In this document: positions 1 through 64,000 of the stretch, piece after piece | How positions within the stretch are numbered: the stretch's first letter is position 1 | Layout: each line of letters starts with the position of its first letter | Source of the DNA: Mytilus californianus | Taxonomy: Eukaryota | Length of the DNA: 64,000 nt | Assembly (NCBI RefSeq): GCF_021869535.1 | Contig: NW_026262734.1 | Span: 64,108,001-64,172,000, forward strand | Reading direction: 5' to 3' | Program-made: the position numbers and the translations under genes | The notes under the pieces: generated by a model | Seen by the model: the letters and a program-made list of their open reading frames with translations, nothing else | What the model was told of the DNA's origin: nothing | The model's database searches: none

Positions 1-22
1 AGGCATAGCTTCATACAGACTT

Positions 23-1668
23 ATGAATCCTACAAATTCAACCGTTTACATTCCAAGAAGGACTAAAATTGCGAAAGCTGAAACTATACAGTTCAACCGT
101 GTTACAAAGTTCACAGAAGGATCATCTGCTCCTATAAACTCTCTTGGCAAAACAACTAGTAATCAACTTTGTAGTAAATTTTCGGACCTAGGATTTAATT
201 TGGACAATTTGGAACTTACAGCGGAACAAAAACAACAAATTCAAAACTTTCTTATTCAAAATAGGGACATATTTGCAAAAGATTTAAGTGAACTGGGACA
301 TACCAACTTGCATTTCCACACAATATATACTGGTGATGAAAAACCAATTAGTGCTGCTCCATATAGACAATCTCCACAAATGCGCAGAGAACTAGATAAA
401 CAACTTGATGAAATGGAAAGATATAATATTATTGAGGAGTCTACTTCACCATGGCATAGTCCAGTCGTACTTGTTAAGAAAAGAAATGGAAGTATTCGCG
501 TATGTGTAGATTTTAGGGCTTTAAACCGTATAACAGAACCCATGTCAGCAGTAATTCCAACTATGACTGATATATTTGACACTTTGGCAGATTCAAAAGC
601 AGAAATATTCTCATCTCTCGATTTAACGTCCGGATTTTGGCAGGTCCCGCTAGATCCAGCAACGAAGCATAAGAGTGCATTCATCACGCATAAAGGTGTA
701 TATGAATTTAATAGACTTCCATTTGGTATGATGAACTCTCCATTGACTTTCCAGTGTTTAATGACAAAAGTGCTGAAGGACTTAAATTTCAAAATTGCGT
801 TAGTTTACATAGATGACATTCTTATTTTCTCAAAGAATTTTGAAGACCACCTTAATCACCTTCAACAAGTGTTTTCCAACCTACGTGAAGCAAGCCTGAA
901 ACTTAATCCTGAAAAATGTAAGTTCGCGACAGGAACAATCAAGTATCTCGGACATGTTATATCAAAAGACGGCATCCGTGTCAATCCGGAAAATACAGAA
1001 AAAGTAAAGGACTTCTCCAAACCAACCACTGCAAAGCAAGTTAAAAGTTTTTTAGGAATGGCAAACTACTATAGGAAATTTGTGAAGGACTATGCCCACA
1101 TAGCAGCTCCATTAACAAAGCTTCTAAAGAAAGATCAAAGATTCAGGTGGACTCCAGAATGTGATATTGCGTTTGAAAATTTAAAAGACCGTTTCACATC
1201 AGCTCCAATTTTATCGTTTCCTCATTTAGACAAACCTTTCATCTTAGCAACAGATTCTTCAGAGTTTTCAAATGGATATATTTTAAGTCAGATTCAAAAT
1301 GGATTAGAACATGTGATTGCTTATGGCGGTAGACAATTAAGGGGTTCAGAACTTAAGTGGCATATTACTGACAAAGAGGCTCTAGCATTAGTAGAAGGAG
1401 TTCAACATTTCAAACATTATTTGGCAAATCAAGAGTTCACAGTATATACAGACAATATCTCAGTTAAATACCTTCAGAAAATTAAAGATTGTCAGGGAAG
1501 ACTTGGTAGGTGGAGTTAGCTATTACAAGGATATAATTTTAAAATTCAACATCGTGCAGGATCTAAAAACCCAGCAGACTGCTTATCAAGACAAAAACAT
1601 TTAGAAATTAACAATAGTGTATCGTATGACTCGAGTGAACTTGCAGACCATTTAGGCTCCATAGATAT
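23..1668 (+). pseudogene. Gypsy pol: reverse transcriptase and RNase H, disrupted
   Basis: Motifs SPWHSPVVLVKK, CVDFRALN, LDLTSGFWQ, LPFG, YIDD, TDKEALAL and YTDN are present. TAG at 1517-1519 interrupts GRLGRWS*LLQGYNFKIQHRAGSKNPADCLSR, which continues in frame. A frameshift between about 1638 and 1668 leads into the integrase frame. The frame is open from the window start. Confidence 0.93.
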
Positions 1669-4173
1669 ACAGAAGTTACATTTATATATAAGGGTGAAAA
1701 TGAAGATGCCATTATTTCCAGTCTACAAACCGTGACAATCAATGATATTCAATTAACAAATCTAGCCGAAGAACAAGAAACATGTAAAGACTTTGCCGAT
1801 ATTATTAAATACAAACAGTCAGGAAGGGTACCACAGAATCCAGAACTTGCAAGGGCAGTCGTAGCCGAATCATTCAACTTTGAATTAGAAGATGGAATAT
1901 TAAAACACTTCTACTCAAAACGTTGTAAGAAAGTGCCAAAAGATGAACGACTTGTCAAACAGATTGCAGTTCCAAGGAATCTCCGTGATTCAATACTCAA
2001 AGCCTATCATGACTGCATTCTGGGAGGAGGACATCAAGGATTTGAACGAACATATGCTGCAATTCGAAACAAATATTTCTGGCCATCAATGTATAATGAC
2101 ATTAACAAGTACGTAAAAACATGTGAAGTGTGCCAGCAGTCCAAGCGTGCTTTCAATTCAAAACCACCACCTTTACAACCACAACCAACAAATGATATTT
2201 TCGGACGATGGCATATGGATATTTTAAGTGGCCTTCCAACAACAAAAGATAAATATAAACATGTTTTACTCGTAGTTGACAGCTATTCGAAATGGTGCGA
2301 AGCTTTTCCGTTAAGATCTGAGGAAGCAGGTGAAGTTGCAAATGTTTTATATAGAGAAATAATATCCCGTTATGGTGCTCCTAGGACTCTATTATCTGAC
2401 CGCGGACGTAATTTTGTTTCAAATTTAGTTAAAGCTCTTTCGGAACTGTTCAATATTAAAAGACACCTTACTAGCTCATACCATCCACAGACAAATGGTG
2501 CATGCGAAAGAATGAACTCTGTAATTTTACAAGCTTTAAGAGCCTATACAAGGGATCAACAAGATGATTGGTATGATGTACTACCTGGAATTTTAATGGC
2601 CTATCGTGCTACGCCCGCCACTCAATCAACTGATTATTCACCATTCTTTTTACTTTATGGACGAGAAATGACATTACCTATTGACACCGAGCTAATACCA
2701 AAAGATCGTTTGGCACAAGACCACAAAATATTTTTAAGCAGAATACTTCAAAATTTGGAAACTTCAAGAAAAATAGCTGCTAACATCAAGCAAGCTCAAG
2801 AAAGATATAAACAACAATATGACAAAAAATCTAAGGAACCTGAATTTCAACCAGCTCAACGTGTTTGGCTTTATTGTACCAAAGTTCCTGTCGGAAAAGC
2901 ACCAAAATTACACAGAAAATGGTCAGGACCCTATTATATTACCCGTATTGGACCCAATTGTACTTACAAACTTAGAAATTGTGCAACAAACAAAGAGGTT
3001 AAGTCGATGGTAAACGCTCAACGAATGAAGCCATATTACGATCCAAAAGACAGACCAACTAATTTACCAGAGGATTTTCAAAATGACAACGAAGAACTGA
3101 ATCCAGAAGAAATACAAGATGACAACATCAATGATAATGATCAACTTTTACTAGACAACCATCAACAACCTGTGCCACAAATCAACAACAATGGAATAAA
3201 TAGACAACAACCACCCCTTCCTGTAATTGACAACAATAGGCCAACTCAGAACCAACAACAGCAACTTCCTGTAGATAGAAACAACAACGGACAACAACAA
3301 AAGCAACAACCAGCACAAAATAGTGAAACAAATAAGAGAACTGCAGGCCCTTCAGGAGATTCAACCGTAAATGCACCAGTTAAAGACAACAAGCCATCTT
3401 GTCAGGACTGTAAGAACAATAAGTGTAACGCATTCAAAGAAGAGGAGATTCAACAAGTTTTATCGTCAGTTAGAGGTAACGGTACATTATATTATAAACT
3501 TAAGTTTACCGATAAATCAAGAAACACAGAATGGTATTTTCCGTGCAAGGTCCCAGCAAAATTAATACGAGAATTTCATGCGCAACGTGCAATGAGTGGT
3601 AAGAAAAGAAAACGCCCATTACAGCAGAATAAGCATAAATTTTTCACAAAACCGGATCCAGCTGTTAATAGTGTACAATATATTTCAAGTAAAGTCACAG
3701 CTGATATAAGCACACAAACTGAAACCATAAATGAACAAGATCAAGGAAATGAACATCAACAATTATTAGCCGTAAGAATTGTTAACAACCGACCATACTT
3801 TCTAATTAAATCTGGAAATACTACAAAATACGAATCAATGACTTCAGTACCAAATACCGCTCGACAAGTTTTAATAGATCATAAGGAACGTTTCAAACAA
3901 GCCCTTTTACAACAAGACATTCAATATGCTATGGAGAAACGATTAGGAAAGGAAAATCAACGCGACTGCAGATTTCAAATAGCCTCCGATGGAAAAATAC
4001 ACGAAATTCGATACAACATAGATGGCACAACGGAATATTTATCGGGATACAGGAATCCAGTCATTGCACCAGAGTGGGATACATTTGATAGTCTGTCAAA
4101 TGCGTCAATAAATAACTTTATAAATGTGTTAGAAACACAATACAAAATAGAAATAAGTATGAGGAGAAGATAA
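1666..4173 (+). CDS. Gypsy integrase with a long C-terminal extension (Q/N-rich linker and chromodomain-like modules)
   Basis: HHCC zinc finger (HDCILGGGHQG...CEVCQQ), DDE core (DILS, DRGRNF, HPQTNGACERMN) and GPY motif (WSGPYYI). ORF 1732-4173 is uninterrupted but separated from RT/RH by the frameshift. Confidence 0.9.
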   Translation, partial: YTEVTFIYKGENEDAIISSLQTVTINDIQLTNLAEEQETCKDFADIIKYKQSGRVPQNPELARAVVAESFNFELEDGILKHFYSKRCKKVPKDERLVKQIAVPRNLRDSILKAYHDCILGGGHQGFERTYAAIRNKYFWPSMYNDINKYVKTCEVCQQSKRAFNSKPPPLQPQPTNDIFGRWHMDILSGLPTTKDKYKHVLLVVDSYSKWCEAFPLRSEEAGEVANVLYREIISRYGAPRTLLSDRGRNFVSNLVKALSELFNIKRHLTSSYHPQTNGACERMNSVILQALRAYTRDQQDDWYDVLPGILMAYRATPATQSTDYSPFFLLYGREMTLPIDTELIPKDRLAQDHKIFLSRILQNLETSRKIAANIKQAQERYKQQYDKKSKEPEFQPAQRVWLYCTKVPVGKAPKLHRKWSGPYYITRIGPNCTYKLRNCATNKEVKSMVNAQRMKPYYDPKDRPTNLPEDFQNDNEELNPEEIQDDNINDNDQLLLDNHQQPVPQINNNGINRQQPPLPVIDNNRPTQNQQQQLPVDRNNNGQQQKQQPAQNSETNKRTAGPSGDSTVNAPVKDNKPSCQDCKNNKCNAFKEEEIQQVLSSVRGNGTLYYKLKFTDKSRNTEWYFPCKVPAKLIREFHAQRAMSGKKRKRPLQQNKHKFFTKPDPAVNSVQYISSKVTADISTQTETINEQDQGNEHQQLLAVRIVNNRPYFLIKSGNTTKYESMTSVPNTARQVLIDHKERFKQALLQQDIQYAMEKRLGKENQRDCRFQIASDGKIHEIRYNIDGTTEYLSGYRNPVIAPEWDTFDSLSNASINNFINVLETQYKIEISMRRR

Positions 4174-4913
4174 ATTTGTGTGTAGTACATGTACATTTGT
4201 TAGATATATTAATATTTTATAGAATAATAATAATGAATTGTAGCTACTATTGAATAAAAGCCACAAAGATGGGCAAAGAATAGATTATTGAATAAAACCA
4301 CATAGATGGTAATAAGTATATTATAGAGTAAATGAGTAAAGCCACAAAGATTGGCAAATAATGAATTATAGAATATAGTGATTGTAAAAAGATAGATACC
4401 GGTATTGTAAATATAGTGTATGTCTTGTATTTTTATTGTAATACTAGCTAGTATGTTTTCTTTTTTTTTTGTATGTTACAATTTTTTTTTTAAAGTATAT
4501 TAATGATCTATGATTGAAATCATTTGGAGTTGGACTGGTCATTCAACTCCACACCCTGCACTTGTATAGGGATGACCACCTTATACAAGGAGCATACAGC
4601 ATAAAACATTTTCTTCATTTTTATGTAATTTTCAGTCTTGAATTCTTCTTTGTATATGTCTTGTCTTATTTTACATTTTCATTAGTCTGGCTTTTCATAT
4701 CTTATCTAGCAATTTTCTTTATCTAGCAATTTTGTCTCAAATTGCAATTTTTATCTTGTCTTGCAAAATATGCGGTCTTTACATATACATTTTCTTGTGT
4801 ATATTATAATACAATACAGTTTATTCTGCACGATTATTGTATATATATTCTTTTATTTTGAATGTTTTTTTTTAACATATGTATATTTTCTCATGTTTGG
4901 GGACAAACATATT

Positions 4914-4927
4914 GGAGAAGGGGGGAA
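4914..4927 (+). promoter_or_regulatory. Polypurine tract (PPT) of the Gypsy element
   Basis: GGAGAAGGGGGGAA ends 2 nt before the LTR start TGTCA. Confidence 0.85.
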
Positions 4928-4929
4928 TT

Positions 4930-5750
4930 TGTCATAGGTGTTCTTTTATGTAAACGTTTTAAAGTGAATTTTATTGAGAAAATATATTATTTTAGAAAAT
5001 ATGAAATTATGAAATAATTGTATGACAAATTTTAATTTAATTACTCAGGTAGATTTTGTGAAACATGTCGTTTGTTAATAATTGCTCTGAGCAACATTTT
5101 GGTATCTTGTCAATTGTCATTAATTAATATGAGCAATATTATGTTTTAATTAGTATCATAAATGTAATTAACTTGTATCTCTGTAATTGACATTATTAAT
5201 ATTTCACCTTTGGACATTGTAAACAATATTATTAATACTCAAATTATCTCAATTATCAAAATTATCAATGTCTGTCATTTTATGAGTAGTTTTCAGCATT
5301 CGCCTTTAATATCGGGGTCAAACATTTATTCGTCAGTCTAGTCTCATCGGTGTCATCCAGAAAAGAGTGCTTTCAAAGCCAACCAGGCTCAGCTGCTCAG
5401 GAGAAACGCCAACACAAAAGACTTACTCAATACAACTGTAACTGTTCAAACCAGGCAACAATAACTTGGAATATTTGGAACATTTTGGACTTTAAACTTA
5501 AACTGTGAATGGATTAGTGAAATTAGTGACTTTATTATTTGGAACATTTGGACTTTATTTATTTGTAAATCGTCTTGGCATCATTATCATCATTTAGATC
5601 TGTTATTATATAAAACTGTTAAACTTGCTGCTTGCTTTATAGTTTTGCCTGCCATCGCTCAAGTCTTGCAAAAGACTGACCTCCTGTCCCTTGGGTTGTG
5701 CATGTTCGATAGTCCTCCTTAAACTCGACGTGCACTGGCTCTTGGTGACA
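4930..5750 (+). repeat. 3' LTR (about 821 bp)
   Basis: Starts TGTCA right after the PPT and ends TGACA (5-bp terminal inverted repeat). Unrelated interspersed repeat follows. The partner LTR is not in the window. Confidence 0.8.
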
Positions 5751-5754
5751 GACA

Positions 5755-6560
5755 CCAATTATTGTCCTCAAACATGAAAAATGCTTGTTTTTGGCCCCTT
5801 TTTTCCCCCTTATTCCTTAACAGCTATGACAATAACCCCCAAAATTAATCCCAACCTTCCTATTGTGGTGTGGAACCTTTTGCTTAAATATCGACCAAAT
5901 AAATTTCTCTTATACTCATGTTTATATTGTCTTAAAACCAGACAAATAATTGTTTTTGGCCCCTAATTACAAAACTGCTTAGACAATAACCCCCAAAAGT
6001 CAATCCCAACCCTCCTATTGTGGAATGAACATTGTACTAAAATTTCTTACACATCCATACACTCACACAAAAGTTATTGTCTGCGAACCAATTTATTTTC
6101 CATGAACCAGTAAAACTAACCTTTTTTGGTCCCTAATTACAAAACCACACGGACAATAGCCCCCAAAAAACAATCCCAACCATCCTTTAGTGGTATGGAA
6201 CCTTGTGCTTAAATTTAATAGAGATCCATTAACTTATACCCAAGTTATTGAACCAAAATGTCTCAGACGCAGACAACACCATAACATAATACTGCGGTCG
6301 TATAAAAAGGTAAGATGGACCCTGTCAGACGGACAAGTACACCTTAAAATCATTCCATACACCAAAGATAGTTAACCTATAGCTTATAGTGTCATAGAAA
6401 CAGACCTTACAAATAAAACTGAACTTTGACCAATGAACTATGAAAATGAGGTCAAGGTCAGATGAACTCTGTCAGACAGAAATGTACACCTTGCAATCAT
6501 TCCAAACACCACATATAGTCGAGAAATGGACTGAACCATGAAAAAAATGAAAATCAAATA
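5755..6560. repeat. Degenerate interspersed repeat with internal subunit repeats (HINE-core-like)
   Basis: Recurring motifs aatcccaacc(t)tcc...tgtggtatggaacc and gaggtcaaggtcagatgaac. Related sequence recurs at about 8700-8960. Confidence 0.5.
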
Positions 6561-6624
6561 TAAAAGGCAAGACCAATTTGGCAGACAACATGTATAATAT
6601 TTTACAATGCTGACTTGTACGGAG

Positions 6625-6880
6625 CTAGGATGAAAAATTTTGTCCTGCATTTTTTTTTAACTGTAATCTCTGTCCTGCCTTTTTATTTTTCACTCTATTC
6701 GGTCCTGCTTTTTTTTTTTTTTAGTTTATCCTGACTTTTTTTTACCTAAATTGTCGTCTTGACTTTTTTTTTTGCAAGTGTCTCATCCTGCCTTTTTTTA
6801 ACTCAAAACTCCTGTCCTGCCTATTTTTTTCAAATTTCATCCTAGCCCCCCCCCCATAAAAATCAAATGGTAGCTCCCTT
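6625..6880. mobile_element. MITE fragment with GTCCTGC subrepeats
   Basis: gctaggatgaaa and tttcatcctagc are inverted. The right end is ...atcaaatggtagctccctt. The left TIR is truncated. Confidence 0.5.
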
Positions 6881-6894
6881 AGCCATGAAAACAC

Positions 6895-8060
6895 AGACGG
6901 AATAGAACATCCTGAATTTTACGGTGATGTTGTTTATCGAACCCGGAAATTTATTTAAACGATCCGGATAAACTTATCAATCCTTTAAATAAACTTATTC
7001 TAAAAGGTTACCACTTCAACACTGTAATTAGATCTTTGAATATTGTTTTTATTGGTATAAATTAGGGATGTCAACGAGTACTTGAGTACTCGAGTATCGC
7101 TCGGTAGTACCGAGTATCGAATACCAAAATGATACTCGACTAATCGGTTTCCTGATAGAATGTTGTTGCCTTCTTAAAGAAATACAATTTTTATTAAGAG
7201 CGCCTCCCGGGAAATTAAATATTAATCAAAATTAATCAAAATTAAAATACGTTTCGAATATTTGCGTTTTTAAAATTGTCATTTAAAATTCCTCCAAACA
7301 TAGGTAGGCTATGAACAAAAGCACCTTTCCAAGGCTTACAATTTTAGCTGATTGTGTCTTAGTCATTCCACCACCTCTGTACTGTCAGAGCAAATATTTT
7401 CATCAGCAGGACTTTTAGTTGTGTAACAAAGCTGAGAAATCAACTCGTCGCAGAAAAAGCTGACAAGGTAATACATGTATTTCTAAATAAGAACAAATTC
7501 GTTGCACCTTGTGTCTGCCCTCGGGTTAAAGGCATCAGTAAGTTCTAATCATCACCCCTTTGGTGATCATTAAATATGTTTTTTTACGATTCCCAAATAC
7601 TTTTGTTTGAGTAATCATTTTTCTATAGATTTTTATTAATTAATTGATTAGATCATTGCCAGTTTACATAATTAGTATATGTAGTAATTGAGCTATTAAT
7701 TATGGTATAAAATTCCTGGGACTATTATCTAGTCCTGGGTAATAATGTTGAGGGTTTTACGTCCATAAGACAACGTCCCACAAAATGTAAAATTGATTTA
7801 ATTTTGTATTTCCATTTTGTAGATGTTTTTCCGAGCGAGTACTCGAGTATCGCTCGGTAAATCCAACGAGTACTCGATTAGTAAATCTTCACCGAGTTGA
7901 CATCCCTAGTATAAATATTGATTCTGTTATCAGTAAATTAAAATCATACTAAATAGTATTGTTATACACATATGCACTTTCACGGTACTACAATCTGTCG
8001 ATACCTATATTTTGGCATTGCACAAGGTCATGGTTTTCTCTGAGTCTTAATGAAGTCTTT
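6895..8060 (+). mobile_element. Penelope-like element 3' fragment, split by a hAT insertion
   Basis: Translates to GIEHPEFYGDVVYRTRKFI...LNKLILKGYHFNTVIRSLNIVFIGIN, then resumes after the hAT as IDSVISKLKS. This resembles the C-terminal part of PLE RTs. Confidence 0.6.
7063..7908 (+). mobile_element. Non-autonomous hAT transposon with a dimerization-domain remnant
   Basis: TIR TAGGGATGTCAAC/GTTGACATCCCTA, exact 8-bp TSD GTATAAAT (7055-7062 and 7909-7916), and GAGTACTC subterminal repeats. 7311-7495 encodes, with frameshifts, FPRLTILADCVLVIP-TSVLSEQIFSSAGLLV-NKLRNQL. Confidence 0.92.
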
Positions 8061-8269
8061 ATACTAAATCCATTGGATGTTGGATGTTTACTGATTGATA
8101 TATTAGTCTTAGATACATGTCAGTAACTGTGAGTACTCTCAGATCTGTAATTTGTGTCTTTTTTTGTTCTTAGCTATAGGGATGTATAAATACCCTGCCA
8201 TGTCCAATCTGTGTTTTTGTTTGAAGTTTTTCTGCTTTGTATAGTTCTCATGAGTTAAGCCATTTTCAA

Positions 8270-8655
8270 CTGATTTTTATAGTTTGTTCTTATGTTGTAC
8301 TGTAACACCACTGTTTCAGGTTAGGGGGATGGTTGAGCACTCACAAACATGTTTAACCCCACCACATTCTTTATGTGCCTGTCCCTAGTCTGGAGCCTGT
8401 AGTTCAGTGGTTGTCTTTGGTTCTAGTCTGTCATACTTGTTTTTCGCAAAATGTTTTGATATAAATTAGGCCATTAGTTTTCCCAATTGAATTGTTTCCT
8501 ATTTTTCATGTCAGGGCCTTTTATAGCTAACTATATGGTATTTGTTTTTTTCGTTGTTGAATGCCGTACGGTTGCCTATAATTGCTTATATACACTTCAT
8601 TTGAACTTGAGTGGATAGTTGTCTCATTGGCAATCATACCTCGTATATTTATTTT
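8270..8655 (+). mobile_element. Abundant SINE-like interspersed repeat
   Basis: The same sequence occurs inverted at 45350-45660 and as fragments at about 30455-30500, 47200-47300 and 53640-53700. The shared end is gttgtctcattggcaatcatacc. Confidence 0.65.
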
Positions 8656-9756
8656 TATATAGTTAAAAAAATTGCTTATAGAATCTGAGAAACATTTCAT
8701 ACACCAAATATAGTTGACCTACTGCTTGTAGTATCGAAGATATGGATTTGACCACAAAAACTTATCCTTGATCACGGATTTATAACATGATGTAAAGGTC
8801 AGATGAACCCTGTATGATGGACATTTAGGCCTTGCAAGAAACCCATTTATCAAATATAGTTATCCTATTATTCATAATAATTAAGAAATTCCCATGACAA
8901 AAATCTATAATTTTTCTAAGCAGTCGTTGAAACATAAAAATGAGGTCAAGGACAATGGATGTATGATAGATAGAAACTTTGTAAAATAGCACATATGCAT
9001 ATAAGGTATAAAGCATCCAGGTCTTTTATTACATATATCAGTGTCATGGTTAAAAGAATGAAAGGCCATAATTCCTGAATGGCAAAAGTGGAAATTGACA
9101 ACATTGAACATGACTTCAATTTTGCCATCTGTTACAACATATTGGCAAATACATTGGTTGAACAGTTCCCAACATATTGCACAGAAATGACATAAATGCA
9201 TTTTCCAATCAATCAAGGACTAACTCCTGAATGGCAAAAGTGAAAGTTTGAAAAGTATCAGATGAACTAGAACAGATCATTAAGTAAATGCACTGAAACA
9301 ATTTGAACCGACTGCCATCCAGCTGTACATTCCTAGATCAATAACATAGGACATTTAATCCAGATGACTATGGTGACTGTCACAAATACATATATTCATG
9401 TGTTTTTCTTCTAAAAATGTTACTGCAAAATCTATTCTCCTTATTTACATGTCTTTATGTCTTATTTTTAAATATAACATCAATTTATCCATTGCCCTTC
9501 TAAAAAAAATTAAGTACACGAATATAATTTGAACAGTTTACACCTGTATATTTTGTATCAATATGTTTATTATCCATGTTATCCCAATAACTATACATAC
9601 ATCTATTTTTCACAACCAAGTGCATCAATGACCATTATCTGTCATTTTTACATGTATAATAAATTTTAAGCTTATTATTCATAGGTTAATACAGAAATGT
9701 TATTTACAAATTCCTATTTATTTAAAAATACAGTGCATCTTAACAATAAGTGTTCA

Positions 9757-10003
9757 TCATCTCCTATAGTCTGTTCTTTTTGATGATCCTGATAGAACTC
9801 TCCCTCTTGATCCTGATCTTGCTCTTTGTTCACGATTCCTATCATATCGGGGATCACTGTCTATTGTTCGACCTTGTCCATTTTCTTTTCCACGTTCTCC
9901 AGCTGACAGAACTGGTTTCCTTCTCTGTTGTCCAAGCATAGACATTAACATTTGGAGCACTGCTGTAGGAGCAACATTCATTTTCAGCAAATCTAGTATT
10001 ATC
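9757..10003 (-). CDS. MZT2: MZT2 (MOZART2) last coding exon
   Basis: Acceptor tttttttctcag|G. Translates (K)IILDLLKMNVAPTAVLQMLMSMLGQQ..., matching the MOZART2 core KILVDLLKLNVAPLAVFQMLKSM. The phase-2 join with the upstream exon is exact. Confidence 0.92.
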
Positions 10004-11639
10004 CTGAGAAAAAAAGTATCTCATAATCAAAGGGCTTGGCTTTGAGAGAAAAGTTAATAGTTTATCACAAACAATGGCAAATAAAGATATCATAAAAGGA
10101 TGATTTTGAGTTCCCAAAAAACACTTCTTTGACCTCACCACATGTTGATGTGCCTGCCCAAAATCAGGAACTTTGTCTGTGTTTCCCTTAGTTATGTATA
10201 TATTGTACATGTATATCAGAAGGGAATTGGATGTTTATGACAGGTCTCTGATTCTATCTGTTGGAAATTTTTCACCCTTAAACTCAAGACAATTCAGACT
10301 TGAAATATTCTACAGATGCTTGTCTCTTATTCAAGGCTGTGGTACATGTATGTTGACATTTTGATATTTTTTTGTGTCATTGGGGTGCTTTTTTTGTGGT
10401 GTATACTCAAAAACTCCCTTTGTTCATGTTTAAATTAGTTGTACATGTTGTTGTGTTGTAATTAAAGTCATAGGAAAATAAAGAGTAGAATTTTGACAGA
10501 TCCAAAAAGCTAATCACTGCCAAGCTGCTGACATAATATGAAGTCACAGGGGGTGTAGGAGACAGGGCAAAAACAAACCCATATGTACCATACACTTTAT
10601 GGCAAAAAAATAATGAATGAAGATGAAAGAGGACTGACTGACTTCTAGACTACATGTATTAGACATAAGAAAAGAGTATGTTTTTTAGCTTGTCAATTTC
10701 AGAAGTTTGGTCATTCTATTCAGTAATGCCTAAAAAAACTGTGACACAAATATTTGTTCAACTAACAGACAGAGGCACAAGGTGAAAATAAAAACAGTAT
10801 GTGTTTGTGGGGCAAAGATGCTCCTTCCTATGTAACCCGTTTAAGCAACTTTAAGGGGACAAGCATTTGATATGTCTAAGGGGTTACGGATGATTTTGAA
10901 AATAAATGACCTCACATTGCAACTAGCAAAAATAAATAATCTTCCAAAGGGTGGCTTGGAAATAGTTTTACATCTATCTATTTATGTATACCTGTAATCA
11001 TTTCTAAAATTCCCCCTTAAGTTAAATTACTGAAGTTATTGAATTCTCAGGAAACATAACTTCACTATTTTCTGCAGTATCCAAGAATCAAGTGAAATAA
11101 TTCTGTAGACAAAAGTGAAATAAGTAAAATTTGGACTGAATCTGTGTTAAATGGGTCCTGAACTATATTTCTAAATTTAAAATAATTTGGTGGAGAGTTT
11201 ATGTATATGTAGTTATAGTGCAGTTACAAAAAAAACATTTTTAATAGAATCAATATATCATGGGGCATAACTCTAAAAAGACCATAAAAATCAACTTGGG
11301 ATCTTTATAAAGTGGTCCTAATTATGCTAATATTTCAAATGAATTGGTGAAGGCTTATTTAAGTCATTGTCTACACACCAAAAATATGGCTATTTTCCAC
11401 TTTATCAAGGGGCTTTACTGATACTCTGGAAAGACAATAATGGTAGTTGTCTTTGACAATATTTCCATTTCAATTTCTATTGATTTGGTGGAGACTTACT
11501 AAGGTTGGCATCTGGAAGCCAATCTAAGGATATACCATGTACATACCTACTGTACATTAAACAATCAGGATATGAAACAAACAACTTTCAATCATGGCCT
11601 CTACAGATCTACACATTACATACAAGACTAAGAACTTAC

Positions 11640-11758
11640 TTGAAAACACTTGGATCAAGTGTGATGCCTGCTAGCTGTGAAAGTTCATACAACTCTGCTT
11701 CATCCAAAGTGAGAACATTTTTACTCAGTAATGTATATTTGAGTGTTTGTTGTGACAT
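11640..11758 (-). CDS. MZT2: MZT2 first coding exon
   Basis: ATG at 11758 gives MSQQTLKYTLLSKNVLTLDEAELYELSQLAGITLDPSVF(K) with donor AA|gtaagt. Matches MOZART2 KVLSTEEMELYELAQAAGGAIDPDVFK. Confidence 0.92.
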
Positions 11759-12453
11759 TGTAAGATCAAGTCATTCGTAAACACCTGCAATAAATACAAA
11801 AGGTTGTGACATTGTAAGATCAAGTCATCAGTAAACACCTGCAATAAATACAAAAGGTTGTGACATTGTAAGATCAAGTCATCAGTAAACACCTGCAATA
11901 AATACAAAAGGTTGTGACATTGTAAGATCAAGTCATCAGTAAACACCTGCAATAAATACAAAAGGTTGTGACATTGTAAGATCAAGTCATCAGTAAACAC
12001 CTGCAATAATACAAAAGGTTGTGACATTGTAAGATCAAGTCATCAGTAAACACCTGCAATAAATACAAAAGGTTGTGACATTGTAAGATCAAGTCATCAG
12101 TAAACACCTACAATAATACAAAAGGTTGTGACATTGTACATGTTGTAAGATCAAGTCATCAGTAAACACCTACAATACTACAAAAGGTTGTGACATTGTA
12201 AGATCAAGTCATCAGTAAACACCTGCAATAAATACAAAAGGTTGTGACATTGTAAGATCAAGTCATCAGTAAACACCTGCAATAATACAAAAGGTTGTGA
12301 CATTGTAAGATCAAGTCATCAGTAAACACCTGCAATAATACAAAAGGTTGTGACATTGTAAGATCAAGTCATCAGTAAACACCTGCAATAATACAAAAGG
12401 TTGTGACATTGTAAGATCAAGTCATCAGTATACACCTGCAATAAATACAAAAG
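11749..12453 (-). repeat. 13-copy tandem array of a 53/54-bp unit containing the MZT2 3' splice site and start codon
   Basis: Units start at 11749, 11803, 11857, 11911, 11965, 12018, 12072, 12125, 12187, 12241, 12294, 12347 and 12400. Minus-strand unit: cttttgtatttattgcag|gtgtttactgatgacttgatcttacaATGtcacaac. Confidence 0.97.
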
Positions 12454-13840
12454 GCAATGAATGAAATATTAAAATACAATTTTGTATTCATGGTATTTGT
12501 ACAAATATACAATGTATTATTTTAATATTATATGAATTAGACTTGGGATGTCATGGATATAGTTCTGCTAATTTGGCTTCTTATACATTTCTGATCTGGT
12601 TTAATATTTCAGTGTTTACAGGGACACATATTGAGTAGATTACATACAGCTATGACAAAAAAGGGTATGTGGGAAGACTCCATTTTGTGTAATTCCAAGA
12701 TTAAACATGTTAAAGGAGAATTGTTATAAGACCAATTTTTCAGCACCTTGAATTTGAAAATAAAAAAGTATTAAAAATCTTTTTAGTATTAAACTTCCTT
12801 CATATGTTGTAACGAAGATAGTCTCCCAGATATCACATTTTCAGTATTTTTATTTTTGAATTTTCGCTTAAACATTTACTGGATAGCTTCAAACTTCTTC
12901 CACTTTTTGCAAAAGCTGCTAAATAGCCTCATTCTGAGATCTTGTCATTAAAATTAAGCAATGAACAAAGACCTTACATAAAAATGTATTTTGCTACATG
13001 TATAAGATGTCCTGCACAAAGATCTAAATAAAGGTAAAATGATTTATGGTAAGGTCTAAGATTGCATCTTATTTTGTCTAAAACAATATGTATAATGGCC
13101 TTTAAAGGTCAAATGTCAGTTGTTATGATGATTTGATGTCACAGTGACATCACAACTGACATATACAGTCAGGGGAATTACTGAAGTAAGTAATTTTTAA
13201 ATCACTCATTTAAGTAGAAAATTGGTAATTCTGTGATTTTATAGTTTTATCAAAATTTTAAATATACAGGTTTAGATTATATCTAATTATTAGTAAAACT
13301 GAAAAAAATGGACCTTTTGCTTCTTTTAAGTAGCAAGGTTTATGCCGTTGATGCAGTCACTCATCTGTAAATTCTAAATTTGTTGAAAAAAATGCTATAA
13401 TGAAGGCTTTACATAATGATCTAGTACTTTCTTAACAGATTTTTTCCAGCAGTGGGAGTATTTTTCCAGTAAAATTCAAGGTTTCAGCTTACAGATTAAA
13501 TGCAATAAAATTTTACTTTCGGGGGTGTTGAAAATAGTGGGGGGTAATTAAAGAAATAATATTGAAAGAAGTGATTTTTTAAAAGAAAATAGAGGTTTGA
13601 TTCTTAAACAAGTGATTTTCATGTTATTATCCCAGATTCAGTACAGGGTCATCACCTGACATGACTGGTCATCCTATAAACGCTGATGTTGGTTCTGATA
13701 ATTTTAGCATCATAATTAGTTCCAGGATCATTAATATTATAAATTTAAAGCTACAATAAAATTCAATCACTTAGTCTAGTGATTTATTTGTACTACTTAA
13801 AAAGGTGATTATTAAAGTAAGACTACTCTTATTAATATTA

Positions 13841-15835
13841 CCCAAGTCAAAGTGGACAGCAGTTCTTTAGCAGTTTATTAGCATTCACAGTTCTTACTCG
13901 ACAGCTGTTCTTTAGCAGTTCATTAGCATTCACAGTTGCCAAATTCAAGGCAATAGTTAATTTGCATATAGGCATTCCAATAGCATTCCATAGCAGTTTC
14001 TTAGCAGTTTATTTAGCCTTCACAGTTATTTAGCAGTTATTTGTGACGAAAAATTTAAATGAGATACTCAAAAACTGCTATCTTCTCTGAATATTCATGA
14101 GAACTGTTATAATAACAGCTATCAATAATGAATATTCATAGAAACTGCTAAGTTGTATATCCTAATATGGTTTTCTAAACTGCTAATAACTGCTATGAAA
14201 TGGAATGCTGTCCCAAGTCAGGAGCCTCTGGCCTTTGTTAGTCTTGTATGTTTCTTAGTTTTAGTTCATTTACATGGTTTGGAGTTTAGTGTGAAGTCCA
14301 TTTTCACTGAACTAGCACACAATTTTATTTAGGGGCCAGTTGAGGACCACCTTCGGGTGCGGGATTTTCTCGCTGCATTGAAGACCCATTGGTGGCCTTC
14401 GGCTGTTGTCTGCTCTTTGGTCGGGTTGTTGTCTCTTTGACATAATTATATTCCCCATTTCCATTCTCAATTTTATTGTCAGATCTGTCAAAAGTTGGAA
14501 TACAAAGGTACACATGAATATATACAGTGTACAAGATATGAATGCAAAAATAAAATTCTAATATTTTACTGCAAGTCTTGTCGAAATTTCAAAAAGTTGT
14601 ACCAACTTATATTTGTAATTTGAGCAGTAACTGCAATCAAATGACTCTATTTTAATCCAATAACAGACTTGTTAAGGGGTGTAAACATGCTTTGTGAGTA
14701 CTGTACCTGGCCTTATACCCCTTATTAATTATGTCAGTGGCAGAATTATAGGAACAGTTAAGCATTATAATGCACTTTAAATATCAGTGCTTATAAAAAG
14801 CAACTTATTCAATAAGAGTGGTTACTTAAGAGACTATTTATTACCTTGACTAATTGATATTCAGATTAAAAGTTATTTTATTTTTAGTATTATTTAATTA
14901 CCAAATGTACTACTAATTTCTCTTCTACTATATATATTTTGTGTGGACCAAAAGAAAACAGTTATCTCCTCTTTCTCTTTTGGAATTAAACAAAATAATT
15001 CTTAATACATGTAATATATTATGTTTCCACTTTCTGAAACAAACTTAAGTAACATATATTAACTTCATTAAATGGATTGTTTGGTCAATATTAAACAATC
15101 AATATGTGACCTAGGTTTTCCTAATATTCCCTCCCCCTTTTTCAACTCTTGAATATGATTTATTTTTGGGTTTTTTTACAAAACTATACTAAAATATTCA
15201 TATTTTTATTTTCAAATAACATCTTGCACTGTTAGTATATGCTAGTATTTTATTACAATCCTATCATCATCAGATATTCTATTTGAATAAACAACTATCC
15301 CCCCTTTTTTGGGCTTTCTGTATTATTTCTGTTTTTCCCTACAAAGTTATGTCAGAAAATACATGTGTATTATCTGTAACTTCAACTTACTGTACTGCAG
15401 GTGTGAGAAATTATTCCATTTAGCCCAAATTAAACTTTATAATTGACAAAAATACAGTTTTTCACTAGCAAGTATTAACACACAACTTGGAGCCAAAATG
15501 CACATTTGAAAATGATGAAATAACCTTCAAATAAAGGTTTACTATCAAGCTGAAAACACAGCCAGATCCAAGCATTTTTATAACAAAGATTAAAACCAAA
15601 ACTGCTATCAAACTGCTATTGAACTGCTGTCATATCTGTTGTCAATTGACAAAAAACAGTTTAGAAGGTAGATCCAGACTGCTAAGAGGAATGCTAAGAA
15701 ATGGTGAAATAAGGCAGTTTCTCAAACTGCTATTAGATGGAATGCTATGAACAGCTGAAAGACTGCTAAAAATATGAAGAACTGGTAAATAACAGCTAAT
15801 AAACTGCTAATGATAGCAGTTCAGTTTGACTTGGG
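13841..15835. mobile_element. Non-autonomous CMC/EnSpm (CACTA-like) element
   Basis: TIR CCCAAGTCAAA/TTTGACTTGGG, TA on both flanks, and dense AGCAGTT/AACTGCT subterminal repeats at both ends. Confidence 0.7.
14210..14477 (+). mobile_element. SINE-like interspersed repeat nested in the CMC element
   Basis: gtcccaagtcaggagcctctggcc... to ...ccattctcaattttatt. It shares the cccaagtcaggagcc motif with the 8270 family and interrupts the subterminal repeats. Confidence 0.55.
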
Positions 15836-17279
15836 TAAGTACCATGAGTACTGGCAACCTTTCTGGACAAAAGTTACTTGAATAAGTGATTTAAGAAATC
15901 ACTCATTGAAGTAATTCCCCTAAATTGATATATATCCTTTTCAGTTATATAAATATATCAATTAAAACAGTACAAGATATTTTGAGAGGATTGAAAAGTT
16001 TTACTATTATTGTATTTTCAGGAGCCAGGTAATAGCTAATATCACCCCTACTCCTATGTACAGAATTACATTTAAAACTTAAACATTTAAGATATAAGCT
16101 TTAAACTATAAATTTGCAAACAAATCATGTTAATGTTCTGACATCCTTAAAAAAAAACAGACACAACAACTGACATAAAAAGTATAATTATAATTATCAT
16201 GATTATCACGATTATAGTTCAATATATCAAAGCATTAAATTTTAAAAGGAATACTGATGTGACAGTAAACAGAATAATTTCAAAAAATTAAAAAAGCAGG
16301 CCTAGGACTTTAATGCTATAACATCCACAAAATTAAGACATGTGTAAAACAAAATTTGCAATATATATATACTGTCATTACTGTGGTATGTTGAATTGCT
16401 TTTCTGGTGACTTGTTGCCTTTCAATTTTGGAAAAATATTGCAAAATATTGCTTATCTTCCTGGGTTGACCCCATGAGTTATTTCTAAAAAAAAATCAAT
16501 ATCCTTTGCAATTATACTTGATAGTGTCTTGATCATGACTTGTTTTAAATTTTGAATTTGAACTTACTTATTATTAAAGTTTTCATTATGCTAACTTTTA
16601 TGCCTAGCATGTCTAGTCTTTAATGGAACCATGATGGCAAATTAAGTTCTTCTTTAGTAAATATAACCAATAATTTGGATGCGAAGATATCACATCTACA
16701 AAATGTATGATTCGTATATATACACTGTACCATCATAACTATCTGATTTTGTTACAACTTGTCTATGTATACAATCGATGTATACATAGACAAGTTTTCA
16801 ATTTCGATTTCATGAATGGGGAAAACACGTTATTGGACATTGTGCTGTGAATATATAAATGTATTTATAAAATCAAGGATTTGCACAGTTCTACTATACA
16901 AATCCTTGATGATTGATTGATATTGTTGGTTGCTTAACGTCCAGTGGCACAATTCCATGACAAAATACATGTAACATACATAATTTGGTAATGGTGATTT
17001 TTAAGAATTATGTGAGCTATTTCCCAATTTTTTTTACGATATACGAAACTGATGTAGTAATAAAATTTAAAGTTATTTCATTAATTAAATTATTATTAAA
17101 TTAAAAAAAATTAAATTAATCCTCTTCACCTTTCTACATAGGTAAAATCTGCCTCATATATTTTACTTTTGAAATAACCTTTCAATCATCAGTTTCAATA
17201 ATTGGTCTTGATGTGTCTGCATAGATTGAACATATACATGTATATTGAAACAAGCCGGTTAGCTGGTTAGTGTTTGGAC

Positions 17280-17560
17280 ATACTTCACTTCACTTCAACC
17301 GGAAGTAGATATTTTGTCAACAAATGTAGGAATAATTTTTACTACGTAAAAATAATCCCCTGAACATGTGGTCTTTTTGGAATGGTTGCATGTATTTTTT
17401 TGTGCATATCTAATTTGAAAAATTTATTTGACTATCAAAATGATTTTTTCCATTGTAATGAATATAAATAGATTAGAATATTTCAACAGCGGAAGTCGTA
17501 TGCATAAATGATATTCAGCGATGACGTTGGTCACTGTCATCAGACCATTTTTCGTTTGAC
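17280..17560. promoter_or_regulatory. Putative bidirectional promoter between MZT2 and OSBP
   Basis: Genes are head-to-head. ETS-type motifs CCGGAAGT (17299-17306) and GCGGAAGT (17489-17496) and a CRE-like ATGACGTT (17521-17528) are present. The MZT2 non-coding first exon is inferred but not located. Confidence 0.5.
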
Positions 17561-17586
17561 TTGTATTTGCTGTCTTTTAATAAGTC

Positions 17587-17711
17587 ATGGCCGAAACCAG
17601 GCCTCAACACCAAGCCCAATATAGAGGCTGGCTGTACAAATGGACAAACTATCTTCGTGGTTATCAAAAACGATGGTTTGTTCTTCAAAACGGACTACTG
17701 TCCTACTACAG
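17587..17711 (+). CDS. OSBP: OSBP exon 1 (PH domain N-half)
   Basis: [41 protein letters not shown](R), donor AG|gttggt. Confidence 0.95.
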
Positions 17712-18179
17712 GTTGGTTTCCTGATCTGGCTAGACCACATCAAAACTATATCCACAATACTTAAGTTAGTTTATGCTGAATGAGACAATTGCATTTACAT
17801 TTTCCATATATAAATGGTCATATTCTGTTGAAAAATATAGACCTTACCTCTATTTTGGAATCTGCTACAGCCTACAGTTGACCTGAGAATATATAGACCT
17901 TTAATATAGCTATTTGGCAATCTGGAACACTTGACCTCAGAATTTGCAACACTCGAACCATTGAGGTCACACAACAATTGCTTTTCCTTTGTGGCATCAG
18001 ACATGTTTTATTGTGACATCAACATTTTATGGAAACCTTTGTGATGTCCAGTAATGCCTAATGGTGGACAAATAGCAATCCGATGTATTTGCATGACCAT
18101 GATGACTTGAACTATTGACAACATCACATAGCATTTAATGTTGATTCCTGGTCTAGTGCTTATGCTTGAAGGCTACAGT

Positions 18180-18400
18180 GCTGAAGGTCCCGTGTTTCAT
18201 CCCGACTTGGAATGCTGAGATTTTCACCCTCTCACACATTTCTGGTACCCTGACCAAGTTGGTATGTTGTGGGCCTCGGTTGGTCAAAGTGGTCCCTTCC
18301 AAGTTGTCTGGTTGTTCTCTACGAGTATTTCGGCTTTCTCCACCATAATAACAGACTTCTGGGTGTCCTAACACTACCTTACTGTTGGATTGGGGATTTT
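18180..18400 (+). mobile_element. Degenerate SINE with a V-domain-like segment
   Basis: ttctctacgagtatttcggctttctccacc resembles the V-SINE central motif. The match is by eye only. Confidence 0.35.
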
Positions 18401-18471
18401 TCCTTGGTGGTGGGTTATACAGAAGTTAGTGACACATCTCCATTTGTCCTGTAAGGGAGTGTACATGGATA

Positions 18472-19177
18472 CAGTGAAACTTCTCTAAACTGGTCCCTTT
18501 GAATATCGGTTCTCCCCTCATACCGGCCAGATCAAGAAGTCCTGGCCGATTTGTATTTAATTAAATGGTCATGCAAATATTGACTCCTACAAGTCAATAA
18601 GTTACCAAAATTGGTAAACTTAAAGACCCAAGCATATTTATAAAAAGGTCATGCATCTACATGAAATTATGACAACTTTGAAAGACAATGCTTTGTCTTC
18701 TAAGGAAAAATATGCATGAGAGCCTAAAAAAACGGAGATAATGTTTATTAACCTTACAATGCAACCATCTGGAATCACACAAAATGAGGAAAATAATCTA
18801 TGTTAAGTAAAAATGTTCAATTAGATAATTAATTATAGATAGCTCAGGTACTTGTGAACTCTTAGACAGGCTTAGGATGTCATAGGTGGTGCAGTTTGGC
18901 TACCAATTAAAATTAAGTCTTTTCATAAAAATAAATAGACCTAAACAAGTCTGTCATTTTCTGACTTAAATAAGTCTGAAAATGAAAGTACATTTTTATA
19001 AGAAATACATCTTTTGACTTATGCAAGTCAAAAATAAAAACCGACTTGTTTATGTCTGAGCCCTGACTGTTGAAGGGAAGTAACCCTTATGATTTCAATT
19101 TTCAACAAACCAGCCACAACCGCAAACTGGCCGTTTTCCGTGGTCCAACGGGTGGCGGGTTTTGAGAAGTTTCACTG
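18472..19177. mobile_element. Tc1/mariner-pogo type MITE
   Basis: TIR CAGTGAAACTTCTC/GAGAAGTTTCACTG with TA on both sides. Confidence 0.75.
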
Positions 19178-20203
19178 TACCCTGGCAGCCTTCGAGTGGA
19201 GCTCTGAATAACGGAGGTATCTACCAGTACATACATTTCCTTTGTGGTGTTTAACATTTTCTATTGTGATGTCAAAATTTTATGGGGAACCCTTGTGATG
19301 TAAAGTAATGGCAGAGAAATTGAATACTTCCAGTTCGTGTACTTTCCTGTTAATTTCCATCGTCACAATGCTTATGTTATTATGTCACAGTACTTATAAA
19401 CTGATTGTCCAATGACGTCATTCACACAGATGGACCTTTGGTGAACTGGTGCAACTCATTTAAAACAGCAACTTGAGATTAGTGTATACATGTCATGCAT
19501 GTTGCGATGAGGTGTGTTGAATGTTCAATAACTTAAAAAATAATGGCATATGGTAGATTTACTTAGAAATGCCTTCTCTTATTTAGCTAACAATGGAATG
19601 GTGATTCAGTACCCCCAAAAAAACGTGTATACAGAGATATTTCAGAGTGAACCGTCATACTCCTTATCACTATTTGTCTGCCATTACTGGACATCTTAGA
19701 GTGACCAAAAAATTTTACATCACAAGAGAAAAGTGTTTTATGTATCACATTAGTTGTTCAAGACATCATGTACATGTGTCACAAACTTCCAAATAGCAAT
19801 AAGGTCTATCGATACCGCTTAAACATGATTTTTAGATCCATGTCATATTGTATGAAGGTCTAGCTGTGTTTAAAATTTACTGAACATACATGACATAGAA
19901 TAATGGTCAAAAAGTGCAGAATAAAGGTATAAAAATAGTGGGTATTGCTTAAGTCATTTTATGATCACTAATATACATTGTACAAGAAATGTATATTATG
20001 TTGTATATGGAGCATCTGGATGGGGTCTTCTTATCTTTTATTCTTAAATTTTTCTAATATTTTTGCCCATTTTTCTCTATTTTTTAAGATATAGCACCCA
20101 ATTATTCTCTATTCTTTATTTTGTATTTTTTGCCCATGAATCTCTATTTTAAAACCCCATCTTCTAGACCCTTATGCATGAATATACAGTACATAATAAA
20201 TTG

Positions 20204-20345
20204 CAGAGGCAGATTTAGGGGAGGGCAGAGTGCCGCCCCCCCCCCCCCCCCCCTTTTGTTGGAAAAATTTGATTGATTTGTAAGGGAATCACTGAGGCAT
20301 GACTAAGCAGGCCCACTCTTATGAAAATTTCTGGATCTGCCACTG
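20204..20345. mobile_element. Short MITE with a poly-C tract
   Basis: Imperfect TIR cagaggcagatttag / ctggatctgccactg, with AATTG on both flanks. Confidence 0.6.
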
Positions 20346-20418
20346 AATTGAATATGGTCAACCTTAAGAGTTACAATTTTGATTTATGTAACTATATACA
20401 AATTTATGTTTTTTTCAG

Positions 20419-20624
20419 AAACCAAGCTGAGATGGCTCACACCTGCAGGGGAACTATTAACCTTGCCAATGCCTTTATACATACAGAAGATTCCAATACA
20501 ATTGTGATATCAAACAGCGGATCCTCTACATACTACCTGAAAGCAACATCGGAGGTAGAGCGACAGAAATGGGTAACTGCATTAGAATTGGCTAAAGCAG
20601 AAGCTGTCAAAATGCAAGATACTG
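20419..20624 (+). CDS. OSBP: OSBP exon 2 (PH domain C-half)
   Basis: ttttttcag|A; NQAEMAHTCRGTINLANA...YLKATSEVERQKWVTALELAK; G|gtaagg. Phases match the neighbouring exons. Confidence 0.95.
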
Positions 20625-21789
20625 GTAAGGACCTGAAATCTCACACTTAGCCCTAGTCTGTAAAATTTTTGATGTTAAATATGAATTATTCACACAGGTA
20701 ACGGTATGTTTTAAGGGTAGAATAATAGATTACACGATAAGCCCGCGTTTTTCATCTATTTACACTTTTTAAGAGGAAAGTAAATTTCATTTTAACAAGC
20801 TTCACCACTGGGGCTATATTTTGATATAGTTGTCATGGTTACAGTGGAAATTTTATGTGAAGAAATTGAGGAACAGGAAATATAAGTTCTATAAAAATTT
20901 ACATGTTTATTTGTCAACTATAAAAATCTGCAATTGTAAATTTTTATAGAACTATTTCCTGTACTTTAATATCTTCACATTAATTAAATTTCCACTATAA
21001 CCATTATAACAATTATTGAAGTATTTGTAGAAGAAGAACTCATACGTAAAGCATGTATATTTAATAGTCATTAATGCTCTAACAACATGTCTAATAGGTA
21101 AAAATCAATAATGACAGTATTAAACAATCTACAAGTAGTGTTGATATTACATAATAAAACAGTGTTCCTATGCTGCATGTGAATTAATTAAAACTTGACA
21201 AGGTTTTGATCTTCTCTTTTACTGTGGAGGCTAGTCTGTTACATATATACTCAGCAAATCAGTTTCTGCACCACTTCTTTCCAGTTTGAATTATTCTCTA
21301 GAGTGTCAGAGTTCAAGCTTTCTACTAATCTTTAATATTTTAATAAGATTGAAGAGAGTGTGTAGGGTATAAGTCATTGAGATAGTTCGCATTTAACAAA
21401 AAAACTTGCGACTTAAATTGATTGTTAGTCTTGAGCGATTGAGTAAACTTGCGATCAATTTTAGTTGTAAGATTTTTGTGATAAAAGACACAGACAACTA
21501 AAAAATATGCATGTTTTTTTTAAATTATCTGTAATGACTAGACTAGAGGAATTTTCATTTTTGTAGTGACAAATTGATTTTTTTTAATAAAAAAAGAAAA
21601 ATAACATGTTAATATTATTTCAGATATTTCTTATATTATTAAAAGAGATTTTCCAACAAAAATATTTTATGGATAAAAGAGATGCAGCAAAAGAATTTAA
21701 AACAAATTATGTTTGCATAGAAAGAAGTCTTTTTTAATATTTTTTATTAGAATGAATAGAGGGGGTAGGGTCAAGGACCAATTGAGTCG

Positions 21790-22889
21790 TCAACATTAAC
21801 TTTTACAAAAATCTTAACCTCTGAAACTACTGGGCCAAATTTAAGTAAACTTGGCTACAATCATTATAAGGGTACATGTATTTTTTTTTTTGAAAATGTG
21901 TCCAATGACCCCGCCTGTCATCCAAAATGGCTGTCATGGCTAAAATAGAACATAGGGGTAAAGTTCAAGGTTTGTCTATTATCTTGTAAACTGCATAAAA
22001 AGAGAAAATCTGACAATTGCAAATATGCTTAGAATGATGAGATCTACCTATTGTCCATTTACATCAAAACTGTCGGATGACATATATTAGGAGTTATTGC
22101 CCTTAATTGACAAATTTTACCATTTTTTTTTCTAATTTTGTCTATTATCTTGAAAATTGTAATAGATAAGATAGTGAGAAATCTTAAATAGCAAACAAGA
22201 TCTACAAATAAGTATGCATGGTCAAAATTGTCAGACAACTCCTTATGGGAGTTATTGTCCTTTAGCAAGACAAGATCTACAAATAAGTCAGAATATTTGA
22301 AATTGTCTGACGATTGTTTATTGGAGTTATTTCCCTTTACTGATGATTTTTACCAATATTTTGCATTTTTGCATAATATCTGAAAACTTTAATAGATAGA
22401 TAGAAACTTAAATAAGCAAAGATGATCAGCAAGACAAGATTGGCAAATAAGTTAACAGGGTTGAAATAATTTTGAAGACCCCTTATCATGCTTATTGGAG
22501 TTATCACCCTTTAATGATGATGTTTACCAATTTTGTGTGTTTTGCCTACTATCTGAAAAACTATAAACTTATATAATTAAAAAAGCAAAAATAATCAGCA
22601 AGCTAAGATCTACAAATAAGTCTCGATGGCTATAGTTATCATTTCACACCTTATTGGAGTTATTGTTCTTTAATGACGATTTTTACCCATTTTAGTGTTT
22701 TATAGTGCCTATTATCTTAAAAAGTTTTATAGATATATAGCCACTTTAAATAGCAAAATTGGTCAAGAAGACAAGAGATTTTTGTCATGAATTCTAGTCT
22801 AGTCCACATTGCTGGAGAGTGCCCATTGTGGAAGATGCACATAGACCTACATGTAGGTGAGCGACATATGCTCTTTAGAGCCTCTAGTT
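21790..22889 (+). mobile_element. Helentron-type non-autonomous element (HINE), 5'-truncated
   Basis: Core shared with 35337-36375. The 3' end ggtgagcgac...gctctttagagcctctagtt has a subTIR and hairpin. Confidence 0.6.
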
Positions 22890-23485
22890 TCATTTTGACC
22901 GTCATAAGTTTCACAAATTATCGACATTAAATCCACAGAATCCTAATGTAAGAATATAGATGCTGTGTGTTATTCTGTTCTTCAATATTATATTTCAACA
23001 TACATGTTTGACAGGAAACTAGACAAGTGATATATATGTTTACAAGGAAGTCAGCTCTTCTACATTAATTATGTTAATTGACTGGTTGTTACGATATGTT
23101 TGCTACATTTTGGATGATTGTATAATGAGAGCAGGAAGTTGTATCCTGTTTACAATGGTATAAACGTGTAATGTTATTTTACATAGAATTTTACCTTTCT
23201 CGTAAGGAAATGCATGGCAAATTTGACATTGCAATTTTTGTGTTAAACAGGGAAGAATCTTTTTTTGATTTTTCACCTGAACACTTTTGATATCATATTT
23301 TCATTTGATATTTTTATATACTTTTATTTAGTATTTTGTATATTTTCATTTGATATTTTATATAATTCCTCCTTATGTAATAATGCTGTATTTTGATTGG
23401 ATGAGAGACATGGTATTTTTCACCAATTTCTATGTATTGAGATTTTTTTTCTCTGCCGATGTATTTGTCATTTGGGAATTCCATG

Positions 23486-23517
23486 TGCCATGGTATTTGC
23501 TAGCAAATACCATGGCA
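23486..23517. repeat. Perfect 32-bp palindrome
   Basis: tgccatggtatttgctagcaaataccatggca is its own reverse complement. Confidence 0.9.
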
Positions 23518-23956
23518 GATGGGGAATACCATGTTTAAAAATTACCCAATGAAATTTTTTTTATTTTAATAGGACAAATTTAGGGTTATTCTTTATACAT
23601 GCAACTCCTACAACTGTTCCAAATGGAATATTTAGGGGAAAAAAACCATCATTATTGAATTTGTAGCGAATGACATAAAAATTCCGCAAACCTGTACTTT
23701 TAATGACGTCATAAATAAAATTCAACGGAAACACATTGTCAACGTCGGAGATATATATACAGTCACTGACTATGGATACACAATTATCAGAAATGATTAT
23801 TCCGCCAATGCAATTTGACTGCGCAATTTATAGCACAGCTGCAGTATATACAAAAATTATATAGTCAATTGGAAACTCCATATGATATATACCTGATTGC
23901 AATAAAATTTCTGAGGTGAAGATGGATACAAAGAACATTCGGTGGAATTAAACAAT

Positions 23957-24090
23957 TATATCATGCTTACAAGGGGTATTTGCCAAAAATACCGATTTCG
24001 AGGTAAACAAATTTCCCTTGCCTAACGGCTCTGGAAATTTGAACCTCTCAACCGGTATTTTTGGCAAATACCCCTTGTAAGCATGATATA
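23957..24090. mobile_element. 134-bp foldback MITE
   Basis: Perfect 38-bp inverted arms (23957-23994 and 24053-24090) plus imperfect inner pairing. Confidence 0.8.
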
Positions 24091-25404
24091 TTTGTATATA
24101 ATTCCATTTGATATTTTATTTATTTTCATTTGATACTTTATATAATTTAATTTGATATTTGATAATTTCATACATAGAAATATCTGAAATCATGTTTCTG
24201 TGTGTTGAATACAACACCTGATGAGGCATGTTAGGTGGAAATCAATCAAGTTTTGGTTATGAATGTCTTATATTAATAACTTAGATTAAATGCTTATGTA
24301 AGATAAAATCTTTGCAATACATTTACAAGCAGAACTTAAGCATGTTAAGTAGTGTGATGTTTAGGTCCAAACCTGTTCATATAAAATATTTTCGGGGGAA
24401 GGTGTCAGATATCACAACATGGGATTTTGAGTAAATCATGCAGCTAGGATTTCAAAAACAACCCGCTTTCATATATATATTGAAGTCTTGTGAAAAACAC
24501 AACCCATAAATATATTTCATAGCTAAATCATAGCCCATTCATATATTTCTCAGTTATCATGATCATATATACAATTTTGTCACCTTTATTGAATTTAAAG
24601 GGATATAACACTTTTAAACAGCATATATTCAGATAATCGAAAGATGACCCATTGACATTTAACCTTCATTGACCTTGGTGAAATTGAAACCCATTCATAG
24701 ATTTGACACGTCAAAAAACGGACTCATTCCAGCAGCACATATTTTTACGTTTTTCTTGGCCCTGATCCAAGATCAAACTTGCATGAGTACATAGTTTTGC
24801 AATCTTATTTTAACAACATTATTGAAACAAAGTAATAATGATAATAAATTCTTTTATTTAAAGAGGGTAAACACAGTTATTTACAGCTAACTAATCTTTC
24901 CTGAGGCCCTCACATACAAATATGTTTAATATCTATACGATCAAAAACAGATATTTTACACATAGTTAATTTAATGTCAATCATATAGTTCAATGTATCA
25001 TTATAAATATGATAAACATGTTAAAGAGGTACACTTAGTAAAAAATAAAAAATAAAAATACAAAACACACAAATCAAAATAAAACATTGTAGAAAACAGA
25101 AACTTATCAGGATCGACTCTGTCAAGTACTTCTGTTTACTTTTAAAAAGTAAAAGTGTTATGGACTATTAACATTTTGTATAGTATTGATCAATGCACTA
25201 TAAGATGAAAATTTCTATAACTGAAGATAATTCCAAATGTACAGTGTCAGAAAAATTTGAGGCACATAGGAATAAAGGAATTTCAAGTTGAAATACTAAT
25301 GAAACTTCATGTGCATCATAACTAAATGTCTTTTTAATTAAAACCTTTTTTGTGATAACATTGAGGATTTGACAGAAAGCTGACCTATTGTTTTTGTTTT
25401 GTAG

Positions 25405-25655
25405 AGAGTGATGAGGAAGATCAGCCACAACCAGATAAAAATGAACTGCAGAACACGGTCAAACTTCTGATGTCGAAACTTGAGGACATGACAACTTGTA
25501 ATGATCTGATAGCCAAACATGGTAGTGCACTACAGAGGGCGCTGTCAGAATTGGAAAGCATGGAGATTTTAACTAACACTGAACATGGGAGTAAAGCTAA
25601 AGTCATCAATGAGAGAGCGACAATGTTTAGAATTACATCAAATGCCATGATAAAT
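25405..25655 (+). CDS. OSBP: OSBP exon 3 (coiled-coil/dimerization region)
   Basis: tttgtag|AG; SDEED...KLEDMTTCNDLIAKHGSALQRALSELE...INERATMFRITSNAMIN|gtatgt. Confidence 0.95.
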
Positions 25656-26989
25656 GTATGTTATAAAGACTAAAAGTCATCAATACTATAAATTCAGAAA
25701 TTAATATGTGCATTTATTATTGCAATTTTTTAAGAATTGACAAAAATGTGAGATTAATTATTGCAATTAATATGTATCAGATCAGAATGCGAGTTCTTAT
25801 TATTGCAATTCTCACCCAGTCACATTTTTTGCATTGATAAAAACCTCAAGGCAAGATTTAAAGGGCATGAAGGGAGTCAATACAGTTTCAAGTAAAATAT
25901 ATTTTTATGCAATAATTTTGAACATGTTATGTTGACAAAGGTAAAAATTAAATTGTATTACAATAAAAAAAAACAGTAGAAAATTAACCAATATTTCTCA
26001 TTGATTGAGTTACAAATTAAGTTGTTGTGTCAATTCTGAATTTCTCTAGGAATCTAGAGAACAGTATACAGTAACAATAACAGTCTTCAACAAGAGAGAT
26101 ATCTCTCATGCAATATCCCAAGTTCTTAATCGTCCTCAGTCTTATAAAAGTTGGGAATAGTTTAAACAAAAGCAATCAAAGATCTGCTTTTAATGAATGC
26201 AGACTTCAAAATAATGAAGAACAATTACATGGCTTAAAACGACTGAAAAAGTTATGACTTAGGACAGACACATATGTGGCTGGGTTAAACTAATTATTTT
26301 TTTTTAATCACAATCCTCCACGCTTTTGATCTTTTTTATTTTTTTAGAATTACAATACAATTTATTTCCAATATCCTATTACAATTACCTTAGATTTCCA
26401 GGAGAGCTCACTCCTGTCATGGGATAACAGGCAAGATAAATGTCCACTTTACTAATTAAATTACATATTGTAGCCTTCTTACACTTTTAACTATACAAGT
26501 TATGTATTTTCAAATGAACACAAAAGTCAAACACACCTAACATAATACATTAATTCAATTACACCAGATCTATAAACAGTAACACCTGTCTACATCAAGG
26601 TAAGTTATACATGTAAGTCAGTTTATGTACATTACTGTATTTTTGATAAACAATGTAAATAAGATGGTAGACACAATCACCAAATTCTTCTAAATTAAAT
26701 GTAATCATATGTTAACTAAAAGTACACCCTTGACCTAGTTATTACATATCTTATCTAATGAGTGTATTACATCATTATTGATATCTGGTTCTTTATTTTG
26801 TGAATTGTTTAAATGTAGAACGATATTTTAAGTCCACAATAAAATTGTCTTAAAATTCTATTGTCATTGTAAGTGATGTTTTCAAACTTTATCAGATTTA
26901 AAACTTTCTTTTGATCTTGATCCATGGACTAACAACATGCTAAGCTTGGACTATTTTAAAAATTGTAAGCCTTCAGTTCTCTGTTTATT

Positions 26990-27240
26990 TTCACTGAATA
27001 TTTAGATTTTACCTACTCATTTTAGGCCTGCACTGAATACATAAATTTAACATTTTTGTTTTAGTTCTGTACTGAATATTTAGAATTTACATTCTTATAT
27101 TAGTTCTGCGCTGAATATTAATTCTACATTCTTGTTTTAGTTCTGCACTGAATATTTAAATTTATTACTTTCTTAATTTAAATCTGCACTAAGTATTTAA
27201 ATTTTGCATTCTTGTTTTAGGCTTGCACGGAATATTTAGA
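26990..27240 (+). repeat. Decayed tandem repeat (about 6 x 37-42 bp) of the OSBP exon 4 acceptor junction
   Basis: Repeated ttttag+n(5)gcactgaatattta. The last copy is the real ttttag|GCTTGCACGGAATATTTAGA. Confidence 0.8.
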
Positions 27241-27404
27241 TGTAGCTCAGTCACAGACAAAGAGGTTGCAAAAACTGTTTGATTATGAACATGAACAGAG
27301 AATGAAATTAGAAGATATGGTGGAACAGCTGGCCAAAGAACAAGTTTCTTTAGAAGTACAAGCAAAGAAATCCTTACATTTACAAAAAAATGGAAAAGAA
27401 AAAG
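27221..27404 (+). CDS. OSBP: OSBP exon 4
   Basis: ACTEYLDVAQSQTKRLQKLFDYEHEQRMKLEDMVEQLAKEQVSLE...EK G|gtagat. Confidence 0.93.
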
Positions 27405-27545
27405 GTAGATTATTTGGCCTAAGTTTTGTAATCACTCACATGATTTCATGGTACTTTGTTCACCTAAAGGGCAAAATTTGAAGGTTCAATTCATATAAAA
27501 GACTTAAAATTGGTACAAGCTTCTTATCTGCTAAGCTTAGGACAT

Positions 27546-28143
27546 TTTTATGCCCACGCCGTAGTGGAGGGGCCATTATGTTTTACCCTTGTTTGTCTGT
27601 CTGTCCATCCGTCCGTACGTCCCAAAATTGGTTTCCGTTCTCTAACTTTAGTTTGCCTCAACTAAATGTTATGAATCTTATACACAATGCTTATTACCAC
27701 AAAACACAGATGAAGTTTGAATTTTGGTGGCGTCATTTTAACCATTCTAGAGTTATGCCCCTTTACAAATGGAATAAAAATTACTGAAATTTTTGTTTCC
27801 GTCCTCTAACTTTAGTTTGCCTCAACCAAATGTTATGAAACTTATACACAATGCTTATTACCACAAAACACAGATCAGGTTTGAATTTTGGTGGCGTAAC
27901 TTTTACCGTTCTAGAGTTATGCCCCTTTACAAATGGAAATATTGCTGAATTTTATGTTTCTGTTCTCTAACTTAAGTTTGTCTCAACCAAATGTTATGAA
28001 ACTTATACACAATGCTTATTACCACAAAACTCAGATCAGGTACAAATTTGGGTAGGGTCACTTTTACCGCTTGAGTTATGTCTCTTTATAACATTATATG
28101 CAAGCGGGGGCATCATCAGTGTCCCATGGACACATTCCCCATT
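27546..28143 (+). mobile_element. HINE-type element with about 3.5 x 136-bp core repeats
   Basis: tttttatgccc...ggggcatc subTIRs, a GTCT/GTCC microsatellite, tandem cores and a 3' hairpin gtgtcccatggacac. Confidence 0.7.
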
Positions 28144-28792
28144 TATTTTCTCTCAGAAATATCAAGCTTGGTTAGCTAGAAAATATGGAAGAAGACTGAA
28201 TTGTTTATGTGGGATGATACATTGGTCTTCCTCTGTAGTAAAGTGTTGTGAGGTTTTGAGATAAAAATCTGGCCCTTCTGGTTCCTTGTTTATATTCATC
28301 TGGCCCTTCTGGTTCCTTGTTTATATTCATCACATCAGCTTGTTTTCATCCTTAATTGTTGTTGCATCCCAAAAATTATTCCTTAACACTTTATTTGAGG
28401 CATTAAACTGCAGACACTGATGTGGTAATGTCTTGAAAATTTGACAAAATTATGACCTAGATTTAAAAGTCCTAAAATGAAGGTGGACATTGTGTGAAAA
28501 AGTTTCTGGACCCTTCTAGGTCACTCAACATGCTCAAAGGCAGAAAATTTTTTTTTGTGCAAACCAGAAATAAAGAAACTGTTTAATTGTTTATGTTTCA
28601 TTAAGATAAAGCAACACAGAAATAATCATTCATTTTAACAATAAAAATCAGATGGCACTTTTATCCCTAAGATTCCCAAACATGCAATTTTGATTAGAAA
28701 TTTAATGTGTTATTTTGCAAATATTTATTTATAAAGGCTTCTTCTGGTTACTATAGGAATGTTTTGTAATTTAAATTATAACCATTTTTCAG

Positions 28793-28889
28793 GAACAACA
28801 GGTTCAGATGAAGACGATTTCTTTGATGCTCTGGACTACCATGCAGATGAATTTGAAGTAGCTCTTCCACATGAAATAATGACTCATAG
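28793..28889 (+). CDS. OSBP: OSBP exon 5 (FFAT motif)
   Basis: tttttcag|GA; GTTGSDEDDFFDALDYH contains an acidic-flanked FFAT motif; AG|gtaaaa. Confidence 0.93.
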
Positions 28890-29465
28890 GTAAAAGTGTG
28901 GTATACCTTATCTACAAAACATAAAAGTCTATATAGAAAAACCAGTCAAATGTACAGGTTATTCCTGTGTTTAAATCAGAGAACTGGTCCCTCATATATT
29001 TAAAAGACTGTAGAAAGTTGCTACGGGTTGTACAATTTAAGTTTCACAGAGGAATCTTGATCAATATATGTTAAAAAAAATCTATATTTTTTATTGGGTG
29101 GGGATATGATATGGGGTCTGGGGAGGCTGGTATACCCAGATAAATATTAATGGAATAGCCTTTAAGGGAGATTCTCAATTTCTGTCGGTTTATAGATTTT
29201 TTTATCTAACAAATGTCTTGAACTGTTCTATTTTAAATTTTGGAGGTTACCTATTTATGGCATAGAAAAATTCATGTAGTTTGCACATACGATATTGCTT
29301 TATATTTTATTTTTTAAGCAAGTAGAAAGTTTTGAATAACCCCCCCAAAACCACCAAAGATAAAGAAAATGAAGAATAAACAAGAAAAAGTACATCTTGA
29401 TTAACAATTTTGACAAACAATCTGTTATTTCCTCCAAAAAATTTTCAAAGATGTATAAACTAGTA

Positions 29466-29847
29466 CTGTAGATTCTGAAATGTTTGCGTGCATTTATTAT
29501 TATGATTGTTATACAATGGACAAAAGTGAGAGATTAAATATTGGGATTTTAGAAAATACTTTTGATGAATAATGCTTTAAAAATTTATAAGACAATTTTT
29601 TATTTCTGAGAAACCTATCCCATAGGCCTTATTGCTTTTTGAAAATCTGCATCACCTGACCTGAGAATCTGCGATACTTGAACTTTTGACTTCATTCAAC
29701 AATAATTTTTCCTTTGCGGCGTCAGATATTTACTATTGTCAAAAATTTTCTGGGAACCTTTTTAATGTCGAGTAATGGTGCACAATTAGCGTTAACATGT
29801 ATTTCTAGTTTCGTAATAATAAAAACATCGCATAATTTTCTGAATTA
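29466..29847. mobile_element. Tc1/mariner-like MITE (CTGTA-type TIR) abutting the exon 6 acceptor
   Basis: ta|ctgtagattctgaaatgtttgcg and cgcataattttctgaatt are inverted. Related pieces occur at about 25690-25850 and 37240-37420. Confidence 0.55.
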
Positions 29848-29855
29848 TGTTTCAG

Positions 29856-29994
29856 GAGGATGCTGAGTGACACCAGTGAAGATAGCCATATTATCCCCGA
29901 CGACAGAAGTAGTAATGGTAGTGACACTGAGCAAGATGGCCAGGAAGCTCGAGTATACTCACATATTAATAAATCTGATAGTCCTAAGCGAAGC
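29856..29994 (+). CDS. OSBP: OSBP exon 6 (Ser/acidic linker)
   Basis: tttcag|G; RMLSDTSEDSHIIPDDRSSNGSDTEQDGQEARVYSHINKSDSPKRS|gtaggt. Phases are consistent, but the sequence is poorly conserved. Confidence 0.8.
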
Positions 29995-30540
29995 GTAGGT
30001 TATATAGTACTGAGAGTTTTGCATGGTAGTTCTTAAACACTGTTTTCATGGTGAAGGAAATTTTTAAGTTTTCCTAATTTGATTTTAAAAATCTTGTATA
30101 GGGCTGGTCCATTAAAACATACACGGTACCCAGGGAAGGCACTTTAAAAATGGGGTAACCACCTAGAGAGGCAAATTAAAATTTCACTTACATTTCCACT
30201 ATTTACACCCACCCATAGTTGCGATTTGGAAGTGTCTTCCCTGAGTCCCATGTATGTTTTATGGAACAGCCCTTAGTTTTTTAATGTTTCGTTCTTTATT
30301 TATTTTTATACTTATTTCCTACACCTTAATATCAGTTACTTTTACTCTAAATTTGGCCCTTATGAAGTCATGTTTTTGTTATTAAGGTAAGATCTTGTAC
30401 TGATAAAATAAAATTCAAAACAATTTCCACTTACATCCACTTTATTTGAACCTTGATGGATAGTTGTCTCATTGGCAATCATACCACATCTCCTTATTTT
30501 TATATTGTATGATTTCCTATGCTGAGGCTTACTTGGAATT

Positions 30541-30658
30541 CCCTGCGACTCTTTTCACAAAAAATCTTACGAGTAAAATTGATCGTAAGTTATACTGAAA
30601 TGTGTATGACTTACGAGTATTTTCACTCTTAAGATTTTTTGTGAAAAGAGCCGCTGGT
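30541..30658. mobile_element. Short hairpin MITE
   Basis: gcgactcttttcacaaaaaatctta and taagattttttgtgaaaagagccgc are inverted arms. Confidence 0.7.
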
Positions 30659-30702
30659 TTCAAATATGCTGAATTTTAGTAATCATTCATTTGTAGAATG
30701 TA

Positions 30703-31217
30703 GGACAGAAAGTCACAGGACAAAAAGTCACAGACAAAAAGTCACGGACAAAAAGACACAGGACAAAAAGTCACAATTCAGTTATGAGATTATTTTTCTT
30801 TAAACAAGAAAACACTAATTTAAAAAATTAAATTTTTGTTTTTTCTTGAACTCTTATATATGAAGCAACTTTGTAATTTAAATTTATTCAATAAATATCA
30901 ATAATGATTAAATAATTGTTATGAAAACAAAATGTCAAAGTGGCTTGGTACTTAAATGGCTTCATTGTGCCAAGAAATATATCCTTTGCATGATTAAAAT
31001 TTATAAAATTTTCATTTATCAAGGCTTATGAACAATTTCCTAAACTTAAAAATGAATATATGTAATAAAAAGAAAGTATTTCAAGATCCTTCTCTTATAT
31101 ATTCAAACAATTGTCAACAAATTATTTGTGACTTTTTGTCCTGTGACTTTTTGTCCTATCAAATTTGTGACTTTATGTCCTGTGACTTTTTGTCCTGTGA
31201 CTTTCTGTCTGTTTACC
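30703..31217. mobile_element. Foldback-type element with inverted terminal arrays of a 15-bp unit (GGACAAAAAGTCACA)
   Basis: About 5 units on the left and 5 inverted on the right. A decayed second copy lies at about 31661-32165. Confidence 0.75.
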
Positions 31218-31270
31218 CATTTGTACACAGGCACTAAACTTTTCGAGATAATTTTAATTTTAAGTAAGAG

Positions 31271-32346
31271 CAAGGTTGGGCGGTATTTACCACCCCCGGT
31301 ATTTACCAGTGGTATTTACCGCCCCGGACAATACTCCCCAAGTGGTCAATACTGGCAAATACTGGTCAATTGAAATTTTCATGCTTCTTTTGACTGACTT
31401 ATCTATCAATTCTAGTAAAAAAATGGTTGATGAGGGAAAACTTTATTCCTTTGGCATGATTCAATTTATAAAAATGAATGATATTGGTATGTTATTAATT
31501 ATTAAAACATTAAAAATGACTAATTTAGTTCTTAGGGGTAATGATATTGCATACTTTTGGTATACATATAAAATTGAGCAGCTATATCAGTTATTCTAAC
31601 ATGTACAAAATGATGTATAAATCAAGATATTTTTTTCTTGAAAAGGTTTGAATTTTACAGGTAAATAGAATTACAAGTGACTAGCAATATAGATTATCAG
31701 AACATTACCTATTATATGGCTAACAGGTGTCAAAAGTTTAATTACTATAACAACTGTCCCCTAATAAATGTTGACATAACAGGAAAAAAGTCATAAAAGT
31801 GATTTCCAAAGATTGTTTTAAACAATGAATTAATTCCTGACTATTCAACAGCATGATAAAAATGTTCTAAATGCAGGAAATGTTTTTTTTAATAAATATA
31901 TAACATATATTTATATAAAACAATTTTTTTTAATTTTTTAATTGCATCTTTCAAAATAACTGTTAAGAAAATCAGATGTTATATAGTCTCTCTTAAGTGA
32001 CTGACTTCATGGTGTTAATGACTATATCTGTTGTATTATTAAATTAATATTTGATAAATCTTCATTAAACCATGTTCATGAACTAATTAATTGTGACTTT
32101 TTGTCTTATTACAATGTGGTAAATAAGTGACTTTCTGCCTTGTGACTATATCTATCCATTTACCAAGTAATTGACCTGAGGTAGGGACTAGTTTTATAGT
32201 AAAGTCCTATCAAAATTTCAATTGACCAGTATTTGCCAGTATTGACCAGTATTTGCCCGTAAAACGGGGCCGTATTTCCCGGTATTTACCGGTATTTACC
32301 GCCGGCATGGTCAATACTAGTATTGACCGCTTTTTTGCCAACCTTG
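31271..32346. mobile_element. Non-autonomous hAT element
   Basis: TIR CAAGGTTGG/CCAACCTTG, exact 8-bp TSD AGTAAGAG, and GGTATTTACC and CAATAC subterminal repeats. Confidence 0.9.
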
Positions 32347-32761
32347 AGTAAGAGCAATTTACTCCTTGTTTAATTTTAATAGACATACTTCAAAACATGA
32401 CCAACCAATGTTAAAGCCTAAGTGGAGTTGTAAACTTGATATGTGCCTGAAAACTTCCAAATTAAATTTTTTTTTAGAACATCTAAACAATTTACAGAAA
32501 AGTTGAAAACATTTATGAAAGTAAAATTGAAATCAGATATATTCAAATATGTGATAAAATATAAATTCAAATATGTGATAAAAAAAGTGAACACTAAAAT
32601 ATACTGCTTCTTTCCATAAATAGATATAAAGCAAAGCCTTGTCCAGGTAACATTTGGAATCATGGGACTTCCAAGTGGAACAACTTTGTATAGAACATTT
32701 TTTGCTGTCAGATTTAAAAAGTAAATGGGGACCTTCACAAACCTTCCTTTCAAAATTTCTT

Positions 32762-33043
32762 TTTTTATGCCCCACCTACGATAGTAGCAGGGGCATTATG
32801 TTTTCTGGACTGTGCGTCCATCCGTCTGTCTGTCTGTCCCGCTTCAGGTTAAAGTTTTTGGTCAAGGTAGTTTTTGATGAAATTGAAGTCCAATCAACTT
32901 GAAACTTAGTACACATTTTTCCTATAAAATGATCTTTCTAATTTTAATGCCAAATTAGAGTTTTGACCCCAATTTCAAGGTCCACTGAACATAGAAAATG
33001 ATAGTGCAAGTGGGGCATCCGTGTACTATGGACACATTCTTGA
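32762..33043 (+). mobile_element. Short HINE-type element
   Basis: ttttttatgccc...ggggcatcc subTIRs, a GTCT microsatellite and a 3' hairpin gtgtactatggacac. Confidence 0.65.
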
Positions 33044-33149
33044 TTTAATTTCTGTTATGGTTAATTATTTTTTGCATTAATGTTTTTCCAGTTTAAGTAC
33101 CAAAACTTTTAAAAGGAATAAAAAGCTCCTGTCTGTAACCATACAAAAT

Positions 33150-34100
33150 TTCCTTCATCATTGGACACCAAAGAATTTGTATTTAGTTTCAGTTTTTAGT
33201 TAATCTGCTTTCCACTATAGTTTGCTTGTGTTATATTTCAATCTTTTATTGCGAAAGAAATGATACTTTTACACAGATTCACTTGATAGTTACCTGTCGA
33301 TTTAAACTTTTGTAAGTTCTTTTGTCCCATCTAATAAATACAATAGCTATTGTTCTCTGTGGAGTTTATTCAATGGGACCTTTAAATTTCTTCTAAGAGA
33401 AATCTATCACTCATTGATTGATTTACCTGAGTAAAAAAATTATCTTCTAAAAGATAAAAATACAGTTTAACATTAAAAAACTGCATGTGATTTTGTATTT
33501 ATTCAATATCAATAATGTTCCATCTGTTGAATGTAAACAGTGATTCAAACATAAATAAAAGTTGATTTCTGACAAAATTCTAACAGTGTTCCTATTTAAA
33601 TTTTTTGTTTGTTTGTGTGTTTGACAAATAAAAACTGAAAAATGATGATGTTTATATTAAGGCCTTCCTAAAAGTATTCTATAACTAAACAAAAACAAAA
33701 AATGCAAATTTCAATAGGAACAATGCAAAAATTTTGTCAAAAATCAACTTTTTATGACTAAATCAGTGTTTATTTTGAACAGATTGAAAAAAAAATATTA
33801 TTGATATTGAATAAATACAAAATCACATGCAGTTTTTTGATTTGGAACATGTAATTTTATCTATTTAGCAGATAAATCTTTTACTTGGGTAAATTAATCA
33901 AAGAGTGATAGATTTCTCTGAGAAGAAATTTAAAGGTCCCAGTGAATAAACTTCACAGAGAACTATAGCTAAATTGGACAAAAGAACTGCCAAAAGTTTA
34001 AATCGACAGGTAACTATCAAGTGAATCTGTGGAAAAGTTTCATTTGGTTCGCAGTAACACTACTGATAATTTTCAAGTAATACAAATACTCAATGATGAA
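33150..34100. mobile_element. Long foldback element with inverted arms of 250 bp or more
   Basis: For example cacagattcacttgatagttacctgtcgatttaaac (33272) versus gtttaaatcgacaggtaactatcaagtgaatctgtg (to 34031). Pairing continues inward to 33515/33797. Confidence 0.8.
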
Positions 34101-34997
34101 ATTTATAAAATATTTACCATGCTTTTAGATCTAATCAGTACTAGCTTGCCTACTTTACTGCTTGTGTACCATTTTTATTTATAAATTTTATTTTATGCTC
34201 TGTTTACCTTCTGTGCATTCTATAGTTTTTGTGCAATAATAATTTTCATGGATAATGGGGAATGAGGAATTCAAGTGTTCAATGAAATACCATTTTCCTA
34301 TAGGCTTGTATGTTAGATTGATCAAACCATGAATTTATGTTTTCACTAAAAAACAATATTTCCACGATCCATGAAAATTGGTACCTACAAAAATGAATGA
34401 ATCCATAGTTATATACATTTTATTATTTTTGTAGATTGGATCTGTAGCCATTTAAAAAAAAACTCATTTCTGATAGCTGCGGTTTGAAATAAAAAATTGT
34501 GGTTTGATGATAAGCTTATGTTCTTTTAATATACATGTATTACAAATATAAAGCAATATTTTGCTATTGAACAAGTTTTAGCATGAAAACTTGCAGTTGT
34601 GTTTGTTTTTTGCTTCTTTTCTTTTTTTCTGTCACTTGACTTAGTTTTCATACTCTTAAGATATGAGGTATTTTAAATGTTGGGTTATCTATTAAAAACA
34701 AATTGTTTGAACTGCGTATCAGAAACAACTTTTCACGTCTGAATTTATAACAGATTCTTAAAGTATTATCTGCATGTGTTATCAGAGCGGTCAATTCTTT
34801 GGTACACATGAAACAATTGGGAAAATTTTCTATAGTTCATATAATATTTCATAACATTTATTAATCTTAAATGTTGTTGATTCCAATATTCATAGTTTAA
34901 ATAACAAAACTTTGTTTTTCAAAAAAGTAAAAATATTGACTATAATATAATTTTGAAATTGTATACACGTTTTTATTCATGTAATTCTTTTTAACAG

Positions 34998-35210
34998 AGT
35001 TCCGCAGTGGCAACTGTTGTAAAATCTACTCATAAACGAAATCTTAGTCAAGAATCTATCAGAAGGACAGAGTCGGTGGAATCCAGTAGTTCAACAAGCC
35101 AGAAACGTTTCCGGCGACCTTTGATACCACCAAAACCTAGCTATAGTCTTAATTTATGGAGTATTATGAAAAACTGTATTGGAAAAGAATTATCTAAAAT
35201 ACCCATGCCT
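34998..35210 (+). CDS. OSBP: OSBP exon 7 (start of ORD)
   Basis: ttaacag|AGT; ...RRPLIPPKPSYSLNLWSIMKNCIGKELSKIPMP|gtaagt. Confidence 0.95.
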
Positions 35211-35336
35211 GTAAGTTGATGAGTGAAATGAAAATTAAATAATTTTCTAAAATTCCCATGTGAGTAAGTTAATTAGTGGACTGAATATGGAATAATATTT
35301 CTGAATTACCAATTGGTGCATTGAATATGACTTCAT

Positions 35337-36375
35337 TTTTAGCTCACCTGACCTGAAAGGTCAAGTGAGCTTTTCTCATCACTTTGCGTCCGTCGTCCGT
35401 CGTCCGTAAACTTTTACAAAAATCTTCTCCTCTGAAACCACTGGGCCAAATTTAACCAAACTTGGCCACAATCATCATTAGGGTATCTAGTTTAAAAAAT
35501 GTGTCCGATGACCCCACCAACCAACCAAGATGGCTGCCATGGCTAAAAATAGAACATAGGGGTAAAATGTAGATTTTGGCTTATATCTCTGAAACCAAAG
35601 CATTTAGAGTAAATCTGACATGGGTAAAACTGATTATCAGGTCAAGATCTATCTGCCCTGAAATTTTCAGACAAATCTGACAACCCGTTGTTGGGTTGCT
35701 GCCCCTGAATTGGTAATTTTAAGGAAATTTTGCAGTTTTTGGTTATTATCTTGAATATTATTATAGATAGAGATAAACTGTAAACAGCAATAATGTTCAG
35801 CAAAGTAAGATCTACAAATAAGTTGTCATGACCAAAATTGTCAGTCGACCCCTTTAGGAGTTATTGCCCTTAATAGTCAATTTTTAACAATTTTTTGTAA
35901 ATTTTTGTAATCGTTTACAAAAATCTTCTTCTGTGAAACTACTGAGACAAATTTAACCATACTTGGCCATAATCATTATTAGGGTATCTAGTTTAAAAAA
36001 TTTGTCCGATGACCCCGCTTTCCAACCATCATGGCCGACTTGGTAAAAAAATAGAACATAGGGGTAAAATGCAGTTTTTGGTTTATATCTCTGAAACTAA
36101 AGCATTTAGAGCAAATCTGACAGGTGGCAAAAATGTTCTTCAGATTTCGATTTATCTGCCCTGAAATTTTCTGACAAATCCGACATTCCGTTGTTGGGTT
36201 GCTGCCCCTGAGTTAGTAATTTTACAAAAATTTTGCAGTTTTTTGTTATTATCTTAGATATCATTATAATATCTAATATCTAATACTATTAATTATGATT
36301 TTAACCTTATTTTACATGATTTCCAAAGCATCAGTAAATACAGGTGAGGGACACAGGCTCTTGAGAGCCTCTAGT
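35337..36375 (+). mobile_element. Complete Helentron-type HINE
   Basis: TTTT-agctcacctg ... caggtgag subTIRs, a 5' hairpin, a CGTC microsatellite and a 3' hairpin ggctcttgagagcc-tctag. Confidence 0.8.
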
Positions 36376-36975
36376 CTTGACATACCCATGCCAGTTGTCA
36401 ATTTGAGAACTTATTATTATAAAATAACTAATTTTTGAGAACTTGATAAAAAGATGATTAATTATTATTTCTGTCAGTAAATTGTCAGTTGAATAAGAAT
36501 ATACCCTACTTATCCACTTAATGAGCTGAATAAGGATATGATGAAATAAAAACATTAATTTATTGAACTGATATAATCTGAAATAATTAACAGATAAAGT
36601 GAGGTAGTAAATTGGATATCAAAATAACAAACTATTCAGTTTATAGTAAACTGAATATAGAAATGATTCATGAATATATTGTGTATTCAGAAATTTCAGA
36701 GATGTTTTTATTTTTACAAAAAATGTGTCTGGATTTGTTTTGCATTAATAAGATTTTAAAAATTCTTATTGCATTATTTCATTTGTTTGCAGCATTTCCT
36801 GAATTCACATCAAAAGCTCACATTTTGGTTCCTGGGATGGGCATTCTTAATTCTCAATAATTTTAAAAATGCATGCAAATAATTAATGAGTTAATGTTCA
36901 TAAATAAAAGAAGGAGAAAAAACAATTTTCTATCCACTCAGAGATTTAAAAAAAAAAAGAACTTATCTTTTTCAG

Positions 36976-37221
36976 GTAAATTTTAACGAGCCTTTGTCAA
37001 TGTTACAACGTCTCTCAGAAGATTTTGAATATTCCCGCTGTTTAGACCGAGCAGCTGAATGTGAAGATTCCGCAGAACAATTAGCCTACCTAGCTGCCTT
37101 TACTATTTCCTCGTATTCCACAACAACAAACCGTAGCACCAAACCATTTAATCCATTATTAGGAGAAACTTATGAATGTGATAGGACGGATGATTATGGC
37201 TGGAAATCTATAGCAGAACAA
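36976..37221 (+). CDS. OSBP: OSBP exon 8 (ORD)
   Basis: VNFNEPLSMLQRLSEDFEY...KPFNPLLGETYE...SIAEQ|gtaaat. Confidence 0.96.
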
Positions 37222-38159
37222 GTAAATACAATAATAATTACTGTAAATTATGAAATTTTGCAATGTTTTTTTTTTTGATTTTGCAAAAATTGTGACAGGA
37301 TAGGTTTTGCAAAAAGAAAAAATCGCATTTTTAAATTAAAATATTTGGCATTTTCTAAAATTGCACTAATAAATCTCACATTTCTGTCCATTGTACAATA
37401 TTCGCAATAATAAATGCATGCACACACTTTTGGAATTACCAGTAGTTTACTTATGCAGTCCGCATTACCTGCCAACTTTTCAAAATCTCCATAGGGGATT
37501 TAAAGAGCAAGAGGACCTAATACTCCTCTTATATTGTCACAAGTGTTGTGTAGTCTACTACAATGTACTATATTGTTTAAATTAGTATGTATGTGCTTAA
37601 ATACCCTTTTGTAACTCATTTGAATGCCTGTTTTGAGGTGTTTAGTTTATATAATTAAGAATTTTAAAATTCAGGTCAATGCCTCTCAGAGGGGAAATAC
37701 CCCATAAATCGTGAAGGTTGGCAGCTGGGGTGGCAGTGCAGTTTTTCCTATGCATGAATGCATTTCATGGGAATTTCATTGTTCAAAAAATTTATTTTTT
37801 TTAAATTTTAGATGATCTGTCATGTACACCAAAAAAGCTTTTCAAGATTTAACAAGAAATTTAAACTTTATAAGCAAAACTCAAAATATGTGTTAGCTTA
37901 AAGAGTATCTACAATTTTGGATATATTTGGCCACATAAATTTGTAAAATGTTAATTTTGGCATCTTTAGATTTTGAAGACATTCAGGTATTCATAGTTCA
38001 AGGGAATGTGTGAGCTGATGGCTTCGGTGACACTTTTGTTGTTGTTAACATTGTAAAATTAACAGAAACTTCTAAGATACCTGCATTTTTTACTCATACT
38101 GTAGCTAAATCAACATAATCTGCAGCCAGTAATCAAAATTTTAATTTTAAAAGAAGGTA

Positions 38160-38400
38160 GAAAGTAAAATAACAAAAATACCAAACTCAAAGGAAAATTC
38201 AAAACTGAAAGTCCCTTATCAAATGACAAAATCAAAAGCTCAAACACATCAAACGAATGGAAAACAACTGTCATATTCCTGACTTGGTACAGGCATTCCT
38301 AATGTAGAAAATGGTGGATTCAACCTGGTTCTATAGCTAGCTAAACCTCTCACTTGTATGACAATTGCATTACTTTCCATTATATTGACAACAATGTGGG
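38160..38400. mobile_element. Interspersed repeat (SINE-like) just upstream of exon 9a
   Basis: Shares tcctgacttgg...caggca with the 45610 repeat. A-rich similar sequence occurs at 60250-60420. Confidence 0.45.
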
Positions 38401-38500
38401 AACAAAACAAACAGACAGATGGTACTCCTTTAAATTCAGAATTTGACTTGCTACTCTTTGATAAAAGTTTGTATGTTTTTAATAGCTATTTAAATTCTAG

Positions 38501-38618
38501 GTTAGCCATCATCCTCCAACAGCAGCATTACATACAGAAGGCCGTGGCTGGGCCGTCTGGCAAGAATTTACAATGGCCAGCAAATTTAGAGGAAAATATC
38601 TTCAAATCATACCATTAG
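38501..38618 (+). CDS. OSBP: OSBP exon 9a (canonical VSHHPP signature)
   Basis: ttctag|GTT; VSHHPPTAALHTEGRGWAVWQEFTMASKFRGKYLQIIPL G|gtaaac; 118 nt. Confidence 0.93.
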
Positions 38619-39198
38619 GTAAACTCATGGTAGAATATGCATATCAGATTTTTCTTCTCAGGTTAGGGGCATACCCTTATCTGGTGCTCATTCCACTGTG
38701 TAAAATTATATATCCTAGCAACTGAACATTGATCCTTTTTCTGTTAATGCAATAAATATAAGATAGCACAGAAAAGTAACTTTACATGTGGTATGTATAA
38801 AATAGAGAAAAGCTTAATTTCTGTTTTTTTGGAGTAAGATTGTTATTATTTATCCGATTTCAGATATTGCATATACTAAAATTGCACTTCAAAATAATTG
38901 TTGGTCTAAACTGTATTTGCTGGGCAGCTAATAACTGCCTGACACATCAAACACTATTCTTAAATTTTTAAGTAGCTAAGGATCAAAGAAATTGTAATTA
39001 TATTTCTGTTCTTGCAATTATATGTAAAGACAAAAAGTTTGTGATCTTCGCAGTTCAGTATTTTGCACAATATGGATATATGAGATTTACATAGTGGATG
39101 AGCTACTAGATTAAGGATTTGTTGCCAAAATCTGTGAAGTTTGTAGATATAAAGCTTGATAGTATACAGGGCTGTTGTAGTGTATGTTCTACTTTTAG

Positions 39199-39316
39199 GT
39201 TAGTCATCACCCTCCCATGGCATCTCAGCATTGTGAAGGAAGAGGTTGGGAAACGTGGCAAGAATTTACAATGACTAGTAAATTCCGAGGAGCATATCTC
39301 CAAATTATACCATTAG
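39199..39316 (+). CDS. OSBP: OSBP exon 9b (paralogous alternative exon, VSHHLP)
   Basis: cttttag|GTT; VSHHLPWASQHCEGRGWETWQEFTMTSKFRGAYLQIIPL G|gtatac; 118 nt, with the same phases as 9a. Confidence 0.85.
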
Positions 39317-41735
39317 GTATACTGCCTGCTATCCCCTGTTGCCCTTAAGCAGTGTTAAAACTACTACAGTCAGTCACCTGATAAGTGTCAAAATTCTTTA
39401 AAAGTTTCATGTGTATTTAAGGTATAAAAACGCATGTGTATTTAAGAATCATTAAAATCATTCATAATTAACATTTTATTGGTTTTGATTTGACAAAATT
39501 TGTCAGTTGGAATATATTTTCTTTTGATCTTCTTGTTTTTAGACAACAACAAAAATTACAATGTGATAAAGCTGATCAAAGTAGGAGGTATTATGAGGCC
39601 ACTATTTTTTGCCACATGAATTAGAAAATGAAAAAGTATTGTAAATCAAACAGACAACATCTTTCAAATGTTCAAAAGAAAATGGTCTGTATCAGATGTC
39701 AGTATTTATATTATTAAATTGTGTCTTCTAAATTTACTTCAGAGCTTCAATCTTCCTGCATTTCATGCAAAACTGCAAAAAATGCCATTAAGATTACCTC
39801 ATTTTGAGATCTTTGTCATTTATGTTTTGATACGAGCCAAATCTTTACCCAAAAAGATATTTTGCTGAAAGATGATTTAAACAAAGATGTTGAGGGTTAA
39901 AATTTGAAAAGCAATTTTAACAATTATAACGTTAACGTCATGAAAAGAGATCAAAGACAAATATTTTCTGCTGTTCAATTTTGAACAAGTTGCATTCAAT
40001 ATTTAGTGCAAGGTTATAAGCCTAGTTCTGTAGTAGTTTTTACATATGATACTGCACCTTGTTGCAGCATGAATATTTCTGTATTTGCACCATTGTACAA
40101 CTCCTCAAACCCTGTTAATTGCATTTATCTTTCAGTTATTTTGGTAGTTAAATTTTTTAACCCGTGGTGAAGTTCTTAGATGGCTTAAGGTGTTTTAAAC
40201 ATATGAGTCTTTAGTTACAACAGCAGACATTCTCCTCTTTGGATTTTATATATGCTTGCCCTAAAAATGGAATTAAAATGATCAGGAATTTTCCATCTTC
40301 GAACTTGTTTTTTATGTTCTGAGACATTTTCGTTTATATTTATCAATATCACTAAGAATTTAAGTCTTAACAAAAGTGTAAAAGAAAGTGTTACATTGTT
40401 CTGTGGGGGGGGGGGGGGGGCAGTTTAGACAAAAAGCTAACTATCTTTAGTGTAATCTAAATATTATGCCTGAAATTCTTTTCTGTATAATTTAATGGTT
40501 TCAACTGGTGGTTCTTATTTGCATATGACAGTCAATTTTCAATAGCTGAATATGATATGGAGAAAAGATCGTATTGTCAAATCTTTCCCTTCATCAGCAC
40601 CATATTTAGGAGATAATCAGTATTTTATTTTCAGGCATCAATTGTTAATTTGATGATCTCAAATTGATTTTACTGGTGCATATCATTAGAGCTAGTAAAC
40701 AGATACTTTCAAATCGACAATTGATGCCTGCAAATCTTCAAATACAATACTGGTATCTTCATTCTAATGCAAATGAAAGAAAGCACTGTTTAATGATCCA
40801 TTTTAAAATCATAAACATGTACTTGTCAACACAATTTCAGAACATCAATTGTGAATACCCTGAACTTTGTGGCATTATCCAATCAAAATGAACATTACAA
40901 ATAATGCTGTTTTAGAATTTCCTATCTATAATTGTTCTAGCATGCTAGTTATAACTAAATAATTAACTATATATATTTATGTTCTGCTTATGGAAATGGT
41001 TCTGTATTAAAACTATTATTCATATTTTGATTCTAGTGGTCAGGTTTGGATAAAACACATTGAAAACCAAACTGACATATACATTATTGTTAAATAGCTG
41101 TAATTAGAATTATATAATATGTTATAAAAGATACATTTCTAAGGAAAAAGTGTTTTCACTCTTAATTTTTTGTTGAAATGATTAGTTATGACATAATGTA
41201 GGCTTATTTCACATATATACTTAACATATATACATGTACATGTTTAAAGAGTCACTGCTTACAACGTTTTTCCGGGCAAAAATCGGATAAAGTCTTGGTA
41301 ATAAATTTCTATTGTGAAAACTGATATATATTATGGTTAGTGCTATTTCTTCAAAAGAAAGGTGGGAAGCTAGGAAGAGAGGTCTAGTTTTTGGACCTTG
41401 GTCATTGGTCGTTGTGTATCTATTTGATGTATTCCAGATTTTCTTGAGTTCGGCACCTTTAAAATGATAATTTGTACAAACAAATGTCTCTAAATTTTCT
41501 GTAAGAATCAAATTTTATTTTATTAACAGTTTGCCAAACATACAAAGTAACTTATGTGAAACAAAACTTAAGGTGGCATAATCTTACTTTTAATTTACTG
41601 AGGAATTGACTTACATTACAAAGCAAGATTACTTAATCAACACAATGTTCTGTTGAAAAAACCTTGATAAATACTGATGATAACTTTACCATGACACAAG
41701 AAGTTTGTATACATGTTTTAACAAATATTTTACAG

Positions 41736-41935
41736 GAATTTCTCATGCAAAGTTTACGAAGAGTGGTAACCACTATACATGGAGGAAGGTGACAACAACT
41801 GTACACAATATAATTGTTGGTAAATTATGGGTAGACAACCACGGTGAAATGGATATTATAAATCATAAAAATGGTGATAAATGTCATTTAAAATTCTCCA
41901 CTTATAGTTATTTCTCCAGGGATATACCAAGAAAG
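41736..41935 (+). CDS. OSBP: OSBP exon 10 (ORD)
   Basis: GISHAKFTKSGNHYTWRKVTTTVHNIIVGKLWVDNHGEMDI...SRDIPRK|gtaaca. Confidence 0.96.
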
Positions 41936-43438
41936 GTAACATTTTACATGTTTTATATATCATACTTATAGCAATGACTTTTTTATGCAGGTGTTTGTTC
42001 AGGGTTGTACTTTATTTGAAATTTCACCTTATAAAGAAATATTTCAAAATTTCTGTGTTTTATTCACAAGTTTTATTTTGATTCCAACTATTTTCCAAAC
42101 TTCAAAGATCCCTAAGTAATGAAGTAGAAAATTAATTTTCAATGACAAATAAATAAATAAATAAATAAATAAATCTTACGTTTACAACCTTAGCTAGTAT
42201 ATTGTGTGTCAGGGAAATAATTTTAAGTTTTATGCCCTGCTGCTCATTGGCCAGAACTAAGGGTCCAGAAATGGTTATATTTGCCAGTCATGACCTAAAC
42301 TGAAAGACCAATGACCGTAATGACAGAATAGGATTTAGGTCCAAAATTATTTTTTTACAGAAATAATTTCAGTCATTTCATTGAGATCGGGTCTTTTAAT
42401 CGCCAATTTGCAATAATTTTTAGAAATGCTTTTCTGGTAATAAAACTGTGAGTATAGAATGATAATCTTGAGGGCCCTCCCAATAATCATATTAATGTCT
42501 CCATGAGATATTGGCTAATGATGATCAATGAGCTAGATTAGGCACTTAATTGTACAATGCAAAATGATTTTAAGCTAAATCAAACGAGTGAGGGAAACTT
42601 TTATATGTTATATTCAAACACGCTTACAGGTAGTGAAATTAAAAAATAAGATGGTTTCCTGTCATTTGATCAAGAGAACAAATCCCATAAATGAATCCCG
42701 AATCATTCGTAATTCAGTGTTAACTTGAAACTTCTAGTTTTTATTTCAACTTCAAAATCGAAAGGAGCGTTAGCACATTCCTGAGTGATTACCATTTTAA
42801 GTCATAAAAATAATTTCAATTTCAAATTGATGTTTTTCATAACTAGTTCTTTAACATTTTTAGAAAAATGTTAAGCAACTTCATGAAGTAAATACGACCC
42901 AACTGTCAATGCAAGTTCATTGATGCCATGAATCTATGAATAATTTCTATAGTTTGAAAAAAGGATCCCAACTTTCAAGTCATCTCAAAATGACCAAAAT
43001 TGTCCAAACAAATTTACAGATCCTTATCAGAGCATAAAAAGTTACTCATGTTTGCAATTCTACCTTCCTTAATGCAACAAGCATGCTGCTTTCAGGAGTA
43101 AGACCAAAGATTAAAAAAAAAAACATACATTGGTAACAGGGCAATCTTAATCTGGATGTTAAGTACAATGAAGATGTTCATGAAATTCTCAATTTATCTT
43201 GATAGGTGGTTATCCCATTTTGAAAATGCCTTTCTTGGATACCATGTATGTTTAAATCAAACAGCCCCAAGTTGATAGCTGCTGGATTTTAAGCAAACAA
43301 CAGATGAATCAAATAAACTTGCACTTAATTTTCCTACGTTCTGCTTTGAAATCTTTTTATTAGCCCTATGAAAGATTATTATTCCATTCACATTATTTAT
43401 CAGATCCATACAATTTAGCTTTTTTTTGTTCCACATAG

Positions 43439-43608
43439 GTAACTGGAGTAGTGACAACAAAAGAAGGTGATGCCAAATGGGTATTAACTGGTACCTGGGA
43501 CAAGAAGATGGAAGGAGCAAAAATATTGCATGTTGATGAATCAAATAAAGGGAAACCAGTATTTGAAACTGGACCACACTTTACATTATGGGAGAAAAAA
43601 CCTCTGCC
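43439..43608 (+). CDS. OSBP: OSBP exon 11 (ORD)
   Basis: catag|GTA; VTGVVTTKEGDAKWVLTGTWDKKMEG...LWEKKPL CC|gtaagt. Confidence 0.93.
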
Positions 43609-44929
43609 GTAAGTAGTTATCATTTTACAAGTTACTGTTGTTGGTGAGTTTTCAACAAATAAATTTTACATGAAAAAGGTTTTTTGAAAGGAGATGTGTA
43701 GTTAATATCAATGAGACAGCAACCCAACTGCATCAGTTCTCCAAAATAATTATTTATAGATCTAGATATAGAGATTGAGATGCTTGACAACTGCCCGTGC
43801 TGTATGGCAAACCCTGAATTGTCCTCAGTCTTAAAGGATATGCATGAATTCTATAGAGACAAAGATCAACACGCTTTCTCAAATGGAAAAATTCCGAAAA
43901 AACAATGACAATTACTGACAAAATTCATGACTTCGGACAGACACATCAACTTTTATGTCAAATAAACTTATCATCTGATGTGAAATTCATGTTGATATCA
44001 TCAAAGGAGTAAATTCTGTAAGGGCCATATTTGGCCCTAATTATGATGTTCAATGTTTCAAGATATAAAAATGTTGTAAGTTGATGAAAAGACATGTGAG
44101 AAAGTTAAATAGCACTATTTTTGTCAAAGTTTTATTTTAAAGCGTTGCTTTTTACATCCTAAACATTTCTAAATAGGTCACAAATAGAGATTTTTACAAA
44201 ATTTGTCAAAATCTTCCAGATTTCAATCAAATTCAGGCCTAGGAAACATAGAGCGCAGACGTCGACTGACTAAATATTCAAGTCAGATAATTTATGTAAA
44301 ATGTCATAACAAACAATATCTTGTAAAAGGTCTTCTTTGTCAACGCATAGGCTCTATGTTACCTGTCCAAAAAATCAATGGAGATTTATCTGTTTTCATT
44401 GAATTTTCATGGAAGATCAAAATGATTGGGATTTGTCATGTCATGAATAGAACGCAAGAACGTCAATTTTTAACATAAAGACATATTTCCTATCTAGTCA
44501 TTGAGCTATGATTCATTGTGATATTGGTCAATAAATAATGATTTGAAATTTTAGCTAGAAATAGGTCCATTTTAGGGTCTTATCGAACTTTCCGTGCTTA
44601 TGTCTTTTATGGGGAGAAGGAGAGAATTATGGAACATGGAATATTAGTTTAGGCTATTCTAAAACTATTTTTGATGACAAAAGACTCTTCACTAAGAGGT
44701 AGAGGCATATAATGCCTGCAGATCTTAAGCTGATTTTTGGTACATACATCTAAGTGTTAAATGATTCCTTACAGAACAAGGCTGTTGAAGCTTGTGTCTA
44801 CTTTAGGTTTACCCACTTTTGGCAGAATTTCAGTTGATTTTTTTCAATGAGGCTTCAGGCAGGGTCATACTGATACATCTAGTTAAAATGTTCAGAACAA
44901 AAATAATTCATATATTGGATTGTTTATAG

Positions 44930-45150
44930 GCCTGGAGCAGAGAAAATGTATTTTTTCACTCGACTAGCATTAGAATTAAATGAACCTGAGGATGGAGTTG
45001 CACCAACAGACTGCAGAATTCGCCCTGACCAAAGATTGATGGAGGATGGAAAGTGGGATGAGGCTAACAAGTACAAAGTTCAGTTAGAAGATAAACAGAG
45101 AGCAGCAAGAAAGAAACGAGAATTAGAAGCAGAAGAGGCCAAAAAGAAAG
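44930..45150 (+). CDS. OSBP: OSBP exon 12 (ORD)
   Basis: PGAEKMYFFTRLALELNEPEDGVAPTDCRIRPDQRLMEDGKWDEANKYKVQLEDKQRAARK; G|gttggt. Confidence 0.96.
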
Positions 45151-45349
45151 GTTGGTATAACATTGTCATATGAGCTGTTTTAATTTTAAGTATACATTAC
45201 GCTAAGGAGAGGCACTCTCAAAATTGGTAAACCACTCATTGAAATTTGCTAGGTGAGCTATTGAATCAGGTTGGCATCTTTTGTCCTGTCAATTAACAAT
45301 TTTAGAAATATTTATGACAATGCTTCACAGAATTATTATTCCTTAATTA

Positions 45350-45660
45350 TAAAAAAGAAGATCTGGTATGATTGCCAATGAGACAACTCTCCACAAGAGA
45401 CCAAATGACACAGAAATTAACAACTATAGGTCACCGTACGGCCTTCAACAATGAGCAAAGCCCATACCGCACAGTAAGCTATAAAAGGCCCCGACATGAC
45501 AATGTAAAACAATTCAAACGAGAAAACTAACGACCTAATTTATGTACAAAGAATGAACGAAAAAACAAATATGTAACACATAAACAAACGACAACCACTA
45601 AATTACAGGCTCCTGACTTGGGACAGGCACATATATACAGAATGTGGCGGGGTTAAACAT
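45350..45660 (-). mobile_element. SINE-like repeat (same family as 8270-8655)
   Basis: Reverse-complement match to 8345-8645. Confidence 0.65.
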
Positions 45661-45700
45661 GATTATTTGGAACTGGTATCACCGAAATAAAGGAACACAA

Positions 45701-46738
45701 CTTGTTTATTCTGGTTACACAAGCTATACCATGGCTATGTTTATTCTGGTTACACAAGCTATACCATGGCTATGTTTATTCTGGTTACACAAGCTATACC
45801 ATGGCTATGTTTATTCTGATTACACAAGCTATACCATGGCTATGTTTATTCTGGTTACACAAGCTATACCATGGCTATGTTTATTCTGGTTACACAAGCT
45901 ATACCATGGCTATGTTTATTCTGGTTACACAAGCTACACCATGGCTTTGTTTATTCTGGTTACACAAGCTATACCATGGATATGTTTATTCTGATTACAC
46001 AAGCTATACCATGGCTATGTTTATTCTGGTTACACAAGCTATACCATGGCTATGTTTATTCTGATTACACAAGCTATACCATGGCTATGTTTATTCTGGT
46101 TACACAAATGTTTATTCTGGTTACACAAGCTATACCATGGCTATGTTTATTCTGATTACACAAGCTATACCATGGCTATGTTTATTCTGGTTACACAAGC
46201 TATACCATGGCTGTGTTTATTCTGATTACACAAGCTATACCATGGCTTTGTTTATTCTGGTTACACAAGCTATACCATGGCTATGTGTATGCTGGTTACA
46301 CAAGCTATACCATGGCTATGTTTATTCTGATTACACAAGCTATACCATGGCTTTGTTTATTCTGGTTACACAAGCTATACCATGGCTTTGTTTATTCTGG
46401 TTACACAAGCTATACCATGGCTTTGTTTATTCTGATTACACAAGCTATACCATGGCTATGTTTATTCTGGTTACACAAGCTATACCATGGCTATGTTTAT
46501 TCTGATTACACAAGCTATACCATGGCTATGTTTATTCTGATTACACAAGCTATACCATGGCTATGTTTATTCTGGTTACACAAGCTATACCATGGCTTTG
46601 TTTATTCTGGTTACACAAGCTATACCATGGCTATGTTTATTCTGGTTACACAAGCTATACCATGGCTATGTTTATTCTGGTTACAAAAGCTAAACCATGG
46701 CTATGTTTATTCTGATTACACAAGCTATACCATGGCTA
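45701..46738. repeat. 35-bp minisatellite, about 30 copies, in the last OSBP intron
   Basis: Unit tatgtttattctggttacacaagctataccatggc with few variants (g/a, a/t) and one short unit near 46090. Confidence 0.95.
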
Positions 46739-47379
46739 ATTGCACCAATTATCAACAAATTAGTATCACATGGAAACTTTCATAATATTAGTATGTCCAC
46801 TACATGTCAGGACATGCAAATATTGTCAAGATCATTGAAAATAGAATACATGTACACTTGTTTCAAGTTTGTCCACCGTTCAAACCTATAAAACCTTTTC
46901 ACATAATTTTTCAGTGTCATTAACAGAAAAAAAATGATGTCAACAAAACTGATTGGGTTATAATTTCAGACATTATGAGATCAAAACAGTGCAAAATTGG
47001 CAATGGAAGTAAAATTCTAAGCCTGGGAATTGGTGTATAGTTAACGTTGTAGCTGTTACAATTTTTTCTTGAGAAGTGTGCTATACAGAAATGAAGTCAA
47101 TAAGGAAATATTACCAGTACTTCTGTGAAAAAGATAGAAAAATAAAGAACAAGTTTAGGATATTATACATAATAGAAGTGTAAAAACAAACAAGCAAACC
47201 ATTTCAGGGCCTTTTATAGCTTGCTATGCTGTATGGTTTATGCTCATTGTTGAAGTCTGTACAGTTGGTAGTTGTCTTATTGACAATCATTCCACATCTT
47301 TTTATTTTTATATGAACAGAGTTCAAATTCCAGTTTTGTTTCCCAGCATGCAGTATTTAATTTGCTTATTTATTTTCAG

Positions 47380-47525
47380 GAGAAGATTACCCACCTTACA
47401 CTCCTACATGGTTTGTAAGGAAGACAGACTCTGCCACTGGGAACCCTATACACATGTATAATGGACAATATTGGGACTGTAAGCAGAAACAGGACTGGAA
47501 CAGATGTCCCGAGATATTCTTATAA
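47380..47525 (+). CDS. OSBP: OSBP exon 13 (last coding exon)
   Basis: ttttcag|GA; GEDYPPYTPTWFVRKTDSATGNPIHMYNGQYWDCKQKQDWNRCPEIFL*, a typical ORD C-terminus. Confidence 0.95.
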
Positions 47526-47782
47526 TACCATGTATTAAATGTACAAAGGCCAAGTGACAAGTGCAAATTCATTATACGCTGATAAATGTGGAGTACATGG
47601 TCCATTAGAAGACTTGTAGGTCCAAAGGGTCAGTTCGAGGACATTGTTCTGGTGTTAAAAAAAAAATGTATAAGCCAAGTCTTGTTTAATATATTGTAAG
47701 AGACTTTAAGAGAATTGTTTGAGGTCTGAATGGCAGGACTTATGAGATATATTAAGCTCACAATAATGAATCAAATTATATA

Positions 47783-47966
47783 CTGTAAACCAACTAATTT
47801 TCACGGATACTTTATAGCCCATTTCGCGGCGATTTAATTTCGTGATTTTTAAATTTACTTGATGTAGTTAAATAAGGAAAGATCCAAGTTTTACATGTTC
47901 ATGATGATTTATATTCGCGTTTTTTTTTTCTACTTGCGAAAGTCACGAAAATTAGTTGGTTTACAG
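47783..47966. mobile_element. Tc1/mariner-like MITE in the putative OSBP 3' UTR
   Basis: TA|CTGTAAACCAACTAATTTT ... AAAATTAGTTGGTTTACAG|TA. Confidence 0.85.
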
Positions 47967-50064
47967 TATATTTCATGTTTGGTACCCTGTTACAATGTGT
48001 TTCATTAACTTTTGATATAAGGAAGTGTAATTGTAAGAATTATTACAAGTACAAGAAGAAAAATTTGAAACTCTTTTGGTATAGCAATAATTTTGTAAAG
48101 AAAGGTGCATGCACTTGAGATTTTCAATGATGAATTGTAACTTTTCTTGTTAAATTATTAATCATGTACTAGCATATTGAGATATATGGTATTTTTAGAA
48201 TTGTTTACAGGCAAAATTTGAATGTTATATTTCATTCGCTCACACTTTTTAGTTTTCAAAAAATCCAAAGAACTAAAAATTATATTAGTATGACTTCAGA
48301 AACGAATTTGTGAGACCATAATGCTGCGAAAATTCTTTAATTCATGAATGCTACTTATTGCACATTGTGGAAAAGGTTTTTTATGGGTTTATTTCAATTT
48401 TTAACCTCAAACTATGCTCATAAATATATAGAATAATCTTGTGTTTTGTGAATATTAAAATCTGCTACCCCACAGTTACATTCACTTTGAACCTGTTGGT
48501 TGGTCGTATTTTTTTCATAGGGTTTGCTGGTACTAAGGTTGTCTGTCAGAATAGTACCTTTTCCCAATTCAATATAATTTCACAGATTTTCAAGAAATTA
48601 ATGACGGTTTAGTTAGATGTCTCTCTTTAAATGATCTTATCAATTTAAATTTAAATGTAATTTATTGTTCGAATTGGTATAAGATCAGACAAATGTTTTT
48701 TGGCAAATTGGTTACATCTTCTCAAAGTAACAAATTTATCCCTTCATTCTATACAATTCATTTATTCAGTATGAGATGATTGATTGTGCCATATTTTCTA
48801 AATGAGAACTAGTCCACCTTTGTAGGGTTTTTTGGGAACTAGAACTTAAATGTCAAATCTTAAATGTTTGAATGAAAATTTAATATGTTTATTCAATGAA
48901 AAATTTTCTTGCCAAGTTTTAGTATAAATCTTAAGTAGCTAGTAGTTAGTTTTACAGTTAACCTTCTTGGGTGTTTATCTAATAGATAAAATTTAATTCC
49001 ACTTGTTCCTTATAGTTCAACTTTGAACTCTAATTTTAATAGATATCATAAACAATCTGATAAAAATACGGATCCTGTAACTAAGCTACATTTTGTAATT
49101 ACTGCCCTCAACTTATTGAAGATATTTGTTGTTTGAAAGACCATTGATAATCTGTTTATCGCTATTTTGCCTATGAGGTCATTCATGTTTACATTGACAA
49201 CGTCACATGTGCCCTTAGTTTCTGACAATAATATTCCATCTCAAGCGAGTAGCATGATATGAAAAATTATCACAAAAAAAGATCAAAGGAAAAATGCACA
49301 TAATAGCGATAATTAGCATTACAACAAAAAGGGATTCCTGAGTCACTTAAATCTCAAAAAAAAAATATTAGTATTCATGTAAGCTTTTAAGGATGTTGGC
49401 TGCTGAAATTCAATTTGGACATTTCCGTCAATGAAATCTTTTTTCCATAGAGAATAAGCAATACATAATAAGTTTCAGGAAAATGTAGATAAGGTCTGTG
49501 CGATTGTTTTTGAGATGCATAAATTTGAAAAAAAAGTACAATTTCTGGAGGGGAAAATACATGTAAGTTTCTGGATTTTCCATAGGAACAGTATTGGCAA
49601 ATTTATAGATTCAGTGTGATTTAAAGCTTGATATATTGTAAGGATACTTGTCTGTTGAACACAGTTTGTTACCATTTGGATGCCATTTATTTGATTTGTT
49701 TGTTGGTTGGTTGCTGTCTCAATGACTTATACCCCATATTTCCTTCTATTCATACTTACATGTTATTTATAAGCACCAAGTTTCCTCTTGTGTCTTGTTT
49801 GTTTTGATAGAATTTGCTTCACTATGTTATATTACAGCTTGAGATAAGTGCACACATGGTTTACCTATTTTCTGTCATTCTAATTTTCTACTATTCCATA
49901 GGTAACTTTGGTGTTACACCTTTATTTCTTACTTTTCATAGAAATGCACATATATTCTGAATATTTCGTATGCTGGGAAATAACTCACATCAAACTTTAA
50001 AGTGAGATTCAGATTTTTTAAATGACTTTTGTTGTTGGGCAAGAACAAAATCAAAAATAATTTT

Positions 50065-50222
50065 GATCAGAGCCAGTTCAAGATAGGGGAAACATAAAAA
50101 TAATTTGGATCAGAGCTTTATGCCCATGGTTTCTGCTAGTTCAAGATAGCAGAAACATAAAAATAATTTGGATCAGAGCTTTATGCCCAATGGTTTCTGT
50201 CAGTTCAAGATAGGGGAAACAT
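50065..50222. repeat. Short tandem repeat (about 2.5-3 x 62 bp)
   Basis: aaaataatttggatcagagc...agttcaagatag(g/c)...aaacata is repeated. Confidence 0.7.
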
Positions 50223-53200
50223 TGATATCAATACAACATGAATTGTCATCGATAGGTTTTAGATAAAAATACATGTATAAAACCTGTTATGTTATTATGT
50301 AGCTATACACAATGTTTATAGATTTTTTTATTTTTGCAAACTTTGCTTTATATTAAAGTGTAATTTTGCAATACAATGACAAATAAAAAATCTTTTTTTT
50401 GATAAAAAATGTAAAATGAAGCAGTATTATTATGTGAAGTATAGGAATTGTGAATAAGAAAAGATTTGACAGTGACCTAACAAACAGACATGTTTATTAT
50501 TATTATTTTCTATATTAAAAGAAAATGTGAAAGGAGTATTGATTGTATTGTATACTGTTATGAGTTTACTTATGTATAGGTTTTTTTCATGTTAGTAATT
50601 GGATATTAATAGTAGGTTGAACTAGAGAAGAGTTCATTTATTAGAATGAAACATAATTCTAAAAGCAATAACAGAATATTAACTGGTATATATTTAACAG
50701 GTGCATAGTTTATTTGTTCTAATGGCAACTTTCAATTTGGCAAAAATTAAATATACACCAAAAAAAAAAAATAGTGGATATATTGTTGTAGCATTAAATA
50801 AGACTCTTCATTGTTTTTTAGGGGGCCTTTCACGGGTATCAGGCGTATTTTAAAATGGCTACGAATGCTATCTTATAAAAACACATTGCATTATTTTTGC
50901 CTAAGTATAGCTACAGAAATTGTTGTATTGGGATTTTTCTTCAGAAACCATAGTCCTCTCTGATCTGTTTAGTAAATGGCAATCATGATTCAGTCTATGT
51001 TAGGGGCTACAGATATTATCTGCAGAAAATACACAAATTGGATAAAAAAATCAGTTTGAGGTTTGAAAGTGCCTTTACACCAGGGAATATTTTTGTAAAA
51101 GGGCATTTTTTAATGAATACCTCAGATCTCCCAGTCTATGACATTTGTTACAAGAAATCAATGTCCAACAAACCTTCTTACCACTAAAAATTAGCCAATG
51201 AGGAACAGTAAAGATGTTTATTTAGTGTATGGAAAAATATAATTCATATGAAAATATTAATAGTGGTTATTTACAGCATCAAAGTGATACAATTAATTAA
51301 GCTACTTTGTCTATCTAATTGTTTTAGAAATAGCAATAGTTATATCAGCTGTTTAATTGCATAAAAGCTTTTTAAAAGATATTTGAGATTTACAGGGGAT
51401 ATCAGTGTGTCTCCAAAGTTTTACACATTTTTCAACTAAATCTTAATTAATTAAAAAAAATCTCTACTGTGGTGATGTCGAAAATGGTTGTTTGAAATTG
51501 CTGTACTAACACTTTTACTGTAATAGCCATAAGAGAAAAGATGATCATTTAAAGCTGTTTGATCCTTTTTCAAAGATAATGATTTCTGGGTGCTAGAAGT
51601 GGATTCAGACATTTTTTTCTTTTTGAACATGTTGAAAGTACCTTGAAGTTTAGTTCATCTTTTCAGTTTTGTAAAAAAAAAGAAGAATTATTTGTGAATT
51701 TAATTTTTTTTACTTTGAAATACAATTCTGCCATTAACAGAATGTTAAAAAAAATTGAATTTTATTTGGTATTTTGGACATTTTTTTTGAGTGGAATATT
51801 CATGTATTGCCCATTGGTTCCTTGCAAGGGATTCTTTTAAGATTTTGATTACTGTAAATAAAGCTTGTGTTGCTGTATGGGTAATCACTTTAGTCACAAA
51901 TATATGTTTTATTGTTATTTATATAAATCATGAGTTTGATGAAAGAATCCATGTTTATTATGCAATGTAGCTTAATTGTGATATATGATGTATTGAGTGA
52001 TGAGTTCTGTAAAAAAATAAATGTTTTATCAGATACTGGGGATTCATTTATTATTTGTACTTACCAGTTTTCATGGATTGAGGAAAATTTGTATCTTTGT
52101 GGATATTTGATTTCATGTTCCCTTGAAATCCACGATAATTGGTATCCAACGAATAATAAAGAATTCTCAGTAGTATGTACATATGTATGCATAGCCTTTT
52201 TCTGTCTGCATGATGCCTGTAAATGTTTAACGATGGAATTTGGAAAACAGTATTGTTATAAGACATTTTGTAAGATTATTTGTGAATGGTTTCCTGGCAT
52301 CATTTCCATAATTGATGCTGTCAGACTGTACTGTCAATTCTGTAAGACATTTTCATTTTACTTTGATACTTTCACCAGAGTTATCTGGTGCTGAAGAAAA
52401 AAATTATTACCAGAGACCAACATAAAACTAGTCAAAAGATTGTTTTATACAGCTGATGTTTAATTAGATTTACATAAAGGATATTCCTATAGCAGTTAAT
52501 GTTTAAACCTACGTTTCTCATACATTACTGCTTTAATTTCTTGATAAATGCATTTTTATTTATCTGTGACCTCATTATATTTCTATTAAGTTTATATGGG
52601 AATAACTTGGAAATTTTTGACAATATTAAAACAATGCATTTTCATCAATGTGTTTCAAAATTGTTGTGCAAAACAAATTTTTTTTAATTATTACATGAAA
52701 AATCCATGCTGTGGTATAAAAGGTTTTTAAAATTGACTGTTATTCTTATTTTGGAAAATATTGAATGGAACTGTTTTTGTCACTTCAGATTTTTTTTGAA
52801 GAAAACGGCTTTCTATTGAAAAAAGTCCAAACATATTCTTTTTGAAATGGTTCATCCTTTCAAGCTGTCACTTTAAACTACCGCTATTATATTTTTTAAG
52901 GTAAGTGACACAGAGGGACAAAGTTCATTTTAAAATGTCAACTTATGGTAAATAGTTATATTATTTTGAATATGCTTTGCTGAAGAAAAACATTGTCAGA
53001 TACTTTATTTGGCATTGAATCCAAGTCAGGTGTTTTAATTCTGACTCTTAGCTGAAGACAAAGCTTTAAAATGTTATATACAATGTAATACTAATACATT
53101 AATTGTTGCCTGAAAGCTTGTTTGATGTTACTCAATTAATTTTCCTTGATCAGACAAGGTTTGGCTTTACAATTATCAACATTTATTCGGTATGAGGTGA

Positions 53201-53493
53201 AATATCATTCACTGCTTAAATATGTTTAAATTTTTGAGAAAAAATAACTTCTGTACTGGAATATAAGTCAGTTGATGAGAAATCCTTAATTAAAGTAAAG
53301 CTGCATAGGCCTCAGCTGATCAGGTTAAATTTATTAAGTAATATTCATTGCTTGAAGTATCAGCAGATTAGGTCCAATTAATGAAGTAATAATCGTTGCC
53401 GGACTGCTTGTATGATTTATAAGGCATGTGGTTATTCACATATATTTATTTCACAATAATTGTTAATGATTATTTCTTCATTTGTTAACGATA

Positions 53494-53499
53494 AATAAA
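53494..53499 (+). terminator. Candidate distal poly(A) signal of OSBP (another at 51857-51862)
   Basis: AATAAA followed by U/GU-rich sequence at the end of a repeat-poor AT-rich stretch. There is no transcript evidence. Confidence 0.3.
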
Positions 53500-55699
53500 C
53501 CATGTTTGTCAATTGATATTTCTTTTATTAGTAATTAGCTTCAACTGTATGAAAAAAAGTTGAAATTTATACGCCCATGCCAAAATACAAAAAAAAAAAT
53601 AAAAAAATAAGAAGGACTCATTGATTGCATGTTAAATGTCCAAATAAGGAGATGTGGTATGATTGCCAGTGAGACAGCTTTCCACCAGAGCTCAAAAGAT
53701 GTTGATATTTAGGGCAAAAACAAATAAACAAATCAACCCAATTCCACTGAGAAACAGGTTATGTTAGATATGGACAGAAATTTTGCCTGGCAAAAGTTTC
53801 CCCTATAGACCCCTCAAAGTGTTGTTTGACATGCAGAGAGGATGGTATTTTTTCTGTCAGAGAGATTTGATTTAACATACATAGTTCAAATTGAGATGGT
53901 TGTGTATTTATACATTCAACAACCCTCATGCATGGATCAGTAACAGTTTTACTCTTAATGGGGAATAAATCGTTGAAGAAATCAGGCTTATAATTGTGTA
54001 TGCCAAATGAATACTTCATCTAAATAAGACTCATTAATGGATCATGAATCAAAAACAGTTGGTAGGCCAAATCAATGAAGAAGTTAAGCATTGAACACCA
54101 AAAATTCCAAAAGTTGTGCCAAATCTAGAATAACCTTAGTGAAAGATTGGAGAAATCTAGGTTTGCCAACCATATTTCTATACCCCAGTCAACCCTTGGG
54201 ATGTGAGGTTGTCCCAGTATACATGTATACCTGTAAACATTATATATCATTGAAAACTAAAGATTGAAAATCTTATCTCCCTATAAACAGGAGAAATATT
54301 AGATGCTTTGGATGCGTACACATAGTCTGCATAACATCGTGTTCAGATTGTGGACAAAGGGAAATTATTATTTTCTTCAATTAATATGACAAGTAATTTG
54401 CTTGGGTTGTAAAAGAATTAGGAATAAATGAGCACTCAGGTAATCCCACATACAAAAACATATCATTTGACAAGGATGAGATTTTGGCGTATCATAAGTC
54501 CTTCATTGCTTCAATGAACATAACATTGAACAGCAAATTTGAGGACTTACCTTTTTTTGTATTGGATACCTAAGCTTCACAAAATTCCGTACAAACAACG
54601 GTACATTGCCGGCTCATCTGCATGTTCTACAAAGGAATTGTCCATTAGATTGACAAAAATTCTGTCCGCAGTGAAAGAGGGTCTTTAGAAATACTGTGTA
54701 CCTGTTGGTATTAACAATTTGTTGATTCTAAAATACTCTAAAGAACTTCTGGATAATTTTAAATCTCGATCTTTCTCTGAAATTAATTCTATCAAAACTT
54801 TTGATTTTTCAACCCTGTATACCACCATTCCCCATGTGAAATTGAAAAATCGCCTAAAAGAAATAACCAACAATGCTTTTCAATAAAAAAAAATGGTAGA
54901 ATACGCTATAAATTTATTACATTGGGATATCATACGGCATATTTTGTTAATAGTGAACAAAAAGGTAAAACATTCTACACAGAGGAACAAGTGATCAGTA
55001 TGCTGGAGTTTCTTATTGACAACATATTTGTGGAATTTGGAGGTAGACTTTTTCAACAAATCGTCGGCATTCCCATGGGAACGAACTGTGCGCCTCTCCT
55101 TGCTGACCTCTTCTTATTTGGTATCCGGTCGTTCCGTCCCCAAACCGATCCGGCCCCAAGTCGATCCGGCCCAAAGTCGATCCGTCCCAAGTCGATCCGT
55201 CCCACGTCGATCCGGCCCTACGTCGATCCGGCCTCATAATAAAATATGGAATAAACTATATTGACTTTGGAGGATTCGCTGACAAATTTTAATCATTATA
55301 AATGGAATTTGTAAAAAGTATCGATGATGGACGACAACAGGTAAGTGAAGTATGAATATATTGGAGTACCAGTCAATGAATTATTTTAAGTCGATACGAA
55401 AATGAGTGTGATTGTGTCTGTTTGTATAGCAGCTTCAACATATTAATATGAAGTTATTTTCCATGATAACTTTGAATGTCATGGCGATTTTTATTTTATT
55501 TAATTCACACATAGAATAGCTGAATAGATATTTACAGTCCAATGGAACCTATAAAATTTAACTCATCATAATGACTTGTTTAATCAAATCATTAGTCTAT
55601 AATTGGTTTGTTTATTCAACAATTGTCTGATGATTGTGAACTAAGGTAATGCCACTCGTAATCACTTAATTCAATCAAATCCTGATTGATTAAAGTTAT

Positions 55700-56030
55700 G
55701 TAATCCAAACGGAACACTGTAACCACGCTCTGTTAATGTAGACCATGAGTTGGTGAAGAAGAGGTGATGTAGGTGGTACTGTAAGTTGTCTATATGCTGG
55801 GAGGATGTGTCCTGCTGGCAGGTAAGATAAAGCTAACACCTAATGAAGGCATGGATGGAGAACAGCTGGTAGAAAGGCTTCTTCGCTTCTTTGAAAGTAC
55901 CATCCAGGTACCAATTCTTTGCAGTTTGTAGTAGTTGCAGCTGTTCTTGTGTGGCAAACATGATGTGACGCTTGTCCCTGACTGTAACATCCCCGACCAC
56001 AAAACCATCACACTTAAGAAATACTCTGTT
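55700..56030 (-). pseudogene. MULE transposase remnant
   Basis: Minus strand RHIMFATQEQLQLLQTAKNWYLDGTFKEAKKPFYQLFSIHAF, then after a deletion LPAGHILPAYRQL...YINRAW. Confidence 0.85.
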
Positions 56031-57066
56031 GATCTGAAATGAGTTTAAATAATTTAAAATATTTATTGTGATGAAAAATGATGAAACTCAAAATAATACA
56101 ATATTTATATAGTATACGGAAGACAATATATCGATGAAACATAAATAGAAGTATATAAAGTACACATTAATTAGTTAAATTAGATAATTAAATTATCATC
56201 TTGATAGATGTGATTGAATCAGTATATATTTTGATAACGAATAAAACATAAAAACACCCTTAATTTCATAATTTTAACAAAGAATTAAAGTAAAAAAATA
56301 TTTTATTTGGAATTTTTTTAATATACAAGATTTGCTCACTTATGACTTGTTGCTGAGTATCCAAGCTAAAAATGTATTAAATCTGATTCATATTCTATAT
56401 CTTAATTTAAATTTTATTTTGAAAAAAGTGCTTTATTAATTTTGGTAATCATATATAAAAAATGGGCTTTAAAGGCCAGGGAAAGAGTATAAATAGCAGC
56501 CAATGACTGAAATAGTGGTAAATTCAAATTTCTTTGCCACATTCATTTCAGAGACATATATTTTAGAATTACCTTGTTCAAAGAGTGATTATTAGAAAAA
56601 AAATTGTCACAGAACCTAGAACTGAACTATACAATCTGTTGCAGGATAAATAAAAATTATTAGCTAAGTTTATTCTGTTATATTCCTCAAACAAATCATG
56701 AAGCAGAGGTATTTTTCATTTGAAATATACTTTGATTGATAGCTGGGCGGATATAAACATTTTTTTTGTTTACACAGGAAGTAAATGTTGCCATGCAGCC
56801 ATGCTTCCATGCAAAATATCAACAAACACCTTACCTGTTGTGTTTAAATTATTCAATTCCTATGTAATCCTCATATCCATTTTATATTTCTTTCAAAATT
56901 CAAAGAACCAAATAAATATGCAGCTAATTTGCACAAAATTGTAACTACAGTCATAATATTCTATTTCATCTGGTCACAATCATTTTCCCTCCAAAATTGT
57001 GTCATATACAGAACAAAGGACTTTCAATTAAAATTAAATAAAAATCCAGCAGCAGAATAAAGAAAA

Positions 57067-57633
57067 TTATTCCCACATGTGTCCCATGTACGGAAACCCA
57101 CCAGGATTTGGAAACCAACAACGCACAAGTGTCACAACACATTTTGGCATAATGTCTCTCTTGTGCCAGTCAAATCTTTGGGATCTGTGGTCCCTGGTCA
57201 TGGCATCTGCTTTCATAACTATATATCTATCATCATTCCACGCACCACGATGGAGAAGCATAGTCCAAAATTTTTTGTAGTGTTCCTTTCTCTAACTTGA
57301 GTTTCTTTGATGGGGTACTTCTGACTGACCATGCCACCACATTTGTCTGTTTTGTTCATCAGTAATGCATGGCTTACAAAAGCAATATCTGCATTCTACT
57401 TGGGACGGGTCTTGCTGTATGACAAATCCAGGTTGGTCATCGTCTTCATCTTTTTCATTATTGTCTGTTTGAGTGCTCTGTTCTGTGGTCATCTGTGGAT
57501 TTTGTGCATTCCCGCCTTTTTCATTAGTAACAGCAGAGTCATCAAGAATTTTAATTTCCCAATCATTGTGCCCAAACACATTTGTTTCTAATTGAAGATC
57601 GCTTAATTCCATTGTAACTTTCTTATCACTCAT
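57067..57633 (-). pseudogene. Kolobok accessory protein (KolX-like, resembling the P2X7 C-terminal Cys-rich domain), one in-frame stop
   Basis: MSDKK...CRYCFCKPCITDEQ...HQRNSS*RKEHYKKFWTMLLHRGAW...RDIMPKCVVTLVRCWFPNPGGFPYMGH. The two track ORFs are in one frame separated by TAG at 57292-57294. Confidence 0.65.
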
Positions 57634-58038
57634 TTTTATGATTATGTAGAATGCAAACAAACAAAATTTTACTGACTTCAGAGATAATCTGGTCTGGATT
57701 TTATCCCCAGGTTATGTGATCAGAAAGTTGCTGACTCTGCAGGTGACCTCATGAAATTTGTACATTATATGTAAACAAGTCCAGAGGCAATTAGGGGATT
57801 ACGTGTATTTAGCAAGAAATAAAATACTTATTTTTGACAACAAAAATCTAAAATTAATTGATTGAAAAAAGCCATGTAATGATCAAAGAAATTTGCATTG
57901 ATCACTTTTATTTGTTTAAAAATCAATGAACCCTTTGATACATTTTTCTAAGTTGGCACTAGCTGTAACTGAATATCATGAAACATAATCTCCTGATTAT
58001 TTCATATCCCATTTCTGCTCATTCCTTCAATTTCTTTC

Positions 58039-59643
58039 ATGATCATGGCTACTGAAAAACAAGATTCTTCACGAAAACGTCCTCCCAATTTTAGAATAGA
58101 AATTCCTGGTGATGAGACTGTCAAAAGTAGAATTTTGGAAAAACTTCAAAGAGTAAAGAGTTATTTGACTTCAACTTTGAATAATCCAGTTAACAATAGT
58201 TTAGTTATAGAGGAACTTTTAGACTTTTGGATTAAACAACAACTTGGAAGTGACAATTCGAAGAACTTCATCCTTTTCCATCCACCTATTCCCAAACAAG
58301 ACGCCAGGATGTAGACCAAGGACTGTTTGTTACTGCAGAAAAATCTTTGGTTACATATGGAGAACTTTTTGAAGCACATACCAGTATTTGTTATGGAAAG
58401 CTAAAAGTATTGAAAAGAACTATGAAAGGACATGTAGCATCTGTAGGACTGATGTGTACCAAGGAAAAAACACATTCCTATTTATGGTCGTCATCATCAT
58501 ACCTTCCATATGATGAGTTCTTGGTCAATCACAGGATTTGTCATGCATTTTATAGTAGTGGACTTTTTGCCAGTACATTACACTAGATTTGTAAATGGAG
58601 CAGGTATTGGCTGCATCACTAAAGAGAGAAGATCAAAGTTCTTTAGAAAATATAAAGAACACGCTGAAAATGAAATTGATCAATCAGTTGACAATGCCAT
58701 AAATGATGAAATTTCTTCATATGGTGACCTAGATGGCATCAACATCATGACAGATGCTAGACACGGTTGGAGGAAAAATGCCAAAGATACTTCAGTTGTA
58801 GCATTAGGAGAAAAAACTCACAAAGTGATGGACTGTGAACATGTTACAAAGTCACAGGATAAAGTTGCCCAACGACACGAAAGACTGGGAACACAAAAAA
58901 ATTATGAGAATTTGGAGAATAAAAATGTGTCCATTAAAATTCATGCACATGATAGAAATTTGGCTGAAAATAAATTTGTGAGGGACACTCAATTTACAGT
59001 CAATCAGAATGACTTATGGCATGCTGTCAAGGCTGTAAAAAAAGCTGTCATCAAGATTTCAAAAGGTAATAAACGTTCAGAAGGTATATGTTGGAGTGAA
59101 CAGCTGGGAGATAAAGTTGAACCAATAGCAACACACATTAACTGAGCCGTCCGTAACTGTGAGCAAAATTCTCAAAAACTTAAGGAAAGTTTGGATAACA
59201 TTGTTGAACATTATTGTAATAACCATGTAAATTGTCATCATTCATCAAGGTGTAAAGTTGATTCAAACTATGAGCCATTTAGGATCGTAATTACAAATGG
59301 AAAAGTCAGAAAAATGTTAGAGTCTGCTATAAAAAGTTCAACTATATATAAATATCCTCAAGATTACATTCTTGCTAAAGACACATTTTATGTTGAAAGT
59401 TTTAATAATGTTGTGAACATATTTCAAGACAAAAGAATTTGCTTTGGTGATGATCAATATAAATTTAGATCAAATTTGGCAGCATGCCATTGGAATGAGA
59501 ATGTGGACAGAGGCTATACATCAGTGTGGAAATCAAGAAATCCTAATGAACCAGCTACACAAAAAGGAAAGAAAATTTACAAAAAACTAACTTATAATTA
59601 CAGGATAAACATTTGGAACAACTACATTTCTAGTTTCTTTTAA
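58039..59643 (+). pseudogene. Kolobok-type DDE transposase with two frameshifts and one stop
   Basis: Motifs TDARHGWRKNAK, HAHDRN, NDLWH and VESFNN. Frameshifts at about 58270 and 58565, and TGA at 59143-59145. Confidence 0.75.
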
Positions 59644-61615
59644 AAACAGAATAATTACACCAATGCATTAAATTTACAAGTGTTAACTATTATCAACTGC
59701 TAATATCTGATCAACATAATCTTTTTATTTCAACTACAATTAGTATTTACAGAGTTGATGTAGTTATTAATTTTAGACTGGATTATAAATATCTACACAA
59801 AGGTAAATTCCACATGTGTTTGTTTTCTGTTTTACCATTCTGACTTCTATAAATAATTGATAAGATACTTAGGCCCTCCCATTTCCTTATTAGCTTAATT
59901 GCTATCCAACCGGATTTCTATCTAGGTCAGCCCTGGCCTTTAACTAGTGTTCACAGAGTTTTAATTCAGTATGATTTCTATGTCTTAGAAACATAATTCC
60001 CCATTGAATCTAACAATATTTTATAAAAAAATAGAAATCTATACACAGAGAATTACAATTTGCTGAGCACATATGAGTAGCGGCATAATTATATTAATGT
60101 ACATAATATGTATAAACGGTAATATGTCATACTGCTTCTGAAATTTTCAGATTTGGAAATGCCAGATATGTCCTTTCTAGAAAATATCTTTCTAGACTAT
60201 ATGATATTCGTAACGAATACTATATCTGTTTATCAGACTATTCAAAAAGAGAGGCGAAAGATACCAAAGGAACATTCAAACTCATAAGTCGAAAGTAAAC
60301 TGACAACGCCATGGCAAAAAAAAAAGAAAAAGACCAAAAGACAAACAACAGTATACAAAACACAACATATAAAACGAAAAACTTAGCAACGCAAAACCCA
60401 CCATAAACCGGGGGTGGTCTCAGGTGTCTTACAGTATTATCAGATATATTTTTATATATGTATATATATGTCTCTGGTATGATGTAATAGTGAACATTGT
60501 AAAATTGTATTTAATTCTGATGTCAGTATTTACGAAATATGTGTTTTTGTATATTAGAATACATGGACGGATATGCAGAATAAAGCACTATTGTAATAAG
60601 AAGTAACAAACATATATACACAACCACCATTATTTCATAAATACTGAACTGTGAAAAAACACACTTTTCAATGTGAAGCAGATTTAAATAGTGCTATATT
60701 CATTATTTCCATGCATTTGACGTAATTCTACTTTTAGAAAAATATCATCAAATATTTTCATCATATATTGTATGATATTCACATGATACTGGTATATCCT
60801 GAACATGCATGGAATATTTGCCACTGGACGTTAAGCAACCTTTAATCATCAATTGTTTTATTATGTTAATTCCTAATACAAAAGAGATCAGCAACACACA
60901 GAGTTGCCTTCATTTTTACTATTACAAGTAACAAAAATAGTTGTGGGTACACTTAAACGCCAATTTTAAACTGGTTGTAAATTGATTGTCCCCTAAATAT
61001 TTTTTGTTTTTTTTAACACTTAATCTGTTATATTTTATTCAACCTATGCCAACACTTTTTCATACAATATATACCTAAATTTCAAATTGTTGGCATAGGT
61101 TGAATGAACCGTTATACCCAATAATCTTGAAAACTTGAAATGAAAACATAATCAGTTGTTTTATACTCATCTAAAGAAAATATTTGTCAAAGGCCAACTT
61201 TTTTTACCGTACGCCTTTAACATTGTTATGAAATTCATAAACATTTATGAATTACAATTAATATAATATATATCTTTATTTTTATTCCTTATAAATATAT
61301 TTTTTTATTGGGGCCGGATCGACTTTAAATGTGGGCCGGACCGACGTTGGGCCGGATCGACGTGGAACGGATCGACTTGGGACAGATCGACGTGGGGCCG
61401 GATCGACATGAAAGCTTCTTATTTTCATATGAGTCGGAGTTCCTTCAGACATTGTCAAAAACAAGAAGATCAAAGAAGCCAGATCATTTCATTTCATATT
61501 CAGATATATTGATGATGTTCTTTCCATAAACAAACTTTTCTGATTGGGTTCCATTAATATATCCTCCAGAACTAGAATTAAAGAAACAACAGACACGGCT
61601 TTCTCCGCCTCATTT

Positions 61616-63996
61616 TTAGCTCACCTGGGCCGAAGGGCCAAGTGAGCTTTTCTCATCACTTGGCGTCCGATGTCCGTCGTCGTCGTCCGTCGTCGTCGTC
61701 TGTCGTCGTCGTCTGTCGTCGTCGTCGTTAACTTTTTACATTTTGAACTTTAAGAGAACCACTGAATGGAATGAAACCAAACATGGCAGGAATGTTCCTT
61801 ATGAGGTGCTGACCAAGTGTTGTTACTTTGAAGCTGATCCATCATCCAAGATGGCCACCAGCGGGGGACTTAGTTTAACATAGGACCCTAGGGGAAATAC
61901 ATACAAATGTCTTCTTATAGAGAACCACTGAATGGAATGAAACCAAACATGGCAGGAATGTTCCTTATGAGGTGCGGACTAAGTGTTGTTACATTGAAGC
62001 TGATCCATCATCCACGATGGCCGCCAGCGGGGGGAACTTCCTTTAACATCAGACCCTATGGGTAATTACATACAAATGCTTCTTCTAGAGGTGCACTGAA
62101 TGGAATGAAACCAAACATGGCATGAATGGTCTTTATGAGGTGCTGACCAAGTGTAGTTACTTTGAAGCCGAACTATCATCCAAGATGGCTGCTAGCGGGG
62201 GACTTAGTTTAACATAGGACCCTATGGGAAATACATACAAATGTCTTCTAGAGAACCACTGAATGGAATGATACCAAACATGGCATGAATGTTCCTTATA
62301 AGGTGCTGACCAAGTGTTGTTACTTTGAAGCCAATCCATAATCCAAGATGGCCTCCAGCGGGGGACTTCCTTTAGCATAGGACCATATGGACAATACATA
62401 CAAATGTCTTCTTATAGAGAACCACAGAATGGAATGAAACCAAACATGGCATAAATGGTCTTTATGAGTTGCTGACCAAGTGTAGTTACTTTGAAGCCGA
62501 ACTATCGTCCAAGATGGCTGCTAGCGGGGGACTTAGTTTAACATAGGACCCTATGGGAAATACATACAAATGTCTTCTAGAGAACCACTGAATGGAATGA
62601 TACCAAACATGGCATGAATGTTCCTTATAAGGTGCTGACCAAGTGTTGTTACTTTGAAGCCAATCCATAATCCAAGATGGCCTCCAGCGGGGGACTTCCT
62701 TTAGCATAGGACCATATGGACAATACATACAAATGTCTTCTTATAGAGAACCACAGAATGGAATGAAACCAAACATGGCATGAATGTTCCTTATGAGGTG
62801 CTGACAAAGTGTTGTGACTTTGAAGCTGATCCATCATCCACGATGGCCGCCAGCGGGGGGAACTTCCTTTAACATCAGACACTATGGGTAATTACATACA
62901 AATGCTTCTTCTAGAGAATCACTGAATGGAATGAAACCAAACATGGCATGAATGATCCTTATAAGGTGTTGACCAAGTGTTGTAACTTTGAAGTCAATCC
63001 ATCGCCCAAGATGGCCGCCAGGGAGGAATATGTTTAACATAGGACCCTATGGACAATACATACAAATGTCTTCTTTTAGAAAACCACTGAATGGATTGGA
63101 ACCAAACACGGCGTGAATGTTCCTTATGAGGAGCTGACTAAGTGTTGTTACTTTGAAGCTGATCCATCATCCACGATGGCCGGTAGCGGAGGAAACTTCC
63201 TTTAACATCAGACCCTATGGGTAATTACATACAAATGCTTCTTATAGAGAATCACTGAATGGAATGAAACTAAACATGGCATGAATGTTCTTTTTGAGGT
63301 GCTGACCAAGTTTTGTTACTGTGAAGCCAATCCATAATCCAAGATGGCCTCCAGCGAGGGACTTCGTTTAACATCAGAACCCTAAGGACAATACATACAA
63401 ATGTCTTCTTTTAGAGAACCACAAAATGGAATGAAACCAAACATGGCGTGAATGTTCCTTATGAGGTGCTGACCAAGTGTTGTTACTTTGAAGCCGATCC
63501 ATCGTCCAAGATGGCCGCCAGGGGGGACTATGTTTAGCATAGGACCCCATGGACAATACATACAATGGCTTCTTTTAGTGTACCACTGAATAGATTGAAA
63601 CCAAACACGGCATGAATGTTCCTTATGAGGTGCTGACTAAGTGTTGTTACTTTGAAGCTGATCCATCATCCACGATGGCTGCCAGCGGGGGGAACTTTCT
63701 TTAACATAAGACCCTATGGGTAATTACTTCTTCTAGAGGTGCACTGAATGGAATGAAACCAAACATGGCATAAATGTTTCTTATGAGGTGTTGATGAAGT
63801 GGTGCTATTTTGTTGCCGATTTACTGTTCAAGATGGCCACCAGGATTTTTTTTATTAAATTACGGGGCCAATATTAAACCAAATTTGGCCTCAATCATTA
63901 TTAGGGTATCTGTTATGATTTAAATCTACTTTTACATGATTTCCAAAACCAAAGTAGAATCAGGTGAGCGACACAGGCTCTTGAGAGCTTCTAGTT
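61616..63996 (+). mobile_element. Helentron-type HINE carrying about 13 tandem 160-169-bp core repeats
   Basis: Inserted in a T run. 5' agctcacctg with hairpin and GTC microsatellite. 3' caggtgagcga, hairpin ggctcttgagagc and tctagTT. The Penelope frame resumes with agac. Confidence 0.9.
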
Positions 63997-64000
63997 AGAC

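What the first reader, a model, noticed from the sequence alone, without database searches (positions are those of the whole stretch)
11749..12453. Thirteen tandem copies of a complete MZT2 branch point / 3' splice site / start codon module
Seen in the sequence: each 53/54-bp unit on the minus strand holds a pyrimidine tract with a YAG acceptor, 26 nt of 5' UTR, a 2-codon uORF (ATG ACT TGA) and the MZT2 ATG TCA CAA. A branch-point-like TACTGAT sits about 43 nt before the next unit's acceptor with no AG in between. All 13 acceptors remain AG, and the two variant units change only CAG to TAG. Only the innermost acceptor (exon start 11784) gives a short leader into the real ORF. Each outer acceptor adds two upstream AUGs per unit, about 24 extra AUGs for the outermost (12435). 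Inference: this VNTR could tune MZT2 translation or NMD, with copy number probably varying between individuals.
Basis: partly seen in the sequence, partly recalled or inferred. Interest (0 to 1): 0.88.

Follow-up and report, generated by a model that had tools for sequence, protein, structure and literature searches.

The report
Minisatellite multiplying MZT2 acceptor and start codon
In the California mussel, a young 54-bp tandem repeat has copied the splice acceptor, short leader, mini-uORF and start codon of the spindle gene MZT2 thirteen times; four related mussel genomes have one copy, and no RNA data here show that it regulates anything.

Summary
Window 11749-12454 (minus strand) holds 13 head-to-tail units. 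Each carries a pyrimidine tract, YAG, a 26-nt leader, the uORF ATG-ACT-TGA and a copy of the MZT2 start. The window is Mytilus californianus. The spliced gene (11758-11640 plus 10003-9757) equals the annotated 121-aa MZT2 protein.

- Unit 6 is 62 bp and has an extra AG and an extra ATG.
- The outermost leader has 26 uAUGs.
- The start-codon copy at 12027 opens a 100-codon ORF that overlaps the true ATG out of frame. Acceptors 1-8 would therefore give poorly translatable mRNAs.

New context: M. edulis, M. galloprovincialis (two assemblies) and M. trossulus each have one copy, with the same invariant TTGCAG|GTGT acceptor and a conserved 2-codon uORF. A conserved, CpG-retaining block next to the divergent OSBP gene, about 5 kb upstream, is the likely promoter and exon 1.

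Most likely this is a young, lineage-specific minisatellite that spans an intron/exon boundary. It mirrors the human F7 IVS7 donor VNTR and is probably near-neutral or mildly hypomorphic. Keeping all 13 AGs is expected by chance (P about 0.8). Acceptor usage, copy-number variation and any tuning role remain untested. The scan's unchecked notes report similar boundary VNTRs elsewhere in this genome.

The parts
11749..12454 (-). 54-bp minisatellite of 13 units (lengths 54,53,53,53,54,62,53,54,53,54,54,54,54). There are only 6 distinct unit sequences.
12436..12437 (-). Outermost acceptor AG (exon would start at 12435). It keeps the ancestral intron flank with TTCAT branch-like motifs 22-26 nt upstream.
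11785..11786 (-). Innermost acceptor AG (exon starts at 11784). It gives the ancestral-type 26-nt leader.
11766..11774 (-). Two-codon uORF ATG ACT TGA in weak context. It is conserved in M. edulis and M. galloprovincialis (ATGACTTGA) and in M. trossulus (ATGATTTGA).
11640..11758 (-). MZT2 first coding exon (ATG at 11758, donor GT at 11639-11638). It hits Pfam MOZART2.
9757..10003 (-). MZT2 second coding exon, including the stop codon. AATAAA lies at 9722.
11725..12027 (-). 100-codon ORF that starts at the unit-8 copy of the MZT2 start codon and overlaps the true ATG out of frame. It is present in any leader that begins at acceptors 1-8.
17130..17587 (.). Block conserved in four Mytilus species between the OSBP start codon and intron 1 of MZT2. 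It has two ACTTCCG motifs (17496-17490, 17306-17300), an ACGTCA motif and a local CpG o/e peak. It is the candidate shared promoter and non-coding exon 1 of MZT2. Candidate donors are AAG|GTTATT at 17178 and AA|GTAAAA at 17166; neither is verified.
17587..21758 (+). Start of the divergently oriented oxysterol-binding-protein gene (PH + Oxysterol_BP, 771 aa; CDS begins MAETRPQ at 17587).

Best explanation
This is a young minisatellite specific to the M. californianus lineage. It arose by tandem duplication, through slippage or unequal exchange, of a 54-bp piece of the MZT2 gene. That piece runs from 19 nt before the 3' splice site of the 5'UTR intron to 9 nt into the coding sequence.

Shown:
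- Each unit repeats a conserved acceptor, the 26-nt leader, a conserved 2-codon uORF and the start codon.
- Only the innermost copy runs into the MZT2 reading frame.
- Four congener sequences carry a single copy.

Inferred:
- Transcription starts at the conserved promoter block shared with the divergent OSBP gene, about 5 kb upstream, so the array sits at the end of intron 1.
- The spliceosome mostly pairs the downstream donor (11639) with one of the inner acceptors. These give exons of 145-361 nt, within the usual exon-definition range, so the outer units are removed as intron and MZT2 output stays adequate.
- Any use of acceptors 1-8 makes leaders of 295-677 nt with 11-26 uAUGs and a 100-codon overlapping uORF. 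Such mRNAs would be poorly translated and prone to NMD.

The net effect is most likely neutral to mildly hypomorphic. I see no evidence of an evolved rheostat.
For: - Array structure and unit contents.
- Gene identity: MOZART2 hits at 1.7e-08 and 3.5e-07. The spliced CDS equals P0004, XP_052073028-30 of M. californianus. The window equals GCA_021869535.1.
- Single copy in M. edulis, M. galloprovincialis (two assemblies) and M. trossulus, with TTGCAGGTGT invariant. In M. trossulus the similarity begins only a few nt before the CAG.
- The upstream flank of unit 1 aligns to the orthologous intron end and the downstream flank of unit 13 aligns to the CDS, so this is a clean internal expansion.
- Young or homogenised: 6 substitutions in 706 nt, and 9 of 13 units fall in two identical classes.
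- All units carry the californianus-specific ACAATG, where the congeners have AAAATG.
- Promoter placement: a block of 84-85% identity next to the OSBP ATG, against 72-77% for alignable intron. CpG o/e is 0.66-0.78 there and about 0-0.07 across the array.
- Leader, uORF and exon lengths per acceptor.
- The assembly is 45x HiFi/hifiasm with mean reads of 13 kb, which span a 0.7-kb array (PMC9710001).
- In the analogous human F7 IVS7 VNTR, only the exon-adjacent one of several identical tandem donor sites is used (PMC1557585).
Against: - No RNA evidence was reachable for exon 1, for the acceptor, or for which unit is used.
- The outermost acceptor keeps the ancestral branch-point flank and is transcribed first. 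Under 'first AG after the branch point' and 'first come, first served' rules it could dominate, which would make this allele a strong hypomorph.
- The three edulis-complex species form one clade, so parsimony alone cannot tell a gain in californianus from a loss in their common ancestor.
- Exon-definition limits are known from vertebrates (my own knowledge, not tested for bivalves).
Confidence: 0.6

Rival explanations
1. One reading: the array is a selected, copy-number-dependent rheostat. Different acceptors are used in regulated proportions, and each extra unit adds two uAUGs. Alleles with more units, or tissues that choose outer acceptors, would translate less MZT2 or send the mRNA to NMD.
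For: - Every unit has a plausible branch site, pyrimidine tract and YAG.
- The uORF is conserved in congeners, and short uORFs also sit within 45 nt of the start in mRNAs of a more distant mytilid.
- uAUG load grows stepwise with the acceptor chosen.
Against: - The array is absent from all four congener sequences.
- AG retention is expected by chance (P about 0.8).
- The response would be a cliff, not a graded one. Leaders from acceptors 1-8 contain a 100-codon overlapping uORF in the same strong context as the real start.
- Large minisatellites are common in this window, with three arrays of 700 bp or more in 64 kb.
- The scan's unchecked notes list other boundary VNTRs in this genome, so chance placement is plausible.
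Confidence: 0.1
2. The outermost acceptor is the default site because it has the ancestral branch point and is transcribed first. This allele would then produce mainly a 677-nt, 26-uAUG leader and be a strong loss-of-function or hemizygous-tolerated MZT2 allele.
For: - Unit 1 alone keeps the ancestral upstream intron flank.
- The rule of scanning from the branch point to the first AG (established knowledge, from memory).
- Mussel genomes are highly heterozygous: 2.73% in this individual (PMC9710001).
Against: - An exon of 796 nt flanked by introns of 4.7 kb and 1.6 kb is a poor substrate for exon definition.
- The primary assembly carries this allele of a conserved gene whose coding sequence is intact and identical to the annotated protein.
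- The annotation holds three transcript models that encode the normal protein.
Confidence: 0.15
3. There is no 5'UTR intron. Transcription starts just upstream of the ATG (TATTTAT-like box about 35 nt upstream), so the array is 13 tandem core promoters or start sites and the CAG|GT is coincidental.
For: - An AT-rich TATA-like motif lies 32-38 nt before each ATG copy.
- No transcript was available to prove splicing.
Against: - M. trossulus has replaced the sequence upstream of TTGCAG while keeping everything from the acceptor onward.
- M. edulis tolerates an insertion of about 390 bp with inverted arms 60 nt upstream of the site.
- CpG o/e is about 0 here, as in the gene body, but peaks at the conserved block beside OSBP.
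- Several annotated transcript variants share one protein in three species, which implies variation in the UTRs.
Confidence: 0.1
4. Assembly artefact: the array is a collapsed or over-expanded repeat that is not present in the animal.
For: None specific. Tandem repeats are a generic risk for assemblers.
Against: - HiFi reads of about 13 kb at 45x span 706 bp many times over.
- The units carry six distinct, ordered variants, including a 9-bp insertion. That pattern is typical of a real array.
Confidence: 0.02

Closest known systems
Human F7 intron 7 37-bp VNTR spanning the exon 7/IVS7 boundary (Borensztajn et al. 2006, PMC1557585)
   Same: A minisatellite whose unit spans an exon/intron junction, so one authentic splice site is accompanied by several identical tandem copies. 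It is a natural test bed for choice among identical sites.
   Different: F7 multiplies the 5' donor, and the copies lie in the intron and are shown to stay silent. Here the 3' acceptor is multiplied together with the 5'UTR, a uORF and the start codon, so using a 'wrong' copy changes the leader and its translation. Usage is unknown here.
MSY2 minisatellite upstream of primate DDX3Y (PMC3039753)
   Same: A lineage-specific tandem amplification of a unit that is single-copy in other lineages. It contributes to long, alternatively spliced 5'UTRs thought to control translation.
   Different: MSY2 units (about 100 nt, 2-4 copies) supply a distal promoter or TSS about 0.9 kb upstream. They do not duplicate the acceptor or the start codon, and their transcripts were shown experimentally.
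Tandem (NAGNAG-type) alternative acceptors and uORF-mediated translational control
   Same: Competing neighbouring acceptors; upstream AUGs and overlapping uORFs that lower main-ORF translation.
   Different: The acceptors here are 53/54 nt apart and come from a repeat, not 3 nt apart. The uAUGs are copies of the gene's own uORF and start codon.
Ordinary promoter or 5'UTR VNTRs (e.g. INS VNTR, reviewed in PMC3899988)
   Same: A minisatellite at the 5' end of a gene, probably variable in copy number, that may modulate expression.
   Different: Those act mainly on transcription. This one would act, if at all, through splice-site choice and uAUG load.

Membership tests
MZT2 / MOZART2 gene (PF12926) | Match to the MOZART2 profile above the gathering score | tested here: met
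   Exon A 34.6 bits and exon B 30.4 bits against a cut-off of 23.3
MZT2 / MOZART2 gene (PF12926) | The spliced product equals an annotated MZT2 orthologue | tested here: met
   The 121-aa product is identical to P0004, 'mitotic-spindle organizing protein 2B-like' of M. californianus
Minisatellite / VNTR | Head-to-tail array of 10-100-bp units | tested here: met
   Period 54, 13.0 copies, 95% matches
Minisatellite / VNTR | Copy number varies between individuals or haplotypes | not testable with these tools
   Only one haplotype of one animal is available. Look-ups of array-encoded ORFs found no other contig
Minisatellite / VNTR | Locus-specific expansion of local sequence, not a dispersed element | tested here: met
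   The unit occurs only here in the window. Four congener sequences have a single copy at the orthologous site
Splice-junction-spanning VNTR (F7 IVS7 type) | The unit spans a real exon/intron junction | tested here: inconclusive
   The acceptor motif is invariant in five Mytilus sequences, conservation begins at the site in M. trossulus, and the promoter-like block lies 5 kb upstream. No cDNA was available
Splice-junction-spanning VNTR (F7 IVS7 type) | Only one of the identical sites is used | not testable with these tools
   Needs RNA-seq, Iso-Seq or a minigene
uORF-mediated translational control | uAUG with an in-frame stop in the leader, conserved among relatives | tested here: met
   ATGACTTGA or ATGATTTGA 7-13 nt upstream of the start in four species. 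With so short a leader, the conservation is weak evidence
uORF-mediated translational control | Measured effect on main-ORF translation | not testable with these tools
   Needs Ribo-seq or reporters
Recursive splice site (ratchet point) | Acceptor directly followed by a strong donor, (Y)nCAG|GTRAGT | tested here: not met
   The sequence is CAG|GTGTTT: only GTG fits, and positions +4 to +6 are TTT
NAGNAG tandem acceptors | Alternative AGs 3 nt apart | tested here: not met
   The spacing is 53/54/62 nt. Only unit 6 has a second AG, 8 nt upstream

The most novel reading that the evidence does not exclude
The array is a polymorphic, functionally used ladder of 13 equivalent acceptors. Acceptor choice or allele length would set the uAUG load of the mRNA for a gamma-tubulin-ring-complex subunit. 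Inner sites would give translatable mRNA and outer sites untranslatable, NMD-prone mRNA. That would make it a natural, copy-number-encoded expression switch and a natural model for 3' splice-site choice among identical sites.
Probability: 0.1. Interest if true: 0.6.

Novelty: new variant of a known kind. Interest (0 to 1): 0.35.

Why it matters
If it is real at the RNA level, this locus is the acceptor-side mirror of the F7 IVS7 donor VNTR. Thirteen near-identical 3' splice sites compete in their native context, and the outcome can be read directly as leader length, uAUG load and an overlapping uORF. It could therefore test scanning, 'first come, first served' and exon-definition rules for 3' site choice in an invertebrate. 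It could also show how a conserved housekeeping gene (MZT2 is a gamma-TuRC microprotein, PMC7416306) tolerates a repeat across its start codon.

More soberly, it shows that minisatellite expansion in mussel genomes reaches into gene boundaries. Gene annotation and expression studies in bivalves need to take that into account.

Tried and rejected
1. Transcript evidence:
- The exact-protein look-ups for the M. californianus, M. edulis, M. galloprovincialis and M. trossulus MZT2 proteins returned only genome assemblies.
- Look-ups of the 40-aa genomic exon-A ORF and of the 100-aa array ORF found nothing.

2. Spliced mRNA contigs of a more distant mytilid (L005-L010, 78% CDS identity):
- They have 156-399-nt leaders, but these do not align to Mytilus.
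- An apparent 13-mer match to the conserved block was no better than shuffled controls. I dropped that homology.
- The genomic contigs of that species (L011-L014) lack exon A within the 10-kb flank, so its 5'UTR intron could not be mapped.

3. Readings rejected:
- Dispersed satellite or transposable-element origin: the unit is unique to this site and intron 1 has no ORF of 70 aa or more.
- Recursive-splicing ratchet: the regenerated donor GTGTTT is weak.
- Spliced-leader trans-splicing: not reported for molluscs, to my knowledge.
- Selection keeping the AGs: chance expectation is 0.80.
- A coding role for the array ORFs: they are out of frame with MZT2 and are built from repeats.

Full report
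**Observation.** Tandem Repeats Finder reports a single array at 11749-12454 with period 54, 13.0 copies, 95% matches and score 1247. Read on the minus strand, every unit has the same order:
- a pyrimidine-rich stretch (10-12 of 17 positions);
- TTG(C/T)AG directly followed by GTGT;
- the nine bases ATGACTTGA;
- ATGTCACAA.

The 35-nt core occurs only inside the array in the 64-kb window, where none is expected by chance.

- Unit 6 is 62 bp. It has a 9-bp insertion with an extra ATG, an extra T>G change and a second AG 8 nt upstream of its TAG.
- The innermost unit reads TACGAAT, not TACTGAT.
- The branch-like A lies 42/43 nt from the next AG, and 51 nt for unit 7.

**Gene.** The window is the reverse complement of Mytilus californianus GCA_021869535.1, scaffold JAKFGE010000008.1.
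- Exon A is 11758-11640, with donor CAA|GTAAGT.
- Exon B is 10003-9757, after the acceptor tttttctcag.
- Joined, they give 121 aa, identical to P0004, 'mitotic-spindle organizing protein 2B-like'.
- Both halves hit Pfam MOZART2 above its threshold.
- Only the innermost ATGTCACAA continues into this frame. Every other copy runs into CCTTTTGTA and reaches a stop.

**Comparison with relatives.** I fetched the orthologous loci of M. edulis (L002), M. galloprovincialis (L003, and a second assembly L017) and M. trossulus (L004) through their exact proteins.
- All have one copy of the unit and no tandem array at this position.
- TTGCAGGTGT is invariant.
- The leader and a 2-codon uORF are kept: ATGACTTGA, and ATGATTTGA in M. 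trossulus.
- In M. trossulus the similarity to the other species begins only a few bases before the CAG.
- M. edulis carries an insertion of about 390 bp with inverted arms 60 nt upstream.
- The flank upstream of unit 1 aligns with the orthologous intron end (86-91%), and the flank after unit 13 aligns with the coding sequence.

The array is therefore a clean internal expansion of the segment from -45 to +9 relative to the ATG. It is young or homogenised:
- There are 6 substitutions in 706 nt.
- Five units are identical 54-mers and four are identical 53-mers.
- All units share the californianus-specific ACAATG, where the congeners have AAAATG.

The three other species form one clade. Gain in the californianus lineage is favoured by the low divergence between units, not by parsimony alone.

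**Is the acceptor real?** No Mytilus transcript could be obtained, so this rests on indirect evidence:
- MZT2 lies head to head with an oxysterol-binding-protein gene whose CDS starts at 17587.
- Directly beside that start is a block of about 450 nt conserved at 84-85% in four species, while alignable intron runs at 72-77%.
- The block holds two ACTTCCG motifs and an ACGTCA motif.
- CpG observed/expected peaks at 0.66-0.78 over 16.75-17.75 kb. It is about 0-0.07 across the array and most of 9-16.5 kb. That is the pattern expected of an unmethylated shared promoter and a methylated transcribed body (my inference).
- Three species have several annotated transcript models that encode one identical protein, so their UTRs vary.

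Together these favour a non-coding exon 1 near 17.2-17.3 kb. Candidate donors lie at 17178 and 17166 and are unverified. Intron 1 would be 4.7-5.4 kb and end in the array. I put the probability that the conserved CAG is a used acceptor at about 0.85.

**Consequences of each acceptor.**
- The innermost acceptor gives a 26-nt leader with one weak-context uAUG (TTACGAATGA; the real start is CTTACAATGT).
- Each further unit adds one weak uAUG and one strong-context copy of the real start.
- The outermost leader is 677 nt with 26 uAUGs.
- Most of these uORFs have 2, 8, 12-14, 32 or 41 codons.
- The AUG at 12027 is the exception. Because a 53-nt unit follows it, it opens a 100-codon frame that runs through four 54-nt units and ends at 11725, past the real ATG.
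- Leaders from acceptors 1-8 therefore contain a long overlapping uORF, and ribosomes that translate it cannot reinitiate at the true start.
- Leaders from acceptors 9-13 contain only short uORFs.
- The same split appears in exon length to the donor at 11639: 145-361 nt for acceptors 13-9 and 414-796 nt for acceptors 8-1.

**Mechanism.**
- Shown: the structure, its lineage specificity and the coding consequences.
- Inferred: with long flanking introns, exon definition should favour the inner acceptors. The outer units are then spliced out with intron 1 and the gene works much as in its relatives. Occasional use of outer sites gives untranslatable, NMD-prone mRNA.
- The main counter-argument is that the outermost site keeps the ancestral branch region and is transcribed first, so it could dominate.
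- I put the near-neutral or mildly hypomorphic reading at 0.6, the strong-hypomorph variant at 0.15, a selected rheostat at 0.1, tandem promoters without splicing at 0.1 and an artefact at 0.02.
- The assembly comes from 45x HiFi reads averaging 13 kb (PMC9710001), so an artefact is unlikely.

**Known comparators.**
- The closest is the human F7 intron-7 37-bp VNTR. Its first unit spans the exon 7/intron boundary, so the authentic donor is followed by identical pseudo-donors. These are functional but stay silent (PMC1557585). The present array is the acceptor-side mirror, and its copies also carry a uORF and the start codon.
- The primate MSY2 minisatellite upstream of DDX3Y is another lineage-specific amplification that feeds long, spliced 5'UTRs (PMC3039753).
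- NAGNAG acceptors and recursive splice sites were considered and fail their defining features.

**Background rate.**
- The window has three arrays of 700 bp or more and about ten arrays with TRF score of at least 100.
- Unchecked first-stage notes report other VNTRs at a start codon, a donor and an acceptor elsewhere in this genome. I did not test them.
- This argues that boundary-spanning minisatellites are a recurrent by-product of a repeat-rich genome.

**Verdict.** The array is a real and neatly structured feature. It is a new variant of a known kind (a junction-spanning VNTR), of moderate interest as a natural splicing and translation experiment. There is no evidence yet that it has a function.

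Noticed in passing
window 17130-17587: Conserved head-to-head promoter block between MZT2 and an oxysterol-binding-protein gene. It is 84-85% identical in four Mytilus species, has two ACTTCCG (ETS-like) motifs and one ACGTCA motif, and shows a local CpG o/e peak (0.66-0.78) in an otherwise CpG-depleted region.
   Followed up: partly
window 11766-11774; L002-L004 just upstream of position 10001; L005 about 357-399: A 2-codon uORF 7-13 nt upstream of the MZT2 start is kept in four Mytilus species. mRNAs of a more distant mytilid also carry 4-5-codon uORFs within 45 nt of the start. This may be a conserved uORF feature of mytilid MZT2.
   Followed up: partly
L002:9640-9900 (M. edulis; also in L017, M. 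galloprovincialis UYJE): An insertion of about 390 bp with long inverted arms (MITE-like) sits 60 nt upstream of the MZT2 acceptor. It is absent from M. californianus, from the other M. galloprovincialis assembly and from M. trossulus.
   Followed up: no
window 45703-46738 and 61753-63820: Two further large tandem arrays: 35 bp x 30 copies, and 166 bp x 12.5 copies. The second is G+C-richer (0.42).
   Followed up: no
window 27631-28088; L003:10397-10857; L004:10399-11032: Tandem repeats of about 161-164 bp occur in the window and also inside the MZT2 coding intron of M. galloprovincialis and M. trossulus. Their consensus sequences look similar by eye, which suggests one dispersed repeat family. 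No alignment was made.
   Followed up: no
L011:3015-5906: In the distant mytilid genomic contig, a retroelement (RVT_1 and an fs1K10_C-type ORF) lies upstream of the last MZT2 exon, and exon A is more than 10 kb away. The 3'UTR of that species also contains internal tandem repeats (self-hits at L011 10174-10445).
   Followed up: no
window 12455-17130: Intron 1 of MZT2 is about 4.7-5.4 kb in M. californianus. The spacing between the MZT2 ATG and the OSBP ATG is 1.9-3.1 kb in the congeners. The interval has no ORF of 70 aa or more and no large repeats.
   Followed up: partly

What the first reader, a model, noticed from the sequence alone, without database searches (positions are those of the whole stretch)
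38501..39316. Duplicated, apparently mutually exclusive OSBP exons encode two versions of the EQVSHHPP lipid-binding signature
Exons 9a and 9b are both 118 nt with identical phases (0 in, 1 out) and intact AG/GT sites. Including both or neither shifts the frame, so only one-of-two gives a full ORD. They share 30 of 39 residues and differ at many synonymous sites (AGC/AGT, CAT/CAC, GGC CGT GGC/GGA AGA GGT, TTT AGA/TTC CGA), which suggests purifying selection rather than decay. Exon 9b keeps the tandem His pair known to bind the PI4P headgroup in ORPs. It changes HHPP to HHLP, adds a Trp and a Cys, and turns KFRGKY into KFRGAY. Inference: splicing may switch the ligand specificity or exchange kinetics of a sterol/PI4P exchanger. 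I do not know of this being described for OSBP, but I could not search.
Basis: partly seen in the sequence, partly recalled or inferred. Interest (0 to 1): 0.85.

Follow-up and report, generated by a model that had tools for sequence, protein, structure and literature searches.

The report
Conserved twin exons in mussel OSBP
The California mussel's OSBP lipid-transfer gene has two tandem 118-base versions of the exon that begins inside its lipid-binding signature; selection has kept both intact in distant mussel relatives, which points to one-or-the-other splicing, but the RNA I could read shows only the first version in use.

Summary
Exons 9a (38501-38618) and 9b (39199-39316) of an OSBP1 orthologue are both 118 nt, share phase and have AG/GT sites. 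Using both gives a stop codon at the 9a/9b joint, and using neither shifts the frame.

- Both copies encode VSHHPP, so there is no HHLP.
- No Trp is added.
- Identity is 31/39, not 30/39.

The Thr-to-Cys and KFRGKY-to-KFRGAY changes are real.

9b is not decaying. Synonymous sites between 9a and 9b are saturated (pS 0.73) while pN is 0.145. Metagenome contigs of a related bivalve clade (exon 8 dS about 1) keep both exons at 118 nt with splice sites. Orthologous 9b has dN/dS about 0.08, like exon 8, and the introns do not align. Another invertebrate lineage duplicated the same exon independently.

RNA support covers 9a only. All four runs show 8-9a-10 joints and none touches 9b, at very low depth. 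The best reading (about 0.65) is a frame-enforced mutually exclusive pair, with 9a as default and 9b as a rare or restricted alternative. A ligand-specificity switch is untested. This is a new member of a known kind, and I found no description of it for OSBP.

The parts
17587..47522 (+). OSBP1-type gene (approximate span of its coding exons within the window): PH domain, FFAT-like motif, ORD
   Evidence: tblastn of Octopus, Lingula and Tachypleus OSBP1 places collinear exons from the ATG at 17587 to about 47522. The PH Pfam model passes its cut-off on the exons at 17587-17712 and about 20423-20632. A DDFFDALD motif lies at about 28816. The best solved relative of exon 8 is human OSBP1 ORD 7v62, E 1.9e-33.
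36976..37221 (+). Exon 8, constitutive; ends ...GWKSIAEQ in phase 0
   Evidence: Oxysterol_BP positions 21-102, 114.6 bits. The joint 37221 to 38501 (GT..AG) is seen in X21 raw RNA reads and in X1 and X17 contigs.
38161..38417 (.). Copy of a high-copy interspersed repeat of about 260 nt in intron 8, about 85 nt upstream of 9a (context, not part of the exon pair)
   Evidence: More than 4000 first-look candidates in the genome, with 40 scored at 91-94% identity. It explains depths of thousands in the RNA runs.
38501..38618 (+). Exon 9a, 118 nt; VSHHPP-TAALHTEG...KFRGKY version; the one seen in RNA
   Evidence: AG/GT sites and translation. Oxysterol_BP positions 103-140, 43.1 bits. Joints 37221 to 38501 and 38618 to 41736 appear in all runs that cover them. 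Orthologues in L011 and L030 are 92% identical at the amino-acid level.
38619..39198 (+). 580-nt intron between the twin exons
   Evidence: Not alignable to the 422-nt counterpart in L011. No convincing docking/selector complementarity.
39199..39316 (+). Exon 9b, 118 nt; VSHHPP-MASQHCEG...KFRGAY version; conserved, but not seen spliced in the RNA sampled
   Evidence: AG/GT sites and translation. Oxysterol_BP positions 103-140, 41.0 bits. Orthologues in L011, L012 and L030/L031 are intact, 118 nt, with AG/GT. dN/dS against the window is about 0.08. X21 depth is zero on it.
41736..41935 (+). Exon 10, 200 nt; completes the Gly codon begun by the last base of 9a or 9b
   Evidence: The joint 38616 to 41734 with 'cut +2' equals 38618 to 41736, in all four runs. 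Translation and donor at 41936. The next exon starts at 43438.

Best explanation
Exons 9a and 9b are an old tandem duplicate of the OSBP exon that encodes VSHHPP and the 33 residues after it. According to the Osh4 structures, this is the beta-hairpin that overhangs the pocket entrance, plus the following strands. The pair works as mutually exclusive alternatives.

Because 118 is not a multiple of 3, only transcripts with exactly one copy encode a full ORD. Double inclusion puts a TAG at the 9a/9b joint and double skipping shifts the frame; both products would be expected to be removed by NMD.

9a is the default, broadly expressed version. 9b is a minor or cell-type/stage-restricted version. 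It keeps the ancestral-looking M-A-x-Q-H-C-E-G sequence but replaces the near-invariant Lys of KFRGKY with Ala.

Shown: the anatomy, the frame logic, protein-level purifying selection on both copies, and 9a use in RNA.
Inferred: that 9b is spliced and translated somewhere, and that the isoforms differ in lipid handling.
For: - Anatomy and frame logic.
- The duplication is old and both copies are constrained. 9a vs 9b has pS 0.73 (saturated), pN 0.145 and dN/dS about 0.06. Neutral-decay simulations at matching nt identity (t 0.4-0.5) give P(intact and 31/39 or more aa identical) of 0.0001 or less.
- Three metagenome sources of a related bivalve clade (L011, L012, L030/L031; exon 8 91% aa, pS 0.56 against the window) keep 9b at 118 nt with AG/GT, and two also show 9a.
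- Orthologous 9b has 9.8 synonymous and 4.2 non-synonymous changes (pS 0.41, pN 0.045). The binomial P for that synonymous excess is 5e-5. Exon 8 (0.56/0.042) and 9a (0.54/0.060) are comparable.
- blastn between the window and L011 aligns only exon 8, 9a and 9b. 9b is 86.8% identical over 136 nt, and the introns do not align.
- KFRGAY is kept in all four 9b sources, whereas Lys holds that position in 125 of 149 distinct OSBP sequences.
- Another lineage (L021/L022) duplicated the same 118-nt exon independently, with a 74-nt intron between the copies. Those copies form a clade with 97/94 support.
- The 8-9a-10 joints are in all four RNA runs. In human MXE clusters the usual pattern is one ubiquitous exon plus regulated ones, and frame shift with NMD is a recognised enforcing mechanism (PMC5740500).
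Against: - No RNA read or joint touches 9b. X21 (raw reads, same species) has depth 0 on 9b, against 3 and 5 joint reads for 9a. X1, X10 and X17 contigs carry only 8-9a-10.
- X1's single unspliced contig runs straight across both 9b boundaries at intron-level depth, 9 against about 130 on exons.
- Searches for spliced 9b fragments in the protein collection returned only genomic ORFs.
- No bivalve annotated isoforms could be retrieved. Lingula, Octopus and Lineus isoforms have one version only.
- The 9b donor (GTATAC) is weaker than the 9a donor.
- Within the L011 clade, 9b shows 3 non-synonymous changes to 1 synonymous, while exon 8 and 9a show no non-synonymous changes. The numbers are small and the positions vary in other OSBPs.
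Confidence: 0.65

Rival explanations
1. 9b is a formerly used alternative (or formerly the main) exon that is now silent in Mytilus. Its conservation reflects past function and it has only recently begun to drift.
For: No 9b reads or joints in four RNA runs. The donor is weaker. Within the L011 clade, 9b has 3 non-synonymous changes to 1 synonymous, while exon 8 and 9a have no non-synonymous changes.
Against: 9b is intact, with length and splice sites kept, in every source examined on both sides of a split with exon-8 dS of about 1. Independent silencing without any disabling change in either lineage is unlikely: P(intact) is about 0.04-0.07 at comparable neutral divergence, before counting indels. 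The within-clade changes (M25I, I37V/T) are residues seen at those positions in other OSBPs. The RNA sampling was tiny, about 8 junction reads, which gives a 95% upper bound of about 30% on 9b use.
Confidence: 0.15
2. 9b serves mainly as a 'poison' exon. Regulated inclusion together with 9a creates an immediate stop codon and NMD, which tunes the OSBP level rather than making a second protein.
For: Joint inclusion gives TAG exactly at the 9a/9b joint. Such NMD isoforms would be rare in steady-state RNA, which fits the absence of reads. Synonymous divergence of 9b is somewhat lower than that of exon 8 (pS 0.41 vs 0.56; not significant).
Against: A poison exon needs no protein-coding constraint. 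Yet the changes in 9b are concentrated at synonymous sites (dN/dS about 0.08, P 5e-5). The frame stays open for all 39 codons, and every invariant ORD residue (HHPP, both Trp, SKFRG) is kept.
Confidence: 0.12
3. The second copy is an assembly artefact or a chance open frame.
For: None beyond the lack of RNA reads.
Against: The copies are only 74% identical at nt level. Both are present in independent assemblies of other species and in an unspliced contig of a congener (X1). Chance is excluded by simulation.
Confidence: 0.01

Closest known systems
Mutually exclusive exons derived from tandem exon duplication in animals (Pillmann 2011 criteria; human atlas PMC5740500; human and fly tandem duplicated exon substitutions PMC9741552)
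   Same: The exons are adjacent, homologous, equal in length and equal in phase. They encode the same structural segment. Mutual exclusivity is enforceable by frame shift and NMD. The pair has an old origin and both copies are under purifying selection. One copy appears to be the default.
   Different: No junction evidence yet for the second exon. The gene family (OSBP/ORP) does not appear in the main text of either atlas paper I searched (supplementary tables not searched) or in my full-text searches. The taxon is a bivalve, where such events are barely catalogued.
Vertebrate OSBP / OSBP2 (ORP4) paralogues and the long and short ORP isoforms
   Same: They diversify the same lipid exchanger while keeping the EQVSHHPP fingerprint. 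The window's gene is the OSBP1-type orthologue (7v62, E 1.9e-33) with a PH domain, an FFAT-like motif and an ORD.
   Different: Vertebrates diversify by gene duplication or by alternative promoters that drop N-terminal domains (PMC7385082). Here a single internal ORD exon is swapped, leaving targeting domains unchanged.
Invertebrate NALCN mutually exclusive exons that swap the ion-selectivity residues (Senatore and Spafford 2013, as cited in PMC9741552)
   Different: For NALCN the functional switch is reported. For OSBP 9a/9b nothing has been measured, and the known PI4P-contacting His pair is identical in both versions.
Independent exon-9 duplication in loci L021/L022 (unidentified invertebrate in ENA assembly ERZ25084522)
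   Same: The same 118-nt exon is duplicated in tandem. Both copies have AG/GT sites and open frames.
   Different: The copies are separated by only 74 nt, so steric exclusion is possible. They group with each other rather than with mussel 9a or 9b (97/94 support), so this is a separate event. No RNA data.

Membership tests
Mutually exclusive exon (MXE) pair from tandem exon duplication | Neighbouring exons of one gene with equal or near-equal length and the same reading frame and phase | tested here: met
   Both are 118 nt, enter in phase 0 and leave in phase 1, and lie 580 nt apart.
Mutually exclusive exon (MXE) pair from tandem exon duplication | Sequence homology between the exons | tested here: met
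   31/39 aa and 87/118 nt identical. Both match Oxysterol_BP positions 103-140.
Mutually exclusive exon (MXE) pair from tandem exon duplication | A mechanism that forbids joint inclusion or joint skipping | tested here: met
   Joint inclusion gives TAG at the joint, and joint skipping shifts the frame. NMD itself was not tested.
Mutually exclusive exon (MXE) pair from tandem exon duplication | Splice-junction reads from EACH exon to the flanking constitutive exons | tested here: inconclusive
   9a has joints 37221 to 38501 and 38618 to 41736 in the runs. 9b has none, but only about 8 same-species junction reads were available and contigs drop rare variants. By the strict RNA criterion of PMC5740500, 9b is still only a candidate.
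Mutually exclusive exon (MXE) pair from tandem exon duplication | Both copies maintained by selection across species | tested here: met
   9a and 9b are intact in L011 and L030/L031, and 9b also in L012. dN/dS is about 0.06-0.08. The introns do not align.
OSBP/ORP family, OSBP1-type (subfamily I) | Oxysterol_BP (PF01237) domain above Pfam's cut-off | tested here: met
   Exon-wise hits cover positions 21-347, with a best of 115 bits against a cut-off of 28.9.
OSBP/ORP family, OSBP1-type (subfamily I) | EQVSHHPP fingerprint with the tandem His | tested here: met
   ...AEQ ends exon 8, and VSHHPP begins both 9a and 9b.
OSBP/ORP family, OSBP1-type (subfamily I) | N-terminal PH domain and FFAT motif | tested here: met
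   The PH Pfam model passes its cut-off on the two exons at 17587-17712 and about 20423-20632. A DDFFDALD motif lies at about 28816; it is FFAT-like by pattern only, and VAP binding was not tested.
OSBP/ORP family, OSBP1-type (subfamily I) | Sterol/PI4P binding and exchange | not testable with these tools
   Needs recombinant ORDs. The tools would not fold spliced isoforms that are not verbatim window sequence.

The most novel reading that the evidence does not exclude
Mytilid mussels make two OSBP exchangers from one gene by swapping the ligand-pocket hairpin exon. The default 9a form has derived residues after HHPP. A restricted 9b form keeps the ancestral hairpin but lacks the near-universal Lys of KFRGKY, which changes sterol/PI4P affinity or exchange rate. 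Because another invertebrate lineage duplicated the same exon independently, this exon would be a recurrent evolutionary 'tuning knob' of ORD function.
Probability: 0.25. Interest if true: 0.7.

Novelty: new member of a known kind. Interest (0 to 1): 0.5.

Why it matters
[quoted passage not shown] A selectively maintained pair of alternative exons inside the ORD would be a natural, minimal isoform swap of 8 residues. One of the 8 is a near-invariant Lys. Such a swap could be used directly to ask which positions after the HH pair set affinity or exchange kinetics. It also adds a well-supported candidate to the sparse catalogue of molluscan mutually exclusive exons. The claim is still one experiment short: nobody has seen 9b in mRNA.

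Tried and rejected
1. RNA test. Four runs gave 8-9a-10 only, which has too little power to exclude minor 9b use.
2. Exact-pattern scan of JGI metagenome contigs for the spliced 8-9b junction found nothing. The 8-9a control also found nothing, so the collection is uninformative.
3. A homologue search with the 9b open frame returned only genomic exon ORFs. The exon-8 search returned mostly genomic ORFs. The full-length search, seeded with a horseshoe-crab OSBP, was swamped by arthropods, so no bivalve annotated isoforms were obtained.
4. Isoform sets of Lingula, Octopus, Sepia and Lineus carry a single exon-9 version. The mussel pair is therefore not a general lophotrochozoan annotation feature.
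5. Docking/selector RNA pairing is not supported. Only short AT-rich inverted repeats were found, with no conserved intronic blocks between the window and L011.
6. An apparent second duplication at the PH-domain exons was an alignment overlap of two consecutive exons.
7. A suspected third lineage with twin exons (P0015/P0023) turned out to be single-copy orthologues.
8. No third, degenerate copy lies between exons 7 and 11 (window 35217-43460).
9. A tree of the 39-residue segment cannot place the mussel duplication. It shows only that 9a and 9b are not sisters and that 9b sits among the ordinary animal sequences.
No structural mapping of the 8 differences was made. My recollection of Osh4 pocket residues could not be verified in the library.

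Full report
**What is there.**
Its + strand carries an OSBP1-type gene running from an ATG at 17587 to about 47522.
- The two PH-domain exons pass Pfam's PH cut-off.
- A DDFFDALD (FFAT-like) motif lies near 28816.
- The ORD is split over exons at about 35019-35216, 36976-37221, 38501-38618 or 39199-39316, 41736-41935, 43438-43609, about 44931-45152 and about 47376-47522.
- The closest solved structure to exon 8 is the human OSBP1 ORD, 7v62 (E 1.9e-33).

**The observation.**
Exon 8 ends ...AEQ in phase 0, and both candidate exons begin VSHHPP. Each is exactly 118 nt, is preceded by AG and followed by GT. They share 87/118 nt and 31/39 residues. Eleven codons differ synonymously and eight non-synonymously.

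Similarity stops about 6 nt outside the exons, and the flanking 60 nt are 47% and 25% identical. Splicing 8-9a-10 or 8-9b-10 gives an open ORD. 8-9a-9b-10 reads a TAG exactly at the 9a/9b joint, and 8-10 shifts the frame.

These are the only two copies in the genome. No other ORP paralogue of this genome shows such a pair.

9b reads HHPP (CAT CAC CCT CCC), not HHLP. Both copies have the same two Trp. Identity is 31/39, not 30/39. The real differences are at positions 7, 9, 10, 12, 18, 19, 26 and 32 of the exon (T/M, A/S, L/Q, T/C, A/E, V/T, A/T, K/A).

**Is 9b alive or decaying?**
Within the genome, synonymous sites between 9a and 9b are saturated (pS 0.73) while pN is 0.145, giving dN/dS of about 0.06. 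With 31 nt differences placed at random, none of 50,000 trials kept 31/39 or more residues and an open frame. Forward simulations of neutral decay to a similar nt identity (t 0.4-0.5) gave P of 0.0001 or less.

A profile-free search of 1.84 billion representative proteins with the 9b peptide returned short ORFs that start at the Met of 9b and keep KFRGAY. Fetching their contigs gave three independent sources:
- L011, from an ENA assembly;
- L012, from a JGI metagenome;
- L030/L031, from ENA and JGI.

These three are 96.5% identical to each other over 2.4 kb including introns, so they count as one clade. They are far from the window's species: exon 8 is 91% identical at the amino-acid level, with pS 0.56 and dS of about 1.

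In this clade exon 8, 9a and 9b lie in the same order, and both twin exons are 118 nt with AG/GT. The substitution figures against the window are:

| Exon | pS | pN |
|---|---|---|
| 9b | 0.41 | 0.045 |
| 9a | 0.54 | 0.060 |
| exon 8 | 0.56 | 0.042 |

For 9b this is 9.8 synonymous and 4.2 non-synonymous changes, dN/dS of about 0.08. The binomial P for that synonymous excess is 5e-5.

blastn between the two species aligns only exon 8 (84.9%), 9a (84.0%) and 9b (86.8% over 136 nt). The introns do not align at all. 9b is therefore as conserved as a constitutive exon, and the constraint is on the protein. That argues against both a decaying pseudo-exon and a purely RNA-level (poison-exon) role.

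There is one caveat. Inside the L011 clade, 9b has 3 non-synonymous changes to 1 synonymous (M25I, I37V, I37T), while exon 8 and 9a have no non-synonymous changes. The numbers are small, and those residues occur at the same positions in other OSBPs.

**Is 9b used?**
This is the weak point. One read-laying run was allowed. Four runs were laid on 36900-42000: raw RNA reads from the study of the best holders of this stretch and carrying their species label (X21; about 6% of it was read), plus Logan contigs of three other runs.

All four support 8-9a-10. The joint 37221 to 38501 has 3 reads in X21 and appears in X1 and X17 contigs. The joint 38618 to 41736 has 5 reads in X21 and appears in contigs of all three other runs.

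Nothing touches 9b in X21 (depth 0). In X1 a single unspliced contig at depth 9 runs across both 9b boundaries, against about 130 on the exons. With about 8 junction reads, the 95% upper bound on 9b use in X21 is about 30%. The contig runs suggest it is rare in those samples.

The other routes to RNA evidence were blank or uninformative:
- Scans of JGI contigs for the 8-9b junction, and for the 8-9a junction as a control, were both empty.
- Protein-collection searches gave only genomic ORFs for 9b.
- No bivalve annotated isoforms could be retrieved.

**Wider comparison.**
The intron after EQ is shared by OSBP genes across animals. All arthropod OSBP1 sequences retrieved, and nemertean and cephalopod ones, carry one version of the type HHPP-M-x-A-Q-x-[CT]-E-G.

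Mussel 9b matches this common type at positions 7, 10 and 12, while 9a has minority residues there. In the tree 9b falls among ordinary animal sequences and 9a forms its own clade outside them (weak resolution). So 9b looks like the conservative copy and 9a the derived one, with one exception. Position 32 is Lys in 125 of 149 distinct sequences (Gln, Arg and Asn in most of the rest) and Ala only in the 9b orthologues and one other protein.

Annotated isoforms of Lingula, Octopus, Sepia and Lineus do not vary in this exon. Of six other invertebrate genomic loci that reach far enough:
- L023, L024/L025, L027 and L032 have a single exon 9. In L024/L025 it is fused to exon 10.
- L021/L022 have two tandem 118-nt copies only 74 nt apart, both with AG/GT sites. 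These two group with each other (97/94 support), so the same exon was duplicated at least twice independently.

**Mechanism.**
According to the Osh4 structures as summarised in PMC7385082, the His-His-Pro-Pro of the signature sits in a beta-hairpin overhanging the pocket entrance. Together with helix alpha7 it recognises the PI4P head group. Exon 9 encodes that hairpin and the following strands.

Both versions keep the His pair, both Trp and SKFRG, so both should bind PI4P. Whether the eight differences, notably Lys32 to Ala, alter sterol or PI4P affinity or exchange rate is inference only.

The most likely reading (0.65) is a frame-enforced mutually exclusive pair with 9a as default and 9b as a regulated minor form. 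This fits the general pattern of one ubiquitous exon plus regulated ones reported for human MXE clusters (PMC5740500). The rivals are a recently silenced exon (0.15), a poison exon acting through NMD (0.12) and artefact (0.01).

**Novelty.**
Tandem-duplicated mutually exclusive exons are a well-known kind (PMC5740500, PMC9741552, PMC9013439). Full-text searches found no OSBP/ORP example. The dedicated OSBP evolution paper does not discuss exons, splicing or molluscs (PMC10243569). I therefore class this as a new member of a known kind. It is of moderate interest and is held back by the missing 9b transcript.

The window has no N.

Noticed in passing
window 38161-38417: An interspersed repeat of about 260 nt sits in intron 8, about 85 nt upstream of exon 9a. 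It has more than 4000 first-look candidates genome-wide, 40 of them scored at 91-94% identity. It draws depths of thousands in RNA runs, so the family is abundantly transcribed or carried in many transcripts.
   Followed up: partly
L021:12046-12355 and L022:12102-12411: An unidentified invertebrate (ENA ERZ25084522) has its own tandem pair of 118-nt OSBP exon-9 copies separated by only 74 nt. The copies group together in the tree, so this is an independent duplication of the same exon. The short intron could by itself prevent joint inclusion.
   Followed up: partly
L024:10571-10891 and L025:7140-7460: In another invertebrate, exon 9 and exon 10 of OSBP are contiguous in one open frame. The intron present in mussels and most other loci has been lost.
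   Followed up: no
L013:1163-1263: Downstream of the single exon 9 there are two short extra tblastn matches to its last 9-12 residues (GKYLQII-like). These may be small local repeats of the exon's 3' end.
   Followed up: no
L011 vs L030/L012, exon 9b: Within this closely related clade, 9b carries 3 non-synonymous changes and 1 synonymous change, while exon 8 and 9a have no non-synonymous changes. This may hint at weaker constraint on 9b than on 9a, but there are too few changes to test.
   Followed up: partly
window 28816-28840: The gene's FFAT-like motif reads DDFFDALD, where the textbook form is EFFDAxE. It lies in an acidic tract, as expected for VAP binding.
   Followed up: no
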